A stretch of 64,000 bases of DNA from Vermamoeba vermiformis. Its lineage: Eukaryota. Made by a program: the position numbers and the translations under genes. Shown here one piece after another: positions 1 to 64,000 of this stretch. Positions within the stretch are counted from its first letter, which is position 1, and each line of letters begins with the position of its first letter. The notes under the pieces are model-generated. The model was not told where the DNA came from. It worked only from the letters and a program-made list of their open reading frames with translations, and did not search any database. The stretch spans positions 62,001-126,000 of the forward strand of contig JBEWZL010000136.1 in the NCBI GenBank assembly GCA_045837725.1. Direction: 5' to 3'.

Positions 1-1464
1 TGGGTCGAGCCACTTCCTAATAAGGGTAAGATCTTAATATAAGCCTGTCTTAATTATTCTAAAAAGATCCGATTATTTTATTAATACATTTCCTAATCAG
101 GTTACGTCAATTTTGCTGGCAGTATATTCACCGTTCACGGCGTTGGCGGCATATTTATATATAACTGCTCATTTGGAATCGTTTCGAACAACAACTTGAA
201 CTTCACTTACGCTGATGCGATCCATCATACAGCGGTCTCAAGCAATATTCATACATTCAACAATACTATCGAAAATGCAGCTGACGATGGCATTGCCTGC
301 GTGACTTATTTGCCTTCCCCGCCAAACTACAACATTCGCTATTCTCAGAATTCGGTCAAAAATAACTGGGGAGGGCGCGGACTCACCATCATTGGCGGCG
401 ATAATATTATTATAGAAGACAACTACGTCGAGAACACGGCTAATGCTGCGATTTGGCTTGCCTCTGAGAGCAGCTACAACACTGCCGCGCCTACAAATGC
501 GATTGTCAGACGCAACACGGTGCGGTACAGTACGCTGCTGAGCAACGGCACCTGTGCGCCGACCTCACTTCCAGCGATGGGCATTGACATTGGCAACGCA
601 GAAGAGTCCCATAACATTCAGTTCGTGGATAACACTGTCGAGTACAGTTGCAATCCGATATTCAGACTCACGGGCGGACCCAACAATGACGTCACGGTCG
701 CTGGCAACACGTTCACTTCGTGTCGTGCGTACTCCGTGTACGTGACCAGCAATGTCTTGCAGTTGGATTTTATTGGCAATAAGATCGATGGTGCCGTTGA
801 CAACGCATTTGTTGGCATTAATTCACCGGACGTGGTCAATTTCGTCAACAATGAAATTTCGGATGTTTTGACTGACACGGGGCGCATTCAAGTCGTAGTC
901 TTCAATTCAGTGAATCATTTGCAGTTCACCGGCAACAATCATTCTCAAACTACAACTACTAATGCCCGAAGATACTTGGAGATTGCTTCGGCTAATGCAC
1001 TGGTCATCGACAACAATCAAAATTTGACCGTGCCACTCAGTTACGTCGTTCCAGCGAACACGAGCACATTTGCATTGCCGACTGCGACTGATTTCATCAT
1101 ACCGACATCAACTTTATCAACTGATATAGCAGCCAGTACCTTCTTAAAGTCTGCAAGCGGATCTGACTTAAAATTTGTCGTGGCGTATGGCGCTGTTGGT
1201 GGCAAAGTTGACACTTCGATCGATCGATCTACGGCGACATTTACGTTCAGTGCAGGACAAGTCAGCGGCAGCTTCAAATTTGTCGTTAAATCGGCCGATC
1301 AAAGTATCGCTGAAGCAGTGTGCAGGGTCGAAATGGTCGAGCCTCAAAATCAACCACAAAACAACGGCAATGGTGCACCTAACGCCGTGCAATCGAGTGC
1401 TTCCGTACAAAGTGCAGTATTCTCGTTGTTTTTACTGTGCATTTTTGTTGTAATTTTAGCGTAG
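1..1464 (+). CDS. 5'-truncated right-handed parallel beta-helix (pectin-lyase-fold) surface protein with C-terminal GPI/TM signal
   Basis: Exon 1-25, GT-AG intron 26-100, then a long exon in frame with ORF 196..1464. Asn-ladder beta-helix repeats (DDGIACVTY, NNWGGRGLTIIGGDNIIIEDN); ends in a Ser-rich spacer plus hydrophobic tail (SSASVQSAVFSLFLLCIFVVILA). Confidence 0.8.
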
Positions 1465-1512
1465 TAAATTTCGAACTATCGTTCTTATAAATAGACATTA
1501 AAATCCATTCTT

Positions 1513-2840
1513 TTATTGATTAGTTTTAGTCTTTCGTTCTTTTACGAAGCCAATAATTGCATAAATTTTTTGCCAAGATTCTTGATCGTCTTTCATGTAC
1601 AATTCGAGCAATCTCGTCAATATTTCGCTTGTTGTCATTGTTTCTAGAGAGATCCGTTCGTTTCCAAGCGTTTCAAAAACTTGATCGCGAGTAATTGCCG
1701 AGATCGGTTTCATTAGATACGCTAAAAGTGTACGGAAGATCGCTTGCGACTCTGATTCGGGATCTAACGAAATTTCCTTGATATCTGTCCATTTCAATAC
1801 TTTTATAACAGATTGGTTAGGGACGGCCAGATCCATATTTCCGCGAAACAGCGTTCGTACAATTCGCTCGTTTGCTTCAATATTTCCATACGGCTCAAAA
1901 AATAGATTGCATGATCTTCCTTCCTCTTTAATATTAAAGTCTTCCATATAAGCTGTATGATCAACTTGCGTACGTTCAATTCCAATTCTAGAAAAGTCAG
2001 AGCAATAATAGCATTCAATAATCGTATATTTTGAGGTTTGGCTGGTCAACATAATCGCAAGAACCTATTAATACATTAATATCAATATTAACAAAAAAAA
2101 AGCACTTACAAGTTTCCAATTCGCGGCCATCAAGGTCAGTGTCGTCAATTTGATGAATGTACGGACAGTTAACACCTAAAAAAACAGCTACAATTAGATT
2201 AAGATACTAATAATGGAATATACCTATAACGACAATTCTATCCAGTAAAGGACGTAGCAGCGGCGAGATCCGTTCCGCTAAAGTGCGGATGTGGTACCGT
2301 TGTAGCTGTGTAAGGGCCTCATATTGCATACTAGCAAGTTCCTCGTAAAAATCATCATCTTCTTTTGGTCCATATAATTTCATAATCGAATAAAAGAAAC
2401 CTAGCAACCATTGGATGTACCAGTTAGCTAAGGTTTAAATAAAAGAATGCTTACTTTGTTCACTTAGTGCTTCTTTTAATATATTTACATGTTTTCCGTT
2501 AATATTTTCAGGATTGATAGCTATCAAATAGAATTGCAAGATCAGTACCTGAGTTGCAAGATCTAACTTTATCGTTCTTACCGTAAGTATTTTGTATTCT
2601 GTTGTTAAATATGGCTAATGAGAACGAATATATTCTTTTTGATACGAAAAAGGTGCGCAGGAGTGCAGGATAATCTAAGTGTTCCAAGATCACTCTGATG
2701 CAGTCTTCCGGAAGACCACAATACGGCTCATCGTTTTGATTAATATTAATATCAAGTTCGGTCGTTGATTTTTGCCTTTTAGTGGGTGGTGCATCTTGTT
2801 GTGTCTCGCTTGAGGAAGATAATTTTCGTTTGGATGACAT
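1513..2840 (-). CDS. F-box domain protein (multi-exon)
   Basis: Start MSSKRK at 2840; F-box motif LPEDCIRVILEHLDYPALLRTFFVSKRIY; further exons in ORFs 2207-2407 and 1513-2052 separated by GT-AG introns. Confidence 0.7.
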
Positions 2841-3455
2841 CTGAAAATTAATTTTAATTGATGGCATTAAAAAGAGCAAATATAAGTTCTACGATAATTA
2901 TCGTAATAATTTATGAATATTTGTCGAGTATGCCGTTTAAAAGTTGTGGATTGACAACCTACAACGATTTTTTTACCTTAATTCCTCAGGAACGAATTTT
3001 AGCTGCTAAATTTTATCGCTGTAGATGATAAAGCCGTACTCGTTTGAGGTTTGAGATAGGTCAAGTAAATAAATAAACAAAAAATCTGGTTTTGGCGGTA
3101 AATCTTCGGAATAGACCGGTCTCCCTTCGGAGTAGGATTATCAATTGTATTCTATCGGTCTCGCAGTTACGGCGCTAAATAAGTGACGATGAAACGTGAT
3201 GCTGCTTTAAAATTAGAACAATTCAGCGACAGAATTTTCCCTAAGAATTGCGAATCAATAATTTAATTAAATCAGTCGCCGAGTTGCCGGTAAACAGTAT
3301 CTCCACGTCCATCAACGTTCTACCACCACGGGAAACACGTGAGTCATTTTAATATCTAACCTCGGACAATTAAATTTTTTAGCACGTGCTGAGATCGCAG
3401 CATTTTCTATTGTTTTGCTTGGGCTTTTTAACCTATCCGTAATACATAGAGCATA

Positions 3456-6400
3456 ATGGAAGTGAACTTAGAAGACAAATCTAAAGAGGATTTGATAGCG
3501 GAGGTTCATAAACTACGTCAGATCATTTCCGAAAACGAAACGAGATGGAAGCAAGATCGCTATGCAGGCGTTTGCTTGGAGAATATGTATCAATTTGTGG
3601 GTCTATTGGATATAGAGGGCCGATTATTAGGCGCAAATCAACCCGCGTTGCGCGCCGGTGGGTTGACTCTGGCCGAGATTCAAGGTGTTTACTTTTGGTA
3701 AGCGATTTTATGGCTTATTTCACTATCATATATTGATATTGTACTTGATATTTTTAGTGTACTAAGGGTCGTTATTTTAGACCCTTGAGACTCGCAATTT
3801 ACAACTTTAATGACGTAAATTATCTTCAAATAATACACTAAGCATTTAAAATAATTATTTGCAACAAAATAGGGTATTATTTAGTGACTCAAGTATATTA
3901 TTATTCAGCAAAAATTAATGGCTTTTCATGCAGGGACACTCATTGGTTTTCGACATCCCAAGAAAGTATTGACCAGTTGAAGGTCTCTTTTGCCGAGGCT
4001 TTGCGCGAGAAGAAGTTCATTCGCTACGAGGTCGACGTATATGCAAGACAGAAAGGTGCAGAGATCACTACAATCGATTTTTCGTTGCTTCCGGTGTTAG
4101 ATCCACAAGACAACAGCAAAGTGGTTTACGTCGTTGCTGAAGGACGCGATATTATGGAGAAGAAGAAGGCAGAAGCTGAAATTGTGCGAAAGAATCAAGA
4201 ATTACAGGATCTCTATGACAAGATCAAGGTAAGCGAAATAGTTTTATGAAATCCGAAACTAGTTTGCAGTAATTTCACGTTCAATCTATGGTAAATGCCC
4301 GATTATTGCTTGATCTATTATTATTGGTGCCACGTAATGAATCACATCTCGATAAAGGCAGTTTAAAGTCGCGTGCTAAAATTGCATCCCAAAAAACACC
4401 TTATTTAGACTTTCGTGGTTTACAACCCCAATAACTGTATTTAACTGTTGCAATTATGATATGCTCTTGCATCATAATTATGGCCTTTTACAGATTTTTG
4501 TTTTATTTTTTCGTTTTTTTTTAGTGGATCTGACTCCTTTTTAGGAATTGGATGAATCGAAGAGCATGTTCGTGGCAAATATCAGTCATGAGCTTAGAAC
4601 ACCTCTGGCACTGATTCTAGGATTGACTGAAAAGGTCCTCTGCTCTGATGATGCGAAAGAATGGGATCCCGACAATACTAAATCATTGGAGACTGTTATT
4701 GATAACGCTAATATTTTGCTCAAGGTAGGTATTATTTACTCAATATACACAGGCCGTTTCAAGGCTATATTTTTCGATCTCTTTCGAGAAACGTTTCCTT
4801 CGGAGATTTTCAATTTCGATTTCTTTTAGCTAGCTGCCTATAATTAGAAATCAACCAGTCTTTATGACATATTTCAAATTATGGCCTCGTTGACATTAAT
4901 TAAAGCGAATTGTTACGCGTCAACGAGTTAACGGGGCTCGGCAATTTTACCTATTTAGGCAATTCGCACTCGGACCTAACTTAATGCTATTTTTAGCACG
5001 TAAACGACTTGCTGGACATCTCTAAGCTAGAGGCATCCGAAATGCGCGTACATTATTTGAATACGAACGTCTCTGATTTCGTGGATCGACTCGCATCTTA
5101 CTTCGAGATCTTGGCAAACTCGCAACGAGTGAGCTTTAGCGTCAAGACTACACCTTCATTCACCGCACAATTGGATCACGATAAAATGGAGAAAATCGTT
5201 TTGAACTTGTTATCAAACGCGTTCAAATTTACGCCACCAGGAGGCAACATCTCATTGACAGTTCGAAAGACGAAAAGTCCTAGCGCAGTTGTTCCTCGTG
5301 GCGCATTTGAAATAGTCGTAGCGGATTCTGGACCTGGCATTCCAGCTGATAAGCGGTAAGTGCATCCAACCAAAACAAACAAGGCTATTTTTGTCTTTTC
5401 CATTTGCTATATGAAGCTTATTTCCGAAGTATATTTTGGTTTTATTTCATAAATTTAAATTATCATACAAATAAGGCTAATTGAATTGGTTTTAAGGGAG
5501 CTGATCTTTGAGCGGTTCCGTCAAATTGAAGGCAGCGCAAACAGAACGCATGGTGGAACTGGCTTGGGCTTAGCCATCGTCAATGAGTTCATTAATATTC
5601 TTGACGGAACGATTGAAGTCAGCGAGTCACAATGGGGAGGTGAGTTTTCGCTAATTTTTAAAAAGCTGGATCCGTTCCGATCCGGGCTAAAAAGACGTTT
5701 ATTAAGAACCGAAGAAATTGTGCGGAGGTATACGTACCTCGTGTATTAATCATTTTGATCCAATTAGGCGCCAAAATGACAGTGACTTTACCTATAAACG
5801 CACCAGAAGGAACTGTAGTCGAAGACACTCATGCCCCTGAAACAGCTCAACAGTAAGATTAATAGAAGTGCGATATATAATATGCTAATAGTACGTTTAG
5901 ATCATCGAAATCAATTCAATCTGCAGTCACTGGACGCGTTAAGCAAACCCTTGCGGATTTGACTCAGCACTTGCACACAATCGCGTCCTTGTCCGATGAT
6001 ACTGATAGCGATGTCTTGGATAGATTCGATAATAGTCCCACTACGCCTCTTAACTTGAAGAAATACGAACCAGTGGATGTGGTACGTGAATTCGTCGGAA
6101 TTGACAAGTTTCATAACCTAACGCGTTGTTGCACGAATAGGCTGAGGAAGATAGGCCTCTAGTACTGGTTGTTGAAGACAATCAATCGTTGAATGATTAC
6201 CTGTGCGATCTACTCCGAACCGAGTACCGCGTGATGGGTGCTAACAACGGCAAACAAGGATTGGCCAAAGCACTTAAACACCATCCTGACTGCATCATAT
6301 CGGGTACGTCTATAGTTATAATATATTATTACTTAATATTGACGGAGATAATAATTATGCTTATTAAATTTGACACGCACTACAAATTTAGCAAATTCTA

Positions 6401-7014
6401 AATTATTTAGTTTTCTTTCATTCACTCACAATTGTCGCGTAAAAATGTCGGCGGGGTACTTACGATTTTTACGGCAGATGTCATGATGCCTATCATGAGC
6501 GGAGACCAAATGGTCCGCGAGATTCGGAGCCATTCGGAATTAGATGCGGTGCCGATTATGCTGCTTACCGCGAAAGCCGATGATACTACCAAGTATAATC
6601 TACTACAAGGCGGAGTCCAGGAGTATTTGAGCAAGCCATTCAAAGCAGAGGTACGTCGCGCGACAGTGTCGGTTAAAATGGATCCGCATCTCAGATGTTG
6701 GGCACATTTATCCGATAATTGAAAAGATACGGGTGCAATATCCGTATGATCTATTATACGCAGAATATCATTTATATAAGAAACTACAATTTAAGTCCAC
6801 GTGTTTGGTACTTTTATCCATACCAGACATACTCACGAGTTATTTATAGGACGTATTGCTGCGAGTGCGCAATCTAGTGTCTATTCGCCTTACATTTTTG
6901 TCTTTACGTCAGTCGTTGAACGAACGGAACAAGGATCTTAAAGAATTACTTGAAGATCTAACGGTTTTGTTTGGTCGGGATACGCTGATTAGTAAAATAG
7001 AAGAACAACGATAG
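3456..7014 (+). CDS. Soluble hybrid sensor histidine kinase PAS-HisKA-HATPase_c-REC, TodS/StyS/TutC-like
   Basis: About 10 exons. PAS (YQFVGLLD...GGLTLAEIQG...DFSLLP...AEGRDI), H-box SHELRTPL, N-box NLLSNAFKFT, G1 DSGPGIP, G2 GGTGLGLAIV, REC (LVVEDN...DVMMPIMSG...LTAK...SKPF). Last exon 6850-7014 ends EEQR*. Confidence 0.9.
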
Positions 7015-7533
7015 CTAACTGAATAAAAACAAAACAAATTAAGAGCTTGTAAATAAATCCTTATCCGTTGTATAAAATAAATAGAATTCCCAAACCAGAT
7101 CACAATCTCGCCGTTTCAAACACAAATGCATTATTGAATCAATGGACGTTATTGAGTGAGACACTAACCGCTTTGTCGGGCCTAATGCGAATAGTTCAAA
7201 TAAATTTGTACGCGTCGTCATCAAAGACTCGAAAACACGAAAGAAAAGAAAAAAGTTCCAAAAGACCCAACAACACTGGAAAAAGTCAGGGACTTGGGGT
7301 AAAATTTGGCTTACGTCGCTTGTACTCTTTCCATATTTAGAAAAGTTACCCGGTCAAACTTGGTCAACCCATCCAAATCAATAAAAGAAAATTCTCGAGC
7401 AGTTCTTGTCATTCCTTCAAACGTAACTAAACAACACGAAACATAAGTGTTATTTACTACAACCAAGCGCAGCAAACAGCACTTGCCTATCATAAAGTTC
7501 ACGCAGAATTCTAAATCTTCAAACCAAATCGCG

Positions 7534-7767
7534 ATGACCTCACTCACCCCTCAACTCACCCAATTAAACACCATTAAAGAAGAAGACCGAAATTACTTCC
7601 TCAAGTACGGTCGAATGCCCAAGACTGGTCCCTCACGCAAGCGCACAAAGTACTTCGACAGTGCGGACAGGGAGATCGAGAAGGCTCGCCTCCGAAACAA
7701 GCCCGAATTGAAGCCAATCTCCGAGAGTACTGAAGCTTCTCCACGAACAAGCTCCATTGCCGTTTAA
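7534..7767 (+). CDS. Endosulfine/ARPP-19 (Igo) family PP2A-B55 inhibitor
   Basis: 77-aa ORF containing KYG-x-MPK...KRTKYFDSAD, the Greatwall/Rim15 phosphorylation motif (FDS[GA]D). Confidence 0.75.
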   Translation: MTSLTPQLTQLNTIKEEDRNYFLKYGRMPKTGPSRKRTKYFDSADREIEKARLRNKPELKPISESTEASPRTSSIAV

Positions 7768-8287
7768 AACAACGCTGTAGATAGTCGTAGTCTTTTGTAC
7801 ATAGCCGGCGGATTCAAAGTTTTTTCGCAGTATTTATTTTCCTTGAAATTGTATTTATAGTGTAATAATAAACTCGGATGGCGATTTAATTTAAAATGAG
7901 TACCATAGTCGCGCTACCTTAAAATTTGTGTTCGTGTCACCCTTTTCGGGCCGCGATCAAAACCAGCAGTTACAGTTTTCAGACTTTTAACCTATATAGC
8001 GTGAAAGGCCAGTAGGAATCCAATCTAATCAAGCGTAGTAAGCGTGGGTATGAAAGTCTTCCTACATTAAGGAGAAAACGCAATCTTAAGCGAAAATTGC
8101 GAGTGATTTCACTAAACAATCGCCAAGACTCGCGATGCATCTAGAAGATCGGAGGCTCCGTAAGTTCAGTTAAAGTCCTGTTTCTACGACTATTCTGAAT
8201 GATTTTCGCTCGATCAAGCGGGATTTTTGCTTTAAAAATAGACCCGAACATAAACGGCAACAGATCTGAAAAGGCAACTAGCACGCG

Positions 8288-10908
8288 ATGGTGAGTTCAT
8301 CATTCTTGTTCATTGTAGGACGTTAAAGTGATTGAGTACATAGAGTCGGCGGAGTTCTAGAGTAGCATCCACACCTCGATCAAGCGGTCGTCGGAGAAGA
8401 GATGGTAAAGCATTAAAATAATATTATAAATTATTCTGTGGTTATTTACACATCAAAGATGACGAAGATACGCTAAATTAATGGCTTTGATGTCCAAGTC
8501 GATTTACATCTGAAAATTTCAGTTTCAAACACAAGAAAAATAGATTCGTCATCTATTAGATTATGTATGCACATCAATATAATTTTTATAATTTTTATTG
8601 TGATTTATTTCGACACTAACTTTATTTCAAGACGACGAAATAGATGACAGCGAAGAAGATGAGCAAGATCTGAGCGGCGATGAGGATATTGACGACGAAA
8701 ATGGCTATAATAAACAATATGACGATAGAGACGAAGATGAAGGTAAGTAGATCTTCCCTCATACAAAAATAGCGGCGTTTTAAAACGGTAAAATTTTATT
8801 CTTGGGCGCAGTATTAATGCAAACATTATTTCTTATGCAGAAAGTGACGATAATATTCACGAAAATAAGCAAAATGATTCTATGGACATAGTCAACGAAG
8901 ACGATGAAAAAGGAAACAAAGACGATGCTAATATTTCAAAAGAAGAGCTTTTTGCACGAGCAGTGCGTGATACAGCATTTTTTAACGCACGATTGCAGGC
9001 AGATAAATATTCTAAGACGCCATTTTACTTCGATCCGAACACGCGAACGTTTCAGGTACATCCAGTACCACTCAGTTACTACTCGCTTATAACATATATA
9101 TAACCATTGCTATTATTATAGTCAATCTATAGCTATCGAATTCGAGGCCCTTATGATCCTGAGAACAAAAAACCCGTGCCAAATGGTTATCGTCCACTAG
9201 GTACTTTGCGCAAATTTTTCTACTTAGAGTGCGATCTAATTGTTCCACAGAAACAAATCGATCACAGAAGCCGACACTAGACACATATATTTCACAATTA
9301 AGACAAGAAAAGAATAAGACGGGCAAATATTTTACGCAGTTAAGACAGCTGCTCGAACAACACGAAGATTTTCAATTGCAAGCGTACCAATGCTATCTCG
9401 ATTATCAACAAGCACAACATGCACATCAAAAAGCCGTTGTGCACTTGAACGAAAGTTTAAGTCACACTCGTGATTATGAAGACGCTCCGGAACAAATTCC
9501 GTTGTGGATCCAGTCACGAACCGAAGAAAAAAACATGAAATTGGCGAAACAAAAGTTGATTCAGTACCAGCTTATGATTCAGCAACTACAACCTAAAATC
9601 ACGCAAGTTTACAACATTCTGTTCCCTGGTGTTAATCCAACAGTGAATGCCAATCAATTGACCGCGCCGAATGTTTTGCCCGCGTCAGCAGCTGGAGGCA
9701 TCACGCCGGCCCATTTAATGTCATCTAATCTCCGCAACCAACTCGCTAAGATGAAGAACATGCCTATCTCAGTACGTAGATACCCTTGTCAGGTCTATTA
9801 TGATCATACTAATACTGTTTATGACGCAGAGAAGGAAAGGTGAACGCGAGTCAAGTCGGCTGGGCAAAAGAGGCTTAGAATCGGACGAGGTCAGTGGTGA
9901 AGAGTCCAGTCAACAGCCAGCTAAACGACGAAAGCTTGAAGTGCCTACGTGTGCTGATTGCGATAAGCAGAAGAACGAAGAAATGCTCGAGTGTTCCGGT
10001 ACGAAAATTATTCTTAGAAAAATCAATCTGATTTACTACGGTCTCAAAACTGAGGCTAACGAATACGATGCTTATGCTGTTCATGATATTAATATTCTTG
10101 TATCTTAGAATGCGGTTCGTTCCACCATCCGAGTTGTCTTGGTTTGTCCAAGTCAACGCTCCGTAAGGTTCATACGTACAAATGGAAGTGCAGCAATTGC
10201 AAAGTGTGCGAGAAGTGTAATAGCTCGGGCATCGAAGACAAGTTGTTGTTCTGCGACTATTGCGACAAAGCTTATCATACTTATTGCTTGGATCCGCCTC
10301 TCGATAAGCTGCCAGACGGTAAGAAATTGGTATAAGAAAGATACCGAATAGGATATTAATGAATTTTGTATTTAGGCGAATGGATTTGCTCCGAGTGCAT
10401 GGGCGAGTACTTGAAGAACAAAGAAAAGTTGAGGATTTTGCGCGAGAAGACCGCAGCGCGAAGAGCAGCCGCTAAAGCTAAGAAAATGGCGAAGAAAAAG
10501 GGCGCATCGAGCAGATCTAGACGAAAGACTAAAAAGGAAACTGACGAGAAAGATAGCGATGAAGAAGAGGATCTGGAGAAGAGCGAAGGAGACAAAGAAG
10601 AAGATGACGATGATGAACAAGATGAAGAAGAGGCTAGTACCAAACCTACTAAGAAAGACGATGAAAAGTCGTTGACCGGAACGGAAGAAAGCGATGAGGG
10701 ATTTGAAGATCCGGAAACAGCCGCGAAAATCGCTCTCAACTTGCTATCCGACGCTGCAGTAGGGTCTTTAAACCGATCTCCTACTAAAGAGCGCCAATCT
10801 GTCAGCGATGACGAAGGAGTCGTTCCGATCAAATCCGAAACAGAAAAAGTGGAAGAAAAGAAGTCATTGAAAGTCGTTGTACGAAGACTATTGCCTGCAA
10901 AGAAGTAA
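8288..10908 (+). CDS. PHF10/DPF-like double-PHD-finger chromatin protein
   Basis: ATG at 8288 directly followed by a gtgag donor; acidic N-terminal exons; FFNARLQ...YFDPNTRTFQ segment resembles the PHF10 SAY region; tandem PHD (CADC...CSEC..HHPSCL...WKCSNCKVCEKC...LLFCDYCDKAYHTYCLDPPL...GEWICSEC); acidic/basic tail. Confidence 0.75.
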
Positions 10909-11118
10909 AGTGAGGTCCATTTTTAGCAAATAGATCGTAATCTCGAGAATCTTGGCCTCTAGAACTCGAAGAAAATTAAGGAGGATTTGGTCGACAGCGC
11001 GAGAGAGCCGGATCAGCCTTACCAAGTAATTGCAATATTTTATTTACATATATTAAGCCATATTCACATATTCTACATGATATTGCAAATTGACTTTCGC
11101 AGATCGACCTGAAATTTT

Positions 11119-11510
11119 TTATCCGAGCTTGGTGCTGGTCTTGATGTCCTTGTAAGGGGTTGTCGAGCCGCCAGCTTTGTCTTGCATTCCTTTGATGCCT
11201 TTATCGACCTTATCCTTAAGGTTTTGAGCACTAGAATTCTCGGTCAGATCTAAATTTTATTCAATTTCAAAATTGAAAACGTACCCTTCCTTCATGTTAC
11301 TGCCAATATTCTCCGCATTATCCTTCATTTCGTGCATAGTATTTTTAGCGTCGGCTTTCATATTGCTTGCGGCGGTATTAGTCTTATTTCTGTTCATAAA
11401 CCAATACGCTACAACAAAGGTTAGCGGATGTAGCTTTCAAAACTTCAAGACATACCCAGGATGCCTCCTGCAGCGGCAATACCGAGCAAAGTTCTGTTAT
11501 TGTAGTTCAT
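11119..11510 (-). CDS. Small N-anchored hydrophilic protein (LEA/YtxH-like), paralog 1
   Basis: Three exons with GT-AG introns: MNYNNRTLLGIAAAGGILAYWFMNRNK...ADAKNTMHEMKDNAENIGSNMKEGAQNLKDKVDKGIKGMQDK...KLG*. Confidence 0.7.
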
Positions 11511-11793
11511 TGTGTTTGTGTTGTTGTAAGTAATGAGATGAAATTTGGTAATTTGTTCGATCGGCTTTTATTGCTTGAAATTTATAATCGTGGTGCAATA
11601 TATGCACGAGATGTCAAATCAATAGAGGATTCGTACCCACGTAATCTTTTTGGTATGAGTGTACGTAAGATCTCGAAGCATCGCTCTGGATCCCTCCTTT
11701 TTTTCGAATATTCAGTTTATTACTTATAATTAAGGTACATAATGACTGCTCAAATGGCAAGGCATTATAGGTAAGGCTACCGATCGGGTTGGG

Positions 11794-12039
11794 TTAAACT
11801 TTGCGAGTATCGTGAGCACTTGGATGCGCTGCGTTGTAGGCATCGACGTGAGTGAGGGTTTCAGCTTTTTTAGCTTTGCTACGTTTAATGAGGTAGTATC
11901 CTATTGAAAGTTTGTTAATAGCTCATTCCAGGCAACATGTACTTTAAATTGAAAGTTTTTCCAACTTGCCTAAAATTCCACCAACAGCCGCAGCGGCTAA
12001 AATCATATTATTTTTCTTTGCAGCAGGAGTCGCGTTCAT
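11794..12039 (-). CDS. Small N-anchored microprotein, paralog 2
   Basis: MNATPAAKKNNMILAAAAVGGIL|GYYLIKRSKAKKAETLTHVDAYNAAHPSAHDTRKV*; intron 11901-11969 (GC-AG) lies at the same position as the first intron of both neighbours. Confidence 0.6.
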
Positions 12040-12253
12040 TTTTCGAGATGTTGTTTGCTATTAGAATGGCTATGCAAGAATAACAGACCGAGTTGTCTGC
12101 TTTTAAACTTGAGTATTTGGAATAGACGTCCATGATTTAAGAAAATAAGGTTATATTTGGAATAAATAAGCATGTGCGCAACGAAAACACGTAGTAATTT
12201 GGAAAAAAGAGATTTATTAAGACAAATTTACGCGATTGAGATTAGATCCGGTC

Positions 12254-12670
12254 TTATTTGTTCTTCATGGCGTTTGAGGCCTTGTCTTTAGCCTCAGTGA
12301 CTTTATTCTCGACCTTTGACTTCATAGTTGATGCACTATTAATGAAATCACGATAAGTACATGATTTTGCCACATCCGAAATTAATTTCAATTTTCAATT
12401 TCAATTTTAAAGCCTTACCTATCCTTAATATTGGAGCCAACATTTTCAGCAGCGTCTTTCATGTCACTCATAGCATGTTTAGCGTCTTTGCGAGCGTGTT
12501 CTAAGTCGCGTTTGGCTCGCATGTTCTTGTTGCGATTGTACATCCAATAACCTACGTTTAAATCGCTTAGCATTGCTTCAATAAGCAAATACTATCATAA
12601 TAATGAGCTTACCAAGGATACCACCGGCAGCGGCGAGGCCGAGAATAGTTCTGTTGCTCATTATGCTCAT
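12254..12670 (-). CDS. Small N-anchored hydrophilic protein (LEA/YtxH-like), paralog 3
   Basis: Three exons: MSIMSNRTILGLAAAGGILGYWMYNRNKN...ARKDAKHAMSDMKDAAENVGSNIKDSASTMKSKVENKVTEAKDKASNAMKNK*. Confidence 0.7.
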
Positions 12671-13245
12671 TTTGAGGTTGGATTTGGTTGTTAAGGTTTG
12701 TGGTTGTTTAAAGTGTTTGTATTTATGAAAGAGCTGTCGTTTCAATCTGTTTTATAGTTGCGCTGGTTTCAGTTTCAATCATATCTTTATGAAGAACACG
12801 CGAAAAACATAGTGGATCTCGCCCACTCGCTCAAACGCAAAAGGTACTGGAACTTTATCCAACGTGCTTGATTATAATTCTATTTCGTATACTGCATTGC
12901 AAATTGTAGACCTCGTAATTTATTGTATTTTTTTTAAATCCAATCTGAGCACGTACGTGAGCTGAACGGTAATTGAATGCACGGACGTGCATCGTTCAAA
13001 CAATAATATTTTTAATTATTATTATTAACTGAAACAAAAGGTTACTTGAAAAGGCGGGAGATTCGATCTCGATCTGCAACCTCAGGTTTCTCTTGGTTCA
13101 TTAGTTCTACACTTATTCAGAATTGTTCCTACACCAAAGAGATATTCCAATTGTTAATACTAATGTGGTAAGGAGTCAAATAACGATAAAAATACCATTT
13201 GTGATTTTTTATTTTGAGGCCACCAAATAGATCCACGAACACGAT

Positions 13246-15271
13246 ATGCTTAGCAGTCTAATATTTGTATTAGTATGCGTGCTTATTCTAGGATTGATCG
13301 TCTGGGAGTACCGCCAAAGACATCCGAAAACAGATCTAGCTTTGCCACCGATAATCGGCCCTTTTGAAATATTATTAAAGAAGAACGAGAACATTATTGC
13401 CTTATTTGGGAGGTTAAGAAAGAAATACGGCCCTTTATTCAGACTTCGAGTTCCCTTCTACGCGGATGCCGTGTTTCTAGTTGGTGGAGACATGTCGAGG
13501 CTTTATCATATGGTTAAAGAAGATGAAGCAAGCTTTAAATATGGATATCAGGTATTTTTGTGCTTTACGAATTAATTTTTTGCGGATCCCTAAATTAGAG
13601 TTGCTGATTTAATACTGAATCCACTGCCAATGATTATCTATGACTTCCTATTCAAAATTAATAATATATATAATTATAAGAGCGCTATTCTAACGCTATT
13701 CAGTTGTTCTTAACCCTTGGATTCGGCCCGACTCATATGAAAGAGTACGCGCGCGAGCCAGGCTTTATTCCAATCTTAGAACGAGCCTTTAGCAGAGAAC
13801 GATATAATCACTTTGCTAAAGTCACTCGAGCTGGCCATTTAAACTACATGAAGACGTTTTGGAACAACGACATCCAACAAGTCGATCTGTTTACCGAGAT
13901 GTATGCGCTCAACATCCGTTTGGTCATTAGGTAAGCATATTATATCCAATAGTTAAGCCCCTTATGCATTTTGAGACTGATTTGTTTCGCTTTATTTCGG
14001 GATCTGATCTGTTCTATTTTTAGAGCGTTTATTGGCGACATTGAAGAGGATAAATTGCTTCAATTAATCGAAACAGTAAAGTCTTTAGACTTGGAAGAGC
14101 GTGTTAAATCGATTTCAAGGGTCGTTCACAATTTCTCTCCTGCTGGCAGAAAAGAATTAGAGTGGCGTGATCTCGTCAAGGAACTCGTCAAATCTCGCGC
14201 TAATAGTATCAATGAAAATACGTCACTAGAGTTCCTGGATTTCTTGGTCAAAGAAACAACTGATGAGAAGGGTAAGCACATCCGATCCGTTACAAAATTG
14301 GATCTGGTTCTAACGTAATTTCAGGAGTGATCGATTATGGTCTTTTAACATCCCGCGTATTTGGGTTGATATTTGTGGCAATTTTGAACACTTTTGCAAC
14401 GAGTGCATGGTTCTTGTTCCGCGTGTTCGACAATCCTCAAATTGTAAGCGAATGCACCGTTACGTTTTATTGAATTCTGTTATTAATGCTCAATATAGTA
14501 TGCCAAAGTCAAGAAAGAACAAGAAGAGTACTATTCAATGCTTCAAGATCCGAATGCAGAACTCGGTACACTTCTCATCAACAAGTTTCCATTCAGTGAA
14601 AACTGCATCCGCGAAGTCGTTCGCACAAGTGTCGCTGGTATTTCATTCCGACGCGCAAAACAAGATTTTGTCCTAACAGAACACAACATTCAGTATTTGG
14701 TTCGAAAAGGTTCGTTTCTAGTCCATTTTTTGATCCCGTGCGGATCTGACACTTTACACGAATAGACTCGTACTTGATAATGCCGTACAGTACCATCACT
14801 AGAGATGCGGAAATACACCGTGACCCTGAAGTATTTCGACCTGAAAGATGGGACACTGAAGCTAAAGGTCCGTGTGAAAACGTTACTTTTGGAGCTGGTC
14901 GACATCCCTGTACTGGTACGTTGTAACGAATTTTTATTTCCTTTTATGGCAATTTTATGAGGAATTAGGATAGGCCATTTTTGACTCTCACATCTGCGTA
15001 GTATACATTCCTTATGAAGTTAAATTGAATGAGATCCGTTCTTTCTGCAATTTCATTTTTTGAGTGTTTTTCTAATATTTTTTGTTTGGTAGGGACCAAG
15101 TTCGCAATGCTGAATGTGAAGAACATTGCATTCAACTTGATGGCGCACTTCGATGTGAGTGTGCCTGGCAAAGCAGAAGACTACATGCCCAAGTTGCAAC
15201 ACATGGGTGTGTTCAGACCTATTAAACCGGTCATATTCACGCTTAAGAAGCGAAAGGAGATTATTGTGTGA
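13246..15271 (+). CDS. Cytochrome P450, paralog A
   Basis: N-terminal TM anchor and Pro-rich hinge (LPPIIGP); ExxR (EVVR); FRPERW; heme-binding FGAGRHPCTG; I-helix VAILNTFATSAW; about 7 exons. Confidence 0.9.
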
Positions 15272-15389
15272 AAAAACTGACGTCATGAATTTATAAAGCA
15301 ATTTCCTAATATGGTTATCTCGCCTTTTCTCCGTTACTCCGTCGTGAACAAAAATTTTTCATTAATTGTGTTATTTCAATACAAACAAT

Positions 15390-16843
15390 ATGCAAGCCGC
15401 ACTTCAATTGTGGAGAGGATTAAGCACTGTAGGTAAAATTGCTACAGCTGCTGTTGTTGCCGTACCAACACTCTACGGAGTCAAAAAGGTAAATACATCT
15501 GCTTTAGAAAAGATTTTTAATTAAATTAATTAATTAAATTATCTTAGTTTGTTGCTGGAGGAGTCAATAAGCACCGTCCTGACCTCACTGGAAAGGTTCG
15601 TAATAAAAATTTTTCCACTCGCAAAATCTTTTTGCATTGATCTGAATTGAATAAATATTAGGTAGCTCTTATTACTGGTGCAAATACTGGTATTGGGTTA
15701 GAGACCGCAAAATACTTGGCTAAATTAAATTGCGAGGTCCTTGTCAGTAAGTAACACGGTCTTTTTGTAACTCGACAGATCCCAAACTCAGCGAAAAAGT
15801 TTTTAATTTTCTACCAAATATATACAATAAACAATTACTAACGAATTTATTTTACTATAGCCGTTCGCGATGACAAAAAAGGTCTCGAGACCACCAAAAA
15901 AATCAAAGAAGGCGTTCCCAGTGCTAAAACTGATTACTTCAAGATGGAAATGTCTAATTTAAAGAGTGTACGTGATTGCGTTGAAGAATATAAGAAAAGA
16001 ACCAATAACAAGAAGATTGACTTTGTCATCGAGAACGCCGGTGTAATGGTAAGGCTTAAAATGTTTCTTTTAAGAATAAGTACCGTATAATCATATACTA
16101 TAGTATTTGTTAACATGAGATTTCCTTTTATACTCGCTAATTGAATTATTATTGGACAGATCCCGCCGTACACCAAGACTGACGACGGATTTGAGCTTCA
16201 ATTCGGAGTTAACCATTTAGCTCACTTCTTATTGGTCGATTTATTGCTCAAGAACAACCTCGTTAACGAGCCTGGCCGCGTTGTTGTCGTTTCATCGTAC
16301 GGCCATAATTTCGCAACCGCCGGCATCCAGTTCGACGATTTGAACTTCGAGAAGGGCTACAATAGAGTTAAGGCATATGGACAGAGCAAACTTGCTAACA
16401 TTTTGTTCGCGAAAGAGCTTACTAAGCGAATGAAAGGCAAGGACATTATCGCCGTTTCGCTGCATCCAGGTTCAGGTGCGTTTTCATGAATCAAATTTTC
16501 CGTACCAAATATTAATTTAGCATTTATTATAGTCAAAACTGAATTGAGCCGACACGTGCCAAAGTTTATTTCAGTTCCTTTGACTTTCTTGATCAGCTTC
16601 TTTATGAAATCACCTTACGAAGGTGCTCAGGTACGCAAAAAATGAATTTTGGCTTGTCCCTCTAAAATTTTAACGAAATTGACTATCTAGACCACTTTGC
16701 ACTGTGCGTTGTCGCCGGATATTGAAGCAGGCGCATACTACAGCGACTGCAAGGCCGTGAAGCCATCAAAGTACGCGCTCGATGAAGCAACGGCCTCAAA
16801 ACTTTGGGACGTCAGCGAGAAACTCGTTGGTTTGCGCGATTAA
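15390..16843 (+). CDS. Short-chain dehydrogenase/reductase (retinol dehydrogenase 12/WWOX-like)
   Basis: ITGANTGIG Rossmann motif, ENAGVM, GFELQFGVNHLAHF, VVSS, YGQSKLAN (YxxxK), LHPG, EGAQTTLHCA...KLWDVSEKLVG; multi-exon. Confidence 0.9.
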
Positions 16844-16943
16844 AAAGAAGATCTCTCGATCGTCCTTTCTAGCGTACGCCACTATAAACAGTTCAGAACC
16901 GTCTTGTATATAATTACTTGATTCGTATTCTTCCTGTTTTATT

Positions 16944-18370
16944 AAGACGTAGTTATGGCCAGGTTCGGCCTAGCACTAGCACTGCGAGCGTTGATCTGCT
17001 GGCCGTCTTCTCTGAAGAGAATCATCTTTCGCATAAACTCTCTCGCTTCTTCATTCTCCACGTGTTGTTCCTCTTCGTTTCCAGCATACTAATTGCAGTC
17101 CTTGTGATAAATTGGAAGTTGCCATATTTTTTGTGGGTATTGAGGCATTGCTTGCGGTCAGGGCGCCAAATGAAGTGCACTCGCGGATCGTCCTTGGCAG
17201 GTTTGAGCGACGTGGGATCTAGTTTCTGCCAAGGAATAGATCCATGGTCGTCGTCAATGTTGAAGTCCAGGGCATTGCAGCATATATTTGATGTACTTGG
17301 TAGATTCGCGAATCATCTTTGGCAGATTTGAGCGATGAGGGATCAAGTGGCTGCCAGGTCGTCGTCGACAACGGTGAAGTCTCAAGGGCAATGAAGGCAA
17401 TCATGTTGTGTCTGTCCGTTTTTTGTAGGGCTATAATTGCTTGTCGCACGAGTTGGTTCACCAGGGTCTTCTTTCGCCAACTCTTTCCAGCGACGCAGTC
17501 TGATCGACAGCAGCGTCGGCGCGCAGTGTTCTTTCGAAATTAAATATTTAATAACGTCGGAGAATGCAAGGTACCAATTACTTACTTATACACGTAACGT
17601 TTTCCGTTATCCGTGTTAGGATTGTTGATGTTGCCATAATGTTCGTAACTAAATAGTTAATTATGGTCCAAGGACAAGCGAATAACACCCTCTTGTCAAT
17701 TAAAAATTTGCCGCACAAATCAAACCAATATAACGTCTCAAAACTACTAAAACAGTGCCTTACCGAAGAGCGTTGTCCTCTGCTAGAGAGCTCCTCTTCA
17801 TTCTTTTTTAGTGTACAAACAGGTTCGGAGTAATCTTGCAATCATTGTCTTGAAGCCAGGTTGGAGTGCCGTGTGGAACAGCTTAAGAATTGCATCCGGT
17901 TGCGGGACCATATTGTGGTAAGAACTTGATCCTCCAGTTGACCAAGGAACAGGTTCGTCGATGCGGCGGATGTATCTGTTGTTCCATTCATTGTTGTAAA
18001 GCCAACTGAAGGTCAAAAAAGGTCAGAACTTTAGCCGGTACAAACAGTCCCGACACGGAGCAGACAACTGGAGTGTCCGAGAGGTTTTAGGAGTGTGATT
18101 TAATTACTTACTTTCTCTCCGTGGAATGCTCTTTCTTTTGATCGGGTATGTTGTTGCTCTTTTCAGAAAAGTTCAAGACTTTTCGCGCCTACTCGGCTGC
18201 ATTGCGATGCTAATATCAGCTATCAACTATTATTACAAATGCCTTGAAGTTGAAGTGTATAGGACTTACTTGTTGGGCAGTAAGGTCATTGTACGAGTAC
18301 TTTTTCGGCCGTTATCAATCTGAAGCCTAACTTTCGAACCACTTTTGCTCTCGTTGGCGACGCTGCTCAT
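16944..18370 (-). pseudogene. Probable decayed multi-exon gene of unknown family
   Basis: ATG at 18370 and canonical gtaag...ag introns, but exons contain in-frame stops and frame switches; an internal peptide repeat (WQPLDPSSLKSAKDDSR / WQKLDPTSLKPAKDDPR) lies in different frames. Confidence 0.4.
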
Positions 18371-20089
18371 TCTCACAATGCAAATCTGAATTTTAAGTGT
18401 TGTGTTTTTAGGATTGACATATGCACAAGCTTGGACAATTGGCAAAAAAAGAGTCGATGAGGGATCCTATCAGTACAGACTAGTTAATTCTAGTTGCATC
18501 TCTCATTATAATGAACAATTACTTACCTAGGTTGCCTGCGTTGGTTGTGTTTTGATGTTCATTTGGAGTTCTTAAACTATACCTTACGAACTTCTTGAAC
18601 AATTGCCTTAACAGATCGATCTAGCAACAGAACAATTAGAATAAGACGCGAGCTTGTCCAATAGGTTCCAATCTCATCTAATTAGCCAAACTTATTTGTG
18701 TACTTTCGCTGGTATTTTTGTTGAGGTACTTTGCGAAGGCATCCCTGTCTGCCTGTAGTTCTAAACTCCCATTAGAGCTGCGAACAGATCAAGCACCCCG
18801 CAAGTACATGAAGAGCAGCTTGGTGCAAGTATCGTCAACTACGCGCACTTAGAAAACCAGGAGATACAAACGAGATTAATGGAATGGAGGGATGATGAGG
18901 TAGCTCTTTATGCCAAACAACTTCGAAAACTCATTACGACGTTCAATGGTTCTAGAGATGAAATTAAATGCAAAATATTGCCCGATAACTGTACACCCGA
19001 TCGAAGCCGTAAACCGTACAAGCAACAAATAGTCTTGGGTTAGCTGAGAAATAGACCGATTTTAACTAAGTTCTACGACTATTGAGGATCGAATTTGACG
19101 TACGCGAGTCAATTTGAGATTAAGTAAACCTCGAAGTAAGATTCGAGGTTGGATGCGCATCCACAAAAAAATTTATAAATCTTCTAACGATTTTAAAAAT
19201 TGAAAAGGGAGTTAAAACTATTACTATATGATTGCTTGTACTTATTGAGCTATATAAATTAATTTTAAAAAACTTACGTAGCGAGTTTGACCCACATCTC
19301 GGCTAGATCTCGCTCTTTGTCGCGCCGTTTGCATTCAATGCTTGCCAAGCATCTCTTCTAAAATATTAGATAAAGTAGTTAGTATAGAGATCCGTCTAAA
19401 ATAGTAGGTAGCAGCAAAAGAAATAATCAAGTCCGGATCTCGGTGCTAGAGAGTTCCAAGCTGTACCAGCTGACTCGAGGTACCTAATGTACTACTACGG
19501 ATATGATCTATAGTACTTACTCTTGGAGGTGCATGCTTTGTGGTCAGTTGGAGCGCGTTACAAATGATTGAAATGAAAAATCCCGCGTTTTTTTACGTTT
19601 TGGTCAAACTAAGTCAACAACAATCCAACCAATCACAAAAAACCAGTTATTATTACCGTGGCGTAAATAATTCAACAGCGATTATCAACAGTTAGGATGG
19701 ATCGAACAATCTTTGTGTTAATCTTCGTTTTAAAACGGTATGAGATTGAATTTTTTATTCCAAATAGCTTTGAATAGCTAATTCGGACCAAATATTAATT
19801 ATTAGCAGTAGTAATTACTATTTTTGCGATTATCTACACAAAATGAAGACTACAGAATCTATTTAATCTTCGACCAGATTTGATTTTTAAATTGGTCCTA
19901 TTATTCTGCAATAGTCAATTTCAATCAGTTTAGCAAGCAATTTATTCGTAATCGATTTAGTTATTTTAGACTTAAATGGCAAAAAATTATCTCGCGACTG
20001 TTGTGGATTGAGTCTCGCGTCTTAACACGTGTTATTTCGCCAACAAATTCATTCGGACATTTTATTCTCAATTACTATTCGATGACCAA

Positions 20090-22051
20090 ATGTTATTAAC
20101 GATATTTTTGTTATTTGTAGCCGCCGCATTTTGTTTAGCTTTGTATGAGTACAAACAGCGGCATCCGAGTTCTGAAACACCGTTGCCACCTCTCATAGGC
20201 TTCTCGGAGTTATCAGCCCAACATGGAGAGTCATTAGACGTCGTATTTAACCGTGTTAAAGCGAAGCATGGTCAAGTATTCCGACTGCGCATCCCGTTCT
20301 ACACTAATGTGATAGTCACTGTGGGTGGAAGTGCTTCAAAAATATATCATATGCTCAAAGAAGACGATGCTGGCTTTTACTACGGAATGAGAGTAAGTAC
20401 ATCTCATTTTGAATCACCGGCTTTACGGATTTAGATCGGTGAACATTTTCTTTGGCACAAATTTAATAATATCACTGTAAATGCATCGTATCAGACCTAT
20501 TAACCTTATTTTGAAGATTTTTTCATTCCTTGGATTCGGTCCGTCGCACCATAAAGCCAATGTTCGAGAGCCGAATCTTACTGCCCTCTTAGAAAAAGCT
20601 TTTAGCCGCGAGCGCCATAATCATTTTGCTAAAGTAACAAGGACTGGTCATTTGAATTATATGGCTCGCTTTTGGAACCAAGAAGTTCAGCAAGTCGATC
20701 TGTTCAAAGAGATGTACGAACTCAATGTACGGCTTGTAGTTAGGTAAGCTCCATAATGGTCCCCTTAACGAATTTGATTTCTTCTTCAGATTTTGTGATT
20801 TGTTGGCACTTGAGGTCGCGTGGCACGTTTCCGGATTTAACTTCTTGTTTTTAGATCTTTTATGGGCGAGATGCAAGAGAAGCAATTGGAGCAGCTTATC
20901 GATACTATCAAACACTTGGACTTAGAAGAGCGAATTAAATCAGTTTCGACCATCGTTCATAACTTCTCTTGGAACGGCAGAAAAGACTTGGAAAAACATT
21001 GGTTCGCGACGGTGGATCTCGTCAAAGAATTGGTCCAGATAAGGAAAAATGCGCCCAGTGAATCTGCCTCTGTTGAATTCTTCGATTTTATTGTTAAAGA
21101 GACTACTGACAACCAAGGTAAGAGTTTCAGATTTCGCTATCATTTTGTAAAACAACGTTGTTTTTCCTAAATAGGCAATGTTGATTACGAACTGCTCACA
21201 TCAAGAGTCTTTGGTACTATTTTTGTGGCAGTTTTGAACACTTTTGCAACGAGTGCATGGTTCTTGTTCCGCGTGTTCGACAATCCTCAAATTGTAAGCG
21301 AATGCGTTAAGTGTTAATTCTGTTATTAATGTTCAATATAGTATGCCAAAGTCAAGAAAGAACAAGGAGAGTACTATTCAATGCTTCAAGATCCGAATGC
21401 AGAACTCGGTACACTTCTCATCAACAAGTTTCCATTCAGTGAAAACTGCATCCGCGAAGTCGTTCGAACAAGCGTTGCTGGTATTTCATTCCGACGTGCA
21501 AAGCGAGATTTCGTGTTGCATGACCCTGATAATAACAAAGACTTCTTTGTTCCGAGAGGTAAAGTCAAGTTTTTTTCGCGTGTGGATCTGACACTTTGCA
21601 CGAACAGACTCGTACTTGATGATGCCTTATAATACTATTGTTAGAGATGGTAGTATATGGTCTGACCCTGAAGTATTTCGACCGGAAAGATTTGAAACTG
21701 AAGCTAAAGGGCCATGTGAAAACGTTACTTTTGGAGCTGGTCGACATCCCTGTACTGGTACGTTGTAACGAATTTTTATTTCCTTTTATGGCAAGTTTAG
21801 CGAGGAGTCCTCGTTAATAGAGTGTTTCTAAATCGGTTGTTTGCAATAATTTTAACGTATTTTGTTCCATAGGCACCAAGTTCGCGATGCTGAATGTGAA
21901 GAACATTGCATTCAACTTGATGGCGTACTTCGATGTGAGTGTGCCTGGCAAAGCCGAAGACTACATGCCCAAGTTGCAGCCTATGGGCGTGTTCAGACCT
22001 ATTAAACCGGTCATATTCACGTTAAGAAAGCGAAAACCGATCGAAGGATAA
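20090..22051 (+). CDS. Cytochrome P450, paralog B
   Basis: Same exon structure as 13246-15271; VAVLNTFATSAW, EVVR, FRPERF, FGAGRHPCTG; ends KPIEG*. Confidence 0.9.
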
Positions 22052-22153
22052 ATAAAAAATTGATGTTTTTTTAATTAATTTCATCGAGAGCTCTGCAACA
22101 AGAGCGCTTAACATTTTACTCCTAATATTAGCAAATACTATTAATTGGTCAAT

Positions 22154-22933
22154 ATGGAGACTGTAGTTAGTCTGATCGACAAGAATGTCAAATCCAGGTA
22201 TTATAATTTTCCAAATATTATTTTAATATTTTACCTATGCATAATATGTTATAATTCTACTATTCCCTCGTTTAATTGTCGTATTTGAGCCGTTTAATTA
22301 ATTTTAACAATTATTTTGATTTTAAATTAAAAAGTGTTGACCTCATTTCCACAGAGTTAGCTCCACGTTAAATAGAAAAGTCAAAGAATTTGGTAAAGAA
22401 AAAATGTTCGATGGATCTAGCGAAACATGTTGGAACTCAGATCAGGTAGCGTTTGCAGTGATGTTTACAGTCCTATATTTGGCTAATACGATATTAAGGG
22501 ATCTCCTCAATATGTAGCATTAGAATTTGCAACAAATGTTAAGCTGGCAGAACTACGGATCATGTTTCAAGGTGGATTTGTTGGTCAAGTACGTTCGCTG
22601 CGCACCTTATGCATCTTTTTGTATTAATCCTTTAATAATAAGACATATTACTGATAATTTATTGCTAGGAATGCAAATTAATGGTAGCTGGACCGGACGC
22701 GAAAATGATTGAAATTATGACTTTCGAACCAAACGACGATAATACATTACAGGTACGATATGAGTTATTCCCGTATATAGCACTAATCAACAGATACTAA
22801 TAATCCTTATAAGAGCTTTCCTATAACGTGGGAAGGAACGACAAATCGGATCCAAATCATTTTTACGAAGAGCACAGATTTCTACGGACGAATAACAATA
22901 TACAAATTAGATGTATTAGGACAACAAGTATAA
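22154..22933 (+). CDS. NR2C2AP: Nuclear receptor 2C2-associated protein (TRA16) homolog, galactose-binding-like fold
   Basis: Five exons translate to METVVSLID...RVSSTLNRKVKEFGKEKMFDGSSETCWNSDQGSPQYV...FQGGFVGQ...FEPNDDNTLQSF...STDFYGRITIYKLDVLG, the characteristic family motifs. Confidence 0.85.
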
Positions 22934-23081
22934 TGAACGCAATTTTCAAAACAATATCTCTCTCTGCAAGCAAAAGATCCGGATCTGACATTAGAATGCA
23001 ACAGAGTTTCATTCTTACAGTACAATAACACTATACTCGGCGATTATAAAATTAAATAGCCTAATAAGGCAACAGCGACTT

Positions 23082-24653
23082 TTAGCAGTTAGCAGTCTTC
23101 ATTTGCGACTGCAACTTGGCGCAGGCCCAGCAGTGCATTCTCAACTCTTGGCAGTCAGTGAAGTGATTGGCGCAGGGCTGAGGCAATTGCGAGTAGCCCA
23201 TGATGTTGCTGTAGTCGGTGGTGCCGTAGCTCCTGAATAACAAAGGCACATTAAGCATCGAGACAAGTGAATTGAACCCTATCAATCGTGATTAACTTAC
23301 TTTCCCTTGCAGTCTTTGTCACCGGGAGCGCGGCAGTAGAAGTTCATTGGTGTAGCTGGAGTATCAGCGCACAAGTCACCTATTAATTTTGGCGTTAGAT
23401 CAGATCTTACCACAAACAGGCCAATGTGCTTACCAACAACGTCAGCCTTAGGATCATTAATCTCGTGCACGTTCTCAGTGCATTGGTCACCGCAGGCAGC
23501 GATCTCAGTGACGCCGTGGAATGTGTGCCACAAACCTGTCAAAGTGTCAAAAGTTAACGCGGAATGAATTTTGCCGTGCCAATGAGAATCTTACCCATGT
23601 TATGACCGAGCTCGTGCGAGATAGTAGTGTCGCCGAGGGCTTGATATTCGCGCGACAAAGCGATCGAATTGAGCCACATGCCACCTTGCGAAGTCAACGC
23701 ATCTGAGACCAAAATTTAGAATTCAAAATCAATTTCAACCCTTATCAATAGTGTATTAATGACGTACCTGCGTCCCAAGGGAAAGTGGCAATGCCGAGAA
23801 GAGTACCGTAGTTACCCTCTTGCATGCAAGATACGAACAAGTTGATGTTGTGCTGGATGTGCTCGTTAGCTTGACGACTAGTAATTAGAGTCATAGTATT
23901 ATATACGTACCTCGGGATCCTCAGCGACTTCATCCTTCAAATCGTTGATGGCATAGTACCACGCGGGATCATTGTCATCATAAGGCGGGATGCAGTAGTA
24001 CTTGGAGCTCTTGTGGAATCTGATGGCTTTCTATGGTCCATAAGGATGGTTAATTATGTATGTGCAGTATGAGGTGCCATAAATAGTACAATTCGCCAGA
24101 AAAGTCAATCGAAAAGTTACGCAATCTTTTTTCATGATCCGTGCTAGTAAATTGAGCTTATATGGTAATTTTTAATTAAAGCGTGCTTACTAAGGCGAAG
24201 TCAATTCCGTAGGGTTGATAATCAAGTCTAACTTGCTTAATAGCGGATTGAACCAACGTTTCATTTACACCTGAATTAAAATATGAATATTTAACCTTGA
24301 TAATTACCGTATAAATTCTAAAAATACTAACCATCAGGATGGACTCCTTTGGCGCTATCAAAAACGTGAACGATAAGATTGAATACAATCAAATCTGACT
24401 TGGCCTTGTTTCTGGTAGCTGGAACATCGCAAGTTCCTTCGTAGCATTCAGATTGAGGCTCTTCAGCCTTCATCATCTTCTTAAAGTGATGAAGCTCGGT
24501 AGTAGGGCATGGAATTACGCGTTGTTGAGATTTACCTCCGATCTCGACGCGGTACTTGGGTAAAACCAATGAAGCATTAGTATATGCTTCTACGCTGTAT
24601 AAATACAACGAAAGCACGACAATGGTGGCTAATACGAGCTTTGTGGGCTTCAT
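23082..24653 (-). CDS. Secreted M43 (pappalysin/ulilysin-like) zinc metalloprotease
   Basis: Signal peptide MKPTKLVLATIVVLSLY; LLGIATFPW; spliced zinc motif HELGHNMGLWHTFHG; GDLCADTP; Met-turn NIMGYS; FTDCQELRM. Confidence 0.9.
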
Positions 24654-25046
24654 TGCGTTGAAACGTCAACGGAAAATGATTTTTCGGCTTTAAATCTTTT
24701 CCAATCACATATACCAGGGCTTTATAATCTTGATGGCGTAATGTATGTTATTGAGGCGAATATTGGGTCATTTTATGAATTGATACGATCGGAGGTAAGC
24801 GGTCAAAAGTAAAGTTTTGGATGCAGTTTGGAAAGTTGACGCCTTAGCGTGTATGATACGTATTAAAGCATATTATGACTCATATGAAGATTATAATACA
24901 TTATTTATGAAGTACGTACACACACCTCTTCGTGTAACAGCGCGGAGTTGAACTTTCTTTGGAACTTTTCTTATTTACAGAGTCATCGTACTCTACAATA
25001 TCAAAATTAATACAAAACCACAAATAGGACATACGTGATTCGATGG

Positions 25047-26102
25047 TTAAGTTAATAAATGACTTACGAGTTGGCAAGAGGTAAGTCCGTTCATAGCGGA
25101 TTCGTTCACCGAGTTGATCAGCAACGATTTAGTAAAGCATTCTTTAGCCTCGTTCAACCTCTTCTTTTTAAATAACATGATGCCTCTTTGGCACCAATAA
25201 TCGTCGTCGTTAGGGTCAAATCGGCAAGCTGTTTCGAAGCACAACAGAGCTGCGTCTATTTGATCGATTTTCGAATGCGAAAGGCCTAATATTAATGTAA
25301 GTACTATATTAAGCATAGATAGGGGTTTAAAAGCCTTATTGTAACTTCTCAAACTTTGTGTAACGGATGGAAAAGTTTGATCTAGATCTGATTTCAGATG
25401 GATTAGCTTACCTTTGTTATACCAACATAATGCGATATTATCTTTGATCTCTATAACGCGATTGTAGCATACTATAGCTTCTTCGTGTCTATCTAATCGA
25501 TTCAACGCGTTGGCCTTGATCAGCCAACACGAAAACTGGCTTGGATCTGCTTCTAAACTTAGCGAACTGTTCATAATTGAGTGCTCATATAGTCCTTGTC
25601 TCCAAAATATGCTTGCTTTGTTAAAAAGGGCTTTGCATTTTGTGTCCAAGTCGGGATCGAGAGCGAGGGCATTATCGCAACAGCCCAAAGCTTCGTTAAA
25701 TTTTTTCTACGATCAAATTAATATTACTAAAATTATATAGACGAATAATACCTCTTGATAAAGGATATTGGACTTCAAATAATACGCAGGACTGGTCGGT
25801 TTGATCTGCAACGACCGATCGAGGCATTCTTTTGCTTCTTTGACTTGAGATAGTGCAAAATGTGACTTTGCTTTTAAATATAATAATTCGTCATTTTCTG
25901 GTTCAATTTCAAGGCCGGTTTTAATTTGTTCGATCGCCTGGATGTGTTTCTCTTGATTTTGATAAGCCTTCCCTACGAAAAATATTCGTATTACATTTTA
26001 TGAAAATTATGTAGGCAACTAAAATCGAATTTTAACGCGAAACGGCAGAAAATTCATCTTCGATAGCTGCATCTGCTTACCTTTCGCAATGATTTCGTCC
26101 AT
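25047..26102 (-). CDS. TPR-repeat protein
   Basis: MDEIIAKG start; repeated TPR patterns (CWLIKANALNRLDRHEEAIVCYNRVIEI; YWCQRGIMLFKKKRLNEAKECFTKSLLIN); GT-AG introns. Confidence 0.85.
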
Positions 26103-26444
26103 AATGTTATTGATGTCAAGCTCATATGTACATAAAGTTAAAAATATGAATAAAAGTTGCGCAGCAAGTAACCATCAAATTATCACGTGCGATGTTTATT
26201 AATAGGACGTTTGCATAATTCTACAAGACTGAGCTAATAGTGTCGGCGTCATGCGCCAGTCTGATGAAAAGATCAACAAGTAGTCTGCGCAATGTTCTAC
26301 TTTCTGCCTGGGAAGGTGATCGCAGGTTGTGGATCTGTTGGTGGCTTGCCACAGAACGCTACGGCTAATTGTTACGCTTGATCCATATTTTCAGATTCAG
26401 CTGAATAACAATGCCCAGGATTCTATCAGATGCCGCGTACCGAT

Positions 26445-29066
26445 TTACTTCTGGCGTCGGTACTTATCCAAGCATTGCTTGAGAGTATCAATTGAACATG
26501 GTTTCATCAAGAAGTCGTCCATTCCTGCTTTCAGTGCCATTGTTCTCTTCTCTTCCACTGCATGTGCTGTCAGTGCGATGATTGGTGTTGTCACGCCCAT
26601 TTCACGCATCTGAGTGCACGCTGTGATGCCATCTACCAGCGCATTAGTCTATGGCTAAGCAGCGCTTGAAGAGTCCTTACCCATGACAGGCATTTCCAAG
26701 TCCAACAAGATGACGTCGTAATTGGGTCGAGGGTTGATTTTGAGCTTTTGTACCGCGATTAGACCGTTTGATGCCACGTCAACTTGACATCCAAGCTTCA
26801 CTAGCTGCCCTCTGTAATACAAGGACATTAGTTCAGTCACTAAATATTATTTGGCACGTACTTAATAACTGCCTGATTGACCGCATTGTCATCAACTAAT
26901 AGAACGCATTTTTTGACCGAAGTCGTTTGAAGGTCGTTAATTTCGAGTAATTTCTTCGTTGGCTGGGCTGTTTTTGGATCTTCTTCTGCGCACGGAATCC
27001 AAAAACTGAACGTCGAGCCCTCATTTTCACCGGTACTGAAACAGTATTAACGAAAGCCTTAAGTTTATTATAAAGAGGATGTAAGACTTGCCTCGTCACG
27101 CTAATAGCACCTTGCATTAATTCAACCAATAATAAGCAAATATTAAGGCCTACAAAGACGTAAATCAATACTTTGCAGTTGAGTACTTTGAGCGCGAAAT
27201 TTCCGTACCTAAACCAGTGCCGCCATTCAAAGCTCCTTGGATGCTAGCAGACGCCTATGAATGCGATTATAAGAATTTAAATTCAAAAATTAATTTCACG
27301 TACTTGTTCAAAAGCGGAGAAAATTTTCTCGAAGTTTTTTGCTTCGATTCCGACACCAGTGTCTTTAACGGTGAATTTAATATATCGCTTTGCATTGGCC
27401 CATGATTTAACGTATGTGTTGGCAGCTGTCATTTTGCGGAGTACACTTTGATTTGACGTCAATTTGACTTTCAAGGTGATTATGCCGCTGTTGGTGAACT
27501 TGATTGCATTTGATAGCAAATTAATTATTATTTGCTTAATTTTCGTTGAATCGCCGGAAAAGAATGCTGGTAGATTTTCTTCAATGTTCGTTTGGAGTTT
27601 GACATTTGATTTTTGTTGAAACAGTGGTGACGTTACTAATAACGATGAGTGAATTGTTTCATGCAAATTCACTGATTCGATAGTCAATCTGACTTTTCCA
27701 GCTTCAATCTAAGAAAATAAATCAAAATTAATAAGGTCACAGCTCGATCCAGATCTTGTTTCAAACAAGATACGTTTCAAATATCCTAAAAATATCATAT
27801 TGAAATTGAAACAGTGATACTATTTTTAGGCCGGAAAAACAGTTTTTAAACGTCACGAGACTATTTTTGACACGCCACGCGTCAAAATTTAGTAAAACGA
27901 GAATTTTAATGTCAACTCCGGTACTTTACCTTGGAAAAGTCCAAAATATCGTTGATCACTTGCATTAAGTTAATAGCACAGTTCTTAGCGATATCAATCA
28001 ATTTCCCATATTCGCCGCTCAAAGGCGCGTATTTTAAAATGTCGATAGATCCCACGATTCCAGATAGAGGTGTCCTAATACAAATATTAAGCAAATAACT
28101 CTATTATACTACTATGACGCAATACCCACCTCAATTCGTGGCTCATTCTGCATAAAAATTCAGTTTTATGTCTGTTCGCTTGTTCGAGCAGTTGCAGCAT
28201 ATCGCTGTACTTGAGAACGAATATTAACATGACTACGCTCTCCAATAGAGTTCTATTTTGATACAACGCCCTATTAAATTGCGTTAAGTAACGATTTCGT
28301 AATTTACTATCGAATTTACCAAAGCGTGTGTAATTTCTCCGATTCGGACAGCATGAGGTGGTTGCTATGAATGAAACCGCCAAGCTCCAAATGCAATATA
28401 GCATAGCTACAGCCAAAATTCATGATTAAAGCCAATAAAATTCCCTCTAGACCTGTAAAAGATGAAGAATTACTCAGATGTGGCAAAGTAATTGACGAGG
28501 ATTTTCCGATAGATTAATCAACCGCAAAACGGCAAGATTAGTCATATTATAAACGAAATTATGGAAAAAAGAGTAATTAAACGAAGGCAAAGACTTACCT
28601 AAAAATATTCCTCCGTACAGCAAGCACGTGTGGCTTCGCATTATGAATAGTTCAAATCCTCCTTCTCTAAATGATGCAATAAATAGCATTGCATAGAAAA
28701 TATTGACTACGAAGATTCCAGCTTTCTTTTCTGAATCTGATCGACAAAAAATGTACAAAGAAATTGCCAACGCGAGTGTTCCAACAGAGGCTGCAAGCGG
28801 ATAATAGCTGTCCTTCTTGAGGGGCACTATTATGACGTTAGTTTATGCCTTGATATTTATACTTGTCTGAAAAAGATCTTGCCTGTCAGTAGATGCTGCA
28901 GGGTGAACGTTATGCCCATAATAATAAATCTGATATACATTCTAATAATAAGCAAGGCTTTTGGATAACTTGAACCTCGTGGATGAGGAACCCAGTAGCG
29001 CCCACACACCAGATTAACAATTTCATCCTCTTTGGCCTTGTACTTCTTCAATAGATTGAGTGGCAT
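26445..29066 (-). CDS. Multi-TM hybrid histidine kinase (TM sensor-HisKA-HATPase_c-REC), paralog 1
   Basis: Hydrophobic N-terminal exons; FLCRMSHELR|TPLSGI; NLLSNAIKFT; DTGVGI; GGTGLG; REC LLDLEMPVM...ALTAHA...MKPC. Confidence 0.88.
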
Positions 29067-29307
29067 TGAAAATTTAATATGACCAGTGGTCTTCTTCTAT
29101 TGAATTAAATTTGTAAACACAAACGAAAACTGCACGCAGTGCGCACAAGATTTTTTTAGTTTGTATACCGGTGTATACTTTTCCTAATTTAGAGTTCATT
29201 TCAATTTCGTTTCTTTTCAGTGTTATATTACAGTTATTTACATAAGGCAGCTTTGACCTCATCAGGAGCTAGTTTCGCAAGAAGCAATGTTTCGGGATGG
29301 CATCCGC

Positions 29308-31840
29308 TCAGTACGCGGTTGAATTTCGCCGCTCTAATGCAGGCTTTTTACGGTGCCTATCCAAGCACTGCTTGAGAGTGTCGATAGAACAAGGTTTCAT
29401 CAAGAAGTCATCCATTCCTGCTTTCAGTGCCATTGTTCTCTTCTCTTCCACTGCATGTGCTGTCAGTGCAATGATTGGTGTTTTAATACCCTTTTCTCTC
29501 AATTCTGTTGCAGTAGAAATACCGTCTAGTGGCATACATTAATACGGAGTTATGAGAATGACACGAAATTGCCGGATGTGCACCGCTTCGAAGGGTATTA
29601 TTCCGAAGGTCTTACCTAAAACAGGCATTTCTAAATCGAGTAAAATAATGTCGTATTTAGGAGCAGGTGTCGCCTTAAAGTGCTCAATGGCCAATTGACC
29701 GTTCGCTGCGATCTCTACGTGGCACCCAAGCTTCACCAATTGACCCCTAGAAAAGGTAAGTTTTCATGAATATTCCAAATATATGCCTTACTTAATGATC
29801 ATTTGATTGACGGGATTATCTTCGACGAGAAATACCGCATGCCGAGTCACTGTGGCTGGCGGCTGTTTCACTGGCAAATGTTCGTCGCTTCCACTCGACT
29901 TCAAATCTTTTAGCCTTGTTGGGCCATGCTGTTGTCCGGCCAAAACAATAGGCTTCGTCAATAACGACTTGGCTCGCTTCGCAATTTTATCTTGATTTTG
30001 ACGCACAGTGTCAAAAGTCTTCGGGATCCAGAACGTGAACTTGGTACCCTTGTCGAGGCCATCACTAGATTCATAATTCATCAATGGTATTGAAATGTTG
30101 GATTAATGTAGCTAGTGTCGGTTACCTTTTAATGCTAATAGCGCCTTGCATTATCTTAACGAGCAACAAACAAATATTGAGCCCAAGTCCCGTGCCACCA
30201 ACAACTTCACCTCCATTCTTGTTTGACAGCTACGAATGCATTCGTTAATTGAATGCCTTTTCAACACAAATTCAGTACCTGTTCGAAGGCAGAAAAGATC
30301 TTATTGAAGTCACTGCCGCTGACACCAATGCCCGTGTCTTTCACTGAAAAACGGACGAATTCTTTTTCAACCGCCCATGTCTTCGTTAGGCAGTTCTTCT
30401 TGGTCATAATTCGATTGATTCCTTCATTTGTGTCCAGATCTGCTTTCATCGTGATGGATCCGCTCTTTGTGAACTTGGTCGCGTTGGACAACAGATTGAC
30501 GAGTATTTGTTTGATCTTTGTTTTGTCCCCAATGATTGTTTCAGGTACGCTATCAGTAACAACCCTTTTGAATTGAATAGCTGGCTTTTGATTCAACAGC
30601 GGTGAGACAACTTCAGCTGACGCATCCACGATATTTCTAATCCTGACTATGCCTTTAGCAAGCTTCATTTTGCCAGCTTCGATCTATGCGATGTTAGTAG
30701 CTGCCGAGTAGAATATAGGGCGATATTGACACGTACTTTTGAGAAATCTAGAATGTCATTAATGACTTGCAAAAGGTTGGTCGAACACGATTTGGCAATG
30801 TTGATGAGTTTGACGTATTCATCAGTCAGTGGTGCGAACTTGAGAATGTCGATTGCTCCGATGATGCCTGACAACGGTGTTCTGTAGAAATAATCGGTTA
30901 CCGAGCTGTTCAAGGTGCCAATGACACGTGTCACTCTTTGTGACCACATAATTCGCGCCAGAATCTTGCTATAAATTCATACGATTAATTACCTTAATTC
31001 ATGGCTCATTCTGCATAAAAATTCGGTCTTGTGTTTGTCCGCTTGTTCGAAGCGAGTAAACGTTTCAGTGAACTTGAGAATGCTTATGATAAATAGCGCT
31101 GTTTCAGAAATCATTCGCCCCATGAAGGACAGCCTGGAATATAATATTAAGAATAATTTTTTAATTTAAGATTTAAATCAAGATCCGATCTTACCAAATC
31201 ACTTCAACTTTCTGTTGCTCCAATACTGGCGTCTTAGTCATTACAAAATAGCCAACGCAGCAATTGAGGCAGAAAGTTATCATTATTCCTTCAAGACCTA
31301 ATGCAGACAAGTTGTCAGATTCGTCGCTAGCTAAACCGTGTAAAGATCTTACCTAAAACTAAACCTCCCAGAATTAAATATGAAGCATAATGTAACATTA
31401 ATGCTTCATAGCCAGATTTTTGGCTTAGTGAGGCATAAAGGGCAGCGTAGACAACAAAAAACGAAAAATAGGCTGTCGTTCGCTCGGAATCCGTTCTACA
31501 AAATATATAAATTGCTAGTATGGTCGTAATCGGTGCTATAATTGCTAATAAGTGGTACGGTTCTTCATGGTAAATAGTTTCTAAATACAGAATTACAATT
31601 ATTATTTAAAATCAAATATGAAATTTGTTTACCTGCTAGGCCAGTGAAAAACGTTATAAAACAAAGTAATTGAATTCTAAAATATGTCCTTATGACTACA
31701 TCCGCTTTTGCAATACTCGAACCGCCAATTCGTTTCGGTCTCCAATAACGGGAGCAAATTTTTGCTATGATTTTATCCTCCCAAGTTCGATAGTTAAATA
31801 AACCTTCGAACTGAGGCGTGTATTTCATTTTGCCGTTCAT
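29308..31840 (-). CDS. Multi-TM hybrid histidine kinase, paralog 2
   Basis: Same exon layout and motifs (MSHELR/TPLSGIIG, NLLSNATKFT, DTGIGV, GGTGLG, LVEDN, LLDLEMP, MKPCS); start codon taken as the ATG of MNGKMKY. Confidence 0.88.
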
Positions 31841-32029
31841 ATCATCTGTCACGCTCACTTTACAAGTTTATAAACAGTACTGATTTTTCCTTTTTAGGAA
31901 GATTCAGTTTGTAACGCTGGCCGATTTCAAACTTACAACCAATTGCGTTACATCACACCCTGGGTTAAATGTTACAGCTAACTTATTCAAATGGAGCGTT
32001 GCGGAGAAATTCAATCGCCATCGGAAAAG

Positions 32030-32145
32030 TTGCGTTCGAGATCTGCGGGCCAGATACATATTTTATTGCTTAATATTGTATCCGCATTAGGGAGTCTAAT
32101 AGCATCCTCTATGCCTTCTGCTTTTTCGCTGTTCGTTGGAGAAAG
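32030..32145. repeat. Diverged direct repeat, copy of 34281-34393 (3' end of the ankyrin gene)
   Basis: Shares gttcgagatctg...ttattgcttaat...taatagcatcctctatgccttc..tttcgctgttcgttggagaaa with 34281-34393. Confidence 0.8.
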
Positions 32146-32174
32146 CGATGTAGCCAGGCAATTTAAAGCGTTGT

Positions 32175-34192
32175 TTATTGCCCAATATTGATGCCAATAC
32201 AGCTATATATTGACTTAATAACAGGAATAAGTTGCAAAAAATCCGATTTTTCGTTGTAAATCTGAGCTGAAATACGAACATACAGTTGAGTATCCATCGG
32301 GACAATGTAAACCTTAATAATTAACTATTAGCGCTAAAATTGCATAATATACCAATACCTCTATATTATGATCTAGCCATAATCTGTCTCGCAACCATTG
32401 CGCATGTCCTTTGGCTTTTTCGCTCTGTAAAATGTCAGTTAAAACAATTCCGATAATAGATTGAAACTAGTACTATATATTCGTACCGTGCTAAACTTAG
32501 GTAAGGGCAGTGCAATAGCCGCCATGTTACCAAAGTACTGCTCGTAGTTTTCGTTCTCAGTTTCAGACACGACAAAATGCGTACCCCACGCGCGCTTCAA
32601 TTCATTCGCTAAGACGTTGCATTAATTAAGAAATAATATTAATAATATATCACAGTATTACCTGCTTCCCAGACCAAATTGTGGCAGTATTTTGACACTT
32701 TTTCTAAACCACCAATTTTTTCATAGAATTTTAGTGCCGTTGGAATGGTTAACTTTGCCGTATAATTTCCAGTGCCTATTGTAACATTATTGGTAATCCT
32801 AACAGCATATTATTGGCTCGTTCTAAAGCGTACCGGCGTACAAAAACTCGGTTTGCGTGCCTTCGCCATAAAAATTTGAAATGACAACGGGATGAAGCTA
32901 AATTGGAAGAATTATGTCAACCAGGTATGGTATACGGATAGTAGTGATTTTACATACTTGAGCTAAGTGCGCATCCGCTGCATACAAAAATGCAGATCCC
33001 TAATATTTGACACGTGTCAACGGAGTCCCTCAACTATTGTATTGTTGACCTACTTGAGAAGAATATAGCCATTTATGGCAATTAGATACGTAATAATCAG
33101 CGCCAATTTCAGCGATATTCAACGGCAAATGGCCAACGACATGCGCGGCATCCACGAAGGTTTGAACACCTCTGTATGAATTACATTAGCATATATAATA
33201 TTACCATATATATAGTATATTATACTTGGCCTTGCATATCGCGATTATGTTCTTAATAGGCAATATGACACCTGGTGAGCTAGAAATATGATCGAAAACA
33301 GCTAGTTTTGTGTTGGTCGTGATTGCAGCTTCAAAATCTTTTAAGAGCTGTTTCATTACTATTGGTGCTTTGACGTCAATTTCAACGACTTTAAAACCGA
33401 TTCGTGATGATAAATAATAGAGGGCGTTGTTGAAAGAGGCTACATCAAAATTTAACTTGATTAGTGTTGTTGATTGTGTAATACAATAACATACGATATC
33501 CGATATTCAATATTACTACTTCATCTTGAGGAGTAAAATCAATAGAACGAAATACTGCGTTGGCGCCTACAAATTCTGAATTCAGATCTTGCTTAATAAG
33601 CTGTTAGTTAGCCAATTTACGTACCCATACTCGCATTATCAACTAAAAATACATTCTTTGGAGGCGCATTAATGAATTTGGCGAGCTGGCGAATGATGTC
33701 TACTTGAAATATTGGTAGATCGCGCAAAAAGAACGACACAGGAGACCTTTGCTGCATTAATAGGAGACTTAGTACATCTAATACTATAGTAAATAACTAC
33801 CACGTACCACGTATTCGTCCCATTGCTTTTGATTTTCGATTACAACCCGAGACACGCCACCGTAAGCTCCAGCATCTTTTAAAAAATTTATTATAAATTT
33901 ATATGCGTTAAATAATGTACTTTGGTGATAACAGAGCGTGTTAGACACGTACCGAAATTGTTTAAAAATGAAAATATCTGCAGATCAGTCATTACTTACT
34001 CAAAAATGTTAGGCTTCCAAATGCAAAATTGGAGTTACGCATAGCTTTACCTAACTCAACGCTCGTAAAGAAAGCATCATCAAAAACAGGAAACGGGTAT
34101 TTTGGTGGTTGGTAAGATTCGTCGTCCAACTCAAGCGCTTGTTTTGCTCGAGTAAATGTGGTAGTAGCTGTAGGTAATTTTGATTCATCCAT
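32175..34192 (-). CDS. Class-V PLP-dependent aminotransferase/lyase (Egt2 hercynylcysteine sulfoxide lyase / isopenicillin N epimerase / L-cysteine desulfhydrase-like)
   Basis: Spliced translation gives FLN..GAYG, LVDNAS.GANAVFRS, LAVFDHISS, FVDAAHVVGHLPLNI, ADYYVSNCHKWL (PLP lysine), HPVVISN, YVRISAQIYN; many short exons missed by the ORF track. Confidence 0.85.
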
Positions 34193-34316
34193 GGTTGTTA
34201 AATGACTAAACATACAATTTTGATGCAAGAACCGTTTCGCAGCGGAAAATTCTGAAGAGAGTTCCTAGGAATAATAAATTCTGTTCGAGATCTGGTCCAG
34301 ATGTTTAGTTTATTGC

Positions 34317-37316
34317 TTAATTTTGTGTTTCGGCATTATGGATCCTAATAGCATCCTCTATGCCTTCGGTTTCTTCGCTGTTCGTTGGAGAAAACATTTT
34401 CCACGCCCCTTTGACACTGAAATTCTCTTCTTTGAGCACATCCGCTTCAGAATACTTTTCGAGAGTCGTCTCCCACCATATACCTTCAATTGTACATTTA
34501 TCTATATTATTTTCTGCGGCAGGGTTTGTCTTAACTTCACCCAGGAAAAATCGGTACGGCACTCGCGGTAATGGCCAGTTTACTGTTGGATCGTCTTCGT
34601 CATAATCATTATCATCCGTGTCAGTAAAATCATAATGGAGTTTGTCCAATTGATTGTTTAACCTTCTAGCCACAAAAATATAAACCAATCCGTTATTCGC
34701 AAAAAATTTTCCGCTAGTACTCCAGCCAAGAGCCTCCATAGTTAATTCTACGCCCAGCTCTACTTTTTCTACTACTGTTTTCGTACTGAATGCGTTGAGA
34801 ATTATTACTGATATGAATCGATAAGTAAGACTATCATCCACATTGTCTATTCCACCAGATATCAGCTGTTGCAAGTAATTTGTCTGCGTGTACATAGGAT
34901 ATTGATTGAATAGATGCGTCCTATGCGATTCATTTTGGCCATTGACTAAAGACAATCGAAAATTAGATCTGATCCAATTTTACATTGTTTCGTACCTAGA
35001 ATTTTCTGATCCAAGAACTCGCGACTACCATTTTGAGTAGTAAGATCAAGTTCCATTTGATAGCGCAATCCACTTCGCTCAAAGTATCCAAACAACTTCT
35101 TAACTTTTACAAATTCTCGTATATCCGGCTCAAGGAAGGAATTAAGGCGAAGGATTTTCGCTGTGCTTGGATCTGCAGCAGTATGATATCGCTGGTAACT
35201 GGGGAAGCGAAAATTATCCTCATCTAGGTCGCGACTAATTAATTACTGCTAGCAACATAATTTTGGATCTTACGTGTTCGAAAACTCTTCCTGACGGCTG
35301 CTAGCAAATCTTGGTGTGACATACTAAGGGAATAAATTAATATCCTTATATTATAATTTGGCTGAAAAGAAGCTCTTACTCGTCGCTTATTGCTAGTTTC
35401 ATTCGCTGTAAATATTCTTTAATGCATTCGATGGGACACTCCTCTAAATTATATTCATAAAGTGCTATTGATTGGGGAGGTTTCTCTTTCAAATGGTAGT
35501 CTCTTTCAGTATACGAAAGAACGCGATCTGGTTCCGTAACATCGAGCAATTTAAAAATGGTATTTAAATACTGCTCTTTTGATACCGTTGGCGGAATATA
35601 CGTAATTTCTTGGACTCGGCCTAAATAATAGTTAGAAATATTTCGTTTAAGGTGCGCATCCGACTTTCGGTTCTCATGAAAAAAGAATACTTGTTAGTAC
35701 GTACTAACAACGGTTGGTTTTAAGTCTTCTTCGCTTTGTTTTCCGGACCAATATCTATCATATAAACCTAAGAGCTCATCAGGTGTTGGAAAGTTGACGA
35801 TCGAATCCAGAGTTTGCTGACATTTTCCGCTGTTCAATAATTTCTCTACTAATGATCTACATTCGCTTTTCATCGCTAAAATTAACGGAGAATATTTCAT
35901 TAATGAGGTGCGCCAACTATCAGGCTCGAATTCAACTTCTGGCACGTGATCCACCAAGTACTCCGCAACTTCAAAATGTTTCAACGAGATTGCTGCTTGT
36001 AATGGTGTTCCATATATAAAGCTACATATTAAATGTTCGTTAGATACATAATTAGCCTTTGAATTGTTCATAATAACGGACCTAATGGAGTTAACGTTAC
36101 TGTGTGAGAGGACCAGTTTGAGACACTCGATCGAGCTTGCTAAATGCACGGGCAATGTGAAATCTCCGCGATGATCTCGCGCTGCGTCTTCGGGACTAGA
36201 ATATAGTCTTTGCATTAATGCTTCTGCAAGTTTTGCGTGTCCTAAGTACCGTAAATTAGCCACCTCGCACATCCAAATTTTAGATTATGAATTTTGGATA
36301 ATAGACCAATCAAGTTACTTATTAAGATTTTAATACCTCCTTCTATGGCTGATAAGAACGGTTTGCCCTTTGGAGATAAGGCAGTCAAGATCCAAACGAG
36401 ATCGGCCATGTTATTCCTTGCTGCCGCGTCTACTGCAGTACGCTTTTTTGCTTCGGCACCAACATCAATATTTTCGCATTTTAGTAGTATATTCACCGCT
36501 TGAATATTTCCTACAAATTGATCAATTTGAGAAAGTTGTCGTTCCTATTATTTTTCGGCTGCGCTCGGTCAAAATTGGCTGGAAAAAACCGGGATTTTTC
36601 TCGGCAGCAGTCTACTGCCTGGAAAAAAGCGAAATTTCATTTTTTTCCAGGCAGTACCGTACATTTTGGCTTTTTTTTCCAGGCACTACCTTATTAGGAA
36701 GGTGATGTTCGTGCGTGGCTATGTGTTTGCTTGAACTCGTTACTCGTTCAAGCAAACAAATAGCAAACAATACAATAGGAACGACTGGTTTGCGTCGACG
36801 AAATTCATTTTGGTGGTTGAAATCAAAAAAATGGATGCGAATCCACGTACTGGATTAGCTTCTCGCGCGCCGAAAAAATATCATTCCAGACTCACCTCCA
36901 CCTTTACCGCTTTTCCGCACGTTACCGGCTCGAACTACGTCTCGCCGGTAATTGTCTCGCTGGGAAAAGCGGTAAATTTTGGAGGTTCGTCGGAAAATAG
37001 CTATTTCTTGCTGAAAAGTTACCTTCATTTATGGCGCTAATTAATAGAGTAGTATCAGTTTGGACTTTGTTGCAGAGGGACTCGAATTGAATTAATAATT
37101 TTTGTAAATTTTCGTTCTGTTTTTCTTTGATCGAGCTGATCGCTGTGCTTGCGTCAATTAATACATTATCAATATTATTATCTACGAAATTAATTATAAT
37201 CCGATTGGATAAAGCAGAATTTGTCGAGAAGCAATTGAGAATCTGATCTCTCTTGTACCTTCATTAAAAGCTACCGGCTCAAAGCGCTTAAGTGCATCTT
37301 TCGTGGATCGTTTCAT
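34317..37316 (-). CDS. Ankyrin-repeat protein with unknown C-terminal domain
   Basis: Exons give MKRSTKD...TLLISAINEG|NIQAVNILL, TAVDAAARNN, LPVHLAS, GTPLQAAISLKHFEVAEYLV, SPLILAM; last exon is ORF 34317-34955. Confidence 0.7.
36613..36985. repeat. Cluster of three perfect inverted repeats within a ~510-nt intron
   Basis: tactgcctggaaaaaa/ttttttccaggcagta (36613-36656); tgtttgcttgaac/gttcaagcaaaca (36724-36758); tttaccgcttttcc/ggaaaagcggtaaa (36903-36976) with inner stem ttaccggc/gccggtaa. Confidence 0.85.
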
Positions 37317-37481
37317 TATATAGGCATAGATTTACCATAATATGCTCGCTATTCTGTAGTTGCTATTCGTTTCACAAGAAAAAAAACACTTTGTCCGTTT
37401 CCGTGCCACAAAACAACAAAGAGCCGATTTTTTATTTAAGTAATATTACGTTATTATTGTACAACATAAATTGTGGACAAT

Positions 37482-39682
37482 ATGGTTGACCAAGTACTAC
37501 CAAACGACATTTTGCGCTTGATCTTCATCCAGCTCGATACCGTTCGATTTATTTTAAGAAAGGTTACAAAATTAAATTCTACCTGGAAAAATTGGCCTAA
37601 AGCTACGATAAGGTGTGCTTTAATAATAGCCATTTAATTATTATTAATTAATTGAATATTTTCTTTTCTAGATCTCTTGCCATTCATCCGCGCGATAATT
37701 ATAAGCGTAAAATCGACGATGTTTATGCAATGGTAATTAAGAACACCGATACTACATTCCCTAATGTAAAAGAATTGTCGATCCGCAGTCCAAAAAGTGG
37801 GCAATTATCACAACTGCTAGCCAAGTTTCCAAAACTGGTAATAGATGTTTAATTAATTATTATAATAGTATTTATTGTTTAATATTTTAATTAATTATGA
37901 TATTTTATTGTGCGGATCTAAACTAAACACGACTTTTGTTCGAATAATAGGAAAAACTTAGGTTTTACGTTGTAGCCGCAGAAATGTATGAAGACGTATA
38001 TATATCAGAAGTACCAGTTAATATCAAGGAGCTGAAAGTCGATACTGCTTTCGTCAATGGCTCTCCAGCATCCGAGTTAACCGATCTCCAAATCTACAAC
38101 GGTCCAGATGCACCAAACTTGTTAAACCACTTTCCAGCGACTTTAAAAGAGTTATATATGGATTGTTCACGCGCTTGGCACACCGAAAATGCCTGGAGCG
38201 GATCCGACCTCAAAAAATTTACTTCGTTGGAAATTTTGCATATCGAGCATGGGAGTACATCAATAGAAGATTATGTAAAAGAAGGGCCTAAAGCACTCAA
38301 AGATATATTGTTGAATCCTAGTGTAGATCAAAGTACGTTGAAATTTGGGCTAATTAATAATAATTAATAATTTATTATTATTTTTAGACCTTGGATCTTA
38401 TTTGTCGCAAAAAAATCTGCCAAATTTAAAACGATTGCAGCTCGGTATTGGCAATTTAAGTTCTAATCAACGTAAGTCAATTATTTTTAAATTATAATAA
38501 TTTTTTTGAAATATTAATATCGATGAATTTAGTTGCCGAGTTCAAGAACATGGAGATTGTTGATCAAACGGAGGAGCATGTCTCATATGATGGTAATTAG
38601 AATAATATCAATAGGTTATTAATAACTTGCGTTAATTATAGACCGGTTTTTGAAAAATAATCGGGATCTGATCCGACTTCGCTTGACCAACCAGCGACAC
38701 ATGTCAGATCTGAACTACTTGAACAACTTGAAAGAATTGATATTAATTCGAGATAGTATTTCATCGACAATACTCAAAAAAGTGTTGACGATCAAAAGCT
38801 TGGAAAGATTGGAACTTAGAAATGGTGCGTAGCGACAAATGTCAAAGTGTCAAAGTGTCAAAGTGTCAACATTGATACGCGACCGTGAAAAAAATGTTGA
38901 CACGTGTCGCAGATATTTTTCACGTGTCAAAGTTACTTATTAATTTTTCGTTCTGTAGGTTCGTTTTTGGAAGACCACGAGAATGCAGCAAGTCAAATAG
39001 AGCCAAACTACAATATTAAGAAGTTAGGTTTACATAACGTTCGTGGCGTGGCAATATTCTTGCGTGCGTGGGCTCATTTGCTTCGTGGCCTCGTCAGCGT
39101 AAAAATAGACGCGTACGAAATCTAAATCGATATTAACTGGGCGAAAATGATATTCTAATGTTAGTTTAATAGAACCGAGAAAGAGGAAATTTATTCGACG
39201 TACATGAATAATTGGACGAGACTCGAGAAATTTCGAGCGCAGATCTATGGATCAGCAATGTGGCACTTTCCAGTGTTCCCTAATTTGAGACAATTTGACA
39301 CTAATGTGTCTGTCAATGAGTCGATTTTTGACACGTTGGCTCAAAGTCCCGATCTTGAATTTGTGCGCAATTTCAATTTGAACGCTGGATCTACTTCGTC
39401 CTTTTTGATTGTAAGCGTATATTTTAAGTTAATTACGTAACTTTAATTAATATTTTTTTAAAATAGGAAAATCAGATCTACGGGCTCTTAAAATCTTTGA
39501 AGCATTTGTACAGGTTGTCGTTTGTCAGCAGAACGCCCTTCAAGCTCATTCATGAACGCGTCGATTCCTTCGTCATGCCTGAGGCAAAAATTGCTATTAG
39601 TTACTCAAATGGAAAAACGAGTAGGCAAATGTTCTCTCACCCTTCATTTCCGCGTGGGAACTGGGAGATTACGTACGAATAA
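37482..39682 (+). CDS. F-box/leucine-rich-repeat protein
   Basis: MVDQVLPNDILRLIFIQL (F-box-like start) followed by LRR-type exons (FPNVKELSI, FTSLEILHI, LPNLKRLQL, LNNLKELIL, SLERLELRN). Confidence 0.7.
38840..38870. repeat. Intronic 8-nt tandem repeat (tgtcaaag) x~4
   Basis: tgtcaaagtgtcaaagtgtcaaagtgtcaac seen directly. Confidence 0.85.
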
Positions 39683-39748
39683 AGTTAGGTTTAGGGTTAG
39701 GGTTTGACAAACCCTCGCCTGATAATTAAAGAAACATCTGAAACTAGT

Positions 39749-42700
39749 TTACATATTGCAGTTGAACTGCCGGTCATACATTACATTTAACCTCGCGATA
39801 ATTACATCTAGCGTCAATCGTTTTTGCGGATCTGGATCCCAGCAACCGGTGATTAATTCGGCGTAATCTGCAGGACAACCAGCAGGAATGACTTCGCGAT
39901 TGCCATCAATAACGAACTTTGTTACGTCCCACACGTGATTGAAGGCGGTGTAGGGCTCTTTCTGTGTGATGATAACCCACAGAAGAATGCCGAAGCTGTA
40001 AATGTCCGCTTCTTTGCTGTACCGTTTCTTTTGCAAAATTTCTGGGGCCATGTAAATTGGAGTGCCAACATTTCTTGTGTACGTTTCCATTTTGTCCTCG
40101 GCAAATCTTCTGGCACTTCCAAAGTCACTTAATCGAATCATGTTTTGTGCATTGACATCCGTTGAGGCAATGAGCACGTTATCTGCTTTAATGTCTCTGT
40201 GCAGCACGTTGTTTTTGTGTAAAAAGTTGATCGCTTCAGCTATCTCTAGCACGATCTTCAATTTTGTAGCGTAAGGGATCTTTTTGGTCATAAGCTTCTC
40301 CAAACTGCCGTTGGGTATAAATTCTGTAACTATAGCGAGTTTTCCAGGCAGTTTTGATGCGCCAATGAGTGATACTATTCCAGGATTCTTCAACTCGGAC
40401 AAAAATTGGATCTCGCGTTCAAACTCTTCCATCGTTTTTGGGTCGACCCATTCTTGAAATTTCAGCATTTTCACAGCCACTATGTTGCCGTTGTAATTGC
40501 CTCTGTAAACAACACCAAATCCTCCCTCGCCAATCGGTGCGGAGTCCAAAACAATGTCATCGATATCTATCCAAACAGACGGATTCGTGACGATGTCACA
40601 TGGAATGTAGAAGTGTCTGCCAATGTCTGGCATCTCCACGCCAATTAAGGCTGTGACATTTGTTGCCACGTTCATTTTGAGCTTGAAGTGAACAGCGTCG
40701 TTGTCAGTAGACGAGTCAATAGTGCTAGGCCTGTTAATACGCCATCTGTAGTCTAGTGTCACGTCTTGAGGGGTAGCTGTCAGTGTGCACTTCGGCGTCT
40801 CTGGCAGATGAAATTTCACGGTGAAATTTCGTTCTTTTTTGGACGCATCTAGCAACGGAATTTCCAAGTCTGTTGCTCTTTTCGAGATTCGTTTCTTGGT
40901 TTGTTGTAATGTCGAAAGTGTTGATATTAATCCACCTTGCCACTTGACTTCAATTGTATCAGTATACTCTTCATTGACGTTGAATTTTTGTTGACCGCCA
41001 AAGGTCAAAGCGTGCTTTGAAAATGTTACTGGCAAGTTCTCGAGTTTTCTGCAGAGTTTGGAATCAGCAGGAGCAGTCCACGGTGGCAGTAGTGTGTATT
41101 TGATGTCTTCAATGCCATACGTAGCCTTGTTGAATGAGATTTGGCGTCGTTGGTTCATTTTTCTTCGAACAAAAATGACGGCCAATATGACTCCGACAAT
41201 AAACGCGCCACCAATAAATAATGCAATCAATATAATTGCTTTGGGCGATAGTCTGACACTTAATTCGACTTCATCGGTCCAAATCGAGTCAACGGGATTG
41301 GTCAGCTGAGCTTGGATTGTGTGTCCGTCCATGTCCATATTTGCTTCGAATGTCAAAGTCCGTCCTGTTTCCTGCACAATCAATTATTGATTAACAAAAA
41401 AAGTACCAAAGATTACTTCATATCGTTGCGACTTACGCCTAAAATCTCTTCGCCGTTTCGATACCACTTGTACGTCAGTCGCTCTTCAGGCGTGGCAAGG
41501 ATCGAAAATGTAATGTTTTTGCCCGCATTTACATCTGCTACTGGCTGGCTGAAATGAATCAATTCGGGTTTTCCCAGGATCGTTAGCGTTGTGACTCGAT
41601 GTTCGGAAGGATTTCCTCCTTGACGCAAACTGACTAATACTTTATATTCACCTTCATGCTCAGTGGACACATTGGCGATGGTATAAGAAGTAGAAGAGGC
41701 GCCTGAGGCCGAAAAAATTAGTCGACGAGTTGCTGGCAAAAAAAAAAGGTTGATTTTTACCTGGAATTCCCCTTGCTCCCAGATACCACGCTAATATTAC
41801 ATCCTCGTCCGTGTGAATCTCGACGGATAAACTAACAGTGTCACCAGGGAATGCTCTGACACCTCCTGCATTCGGAGAGCTGACTGAAATGAGAACAACT
41901 TGGATGCGGAACGGGAAGGGGCCAGCAGTCCCGGCAATGTTGTGCATGTACAAGTGATAATCTCCGCTGTGAATGGTGCTGGCTTTGTCTCGTTCGAATA
42001 GTCCCACTGTCGTGTTCTGAATCCAATTGCCGTTCTGTCTCCATTCGTACAAGATTCCATAGCCTTCAGAAGCGACGTTGATGATGATTTGTGAGCCAAC
42101 AAGAACATCGTACAGCGGTCGCAAAGGTTGTCGCAACTTCGGTAAAGTGACAACCACGAGACGAGTTTCTGTGCTAACGGAACCAGACGGGTTGCTGGCA
42201 ATAAGTTTGACGATGGTGTTGTTGAACGCAGGAGTAAGAACAGGCGTAAACCAAAAGGTTTCTAACGAATTGTAAAGGACGACACTGCCGTTGAGCATCC
42301 ACGTGTAGGTCACTGCCACGCCAGTCACCACTGCGCGGAAATATTGCCTTGTGTTCACGGCGGTAGGTTTGATGTCTTCAAATTTGATGATGAATTGGGG
42401 AGGGCTGTGAATGAGAACCAGGGCGACGTTACTTCGGGCAAAGCCTGACGGATTGTGTACCTCTACATAGGCACTGAAAGCGTCCCGAACGTTTGGCACT
42501 TGAATTGTGGAAACGCCATCTTTTTCGCTTACGTTGAACGGACTATCAATGCTTAATTTCCAGAAAAAAGTCAATGCTCTTCCGGTTGCGTGTATGCTGA
42601 GTTCAGCGGTCTCGTTGGCAAATATTGACTGCGGAGTTGGTATTTGTTTGGTGATAACTGGCGCTGGCTCCATGCTAAGTGTAATACTAACTGAGCTAAC

Positions 42701-44684
42701 AAAGCCATTGATATTGTATGCCTCGCACCGCATCACTAGTCCATTGTCGAGGTCGCTTAGAGGCCACATTCGAAGCCGCGAAGACTCCTGCAACATCAGA
42801 TCTGAGCCGCGGAACCAACGATATTGCACTCCTTGGCCTGTCGCATTAACATATAGTATAGGTTGTGTGTCTGGAAAGTAGAAGAACGGAGATTCGGAGT
42901 AACTGACTATTGTCGGTGCAGGCTCGGGACGAATCCAGATCTCGGGACCAAGAGTGACTCCCGACGGGTTTCGAGCTTCAAGCTGATACATCGTTGACAC
43001 AAGACTCGGGTCTAGTTGTACTTCAAGAGTGCTTTCGTCGAGTCCAACAGTGTCGTTAAATCGGATCCAGCGAAATGACAGTTCTTCACCAACGACTTCC
43101 ATATCAAGCAACAAGGTCTGATTCAATAGCATGTAATACTCCATCATGTCGTAGTTGCCGAAGGACGGTTTTGGCTTGAATTCAATTGGCATTGGACTGG
43201 ACTCGACAAACCCATTCGGATTCGATACTCTTGCTACCACTTGCGTCAAGTTCTCGGAAAATTGTCCAGCTCGAAGTTGCACGACAGTAAGTCCAGTCAA
43301 GTTCTCGTACTTAGTGCCATCGATAATCCATTCGTATTGCAGGCGTTGTCCGAGTGCTGCGACGGAGAAGATGACGTCTTGGCCAGGAAAAACTGGGCCT
43401 GGTACTACTGACGTTGACACTATTTCTGGAATTGGATGTGCTAGAATAACACTAGGCTCCGACCGCAAGGTAAGACCGTCCGTATTGACGCTGACTATGT
43501 ATTGTGTGCCATTATCCGCGAGTCCAAAATCGGTAATATCGATGCCTGAAGAAGTCTCTGCTGGAATAGGGTCGCCGTTTCTGTACCATTGATAGAATAC
43601 CTCGAAATCTCCTTCTGTAGTAAAGCTTAATAGTCGTGCTTCGTCAAAAAAAGTGTAGGACTTACTCAGGACTTGTATGTCGAGACGAATCGAATCACCG
43701 ACAAACAGGAAGCTCTCGCTGGGCGGGTTCTTAACAATTGCAAAGGGCTTGGTGGACAGCATGATGCTTAACTCCGTGCTTTGTCCGCATGCGTCTTCAA
43801 TTTTGATTGAATATTGGCCATAATCTCGCGCTTCAAAATTCGGGAAGTAGAATGAATCTGCTTGCGCGAGAAGCGTGCCTGCTTTGAACCATGAGAATTG
43901 AAGATCCAGCCCAGTAGCGTTAATGCTTAAAGTGAATGGCTGTCCTACTACCGCTAATCCAGGATTAAATTGTTGAACGACAACAGGTGGACAAACACGA
44001 AGAGTAGCAGCGTTGGATGTGATTGATGTCTGACATCCGTCTTCAACTCGAACAGAATACAAGCCACTATGCATTGGTTGTGCTGAAGATATCGTGTAGA
44101 TCGCTTGGTTTGCGTTAGCGATTGGTTGGTTGTCCAGTAGCCATTGAAGCGAGATTTGAGTTCCAGATGCGCCAATCCAAAACTGGACGTCAGTTCCAGC
44201 GACTACGAAAGCACTTTCAGGTTGATTTTCTATTACCAACGGAGAACAAAATGTAAACATTGGTGAATAGGCAACAGCGCGTCTGCATCTGGTAGGTAGG
44301 CCGCTGGCAGAATTGAGCTGTAGTCTTATTCGACCAGACGAGGCCAGCGACGTTGTTATCCATTGAAATGACGATTCTCCAAAAGCGCCTGACCCCAGTC
44401 TAATGCACCCTTCGGTTTGAGTGCCTGGACAGAATTGGATTTCGACTATGTTCGGGGAGCAGACCGGAAACATCGTCCAGCGCCATTGAATATTTATTGG
44501 CTGTCCCACTGTTATTGATCCACCATTCGGACTAGTAACAAAGTCCGCTATTTCAAGGATCTGGCCTATTAAATAATTAAAATAAATAAATTTAATAATT
44601 ATGATTCTATTGTTTCTTACATTCGCCAGCACCAAATAATAATATCACCGCATACAAAAATATGCAAGAATATTTGGCTTCCAT
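39749..44684 (-). CDS. Receptor kinase: signal peptide, ~10 Ig-like repeats, TM, juxtamembrane domain, TKL kinase; paralog A
   Basis: Signal exon MEAKYSCIFLYAVILLFGAGE; Ig I-set-like repeats (LQWLLDNQPI...SGLYSVRV); TM AIILIALFIGGAFIVGVILAVIFV-RRK; GEGGFG, VAVK, HRDIKADN, DFG, GTPIYMAPE, CW...P.KR. Confidence 0.9.
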
Positions 44685-44857
44685 TGAGGACTTCTGCACG
44701 CAAAGAACATTCTAACTGAAGAATAAATCTTGGTGACGAGTTGACAGCGGAGAAACACCGCATTGAATATCGCCATGAAACTTCCCAAGTTCCGCGAGTA
44801 TCGATCTGTCTTCATTTAAGCGTGCTTGAGACATTGTTTGAGAGAACCAAAAAAAGG

Positions 44858-47800
44858 TCAATTTATTACGAACTGCTGTTTCAGCATTTTGTCTAATTTT
44901 TCAATGACTACAGGTAGTGGTGTTCGTTTTTCAGGCTCGTGTGTCCAGCAGCCAGTAATCAACTCAGCGTAGTCTGCAGGACAACCAGCGGGAATGACTT
45001 CACGTTGGCCGGCCGCTACAAAGTTTTCCATCTCCAATTTGCTATTGAAGGCAGCGTAGGGTTGTTGTTGCGTAATAATGACCCACAGCAAGATACCAAA
45101 GCTGTAAATGTCCGCTTCTTTGCTATAGTTCTTTTTTATCGTTACTTCTGGGGCCATGTAGATTGGCGTGCCAACGTTTCTGGTAAACTGTTCCATTTCT
45201 TCCTCGCCAAATCTTCTTGCACAACCAAAATCGCTCAAGCGAATCATGTTTGACGAGTTCACATCGAGAGATTCCACGAGCACGTTATCAGCTTTGATGT
45301 CGCGATGAAGCACGTTGTTTTGGTGAAGAAAATGAATCGCTTTTGCCACCTCCAACGCGATCTGCAATTTCGTCGCGTAAGGTAATTTCTTCGCCATCCA
45401 TCTTTCCAAACTTCCATTTGCAAGATACTCTGTAACTATAGCGAGTTTTCCAGGCAGTTTTGATGCACCAATGAGTGACACTATTCCAGGATTCTTCAAC
45501 TCGGACAAAAATTGTATCTCTTTCTCAAAACCTTTCATCTTTTTTGGTTCAAGGTCTTGACATTTCAGCATCTTCACAGCCACTATATTGCCGTTGTAAT
45601 TGCCTCTGTAAACAACACCAAATCCTCCCTCGCCAATCGGTGCTGAGTCCAAAACGATATCATCAACATCGATCCAAATAGAAGGATTTGCGACGATGTC
45701 ACAAGGAATGTAGAAGTGCTTGCCTATCTCAGGCATTTCTACGCCGATCAAGGCAGTCGCATTTGTTGACACGTTGAGTTCCAGCTTGAATTGGACTGTG
45801 TCATCGGCAGTGGCATTTGAATCGTAAACGCTTGGTCGGCTTGCTCTCCAACGGTGGTCTAGGACAACTTCATCAGGATGAGCAGTGAGCTGAAGTTTTT
45901 GCGTCCGTGGTGGATGGAATATTATTGGAAAGTTGCCGCCTTTCTTCGAGGCATCCATCAGTGGGATGTTCAGATCTGTTGTCTTTGACAGTGTTTTTTT
46001 GCTCTGATGCAACGTTGATATTGCTAACTTGAATCCGCCTTGCCACTTCACTTCAATTGTGTCCGTATATTCCTGATTGACGTTGAATTTCGTTTCTCCT
46101 CCGAACGTCAACCGGGTCTTTGAAAAAGTGACAGGGAGGAGGTCAAGTTTGGTGGCTAGCTTCGATTCTACAGGCGCTTTCCAAGTCGGTAACAATCGGT
46201 ACTTGAAATCGTCAATGCCGTATGTAGCCTTGTTGTACGTGATTTGACGTCGTTGATTAATTTTTCTTCGTACGAAAATGATAGTGAGAATGACGCCAGC
46301 AATGAGAGCACCGCCAACAAACACAACAATCATAGATATCGTTGCATCTGATATGCGAACACGTAATTTAACTGGCTCACTCGTAAGCGAGTCTGCTGGG
46401 TTCGTTAGCTCAACGCTGATTAGATCTCCATTCATGGCATAGCTGGCTTCAAACGTCAAAACTCTGCCCGTTTCCTATTCAATGATTAATTGCTGCACTT
46501 TTATGTTTTTCAATTACAACTTACTGCTTCAATTGGCTCACCATTACGTAGCCATTGATAAGTTATTCGATCATTTGGAGTAGCCGTCGCGGACAAGGTG
46601 ACGATGTTTCCTGATTGGACGTCGTACACTGGTTGATTATAAATGGGTTGTTGAAGAACTGGGCCTCCAAGAATTGCGACTGTAGTTACTGATCGCTTCA
46701 CGTACGAGCCTCGGTTTCTGTTATGACCGATGTAGATCTCATAGTGTCCACTATTGGCATTAGAGACATTGGCTAGTGTCAGAGACGTGTCGTGTGCTCC
46801 TAGTGAAGTGAACGCATGAGTTAATGCACGCTAGTAAACAATTTGTTTCCGGTTACCTTCAATCTCCTCGTTTTCGCGGTACCACTGGATTTCTAAGACG
46901 TCATACCTCTTCGTTGAAAGCGTGACACTGAGAGTGAGAGCTTCTCCTTCAAACACGTTGCTGTTGGTACCGTTGAGCGATTGAACTTGGAGTTGAACAA
47001 CGACAACACGGAACTCGTAGGGTCCCGTCGAGCCAGCGAGGTTGTGCATATAAAGCTGATACTTTCCGCTCATTCTAAAACCCACTTCTGAAATTTCCAA
47101 AGGACCAGTGTTGTTCGTTAAGAAAGTGCCGTTGTGTCTCCATTCGTACGTCACACCAAAGTCGTTCGAGTCCACATTGACTATCAAACTTGTAGTCACC
47201 AATACTTCGTAAACTTTTTGTAAAGGTGTTTGTAATGTCGGTTTGGTAACAACTATTATCATTAATTGATCTGAAACAGAACCAGATGGATTGCTAGCTG
47301 TCACCTTCACGTATGTACCGTTGTACTGCAATCCAACTCTGGTCACTTGAAAAGTAGCTGCGGCATCAGCCAAGACTACACTATCATTGACGCTCCATGT
47401 GTAGGTCACTCCAGTGCCAAGTGCATTAGCCTGTAATAGTAATGTACTGTTGACGGGGATGGGGAAGATCGTGGGAAATCGTCTAACAAAATCTGGGGGG
47501 GGATGAATAAGTACGAAGGCAGTGTTGCTCACAACAGAACCTGAGGGATTTTGCACACGAACAATCGCGTTAAATCTCGTGACAACATTTGGCACTTCGA
47601 TAGTTGAGCGATCAGCTGTTTTCGGCACGAAGTTGAGTGCTGGCTGCAATATCCATGTGTATGTTAAGTTGTTGCCCAGTGCTTGAATGCTCAGCTCAGC
47701 GGACCGGTTCATAAAGACTGATATTGGTGTTGGCATCTGTTGCACGATTACGGGAGCAGGTTCCAGCTTCAAGGTGAAATTCACTGAGCTTGAAAAGCCA

Positions 47801-49789
47801 TTGACATTGTATGCTTCGCCACGTATAACTAGTCCGTTGTCTTGCCCGCTCAAGGGCCACAACATGAGCTCAGGCGAGTCTTTGAAATACTGAAACTCGG
47901 AGCCACGGAACCATCTATATTGCACTCCTTGGCCAGTCGCATTGATGTATAACACGGGCGACTGGTCAACGAAGTAGAAGAGGGGCGATTCTGAGTGGCC
48001 CGTGATCTCGGGCGCTGGTTCAGGATGAACCCACATTACAGGACCAACTGTCGAGCCTGTTGGGTTGATGGCCTCTAATTGGTAACTCGTTGATACTATA
48101 GCGGGGTCCAACTGCACTTCTAACGTGGTTTCATTGCGTTGAATGATCGTGTTATTGTTTTTGATCCACCGGAAAGACAGGTCTTCGCCCACCACAAGAT
48201 TCGTCAAGTCCAACGTGATGGTCTGATTTAGCAGCGCAAAATACTCGAAAGGATTATCCGCAAGGAATTCTGGTGGTGGCTTGATAATAAGCTTCATTGG
48301 CTCGGAGTCCACAAACCCATTAGGATTAGAGACTCGGACAATTATTTCCGCAGAGCTGGTGAGGTCTGTTGCTGTTACTTGCATAGATGTAAGTCCAGTT
48401 GCTCGCTCTTCCAAAACTCCATTAATGAGCCATTCGTATTGCAAGCTCTCGCCGATAGCAACGACCGAGAAAGTCACATTTTGCATTGGCCACACTGATG
48501 CTGGATCTACCGAGAGCGACGATATAACAGGCGAAGGATAGGCTAGAATAGTACTAACATCTGATGTGATAGTATGGCCGTTTGCACTGACGCTAACGAC
48601 GTAGTGTGTGTCATTGTCGGCGAAACTAAAATCCGTTAAGTTGTAGCTTGGCGTGTTTGCTCCTCTGATGGGAATGCCTTCTCTACACCATTGATAATTG
48701 ACGTCGAAGTTCCCTTCTGAGTTAAATAGATTAGAACGGAAAGTACTGAAAACTTGTCTTACTTAACACTCGAACATCCAGCTGGATCGAGTCACCAAGA
48801 AACAGAAAAACTTCGCTTGGCGGGTTTGCAATTATAGCAAATGGCGAACTATACAGCACTATTTGTAGCTCCGTATGTTGTTCGCATGCAGCCTCAATTC
48901 TTACGGAATATTCGCCGTAATCTGCGGGCTGAAAGTTTGCAAAGTTTAAAGAATTGGCTCGGGAGATTATTCTTCCTTCTTTGCTCCAAATGAATTGAAG
49001 ATCAGGCCCAGTGGCGTCTACCTGCAAGGTAAATGGCCTTCCAACTTCCGCTTGCAAAATAGGACTGAATTGACGAATTACAAGGGGCGGACAAACCCTG
49101 AGCGTAGCAGCGTTGGATGTGACACTTGCTTGACAGGCATCGTGAAGGCGAACGGAATATTGGCCACCATTGACAAGCTGAACAGATGGTATCGTATATG
49201 TGGGCTGCCTAGCACCAGCTATCGGTTGGCCGTTAAACAGCCATTGATAGGAGAGCTGAGATCCAGATGCGCCGACCAAAAATTGAACTGGATGGCCAAT
49301 CAAAGATTGTGCATTATTAGGGTGCTGACCAATTAACAAGGGTAGACAACGTAGATTAAAGACGGGAGAAAAGGGTCCTGATGAGAAGAAAGGAGTACGG
49401 CACTTGGTACCTAAAAGAGCAATGGGCTTTTTGTATTGAAGGCTAAAACGTCCATCTCCAATTCTATCTACATTCCATTGAAACTCCGTGACCGCCGTTG
49501 AAAGACCAGCAGCAATTATTGAGCATCCTTGTGTTTGTGTGCCGGGACAAAACTGGATTTGATAACCAGCGCAAACAGGAAATGCCCATCGCCATCTCAA
49601 TTGAATAGATTGCCCAAGGGTAACTATTCCGCCGTTAGGGGTAACAGTAAGTTCCTGACCTATTCAAATAAATATTGGTATCAACAACAAAAAGAAACGG
49701 GCTTTTATTTGCTTACCAATTGACTCGCCAAAGTAAATTGGCAACAATAATATTAATATGCCAAAGTATTTTGCTTTTGCGGTCTTCAT
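44858..49789 (-). CDS. Ig-repeat receptor TKL kinase, paralog B
   Basis: Signal exon MKTAKAKYFGILILLLPIYFGES; same exon structure and domain order as paralog A; intact kinase motifs. Confidence 0.9.
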
Positions 49790-49968
49790 TGCATTATCAA
49801 AACTAAAGAATAAATCTTGGTGATGTGAGTGACGAGTGACAGCGGCAAAATCCCGACCCAGGCTGAAATTTCTTTGTATTGCTTCCGTTGCGTTCTAATT
49901 ATAAGCGAGTGCTAAAATGTCGAATGGAACAAGTTCGAGCCCACTTATGCACTTTTTGTCGGAGTTAA

Positions 49969-52225
49969 CTACTTGACTACGTGGTGCTCGAGACATTGTT
50001 TGAGAGTGTCGATAGAGCACGGTTTCATCAAGAAGTCATCCATTCCTGCTTTCAGTGCCATTGTTCTCTTCTCTTCCACTGCGTGTGCTGTCAGCGCTAC
50101 TATCGGCGTTGCCACGCCCATTTCACGAAGCTCTGCTGCTGCCTCAATGCCATCTACAAGGTTAAAATAAGTATTATAGTCATCGCATTGCCTTCTGTAC
50201 CTTTGACAGGCATCTCCAAGTCCAATAAGATGATGTCATACTTTGGTCGAGGTGTCAACTTCATCTTCTCAACTGCGATCTGACCATTCGATGCCACGTC
50301 AACGTCACAGCCAAGCTTTTGCAATTGCCCCCTATATAACATATGTTACTCACTATGTTTATCTTTTTAGTAACGTTGGCTTACTTGATGACGACTTGGT
50401 TGATTGGATTGTCTTCCACAAGTAGAATGCTCTGCGACCCATCACCAATAGTAACAAACAACGATTCGGCATTTTCACTTGGTGTTACTACAACTGTGGT
50501 GCCGCCATCGTCGTCGATTGGAATCCAGAAAGTGAAGTGACTTCCTTTGTCTTGTCCATCACTATAAACTGAGGTGAGCACGTGTCTTATACCAAAACGG
50601 GCACGTACCTTCGAACGCTGATTGCACCTTGCATGAGCTTTGCCAACAGCAAGCATATGTTCAATCCAAGCCCTGTGCCACCAACGACTTGACCGTTCTT
50701 CTTCAACGATGCTTGTTCGAATGCTGAGAAGATTGACTCGAAGTCTTGAGTGTTGATGCCAACGCCTGTGTCCGTCACTGAAAATCGAACGAACTGCCCT
50801 GCACTCGACCAGTCTTTGGTCATTGTGTTTGGTGCATTCAATGCGTTGGTGATCCCGTCTCTCGTGTCAACATCAACGCGAAGTGAGATCGATCCTTCGT
50901 TCGTGAACTTGACTGCATTCGAAAGCAAGTTGACGAGTATTTGTTTGATCTTCACTTTGTCATTCTTGATTGACTTGGGAACGAGAGGAGATACCTCTGC
51001 CGTGAAGTTAAGTAATTTCTTTTGGCTCAATAGAGGAGAAACAACTCGTGCCGCCTCTTCAACGAGCTCTCTCAGTTTGATCTTTTCGGTAATTAGCTTC
51101 ATCTTTCCTGCTTCGATCTAAGCAATGGTTAATGAGCAGGTGCCAAGTTACACGTGTCTCGTTATTACGTATCAAGTCACATACCTTTGAGAAGTCGAGA
51201 ATGTCATTGATCACTTGCAAAAGGTTGGTCGAGCACGACCTGGCGATGTTAATCAACTTGACGTATTCATCAGTCAATGGCGCGAACTTGAGAATGTCGA
51301 TTGCTCCGATGATGCCTGATAACGGCGTTCTGAAGAAGTCAGTGACACGTGCCATTGACATGAAGATGAAGCGGAATAATCCGCTGCAAGGAATTTACAC
51401 TTACCTTAGCTCGTGGCTCATTCTGCATACAAACTCGTTCTTCAACTTATCCGCTTTTTCAAGCCGATGCAATGCCTCGCTGAATTTCAGTAAGTTGAAG
51501 ATCATAAACATTCCCTCCGTTATTAATCGATTTATGTAAGCCTGCCTAAACAATCAAAATTATTGCAATGTTTGCGGTTAATAATTCCAAGCAACCTACC
51601 AGAGAGGATAGAGATCGCGATCGGGTGCCAATTTTTGTTGATTGAGCATGAAAACGTATCCCATTATTAAATTGCTTATCATGCCAACTACCACGCCTTC
51701 TACACCTAAAATTCTTGCATTAACGAAAAAACGTGTGATCGGAGTAAGGCCGTACCTAAGGCGAGACCATCAACAATCAAATACGCTGAGCTTTGCATTA
51801 CAAATACATCAAATCCACTTTCAGATGGTGTATTTAAATACGCAAATATCCCTATAATGGTAAAACACGTGAACGCTGCTTTTCGTTCGGAATCCGTAAC
51901 GCAAAATAGGTATATTATAAGCGCACTGACAAAAGGTGCTGCTAATGAACTCGCTCGGTAAGGTCCACCCATTGTATAAGTAAAACCTGAATTTTTAAAA
52001 AAATAATTAAAACTTGAAATTGTTATTAAGCTTCAATGATAGCCCTTGTTTACCTGATAATATCAAAATAAATTGCAATATTCCAAATAAAAAGAAGCGA
52101 TAAAAGGCTCGTATAAATAAATCAGCTTTGGCAATGCTAGATCCGCCAACCCGTTTCGGTCTCCAAACATTGGTCGTGATCCATGACACAACGAAGTCTT
52201 CTTGATCCCGAAACCAGTTGCTCAT
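49969..52225 (-). CDS. Multi-TM hybrid histidine kinase, paralog 3
   Basis: WRPKRVGGSSIAKAD; FCVTDSERKA; FVCRMSHELR/TPLSGIIG; NLLSNAVKFT; GGTGLG; LLVEDN; LLDLEMPVK; MKPCS. Confidence 0.88.
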
Positions 52226-52501
52226 CGTAGCATTGAAATTAAAAATAACACAATTTCACGTTTGATTAATTTTGTGGATTTACTTTCTGCCAAAAAAGGC
52301 GTTGAAATCGAATATCAGCAACTTTCTTTAAACAACATTATCTTAAATGTTACGACGAAATGTTGCAACGACATAAAAGTGCTACCTTCAGTAGCAACGT
52401 GGCTTCTTCGGCGCTTTCGGAGCTATTTTTGTGACCAATAAAACTTTTCGTGAATGGATGCTGGCCGTCGACGCAACTCCGAAGCCTTTCATAAAAAGAG
52501 A

Positions 52502-54800
52502 TTAAACATTGGAATTTGTTCTAACCAACGGTAATTTCTTCGGTTGTCGCAAGCCATCCAAGCACTGTTTGAGAGTATCGATTGAACACGGTTTCATCAA
52601 GAAGTCATCCATTCCTGCTTTCAGTGCCATTGTTCTCTTCTCTTCCACTGCGTGTGCTGTCAGTGCTACTATCGGCGTCTTCACACCCAGTTCACGCAGT
52701 TCGGCAGCTGTAGTAACACCGTCTACCCAAGAAATTAATTCCAGTTAGTGTATTGTTGGTACGATGTACCTTTAACGGGCATTTCCAAATCCAACAAGAT
52801 CAAGTCATAGTGCGGACGCGGTGTCAAACTCATCTTCTGAACCGCGATCTGGCCATTCGATGCCACGTCTACTTCACAGCCTAATTTAACTAATTGACCC
52901 CTAAAGTTCGATTATTAGTCTTAGTATCTTTCTATATTAACAAACTAAGTATCACTCACTTAATGACCAGCTGGTTGACTGGATTGTCTTCAACGAGCAG
53001 AACGACCTTGCCAGAGGTGCCAGCGACTCGAGGAGAATCACTACTTGGGCTTAATGCAACAGCTGATAGAGCAAGCTCGTCGTCGTATGGAATCCAAAAA
53101 GTAAACTGGCTCCCTCTCTCTGGTCCGTCACTACAACGCGTGTCAAAAGCGCACGTTACATAGTTCGTTGATCACGTACCTTTTAACGCTGATAGCACCT
53201 TTCATCAACTCAATGAGCAACAGACAAATATTCAGCCCGAGGCCTGTGCCACCAAGGACTTGACCGTTCTTCTTCAACGATGCTTGTTCGAATGCTGAGA
53301 AGATTGACTCGAAGTCTTGAGTGTTGATGCCAACGCCTGTGTCGGCCACCGAAAAACGAACGAACTTTGTTCCAATCGTTCTGTCTTTGGTCAGCGTGTT
53401 GGGAGCAGTGAGTGATCTGCTGATCCCGTCTCTCGTGTCAACATCAACGCGAAGTGATATTGACCCTTCGTTCGTGAACTTGACTGCATTTGAAAGCAAG
53501 TTGACGAGTATTTGTTTGATCTTCACTTTGTCATTCTTGATTGATTTGGGAACGAGAGGAGATACCTCGGTTGTGAATGTGATCGACTTCTTTTGGTTCA
53601 ATAGAGGTGATATCACTTGTGCAGCCTCTTCAACGAGCTCTCTCAGTTTGATCTTCTCGGTCATCAGCTTCATCTTGCCTGCTTCGATCTAAGCAACGAG
53701 TTAGCGATCAGGTACCAAGTTCCGCGTGTCATGCGATGACGTCATCATGTCACATACCTTTGAGAAGTCAAGAATGTCATTGATCACTTGTAATAGATTC
53801 GTGGAGCATGTCTTGGCAATGTTGATGAGTTTGACGTATTCATCAGTCAGTGGTGCGAACTTGAGAATGTCGATTGCTCCGATGATGCCTGATAACGGCG
53901 TTCTGTAGAAGCAGGTCAATGAATAGTAACGCGTCGCTACTTCTTATCGTTATTCGTACCTGAGCTCGTGGCTCATTCTGCACAAGAATTCAGTTTTGTG
54001 CTTGTCCGCCTGCTCGAAGCGAGTGAACGTTTCAGAGAACTTGGCAATATTTATCACCATAAACATTCCCTCGGAAAATACACGGCTGGCAAAAGCTTCC
54101 CTATGAATAAGCAAACATAAATCCCTTATTGAACGAAAAAATTGTTCCGCTTACCATTCGTGTGCGAGATCTCTTTCCGGCATTAACTTTTGTTGATTAC
54201 GCATAAATATATAGCCCATAAAGAAATTGCATAGCATCGCAATCAAAACGCCTTCGAAGCCTATTAAAGAAACCACACGGTAAATTTCGTTTCAAAAAAA
54301 CTTCTGTCACGTACCTAAAGCAAGCCCATTTATGATGATAAACGCTGAACTTTGCATAACAAACACGTCAAATCCTTGTTCCGATGGAGTGGTAAAATAA
54401 ATTGCAAGGCCAATCACTAGGAACGCCGTGTACGATGCCTTTCGTTCCGAATCTGTCACACAAAATATGTATATCGTCAAGGCACTGACAAATGGCGCTG
54501 CTAATGATCCCGCACGATAAGGTCCTTGCTCGGTGTAATATAGACCTAGAAATTGACATTAACAATTTTTGAAATTGTAATAAATTATTAAATTAATTCG
54601 TGCCTATTATAATTCATTGAAATGATACCTGATGCTACGAAAATAAACTGTGGTATTGCAATAACAAATAATCTAAAAAATGCTCGAATAAACAGATCAG
54701 CCTTGGCAATGCTCGATCCGCCAACCCGCTTCGGCCGCCACATATGAGTGGTGATCCATGATATAGCGTAATCTTCTCGGTGGCGGTACCAGTTGGTCAT
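52502..54800 (-). CDS. Multi-TM hybrid histidine kinase, paralog 4
   Basis: Same motifs and exon layout; closest to paralog 3. Confidence 0.88.
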
Positions 54801-55432
54801 GATGTTGCCAACAGGTTTATTTAAAATAAATCACGCGCTTCTGAGAAGCATCTAACACAACGCAACAAACACAAACTGGCACGCTTTATTGTAATAACGG
54901 ATATCACTCAATGATTCTAGAATTCAAACCTTTTGCGAATCATTTGCCGTAGTTGCGATTAAAGGTAACCGATCAATAATTAATGCTAAAAATAAGCTAG
55001 CTTTTATTCATTAAGTCTATTATATGAAGCATTATTTTACAATTATTTACAAGTCTCCTAGGAGTCAGATTAGAAAAAATTATTTTAAAATCTGCTAGTC
55101 CGATCCGAAAATAGGCCCGAAAAGAATAGATTCTCAAACACCTTATTTGGTCCACCCAAAGGTTCTTGCTAAGATGCAATTGAAGCTATTGGCTAGTTGA
55201 TCTTACGGCAGTTCGGATTTCAAAAACACAAGTAAGACTTTCTTCGAGGCGAAGGTAGGATTTTTTGTCGATAAAGCACGTGAAATACAAGCTAGCAGCA
55301 CATGATTGGCCAAGCCTTTTTGACATCTGTCAGCAATTCTTCTTCTCCTTTTATTACGCGTTTCATTCAAAAAACGAAACCCAATAATTGATTTCACGTT
55401 TTGGCTTGATTCATTTTCATTCGAACGAAAAG

Positions 55433-58400
55433 ATGGCAACAAGGGCTCGGTTTCTACTAACGCTGTTCTTTAGCGTATTTTTTGTTGCATCCGTTTACAG
55501 CGTTCCCCAACTCCGTTTCTTGAACGCTCAATTCTACAACAACACAATTGGCTTTACTACCAGCCTAACAAATACAACTGGAACATTTGCTTTAACGGGT
55601 GATTTCCCAGCACTCTACTATCGTGGCATTGCTCACACTGTTTACTTGCCACTTCCATCTTCTGTTTACGGCTACCTCAACACCCCGCAAACGTATTATG
55701 CTTATAATACAAATGATGATTACTGGCCACACAACCCATTGGCGAATTTGACGGTTACTCTGACCAACAACCAAAGCTACAGTCTCATCTACGTTGCTCA
55801 AACGGATACTGAAAGGAGAGACAATGTTACTGGCAACTATGCGCTTACTACGAACTTCCCTACTCCGCAATTGTTCTTGTTCGAGGAAATTCCTACTTAT
55901 CTTGGTACTTTTGTCAAGATCGTGAACGTTGCTGGTAAGCACATCCGCCAAAGAAATTAGTTTCTTCTTATCCTTACGGAAGCATGAGAGTCACCTTGGA
56001 TTATTATGGCGACTACGATGTTCCTTTTGGAGGCTCAACCGACTTCATCGAAGTGAATTCAAACGAATATTTGTCCTTTGTGGCTCATTTCCCAGGCTTT
56101 AACAGTAAGAAAAATCTACAGAGAAGTGATTAATATTGATACTAACGCATAAATCAAACAGAAACCGCTCAAATTTGGGTTTACAACTTCACATCTAATG
56201 TGATCTACATTCGTGGTGATATTGGTAGTCCGTTTGACTTCAGCTTTGACACCACATCGATCAACTTGGAACAACTCCAGCAACAACCTGCCAATCCTCC
56301 AGTAGTATCTGTTCCTCCAGTTGATGTTCCAGCGTGGACCTGCAAGATCAGATTCATCAATGGCCTTAACAGCGATTATTATTATACTTTAACAATCTCC
56401 AATCAAAGTGCAGTTGTACATTCAATTTCAACCAAATACATTAGCGAATATGAATACTTCTTCGGCAGCGCTGGTTATTACACCGTAGAAGTTCAAGATC
56501 CGTACGAGAATAGTACTTTCGGCGTGGATGTCTTTCTGGAGAATTCCCAGAGTTATACCCTAATTAGTAACAGCTATTACGGTATAATCTTAGTTCAAGA
56601 CTTTCCGAATATCTACAGCCAGGATTTAAGCTACGTGCAAGTGGTTTACAACGGTAACTATTTCGAGTAAAGCATTCATTATGGTCGTATATTAACGACC
56701 ATATCTTAGTGGATCATATTGCCTTCATCGATTTGTTCACGGATAGGTGGGGCTGGCAAAAACCGTACGTGCACAACGGCGACTACTCTCCTTTTTCCTT
56801 CTCTCCGGACAGTTATGGAGGCTTGGCTAGCATTTCTGTGTATTCCGACAATTTTACAGGTATTACTGCGCAGCTCTCATACTTCGATGCATCTAACATC
56901 GACTAATAGTAAGCAATAACTTCTTCATGCCTAACGGAACTGCCACGACCATTTATATCCTGGGTTCAACTCCGAACGTTGGTTTTTACATTGACACGAA
57001 GCAATTGCCTGTGCCGATGGGTCCTCTTTGTACCAACGGCGTTCTTGAAAGCAACGGAGTTTGCAATTGCTTTTCAGGGTAGGTGGAAAACCGTTGCGTA
57101 GAAATGTACTTACTAATTTATTTGTAGGTTTTACTCCGACAACTCGTCGCCGTACAAGTGCAACGTGCCTAGTCCATCTTATTGTACTTTAAGGAATCAA
57201 AGTGACGCTCTGAGCAATGACTTTGTCCCGTACATGAATTGGTGGGCTACCGCGCAAGTCAACGGCAATCAATTGTTCGTCAGCATTTTATCCGAGCTCG
57301 TAAAGAATCGCCGCACCCTGATCGAGCTCCCGAACCCCCAATGCAACTTCCTGAATAGTCCCCAATACTATCAAATGACGTCCCAGAACTGCCAAGATCG
57401 TTTTGATATTCAATTTCCATTCGTTGAGTGTGGCTTTACGAAAGTATCAACACCTTACGAAGACTTCTACAAAGGCACTGTGCACGTGAAACAGATCGAT
57501 CAAGTGACAGTTGGAGGCATGACAACAGAACGAGTGATTGACACACCATTCCCAATCTCCATCAGAATGCCAAAACAACTCGCTGTAAGTCTAAACATTC
57601 CAACTGCCACTCTCTAACGTTGTTGTATCAGGTTGAATCATATGTGCAAGTGTTCGGTCCTCCGAGTCTTGCCATCGACGCAGCATTCGTTGGTCAAACA
57701 GTGAGCACTGAGACTCAGTCAGGCGATCTTCAATACGTCTCTGGAGTGCAATATCCTCTTCAAATCGAAGCAGTACAGCTCGTTGACTTGCCTTACGGAG
57801 TCTACGCGTGGGTCGAGCTTGTGAATGTCAACTGCACCGACTTCGGTCCTTGCGTTCAACGTCTTGAAGTGCACATCAACACAACGAGCTGTCAGATCTC
57901 AGGCACTTATCGCATGGTGGTGTCACTGAGCTGTCGAAGCGATCAAGGATGTCCTGATGAAGCAAAGAACGGTACTCAAGCATTCATCGAGTCACGCATT
58001 GTGTCACAAAGCTTGTGCAGTGAAGTTGGTGTGGACATTGATCTCAATGGGTACATTCAAGCGTACACCGATGCCACCTTCTCTTCGCCAGCATTGGCAT
58101 TCTATCCAGGACAGTAAGTAGTGAACGAAGAAAGCCTAATGAGGTGCAGTACTAACATCGATGTAGGTCTGCGTACTTCATGATCAACGCGTACTCATCA
58201 CGTGTCAGCTTGTCAAAAGTGACACTCGAATCAGTGTACTACTACGGACCAAACATCAACTTCCAGTACTTGTTCTTCAACGGCAATCAGACAGACATTG
58301 CCATGTCAAGCAACTTTGTGAGTGGATCGATGGGAAGCTCACAAGCATGGTTCGGTCTTGACGTGAGCGTGAGCACTCCTCAGTCGGGCGACAACACGCT

Positions 58401-58779
58401 GTTCAAGCTGTATCAAGGTCAAAACGGCGTGTACAACTTTGTTGCGGTTGTTGATGTCGAGTGGTTCGTTGCAAACTCATCGTCAAGTGTCACTCCGGTT
58501 GGACCTCCAGTGGAACCATCCAATCAACCCACTGACCCAGGAGCACCATTCACGTTCAAGAAGAGAATGGCACTGCAAGGCTCTGTGTCGAATCAAGGCT
58601 CACAGTTCACAGCACAAGTGCAAATTGCAGGTCCCACTCCATCGTCACAACAACCTCCTCAACAACAGCAACAACAAACGCCCGTTGTGGCTTCCAAACC
58701 TGACGATAAGCCTGTCTCTTCTGGTGTTTCGTTGATTGCTTCGTGGTTAGTTTTCTTCGTTATGTTCGTAACTCTTTAA
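55433..58779 (+). CDS. Secreted/GPI-anchored surface glycoprotein: two N-terminal beta domains, EGF-like, ZP-module-like region, KKR site, hydrophobic tail
   Basis: Signal peptide MATRARFLLTLFFSVFFVASVYS; two related repeats (LRFLNA / IRFING); EGF-like CTNGVLESNGVCNCFSG; C..C..FPFVECGF...YKGTV; YTDATFSSP...PGQ; FKKR; SSGVSLIASWLVFFVMFVTL. Confidence 0.75.
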
Positions 58780-58973
58780 CGAGCTAAGATTGTCAGTCCC
58801 AAATAAATTTACAATCTTTTGTGGACACGTAGTCAACCTGTTCAATTTTTGTTGAATTTTAATACCATTGTTAAACGCGAATAAATTGCAACCAATTTAC
58901 CGCTCGCGATTGAGACGTGCAGTTGCTGAATGTGGATCACACTGTGTTTGCACCTGCGTCATTTATTGACATT

Positions 58974-60968
58974 TTAGAAGAGCAGGGCTGAAGCAAGAGC
59001 CATTACAACCATCCATGACACTATAACTGAGACACTGGACGAGACAGGATCAGATACGGGTGGCGTTTGTTGTTGAACGGAAGGCGTGGGACCAGCGATC
59101 TGAACTTTCGCAGCGAATTGGGAGCCTTGATTGGCCGTCGAGCCTTGAAGCACCATTCTCTTTTTGAAAGGTGTTGGCACGTTGTACTGCTCCACGGGTG
59201 CTTCCGTTGGAATGCTCGGGTCGGTGGGAGGACCAATAAGATTTGACCCATTATTGGCAACGGAATATTCAACGTAGACCACTGCAACAAAGTTGTACAC
59301 GCCGTTTTGACCCGGGTTCAACTTGAACAGCGTGTTTTGATTCTCATAAGTCGTGCTGACAGCGACGTCAACACTGAACCACGCTTGCGAATTGCCTCGT
59401 GAGCCCAGCGTGAAGTTGTTCGCCACCGCAATGCCAGTAGGTTGTTGATAGTAGTACAAGTAATTCCAGCCAACGTTAGGTCCGTCGTAGGTCACGTAAT
59501 CGAACGTCACTTTTGACAAGTTGACACGTGACGAGTACGCGTTGATCAAGAAGTACGCAGTCCTATGTATTCATTAGTAAGTACTTGGCGCAAATATTTT
59601 GAGGCGAAGAAGGCAAGACTTACTGTCCAGGATAGAACGCGAGGGCAGGCTGGGTGAAATTAGCATCACTGTACATTTGAATGTAGCCGTTCAGATCGAT
59701 GTTGACGGCGACTTCAGGGCACACTCTTTGCGCGACAATGCGTGACTCGATGAACGCTTGAGTGTGGTTCTTGGCTTCTTCAGGACAGCCCAAATCACTT
59801 CGACATCCAACGGACAGCAACATGCGATAAGTGCCCGAGAAGTAGCAGTTTGTGGTGTTGAAATGGACCTCGACACGTTGAATGCAAGGACCGCCCTCAG
59901 TGCAGTTGACGTTCAGTAGCTCGACCCATGCATTGACACCATAAGGCAAGCCAACGAGCTCTACGGCCTCAATTTGCAAGGGATATTGCACGACAGACAT
60001 GTATTGAAGGTTTCCTGAACGAGTTTCAGCGCTCACTTCTTGACCGACGAATGCTGCATCGATGGCAAACGATGGAGGGCCGCTAAGTTGAATGAAGTTT
60101 GGACCTAATGAAAACAGCGTCAATTAGTTGATCACGTGACTTACTTCATCGCGTGTGCTTACCCAAAGTTGCTTGCTCATCCGGATCCACATCGGGAAAG
60201 GCGTGTTAATCACTCGTTCAGTGGTGATACCTCCAACAGTGATCAAGTCAATTTGCTTCACGTTGACAGTGCCCGTGTAGATGTCCTCGTACGGTGATGA
60301 AGAGGTCCTTGTGAAGCCGCACTCGAGGTACGGGAAAGTCATCTCAAAGCGGTCAACGCAGCCGTCATTGACGGTCTTAAAGTACTCTGGGCGCGAGAGG
60401 GAGTTGCACTGCGAGTTTGGTAGCTCGATCAGAGTGCGGCGATTGACGACAAGGTTCGAGTAAAACGTCCAAGACAACTGTTCGCCGTAGAGATCTGCGT
60501 AGCCCCACCAAGGCACCCAGTCGTTGCTGACAGAGTCCGTTTGGTTAAGCCAAGTACAGTAATACGGAGCACGATCAGTGCAAAACTGACTCGAGTTATC
60601 ATTGGCATTGAAGTAACTGGAGAATTCAAAAAGTTAACCCACATCCGGCAATAATATATGGAGTATTGAACTTACCCTGAGTAACAATTGCACATGCCAT
60701 TACTTTCAACATATCCATTGACGCACGTTGGTTCATCCGAGGTCGGGGTCGGATCAGGAATGTAGAAAGCTATAGGTTCTGCAACGTACGGAGTTGCATA
60801 AGGTTGTTGGACAGTATCGTACGGAGCTGCATCCGGTTGTTGGGCAGTATCGTACGGAGCTGCATCCGGTTGTTGGGCTGTATCGTACGGTGCTGCATCC
60901 GGTTGGGCAGTAACAGCAATAACGCTAATTATGATGCACACGAGCAGTGCCAATATTTTGTGCTGCAT
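58974..60968 (-). CDS. Paralogous surface glycoprotein (repeat stalk, EGF-like, ZP-module-like, KKR, GPI/TM tail)
   Basis: Signal MQHKILALLVCIIISVIAVTA; QPDAAPYDTAQ repeats; CVNGYVESNGMCNCYSG; exons colinear with 57165-58779; tail-to-tail with the + strand paralog. Confidence 0.75.
60786..60910 (-). repeat. Coding 33-nt tandem repeat (QPDAAPYDTAQ) x3 plus a degenerate fourth unit
   Basis: gtatcgtacgg(a/t)gctgcatccggttg recurs with 33-nt period. Confidence 0.9.
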
Positions 60969-61441
60969 TGTGTAGCTTCGGTTGAAATTATACTGAATTA
61001 ATTGCCATTGGCTGAAAGTGATTTATAGGCAGGACGAGAAGAATTGGTGACAGGTGTCACTGACCAATATTTCGACCAATCACATGAATATAAACTTGTG
61101 AATATTCGCGTGCTTGTTGTCGGCCATCTCCCAAAGATTCAATCGATTTCATTTTCGGAGCTGATCCGATTCGTTCAGTCGTTTGTGGGTATACTTGTAC
61201 GAATATATTCCATTGCAATTTTGAAGCTACTTGCTACTTCACAAACTGAATCAGAAATTGCGAATTGGGAGGCACGTGCCAACCAAATCCAACCTTCGGA
61301 TCAGATCTGAAGATAAACCAGTCAGTTGATAAGTACGTTTTGATATATCTATAACTTCATGAACCTACGGATATTGTTTTTCGAGCAAACGGGTCCGTTG
61401 AATTCACTGAATTCGGTGCTTAATCAAGCCATTGAGTGGAT

Positions 61442-63808
61442 CTACTTGCTGGAGTACTTATCCAAGCACAGTTTGAGAGTATCAATAGAACACGGTTTCA
61501 TCAAGAAGTCATCCATTCCTGCTTTCAGTGCCATTGTTCTCTTCTCTTCCACTGCATGTGCTGTCAGTGCAATGATTGGTGTTGTCACGCCCATTTCACG
61601 AAGTTCTGCAACTGTCTCTATGCCGTCTACAATATTGTGTTAACAATCATTAATGTCAAGCTGTCTAGCATACCTTTGACAGGCATCTCCAAGTCTAGCA
61701 AGATGATGTCATACTTGGGTCGAGATGTCAACTTCATCTTCTGAACGGCAATCTGACCATTCGATGCCACGTCAACTTGACAGCCCAATTTCATTAATTG
61801 ACCCCTAATATGATCGTTAATAATAATTTAGCAGCGTTATTAATTTGAAATGGGGCTTACTTGATGACCAGCTGGTTGACCTCATTATCTTCGACAAGAA
61901 ATACACGCAGCGATTGCATTGAGCCAGATATACTTTCTTGCACGTGTTTGTCCTCTTCAAAAGAATCTTTTAATGTGCCGTTGCAATCGCTATTTTTCAA
62001 TGGCAGCCAAAAAGTGAATTTGCTTCCTTGATCCGACCCGGCACTTTTGAACCGAGTTAGTACGATCACGAAATAATAGGGAATGGTGATATATATACCT
62101 TTTAATACTGATAGCGCCTTCCATAAGTTTGACAATCAAGACGCAAATGTTCAAACCAAGTCCCGTGCCCCCGACCAAAATATCTTTTTTCTTGTTTGAC
62201 GCTTGTTCGAAGGCTGAAAATATCGTTTTGAAATCTTTCGCGTTAACTCCAACACCAGTGTCTTTCACTGAAAACTGAAGATATTTCTCGTCCCCTGATG
62301 ACTTGGCCCAATTGATCATCATCGTGTTGGACTTTGCACCGGCAGTTTTGATCTTGTGTTGGTTCGATAATTTCACGGTGAGCGTGATATTTCCTTGCGA
62401 TGTAAATTTCACGGCATTTGAAAGTAAATTGACGAGTATTTGTTTCACTTTTGTTTTGTCGCCGAAGAACATATCGGGAAGATAGCCTTTCAGTCTCGAC
62501 TCGAATTTGATCAGTTTCTTTTGGTTCAATAGCGGTGATATCACTTCTGATGCTTCATTCACTAATGCCTCAATTTTTATGCAGCTTTCTTCGAGCTTCA
62601 TTTTGCCGGCCTCAATCTAAAGTCCAATCGTTAGGATAGAGATTATACGTAGAGTTTATATGAGGTACCTTTGAAAAGTCGAGAATGTCATTGATAAGCT
62701 GCAATAGATTCGTGGAGCATGTCTTGGCAATGTTGATGAGTTTGACGTATTCATCAGTCAGTGGTGCGAACTTGAGAATGTCGATTGCTCCAATGATGCC
62801 CGATAACGGCGTTCTATAAATAGAAAAGATTCAGCGAACCAAATATAGAATTGATAAAACTAATGTCCGTTCGTAATTATGCAATGCCAAGTGTGAATCT
62901 ATCCAAATTAGCTAATTTAGGGAATATTGTTCTATTAGGGTGGTTTAGCATCCGCGGCAAATCTAAAATTAGTATTATAAAATAGTACCTTAATTCATGG
63001 CTCATGCGCGCTAAGAAATCAGTCTTGTGCTTGTCCGCTTGTTCAAACCTTGCGAAGATCTCGTGTAATTTTCTGATGGCTATCAACATCAATAAGCCCT
63101 CCGTTATTGTGCGGGATAAATATGGTACGCTATAGTTTCGAGGAATAATTAAATATGGAAGGTAAATCCTTTCACGTACAGTAACACCGACAGATCCCGT
63201 CCACTTGTTTCATAAATTCGTTGCTGATAATTCGTTAAATAGCCGACTATTAAGTTGCCTATAGTACTAAGCAAAACACCTTCGGATCCTATTAGACAAA
63301 CGGTTAGATCTGTTTTTAGGACGCGAAATCTTACCCATCGTAACTCCATTTAGCATTACATAGGTTCCGCTATGCATCACCATCATGTCAAACGATACTT
63401 CTTTTTTAGTGCCCATATAAATTAAGAAGTACATTGTTAATAGGGACGTGTAACCAGCTTTTCGTTCCGAATCCGTTCGGCAAAATATGTATGTACAAAT
63501 AATCCGGATAATTGGAGCTGTAAATGCCAACATTCGAAACCGAGTTGGGACATTGTAAATTAGCCCTAAAAAATAATTTAGAAATAATAAAATTAATTTT
63601 TGGTCATTTTACCTGCTGAGGAGACTATTGAGAGCATGAATGAAACCAAAAATATTCTAAAATAAGCTCTAATAATTAAATCTGCCTTTGCTTTGCTCGA
63701 TCCATCGGTTCTTCTAGGGCGCCAAAATTTGGTCGTGATCCACGAGATTATTCGCTCTTCTATTCGCCAATAAATCTCGCTAGGATGAAAAACATCTTCA
63801 CGGGTCAT
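61442..63808 (-). CDS. Multi-TM hybrid histidine kinase, paralog 5
   Basis: WRPRRTDGSSKAKAD; YIFCRTDSERKA; FLARMSHELR/TPLSGIIG; NLLSNAVKFT; GGTGLG; LVEDN; LLDLEMPVK; MKPCS; ends DKYSSK*. Confidence 0.88.
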
Positions 63809-64000
63809 GGTTACGTCATATCAAATTTTATTAAATCAATGTTACTTCGCATTTTGTTTTGTTCAACGTTCGTGAACAATATCCATTTTTGGAACCAACG
63901 AAAATTGTTCCGCTTCTCGTTTTGCGTCGTAAATCTTTTTGAGACGAGCTGATAAGTAAGTTGGCCTTGGTTTTGCTAAACCGCCAACTTTTTCGCCAAA

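Follow-up and report, generated by a model that had tools for sequence, protein, structure and literature searches.

A 64,000-nucleotide stretch of Vermamoeba vermiformis DNA (the window) carries on its forward strand, at positions 3456-7014, a genuine eukaryotic gene for a sensor kinase, which is spliced and conserved. With a probability of about three in four, we read its product as a soluble cytosolic hybrid histidine kinase, probably from a myxogastrid-like host, belonging to an amoebozoan clade of the TodS-like superfamily, in which the second module of an originally double kinase has been lost. TodS of Pseudomonas putida, StyS and TmoS are double sensor kinases for aromatic hydrocarbons. 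The layout of the superfamily can be written as PAS-HK-REC-[PAS]-HK-[REC], brackets marking the domains that not every member has, and the protein described here is a single PAS-HK-REC module.

The gene comprises 10 exons and 9 introns, and its coding sequence of 1986 nt is open and encodes 661 residues plus the stop codon. Splicing and translation returned exactly the start, the end and the number of introns (about nine) that had been proposed from the letters alone. The start is common to the homologs P0001, P0002 and P0003. All nine introns run from GT to AG; they measure 48-316 nt and have a GC content of 0.27-0.42, compared to 0.45 for the exons. Splicing was checked on transcript contigs of a close relative (run X5), where two spliced contigs contained all nine exon joints with identical borders, confirming that this is an intron-bearing eukaryotic gene. 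When the window gene was compared with these contigs, 28 of the 32 tabulated differences were synonymous, and the gene is under purifying selection. Raw RNA reads from runs X21-X23 were insufficient in number to reveal exon joints (7, 4 and 8, respectively) and only 95-99% alike, so that expression in the source organism is barely shown.

The domains follow one another along the exons, all of them on the forward strand. Exon 1 (3456-3697) encodes residues 1-80 plus two bases of the W81 codon and comprises the start codon, an N-terminal helix (about residues 10-42) and the first half of the PAS domain, where F47, G49, A60, A64, I75 and F80 correspond to TodS F46, G48, V59, A63, I74 and F79. The PAS domain is completed in exon 2 (3934-4228, residues 81-179), which contributes W85, F86, V116, I128, F130, A149, E150 and G151 and also encodes the helix leading into the kinase. 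Exon 3 (4545-4724, residues 180-239) contains the first helix of the HisKA/DHp domain and the H-box SHELRTPL, with the predicted phospho-accepting His194 encoded at 4587-4589. The second DHp helix and the start of the ATP-binding domain are found in exon 4 (4997-5355, residues 240-358 plus two bases of the next codon), which has the N-box from residue 309, the G1 motif DSGPGI from residue 349 and L326 at the place of TodS C320. The ATP-binding domain continues through exon 5 (5497-5639, to residue 406), with the F-box FERF at residue 363 and the G2 motif GGTGLGL at residue 378, and ends in exon 6 (5768-5852, to residue 434) with LPINAPEG. Exon 7 (5901-6081, residues 435-495) encodes a weakly conserved linker of low model confidence; in the model of P0461, a protein with 87% identity, pLDDT is below 50 at residues 429-498. 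The receiver domain is split between exon 8 (6141-6303, residues 496-549 plus the first base of the D550 codon), where the acidic pair is found in VVEDN from residue 505, and exon 9 (6478-6650, the rest of D550 to residue 607), with the predicted phospho-accepting Asp550 in ISDVMMP, LLTAK from residue 578 and SKPF from residue 601. Exon 10 (6850-7014, residues 608-661, stop codon at 7012-7014) encodes a single long C-terminal helix. The H, N, G1, F and G2 boxes of the kinase are thus all intact, as are the acidic pocket, Asp, Thr and Lys of the receiver.

Pfam searches performed on single exons identified HisKA in exon 3, HATPase_c in exons 4 and 5 and Response_reg in exons 8 and 9. On the two exons that split the PAS domain, all Pfam PAS models stayed below threshold; the full-length homologs P0003 and P0074 match PAS_4 and PAS_9. 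No transmembrane segment was found in the window protein: Kyte-Doolittle averages over 19 residues peak at 1.23. Together with the likeness to TodS PAS1 presented below, these data bear out the PAS-HisKA-HATPase-REC layout without transmembrane segment of the original prediction. The model of P0461 (662 residues) displays the same succession: a helix, the PAS domain, a long helix running into DHp, then CA, REC and a C-terminal helix. PAS-kinase and kinase structures lead among the matches listed by Foldseek for this model, and TodS PAS1 does not appear in that list; the query was the full-length model and not the PAS domain alone, and the result has no bearing on the PAS1 likeness either way. 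The best matches, at ranks 2-10, included the LOV-histidine kinase chimeras YF1 and SB2F1 (4gcz, 8a7f), in which, as in the P0461 model, a PAS domain is joined by a continuous helix to DHp-CA. These chimeras differ from the window protein, however, in being engineered, and in having a flavin-binding LOV domain and no receiver; the identity is only 17-19%. Searches of NCBIfam with six proteins returned no TodS or StyS model among the matches; the best one, LvrA, scored 400-614 bits, far under its cutoff of 1200, and therefore gave no family name. A Protein Atlas search with P0003 retrieved generic bacterial kinase clusters only.

The PAS exons have a single close relative of known structure. 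In PDB searches, the only significant matches of exon 2 were to TodS PAS1 (5hwt, 5hwv) with an E value of 1.8e-14, the next match having an E value of 0.51, and TodS PAS1 was likewise the only significant structure for exon 1 (E 1.1e-6). For sequence comparisons we used as anchors StyS of Pseudomonas sp. VLB120 (pSTY), a TodS ortholog from Acinetobacter haemolyticus plasmid p4 and a TmoS-like protein from Ideonella dechloratans. The window protein is 37% identical to the TodS ortholog over 616 residues (E 4e-130) and 35% identical to StyS, the alignments (616-634 residues) being colinear over PAS1-HK1-REC and up to the helix that follows the receiver. All these proteins are soluble, their H-boxes and receiver Asp residues align, and the helix after the PAS domain closely resembles its TodS counterpart. 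The PDB and BLAST alignments thus support the homology from end to end that had been proposed. Eight motifs had been quoted as evidence for it: all eight are present in the window protein, and five match the Acinetobacter ortholog exactly; in the PDB alignments, read by eye, those four that lie in the PAS domain agree with P. putida TodS PAS1 as well. Beyond these similarities, TodS and StyS possess a second module, PAS2-HK2, whereas the window protein is PAS-HK-REC only, and its gene differs from theirs by its nine introns and its eukaryotic host. The three anchors adjoin sty, tod/bph-like and toluene monooxygenase genes, respectively. The window gene does not: next to it lie a beta-helix ORF and an ORF with weak likeness to endosulfine, with no TodT/StyR-type regulator or aromatic catabolic operon beside it.

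We then considered what the PAS domain might bind. The toluene pocket of TodS was defined as F46, G48, V59, A63, F79, W84, W85, I114, V126, F128, A145 and G147; eight of these twelve residues are identical in the window protein and four show conservative changes (V59A, W85F, I114V and V126I). Mapping onto TodS PAS1 thus gave the expected pocket, but not one specific to aromatic compounds: the equivalents of F46, A63, F79, W84, E146 and G147 are near-invariant across the 289 superfamily rows, in every clade. As the same residues prevail throughout the superfamily, they do not discriminate aromatic sensing, and they may be conserved for structural reasons unrelated to any ligand. A second position is also informative. 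Passages of PMC4321377 describe C320 as the only cysteine fully conserved in TodS homologues, and as the residue through which menadione provides TodS with a second signal that does not pass through the PAS domain. The corresponding column of our alignment was assigned from the RCC context of the Acinetobacter ortholog, with a numbering that is off by one residue. Of the 126 StyS-clade rows, 119 have Cys there, and none of the 7 amoebozoan rows does; the window protein has Leu and the amoebozoan dual kinases Val or Leu. Since the pocket is kept across the whole superfamily and the C320 cysteine is absent, aromatic sensing by the window protein is speculation.

We propose the following mechanism. 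By analogy with its family, the protein would dimerise via its N-terminal helix and the DHp domain. Its PAS domain may form a pocket like that of TodS PAS1, hydrophobic and lined with aromatic residues, that takes a small hydrophobic ligand, a tentative assignment to which we give somewhat less than an even chance. The signal would travel from the PAS domain through the conserved helix EKKKAEAEIVRKNQEL into DHp and alter the autophosphorylation of His194, from which the receiver of the same protein would take over the phosphoryl group at Asp550. With no second kinase module after it, a separate HPt protein and response regulators would be the next recipients, the route used by other eukaryotic hybrid kinases. 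A less probable but serious alternative retains the same identity and phosphorelay for a PAS domain that binds no small molecule, that serves in dimerisation or receives a redox or protein-partner input, and whose pocket is kept for the sake of the fold. The near-invariance of the pocket in any clade is consistent with it, and so is the menadione signal that TodS itself receives outside its PAS domain. Set against this, these very residues line the ligand cavity in the sole PAS domain of the superfamily whose structure has been solved, and passages of PMC4861429 report that the TodS pocket mutants tested were blocked for signalling in toluene, with the exception of I114V, which kept both toluene binding and signalling. 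A redox input is further disfavoured by the lack of a redox-sensitive cysteine in the amoebozoan proteins.

To place this amoebozoan kinase within the superfamily, 455 proteins were collected; in 296 of them the match to it begins at residue 50 or before and extends to residue 600 or beyond. In a scan of genome contigs with generic H-box patterns, a single locus out of 80 (L007) matched from about residue 40 to beyond residue 600. The window protein is located inside the main superfamily clade of 289 rows (FastTree support 99), but the trees contradict its proposed membership of the TodS/StyS clade: TodS, the TmoS-like protein and StyS form a clade of their own (11 rows, SH-aLRT 100) with the window gene outside, and a forced union of the gene with the StyS clade was rejected (delta lnL 74.9, AU p 0.0003; 46 rows by 615 columns, fast searches under LG+G4, a simple model). 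The gene groups with proteins from Acytostelium subglobosum (GAM19526.1, P0092), Synstelium polycarpum (P0191) and Protostelium nocturnum (P0226) with a support of 95 in FastTree and of 100 in a 48-row tree. In the IQ-TREE analysis (a PMSF tree), the union of the single-module group with the dictyostelids, without Protostelium, was supported at 86, and Protostelium formed a long branch next to it. Among the topologies compared by the AU test, the one constrained to amoebozoan monophyly came out best (p 0.645). The D. discoideum DhkD sequence was left out of all these trees, and a check of 10 long representatives did not identify DhkD among them. The best bacterial scores correspond to 41-43% identity over about 600-635 residues, with E values down to 6e-163. 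Bacterial neighbours in the tree are mostly metagenome proteins, P0197 alone in clade B1 having an organism name, so the direction and age of a transfer can only be inferred. Given its membership of the amoebozoan clade and the rejected union with StyS, the gene is, on this sequence evidence, an old amoebozoan branch of a large bacterial double-kinase superfamily and not a recent transfer of TodS. The homology that had been predicted is therefore found in the comparison with the TodS ortholog, but the predicted tree position is not, and the grouping with two dictyostelids and Protostelium speaks against a private or recent horizontal acquisition.

These results make it improbable that an aromatic-sensor gene of the TodS/StyS clade was taken up by the protist, intronised and deprived of its second half, and that its product now senses toluene- or styrene-like volatiles. 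Such a scenario would account for TodS PAS1 being the only significant PDB relative of the PAS exons, for the identity to the TodS ortholog and the TodS-like helix after the PAS domain, and for a pocket whose I114V change is tolerated by TodS itself; it conflicts with the exclusion of the gene from the TodS/TmoS/StyS clade, with nearest named relatives that are amoebozoan, with pocket residues equally kept in clades that have no known aromatic link, and with the missing C320 cysteine and the absence of adjoining catabolic genes or response regulator. In a ranking on the PAS domain only, moreover, the TodS ortholog came 250th and StyS 262nd of 368.

The amoebozoan branch itself offers an explanation for the length of the protein. 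As predicted, the protein stops where the second module of TodS and StyS starts, and no kinase match was found on the forward strand of the window after position 7014. The helix encoded by exon 10 spans residues 607-661 in the P0461 model, and the BLAST alignment with StyS reaches residue 661; tails compared by eye show it to be homologous to the start of the linker between REC1 and the second kinase of double kinases. It aligns with this REC1-to-HK2 linker in Acytostelium, and only the first 55 or so residues of the inter-module helix are left. The subclade of the window gene contains six PAS-HK-REC proteins: the window's, P0461, P0003, P0457, P0073 and P0074. Among them P0461, P0003 and the pair P0073 and P0074 are colinear with the window protein over the full length, with 87%, 61% and 46.5% identity, respectively. 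The amoebozoan dual kinases belong to the same clade and share with this subclade a soluble N-terminal PAS-HK-REC, but keep the second kinase, with the architecture PAS-HK-REC-HK-REC in the two dictyostelid proteins (39-40% identical to the window protein over about 655 residues) and PAS-HK-REC-HK in Protostelium. Elsewhere, 105 of the 126 StyS-clade rows are PAS-HK-REC-PAS-HK, and the 29 other B1 rows comprise 12 PAS-HK-REC-HK and 4 PAS-HK-REC proteins, most of the remainder adding PAS, HK or REC domains after the receiver. From these architectures, the half length is best read as the loss of module 2 within Amoebozoa, giving a derived single-module form: what had been called a half-length TodS does appear as one PAS-HK-REC module, but the missing half would not be that of TodS itself. 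A decaying pseudogene of a dual kinase would also be shorter than most of its relatives and be covered by few raw RNA reads; it is nevertheless very unlikely in view of a frame open over ten exons with every catalytic motif intact, of differences that are mostly synonymous, of introns that are all spliced in the relative, and of a single-module form with a conserved tail that recurs in three divergent lineages (the 87%, 61% and 46.5% homologs). Bacterial contamination or misassembly, to which the mostly bacterial database relatives might point, is refuted by the removal of the introns in transcripts, and is further opposed by eukaryotic-type neighbours (Ig-repeat receptor kinases and the endosulfine-like ORF) and by named relatives from three amoebozoan species.

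The single-module amoebozoan kinase can also be set beside other known systems. Its dual-kinase relatives may correspond to the DhkD group that Kabbara et al. (2019) describe. Passages of PMC3783435 present D. discoideum DhkD as having two kinases, two receivers and PAS/PAC, with an N-terminal transmembrane topology, whereas the dictyostelid relatives found here have no N-terminal transmembrane segment. Bacterial PAS-HK-REC-HK(-REC) proteins, with named examples from Cytophagaceae, Longimicrobiaceae, Myxococcus, Thermoanaerobaculia and Polyangia, have the same PAS pocket residues as the window protein but differ in that almost all possess a second kinase module and that their genes lack introns. 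Like other eukaryotic hybrid histidine kinases, the window protein combines a kinase with a C-terminal receiver, has bacterial ancestry and would be expected to signal through HPt; among such kinases it is unusual to retain a conserved C-terminal helix as the remnant of a double kinase. The other histidine kinases of the window had been described as unrelated to it in sequence, which does not hold, as they share the generic kinase core (24-35% identity over segments of at least 73 residues in tblastn searches with the Acytostelium modules). Supplementary tables aside, no paper in the literature searched pairs TodS with Physarum or with Amoebozoa, and combining TodS, Dictyostelium and "histidine kinase" yielded an unrelated survey only. 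In Physarum, 51 kinases have been catalogued (PMC4758236, PMC6324907); the passages of these catalogues considered here mention no amoebozoan kinase related to TodS, and their supplementary tables may already list the gene under another name.

A broader proposal, which we regard as rather unlikely, is that the whole amoebozoan clade, single-module proteins and dictyostelid dual kinases alike, would consist of cytosolic receptors that take small hydrophobic or aromatic molecules in a TodS-type pocket and feed an HPt/RegA-type phosphorelay. Candidate ligands would be volatiles of prey bacteria, fungi and decaying wood.

Amoebozoa possess many histidine kinases without an assigned input. The presence of an amoebozoan clade in the TodS/StyS superfamily provides a solved pocket template (5HWT and related entries) for such orphan sensors, and the likeness to TodS also supplies a short list of residues for mutation. 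The single-module form represents a natural half of a double kinase, made of HK1-REC1 and the start of the inter-module helix, and bears on how multistep double kinases are reduced to ordinary hybrid kinases. If the amoebozoan proteins indeed prove to be receptors for small hydrophobic or aromatic molecules, this would be the first demonstration of such sensing by a eukaryotic histidine kinase, and the TodS PAS1 structure would serve as a template for finding the ligands of the amoebozoan dual kinases.

The gene at window 3456-7014 (+) is composed of ten open blocks starting from the ATG at 3456 and joined via nine GT..AG introns of 236, 316, 272, 141, 128, 48, 59, 174 and 199 nt (introns 1 to 9), yielding a CDS of 1986 nt, i.e. 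661 codons and a stop at 7012-7014. GC content is 0.45 in the exons versus 0.27-0.42 in the introns. The coordinates and the intron count of the original prediction ("about 9") were both exact when compared with this spliced model. All nine predicted introns were removed, with exact borders, in two contigs of X5, a sequencing run of a closely related organism whose contigs represent spliced transcripts. Each exon piece of these contigs had 0-12 mismatches to the window, and the eight pieces shown had 41 in all over about 1760 aligned bases. Since 28 of the 32 differences taken from the transcript table were synonymous, the gene is under purifying selection. The raw RNA runs X21-X23, which, unlike X5, bear the species label of the best DNA match, contained 7, 4 and 8 reads of the gene, from about 13 million records per run, which were 95-99% like the window and too few to reveal exon joints. 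Reads at 3431-3692 and 6837-7098 carried recurrent differences (at 3478, 3482, 3497, 3518 and 3599, and at 6924, 6946 and 6960), and three X23 reads departed from the window sequence after 3610. Together these point to a second expressed copy, either a diverged allele, a strain or a paralog. Three metagenome-derived homologs, P0001 (85% identical), P0002 (84%) and P0461 (662 aa, 87%), crossed the exon junctions gap-free. The terminus of P0002 (...EPVDSVRGFKSQGT) resembles read-through of window intron 7 (6082-6140; ...EPVDVVREFVG...), and this protein probably derives from a related species' transcript that kept the intron; the same cluster holds P0461, the full-length form with the intron spliced out.

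Pfam recognized HisKA, HATPase_c and Response_reg in single exons of the gene, and PAS_4 and PAS_9 in the full-length homologs P0003 and P0074. No catalytic motif is missing (H-box with His194; N, G1, F and G2 boxes), nor is any receiver residue (VVEDN, Asp550, LLTAK and SKPF), and the protein is soluble, its maximum 19-residue hydropathy being only 1.23. The proposed PAS-HisKA-HATPase-REC layout without transmembrane segment is thus borne out. An AlphaFold2 model of P0461, made from a 12-row alignment (mean pLDDT 73.3), displayed an N-terminal helix (10-42), a PAS fold (47-153), a single long helix entering the DHp (155-211), the CA domain, a low-confidence linker (429-498), the receiver (503-602) and one C-terminal helix (607-661). 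Foldseek matches of the whole model were PAS-kinase and kinase structures; they fit the predicted PAS-kinase layout and are uninformative on the likeness to TodS.

That likeness was assessed by sequence comparison. Among all PDB sequences, TodS PAS1 (5hwt, 5hwv) was the sole significant match of exon 2 (E 1.8e-14, the next at E 0.51), and exon 1 retrieved the same chains only (E 1e-6). A tblastn of P0003 against plasmids gave six records at 35-40% identity over 87-90% of the query, including the annotated StyS of Pseudomonas sp. VLB120 and P. putida S12, followed by a sharp step to records at 27-29% identity and similar query coverage (80-91%). Three anchors, each validated by gene context, were used for TodS/StyS-type kinases: StyS, which adjoins styABC; a TmoS-like Ideonella kinase, located between meta-cleavage genes and toluene monooxygenase genes; and a kinase on Acinetobacter haemolyticus plasmid p4 (L003, 6947-9883). 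This last gene is preceded by a dioxygenase, bphB, bphC and todJ and followed by a response regulator. The PAS1 of its product matched 5hwt with E 1.2e-67 and identical numbering, so that it is a close TodS ortholog, annotated merely as "PAS domain S-box protein". Identity to the protein studied was 37.3% for this TodS ortholog (616 aa, E 4e-130), 36.9% for the TmoS-like protein (620 aa) and 35.3% for StyS (634 aa), and all three matches spanned the PAS domain to the helix past the receiver. At the sequence level, the whole-protein resemblance to TodS/StyS that had been claimed is real.

Membership in the TodS/StyS clade, which had also been claimed, did not hold. A word-index search with P0003 placed 7930 of 8000 scored candidates below E 1e-10, and an exhaustive search of 1.84 billion representatives retrieved 191,346 proteins at E <=1e-30. 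These relatives constitute a very large family, 41-46% identical to P0003 and mostly 800-1100 aa long. The named ones belong to Longimicrobiaceae, Myxococcus, Thermoanaerobaculia, Polyangia and Vicinamibacteria, plus one Acytostelium protein; most tree neighbours are metagenome proteins without names. A scan of genome contigs with generic motifs yielded no name for a sister group. A full-module match to the protein studied was found for 296 of 455 stored proteins. In a FastTree phylogeny of 297 rows, with a main clade of 289 rows, StyS-type proteins formed a group of 126-127 rows (support 96 and 99) within a 170-row clade, and our protein fell in a 36-row sister clade (support 97). It grouped there with P0003, P0073 and P0074 (support 99) and next with P0226, P0092 and P0191 (support 95), which exact look-up identified as Protostelium nocturnum, Acytostelium subglobosum and Synstelium polycarpum, all Amoebozoa of the phylum Evosea. 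An 85-row IQ-TREE (LG+C20 PMSF, SH-aLRT support) recovered the single-module group (100), its union with the dictyostelids (86), the 36-row clade (97) and the StyS clade (100), the long Protostelium branch standing beside the single-module group. When the TodS ortholog and the TmoS-like protein were added, both joined StyS in an 11-row clade (support 100) that excludes the gene, and the seven amoebozoan rows made up a separate clade (support 100). In an AU test on 46 rows, with fast searches under LG+G4, the best tree united all seven amoebozoan rows (p 0.645), and joining them to the StyS clade was rejected, at a cost of 74.9 log-likelihood units (p 0.0003). We therefore assign the gene to the TodS-like double-kinase superfamily, as an amoebozoan member outside the TodS/StyS clade.

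The toluene pocket of TodS, as listed by Koh et al. 2016 (PMC4861429), comprises F46, G48, V59, A63, F79, W84, W85, I114, V126, F128, A145 and G147. HMMER alignments gave F47, G49, A60, A64, F80, W85, F86, V116, I128, F130, A149 and G151 as equivalents, i.e. 8 identical residues and 4 conservative changes. The same positions are near-invariant in every superfamily clade (297-row table): by clade, F occupies the F46 position in 126/126, 44/44, 82/83, 27/29 and 7/7 rows, and W the W84 position in 126/126, 44/44, 83/83, 17/29 and 7/7. When only the PAS region was compared, 47-51% identity was reached by many bacterial proteins from several clades, the TodS ortholog ranking 250th and StyS 262nd of 368. 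Silva-Jiménez et al. 2014 (PMC4321377) describe a single fully conserved Cys in TodS homologues, which mediates menadione inhibition. This column (residue L326, exon 4) holds Cys in 119/126 StyS-clade and 64/83 clade-A rows (clade A being another tree group of the superfamily), and Val or Leu in 7/7 amoebozoan rows. Taken together, these observations argue for a hydrophobic cavity shared across the family and do not single out aromatic hydrocarbons.

Modules were counted with profiles built from the superfamily alignment. PAS-HK-REC-PAS-HK was found in 105/126 StyS-clade rows and PAS-HK-REC-HK-REC in 68/83 clade-A rows as well as in the two dictyostelid proteins, while Protostelium has PAS-HK-REC-HK. 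The protein studied and its homologs P0461, P0003, P0457, P0073 and P0074 are PAS-HK-REC only. A tblastn with the Acytostelium second module revealed no second kinase module on the + strand past 7014, its remaining matches falling in exons of the gene itself and, from 27 kb onward, in kinase genes on the − strand. The half length noted originally is thus confirmed. The final 55 residues are conserved across the single-module proteins and align by eye with the start of the Acytostelium REC1-to-HK2 linker; on the simplest reading, module 2 would have been lost in this lineage and part of the linker helix kept.

The five − strand histidine kinase loci (about 27.3-28.2, 30.3-30.7, 50.6-51.5, 53.1-54.0 and 62.0-62.8 kb; ORFs starting IEAGKM/V) matched the Acytostelium modules at 24-35% for segments of at least 73 residues and up to 47% over short segments. 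They have the generic kinase core in common with the gene but are not closely related to it. Upstream of the gene, a long ORF (97-1464, +) with a hydrophobic C-terminus contains a right-handed beta-helix region (PF13229, E 6.7e-9); downstream, an ORF at 7447-7767 (+) has a weak endosulfine/ARPP match (E 9.7e-5), whose 22.8 bits fall short of the Pfam cutoff of 29.8. Two tandem genes (39749-44644 and 44858-49663, both −) show long Ig-like repeat ORFs (Pfam Ig_3 and I-set), then a transmembrane segment and a protein kinase domain; as a mere lead, language-model features place the kinase part closest to receptor tyrosine kinases of metazoans (PTK7 and Tie, for example). Genes at 57117-58779 (+) and 58974-60633 (−) form a convergent, tail-to-tail paralogous pair, both ending in a hydrophobic tail, and their ORFs read alike (e.g. 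...FMINAYSSRVSLSKVT... versus ...FLINAYSSRVNLSKVT...). The kinase mix of the window recalls that reported for Physarum by Schaap et al. 2016 (PMC4758236) and, together with the amoebozoan clade, suggests a myxogastrid-like host.

The TodS relay is said to run from HK1 to REC, HK2 and TodT (reportedly the work of Busch and colleagues in 2009). Our protein would act as a soluble dimeric hybrid kinase, in which the PAS domain would receive a signal, perhaps a small ligand of hydrophobic nature, and relay it along the conserved helix to the DHp, thereby setting His194 autophosphorylation. The phosphoryl group would move from His194 to Asp550; lacking a second kinase as acceptor, the protein would then hand it on to a separate HPt protein, like other hybrid kinases of eukaryotes. 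We infer all these transfers; the residues are observed to be present and conserved.

Most amoebozoan dual kinases cluster with DhkD according to Kabbara et al. 2019 (PMC6324907), and DhkD has two kinases, two receivers and PAS/PAC domains in the description by Singleton and Xiong 2013 (PMC3783435). Literature searches outside supplementary tables found no report treating TodS together with Physarum or Amoebozoa, and nothing beyond an unrelated survey for TodS, Dictyostelium and "histidine kinase". The observation behind the original prediction stands, and its interpretation in part, for TodS likeness and half length and not for clade membership. The gene is amoebozoan, carries introns and represents a derived form, reduced to one module, within the superfamily of TodS-like double kinases.

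Follow-up and report, generated by a model that had tools for sequence, protein, structure and literature searches.

A probable ZP module in three-domain form in two paralogous surface proteins of Vermamoeba vermiformis

Two adjacent, convergent paralogous genes, A and B, were analysed in a window of 64,000 nucleotides from Vermamoeba vermiformis. As judged from their sequences, both are members of a large family of surface proteins, membrane-anchored and unnamed, that appears to have a zona pellucida (ZP) module in three-domain form. This module is non-canonical, with an extra six-Cys domain (M), three Cys in the ZP-N-like domain (N) and none in the domain in ZP-C-like position (C). Common ancestry of the A/B module with ZP is considered probable. 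As a whole, the explanation of A and B as remote three-domain relatives of the ZP module with a cut-to-assemble mechanism is mildly favoured, and the cleavage-triggered polymerisation of the proteins, proposed by analogy, is given slightly less than an even chance. If true, the egg-coat, tectorial and uromodulin-type matrices would originate deep in eukaryotes, the switch would operate without ZP-C disulfides, and the family would provide candidates for protist surface-coat proteins. Should the ZP link fail, what remains is a modular family of surface proteins, several hundred clusters in size, that lacks annotation.

Gene A (55433..58779, forward strand) has eight exons (55433-55934, 55991-56104, 56162-56653, 56710-56859, 56910-57078, 57128-57584, 57632-58113 and 58167-58779) coding for 992 aa in an open frame, all introns being GT..AG and 47-57 nt long. 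Introns 56105-56161, 57585-57631 and 58114-58166 are spliced out in the contigs of X4, a run from a related strain that is only guessed to be RNA, and the joins within the module are collinear with the full-length homologs P0001 and P0004. As for the RNA runs X18 and X20, 22 and 28 reads were placed, respectively, none of them at 99% or above, and both runs are uninformative on A and B. The least certain intron boundary of the gene is the first one.

The predicted protein begins with a signal peptide (55433..55504, end approximate; hydrophobic windows in residues 5-25) and a beta-rich N-terminal head of about 430 aa (55505..57028) with many N-glycosylation sequons. No match to this head was found in the Pfam scan, and similar heads are carried by homologs P0002 and P0004. 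An EGF-like domain with four Cys (57029..57161; Cys 460, 471, 473 and 487), interrupted by intron 57079-57127, directly precedes the module. The latter was delimited with family HMMs built from homologs, and comprises domain N (57207..57572, Cys at 57342, 57390 and 57429; E 1.4e-16), a linker strand containing VQVFGP (57573..57673, spanning the intron 57585-57631) as candidate donor strand, domain M (57674..58018; E 2.2e-18), which has six invariant Cys and corresponds to no known family, and the Cys-free domain C (58022..58464, split by intron 58114-58166; E 2e-11). They are followed by a KKR dibasic site (58558..58566), an amphipathic strand with conserved columns and alternating pattern ending in VQIAGP (58606..58635), which is the candidate external hydrophobic patch, and a C-terminus that is GPI-signal-like by hydropathy (58702..58776).

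Gene B (58974..60968, reverse strand) has four exons (60968-60676, 60616-60163, 60104-59624 and 59562-58974) and presents the same module behind a short head. Exon 1 (60676..60968) codes for the signal peptide, three 11-aa repeats and the initial part of the EGF-like domain. On the same reverse strand come domain N (60181..60537, start approximate; family HMM E 6.7e-11), domain M (59719..60063; E 6.8e-17), domain C (59265..59718, family HMM, split by intron 59623-59563), KKR (59157..59165), the post-KKR strand ending in VQIAGP (59088..59117) and a GPI-signal-like C-terminus (58977..59050). Identity between A and B varies from 59 to 73% per exon, with most differences at third codon positions. 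The elements listed in the sequence-only reading (EGF, N, M, a C domain running from GYIQ to GVYNFVAVV, KKR, VQIAGP and a hydrophobic C-terminus) were thus all recovered, in the same order, in both paralogs. The span it had proposed (57165..60660) truncates both genes, since A starts at 55433, with its EGF near 57029, and exon 1 of B covers 60968-60676. Concerning the EGF-like domain, the Cys cluster is present, limited to four Cys, and none of nine exons taken from the window gave an EGF or ZP match in the Pfam scan; the EGF segment of homologs matches Pfam EGF_2/EGF_Teneurin.

The homolog survey that had been suggested yielded 21 family matches in the host genome, spread over many contigs, and 703 clusters outside it. 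The order N, M, C is kept in 91 of 91 homologs, all with an M of about 120 aa between N and C, which confirms the extra domain recognised earlier. The six Cys of M are invariant (36/36), N has three Cys in 56 of 62 homologs and C has none in 91 of 122; the lack of ZP cysteines had likewise been pointed out. On this fixed C-terminal module the heads are exchangeable, and include EGF repeats, lectin, PA14, Ig-like and SdrD_B. The M exon gave no matches in a word search, and metagenome, viral and prokaryote contigs scanned with two peptide patterns, at low sensitivity, gave no relatives. N against M was non-significant by hhalign (E 0.18), and the hhalign comparisons (E 0.18-0.71) do not support M being a repeat of either N or C. 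In the literature covered by the search, mainly of open access, no protist family of this kind is described; PMC3482391, PMC10113681, PMC5741210 and PMC9848320 proved to be unrelated to the subject.

PMC13361971 describes the ZP module as metazoan, which would fit acquisition of the module from animals by gene transfer, or a contamination. Such an origin is nevertheless highly improbable: A and B have the short introns of the host, their neighbours are hybrid histidine kinases and Ig-TKL kinases, the 21 matches lie on many contigs, and the homologs scanned carry no ZP family above cut-off.

The relationship with ZP was addressed by two independent methods, both weak, namely a Pfam scan (24,736 families) and an ESM search (7.7 million clusters). 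EGF aside, the Pfam family that homologs matched most often was PF23344 (ZP-N; 4/54 and 3/36), always sub-threshold. The weak ZP-N matches came from five homologs (L007, P0103, P0045, P0006 and P0154; best E 0.0075), none of which reached the cut-off of 24.7 bits, and that of L007 spans positions 30-88 of 101. PF00100 gave no match in the Pfam scans of exons and homologs, several of these being limited to the top families listed. The Pfam check proposed beforehand was hence answered by sub-threshold ZP-N matches in homologs, PF00100 being absent from the matches listed. Scans of the host genome with PF00100 and PF23344 returned no candidates and are uninformative, because the controls were silent too. 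PDB searches with single exons and profiles retrieved EGF domains or noise and no ZP module; uromodulin appeared once (E 6.1), via EGF only. The Pfam matches to Toxin_7, phage tail terminator and kallikrein are short, with E above 0.05, and were regarded as due to chance.

In the ESM feature search, homolog P0015 placed GP2/uromodulin clusters first, with a score of 0.85 that is a lead only, as one third of shuffled proteins reach 0.8. Its ten best family matches all fall in one clan, and the top Atlas cluster lists ZP families only, with no EGF; the 164 shared features are below the 170 typical of true members. With the last (C) exon of A, the ESM Atlas gave no usable match, and sequence comparison revealed no link between domain C and ZP-C. 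The F-strand column of N is aromatic in 68 of 77 homologs (Y 39, F 29), an E'FG extension and a conserved F-strand Tyr being features of the ZP-N fold, and couplings of an F-G hairpin were seen in a shallow alignment. As for C, its covariation ladders C-F, A-B and C-C' fit, weakly, a generic Ig-type sandwich.

According to PMC13361971, a canonical ZP module has eight invariant Cys, four in ZP-N and four in ZP-C. Here, N has three and C none, the six-Cys M prevents N from being directly joined to C, and neither PF23344 nor PF00100 exceeds its gathering score. A basic site does follow C, dibasic rather than strictly R-X-K/R-R, and a signal peptide and a GPI/TM anchor are present by hydropathy. 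Alternatively, the module could be a tandem of Ig-like sandwiches with no relation to ZP, furnished with a GPI anchor and a site for shedding by a convertase, its ZP likeness reflecting convergent strand patterns and a generic EGF-GPI architecture. Consistent with this are the sub-threshold level of every ZP signal, the missing PDB and PF00100 links, a Cys pattern unlike that of ZP and the fact that the C1-set family is also matched weakly among homologs. We nonetheless consider it unlikely, since Pfam and ESM independently single out ZP, the top Atlas cluster holds ZP families and no EGF, and the order of site, strand and anchor comes in addition, together with the likeness of the linker. The earlier ZP-like interpretation is thus retained in part: sub-threshold ZP-N and ESM signals and a family-wide succession of site, strand and anchor speak for it, against which stand the lack of a significant match and of a link from C to ZP-C.

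Of 124 homologs, 93 have a KR or RR at most 45 aa after C; shuffling gave at most 31, and such a pair was present in 22 of 655 background windows. In A and B the site reads F-K-K-R, of the kexin/PC dibasic type; the basic KKR site announced earlier is present, and lacks the Arg that a strict furin site has at P4. A convertase with S8 and P-domain is encoded in the host genome. An anchor is predicted, by hydropathy only, in 119 of 124 homologs, with 100 GPI-signal-like ends and 19 TM segments with a cytoplasmic tail. The alternating strand pattern after KKR is seen in 49% of the 92 homologs compared (shuffles: 25%, maximum 39%), and the ladder score of this strand is within the control range. 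Its coupling to strands A, A'' and F is not robust (1/150 permutations with 20 letters, 40/300 with 10 classes). Donor-strand exchange needs a linker similar to the post-KKR strand, and the linker after N is its closest match among 336 module positions by mean BLOSUM score. The two best matches in the module are the strands on either side of M. At the profile level, the linker ranks 1, 3 or 4 depending on the window, near ordinary strands, and its within-protein covariation ranks only 19/336. Homolog P0099 has an insertion of about 290 aa ahead of M, and there the linker strand remains with N.

In the proposed mechanism, N would be a ZP-N counterpart keeping only the C2-C3-type Cys pair, C a ZP-C counterpart devoid of its cysteines, and M an insertion into the interdomain linker. 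The precursor, predicted to be secreted and GPI-anchored, would be kept inert by the post-KKR strand folding back as the last strand of C. A kexin/furin-type convertase would cut after KKR, and the freed groove of C would be filled by the look-alike linker strand following N of a neighbouring molecule, as in uromodulin, where the linker takes the place of the EHP after cleavage according to PMC7737619. By analogy with uromodulin, the products might be head-to-tail filaments or a surface coat displaying the variable N-terminal heads.

Endoglin and betaglycan are ZP-module proteins that are not known to polymerise. A and B may similarly be related to ZP by descent with the module serving as a stalk, the KKR cut only shedding the ectodomain or the strand staying bound, which would make them monomeric adhesins or receptor carriers. 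Such a role would suit the 31 of 124 homologs in which the dibasic site is missing, the 19 with TM and cytoplasmic tail, and the presence of M between N and C, which would change the geometry of a uromodulin filament. It is nonetheless judged improbable, as the dibasic site is retained immediately behind C's last strand in three quarters of very divergent members, and in view of the likeness between the linker and the post-site strand.

The closest known systems are uromodulin and GP2, described in PMC7737619 as EGF, ZP-N, ZP-C, cleavage site, EHP and GPI. With them A and B share, by that description, the signal peptide, an EGF directly before the module, a basic site after the last domain followed by an amphipathic strand and a GPI signal, and a linker strand that is similar, by mean score, to the post-site strand. 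They differ by the six-Cys domain between N and C, three Cys instead of four in N and none in C, a KKR site without P4 Arg and no significant sequence match. ZP2, ZP4 and ZPAX, with extra free ZP-N copies, likewise number more than two sandwiches in their C-terminal part, but, as described in PMC9154058, these extra domains precede the ZP-N/ZP-C pair, whereas M lies inside it. Choanoflagellate ZP-like domains, as described in the review PMC13361971, share a non-canonical, incomplete Cys pattern outside animals; they come from holozoans, and the complete bipartite arrangement is said to be missing in them, in contrast to the A/B family, which has an amoebozoan-like host, both ends, site and strand. 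Chaperone-usher pili and AbpX assemble by strand exchange, as proposed for A and B, but, according to 10.64898/2026.01.04.697558, are prokaryotic, with an N-terminal donor strand and neither GPI anchor nor dibasic propeptide. More broadly, and with a somewhat less than even chance, the ZP cut-and-polymerise module might predate animals, its three-domain form (ZP-N, M, Cys-free ZP-C, dibasic site, EHP and GPI) being widespread in protists. There it would assemble through donor-strand exchange into cell coats or fibrils, and the ZP module of animals would be a derived two-domain branch reinforced by disulfides.

Finally, splicing of the second intron of gene B at its canonical sites (donor 60162, acceptor 60104) leaves the reading frame off by one base (intron and junction, 60095..60162, reverse strand). 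The frame stays open only if a weak GC donor is used, if the intron is 36 nt long or if longer stretches are skipped. A DNA contig from X1, a run that may underlie the assembly, has identical letters at this junction, and gene B may be frameshifted.

Genes A and B are intron-containing paralogs in convergent orientation, the former at positions 55433-58779 of the forward strand (eight exons, 992 aa) and the latter at 60968-58974 of the reverse strand (four exons). The introns of A are 47-57 nt long and all GT..AG; three of them are absent from the contigs of sequencing run X4, which comes from a related strain and may be RNA, and the exon joins within its module are collinear with full-length homologs. 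A previous sequence-only reading had described the stretch 57165..60660 as coding for zona pellucida (ZP)-module-like surface proteins: every motif it listed was found in the same order, and its limits left out the first 460 residues of A and the first exon of B. Concerning B, the canonical second donor and acceptor lead one base out of frame; the frame stays open only if a weak GC donor is used, if the intron is 36 nt long or if longer stretches are skipped. The letters at this second intron are identical in a DNA contig of run X1, which may be the source of the assembly, and the exons downstream of the frame problem are intact, differing from A mainly at third codon positions. Because the canonical second intron leaves the frame off by one, B is, as judged from its sequence, a recent pseudogene, an oddly spliced gene or the source of a short product made of EGF and the ZP-N-like domain N. 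Its exon 1 also carries three 33-nt repeats (60790-60900, reverse strand), the length of which varies in a related X1 contig.

Within the genome, 21 matches to the middle exon were found, some of which are near-identical copies or duplicate contigs. Two loci, L009 and L010, lack N and half of the six-cysteine middle domain M, sit directly behind an unrelated ORF and are probably gene fragments. Run with a profile of M and the ZP-C-like domain C against 1.84 billion representatives, the survey of homologs proposed earlier yielded 703 clusters (E ≤ 0.001), the best 150 of which were examined as homologs from elsewhere. An independent N profile matched 75 of 151 collected proteins, while all three domains were present in 91 of 161; their order was N, M, C in each of the 91. 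The module is C-terminal, behind many kinds of head (EGF repeats, OAA lectin, PA14, Big_9, TSP3). An Atlas cluster without Pfam family, mainly of diatoms, had an ESM feature score of 0.83, which is a lead only. A short family member is present five times in nearly identical form (L011-L015), each copy on a separate contig or contig end. Two of these copies, L013 and L014, adjoin actin genes, which suggests a co-duplicated, perhaps highly expressed unit.

No account of the A/B family was found in the accessible literature searched, and within that scope A/B is a real, undescribed protist surface-protein family. A 2026 review (PMC13361971) gives the canonical ZP module as metazoan and ZP-like domains as occurring only in unicellular holozoans, and ZP domains are absent according to a Dictyostelium genome preprint.

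The likeliest reading of the family as a whole is a ZP module in a new, three-domain form, with M lying between N and C where the canonical module joins ZP-N and ZP-C directly. It departs from the canonical module in bipartite layout, eight cysteines and Pfam threshold, and is therefore not classed as a canonical member; by analogy, it probably works like one. The window's own exons gave no ZP match in a Pfam scan (0/9), PF00100 occurred in none of the Pfam results shown for A/B exons and homologs, and PDB sequence searches with exons and profiles arrived at no ZP module. ZP-N (PF23344) is the commonest non-EGF Pfam family in the homologs, with 1/11, 4/54 and 3/36 in overlapping sets (five matching proteins altogether, two of them 84% identical to each other), all matches being under the cut-off and the best reaching an E of 0.0075 in the set of 36. 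P0015, a homolog sharing 30% identity with the N exon of A, retrieved a GP2 cluster on top in an ESM feature search (0.85; all of the 10 best family matches belong to the same clan), scores below 0.9 being leads only and one third of shuffled proteins reaching a comparable score; the last exon of A alone gave no result in this search.

C is without cysteine in 91/122 sequences and N has three in 56/62; an aromatic residue occupies the F-strand column of N in 68/77. Covariation, from a shallow and noisy alignment (about 116 effective sequences), indicated an F-G hairpin in N and, in C, the C-F, A-B and C-C' ladders of an Ig-type sandwich. Convergence, namely ZP likeness without common descent, is considered unlikely. 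Entire additional domains were found inside C in L016 (2050-3120), L018 (2260-3190) and P0043, the last two retaining the KKR tail.

Tails of at least 45 aa were available for 124 of 131 aligned homologs, seven being left out. KR or RR occurs within 45 aa past the last strand of C in 93/124, mostly 3-9 residues away, vs. 22/655 background windows and a maximum of 31 over 500 shuffles. An alternating hydrophobic strand follows the dibasic site in 49% of 92, vs. 25% in shuffles (maximum 39%), and the C-terminus, by hydropathy only, is a GPI-like signal in 100/124 and a TM segment plus tail in 19/124. In A and B the site is F-K-K-R, which is kexin-like and not a furin site in the strict sense. 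The genome itself codes for subtilases with a convertase P-domain. On a single contig (G000:C38), at least four P-domain convertase-like genes are clustered (L025, L027, L028).

The post-KKR strand was coupled to strands A, A'' and F more strongly than in 149/150 permutations with 20 letters, but than in only 260/300 with a reduced alphabet, in a test defined after the pair list had been seen. These strands are the seat of the external hydrophobic patch (EHP) in uromodulin. The strand after N reads VQVFGP in A and the post-KKR strand VQIAGP; in full-module homologs the former is the best of 336 positions in likeness to the latter, followed by the strand between M and C. At profile level, the strand after N ranks first, third or fourth depending on window length, near ordinary strands, and its within-protein covariation with the post-KKR strand is unremarkable (rank 19 of 336). 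According to PMC7737619, EHP release in uromodulin is followed by the first half of the next subunit's ZP-N/ZP-C linker taking its place. P0099 carries an extra stretch of about 290 residues that separates M from the strand after N, the latter remaining with N. From sequence, M may be read as an insertion within a ZP-type linker of which both halves remain; compared with N and with C, it showed no significant likeness.

What the sequences show is a signal for secretion, a fixed module of three domains, a dibasic site that is conserved, the strand behind it, an anchor and a fitting protease class. In the precursor, the post-KKR strand would complete C; a cut at KKR would set it free, and the groove of C could then be occupied by the linker strand of a neighbouring molecule, giving head-to-tail polymers at the membrane with heads on show. 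By analogy with ZP proteins, this cleavage-triggered polymerising module is, as a whole proposal, somewhat probable; a ZP relative that does not polymerise is considered unlikely.

One actin of the genome has its best PDB matches in 4EFH and in 1C0F/3A5M/1NLV, actins of Acanthamoeba and Dictyostelium; judged from this single gene, the host is likely to be an amoebozoan-like protist. The genes around A/B encode hybrid histidine kinases and TKL kinases with Ig repeats. Of the former, the window has at least five paralogs, each with membrane sensor, HATPase_c and receiver, on the reverse strand at 25000-33000, 49900-54900 and 61400-63800. On the same strand, two receptor-like genes in tandem (39749-48762) combine a long ectodomain of Ig/PKD-like repeats with a TM segment and a kinase of TKL type. 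A protein of the right-handed beta-helix type, its C-terminus GPI-like, is encoded at 97-1464 on the forward strand.
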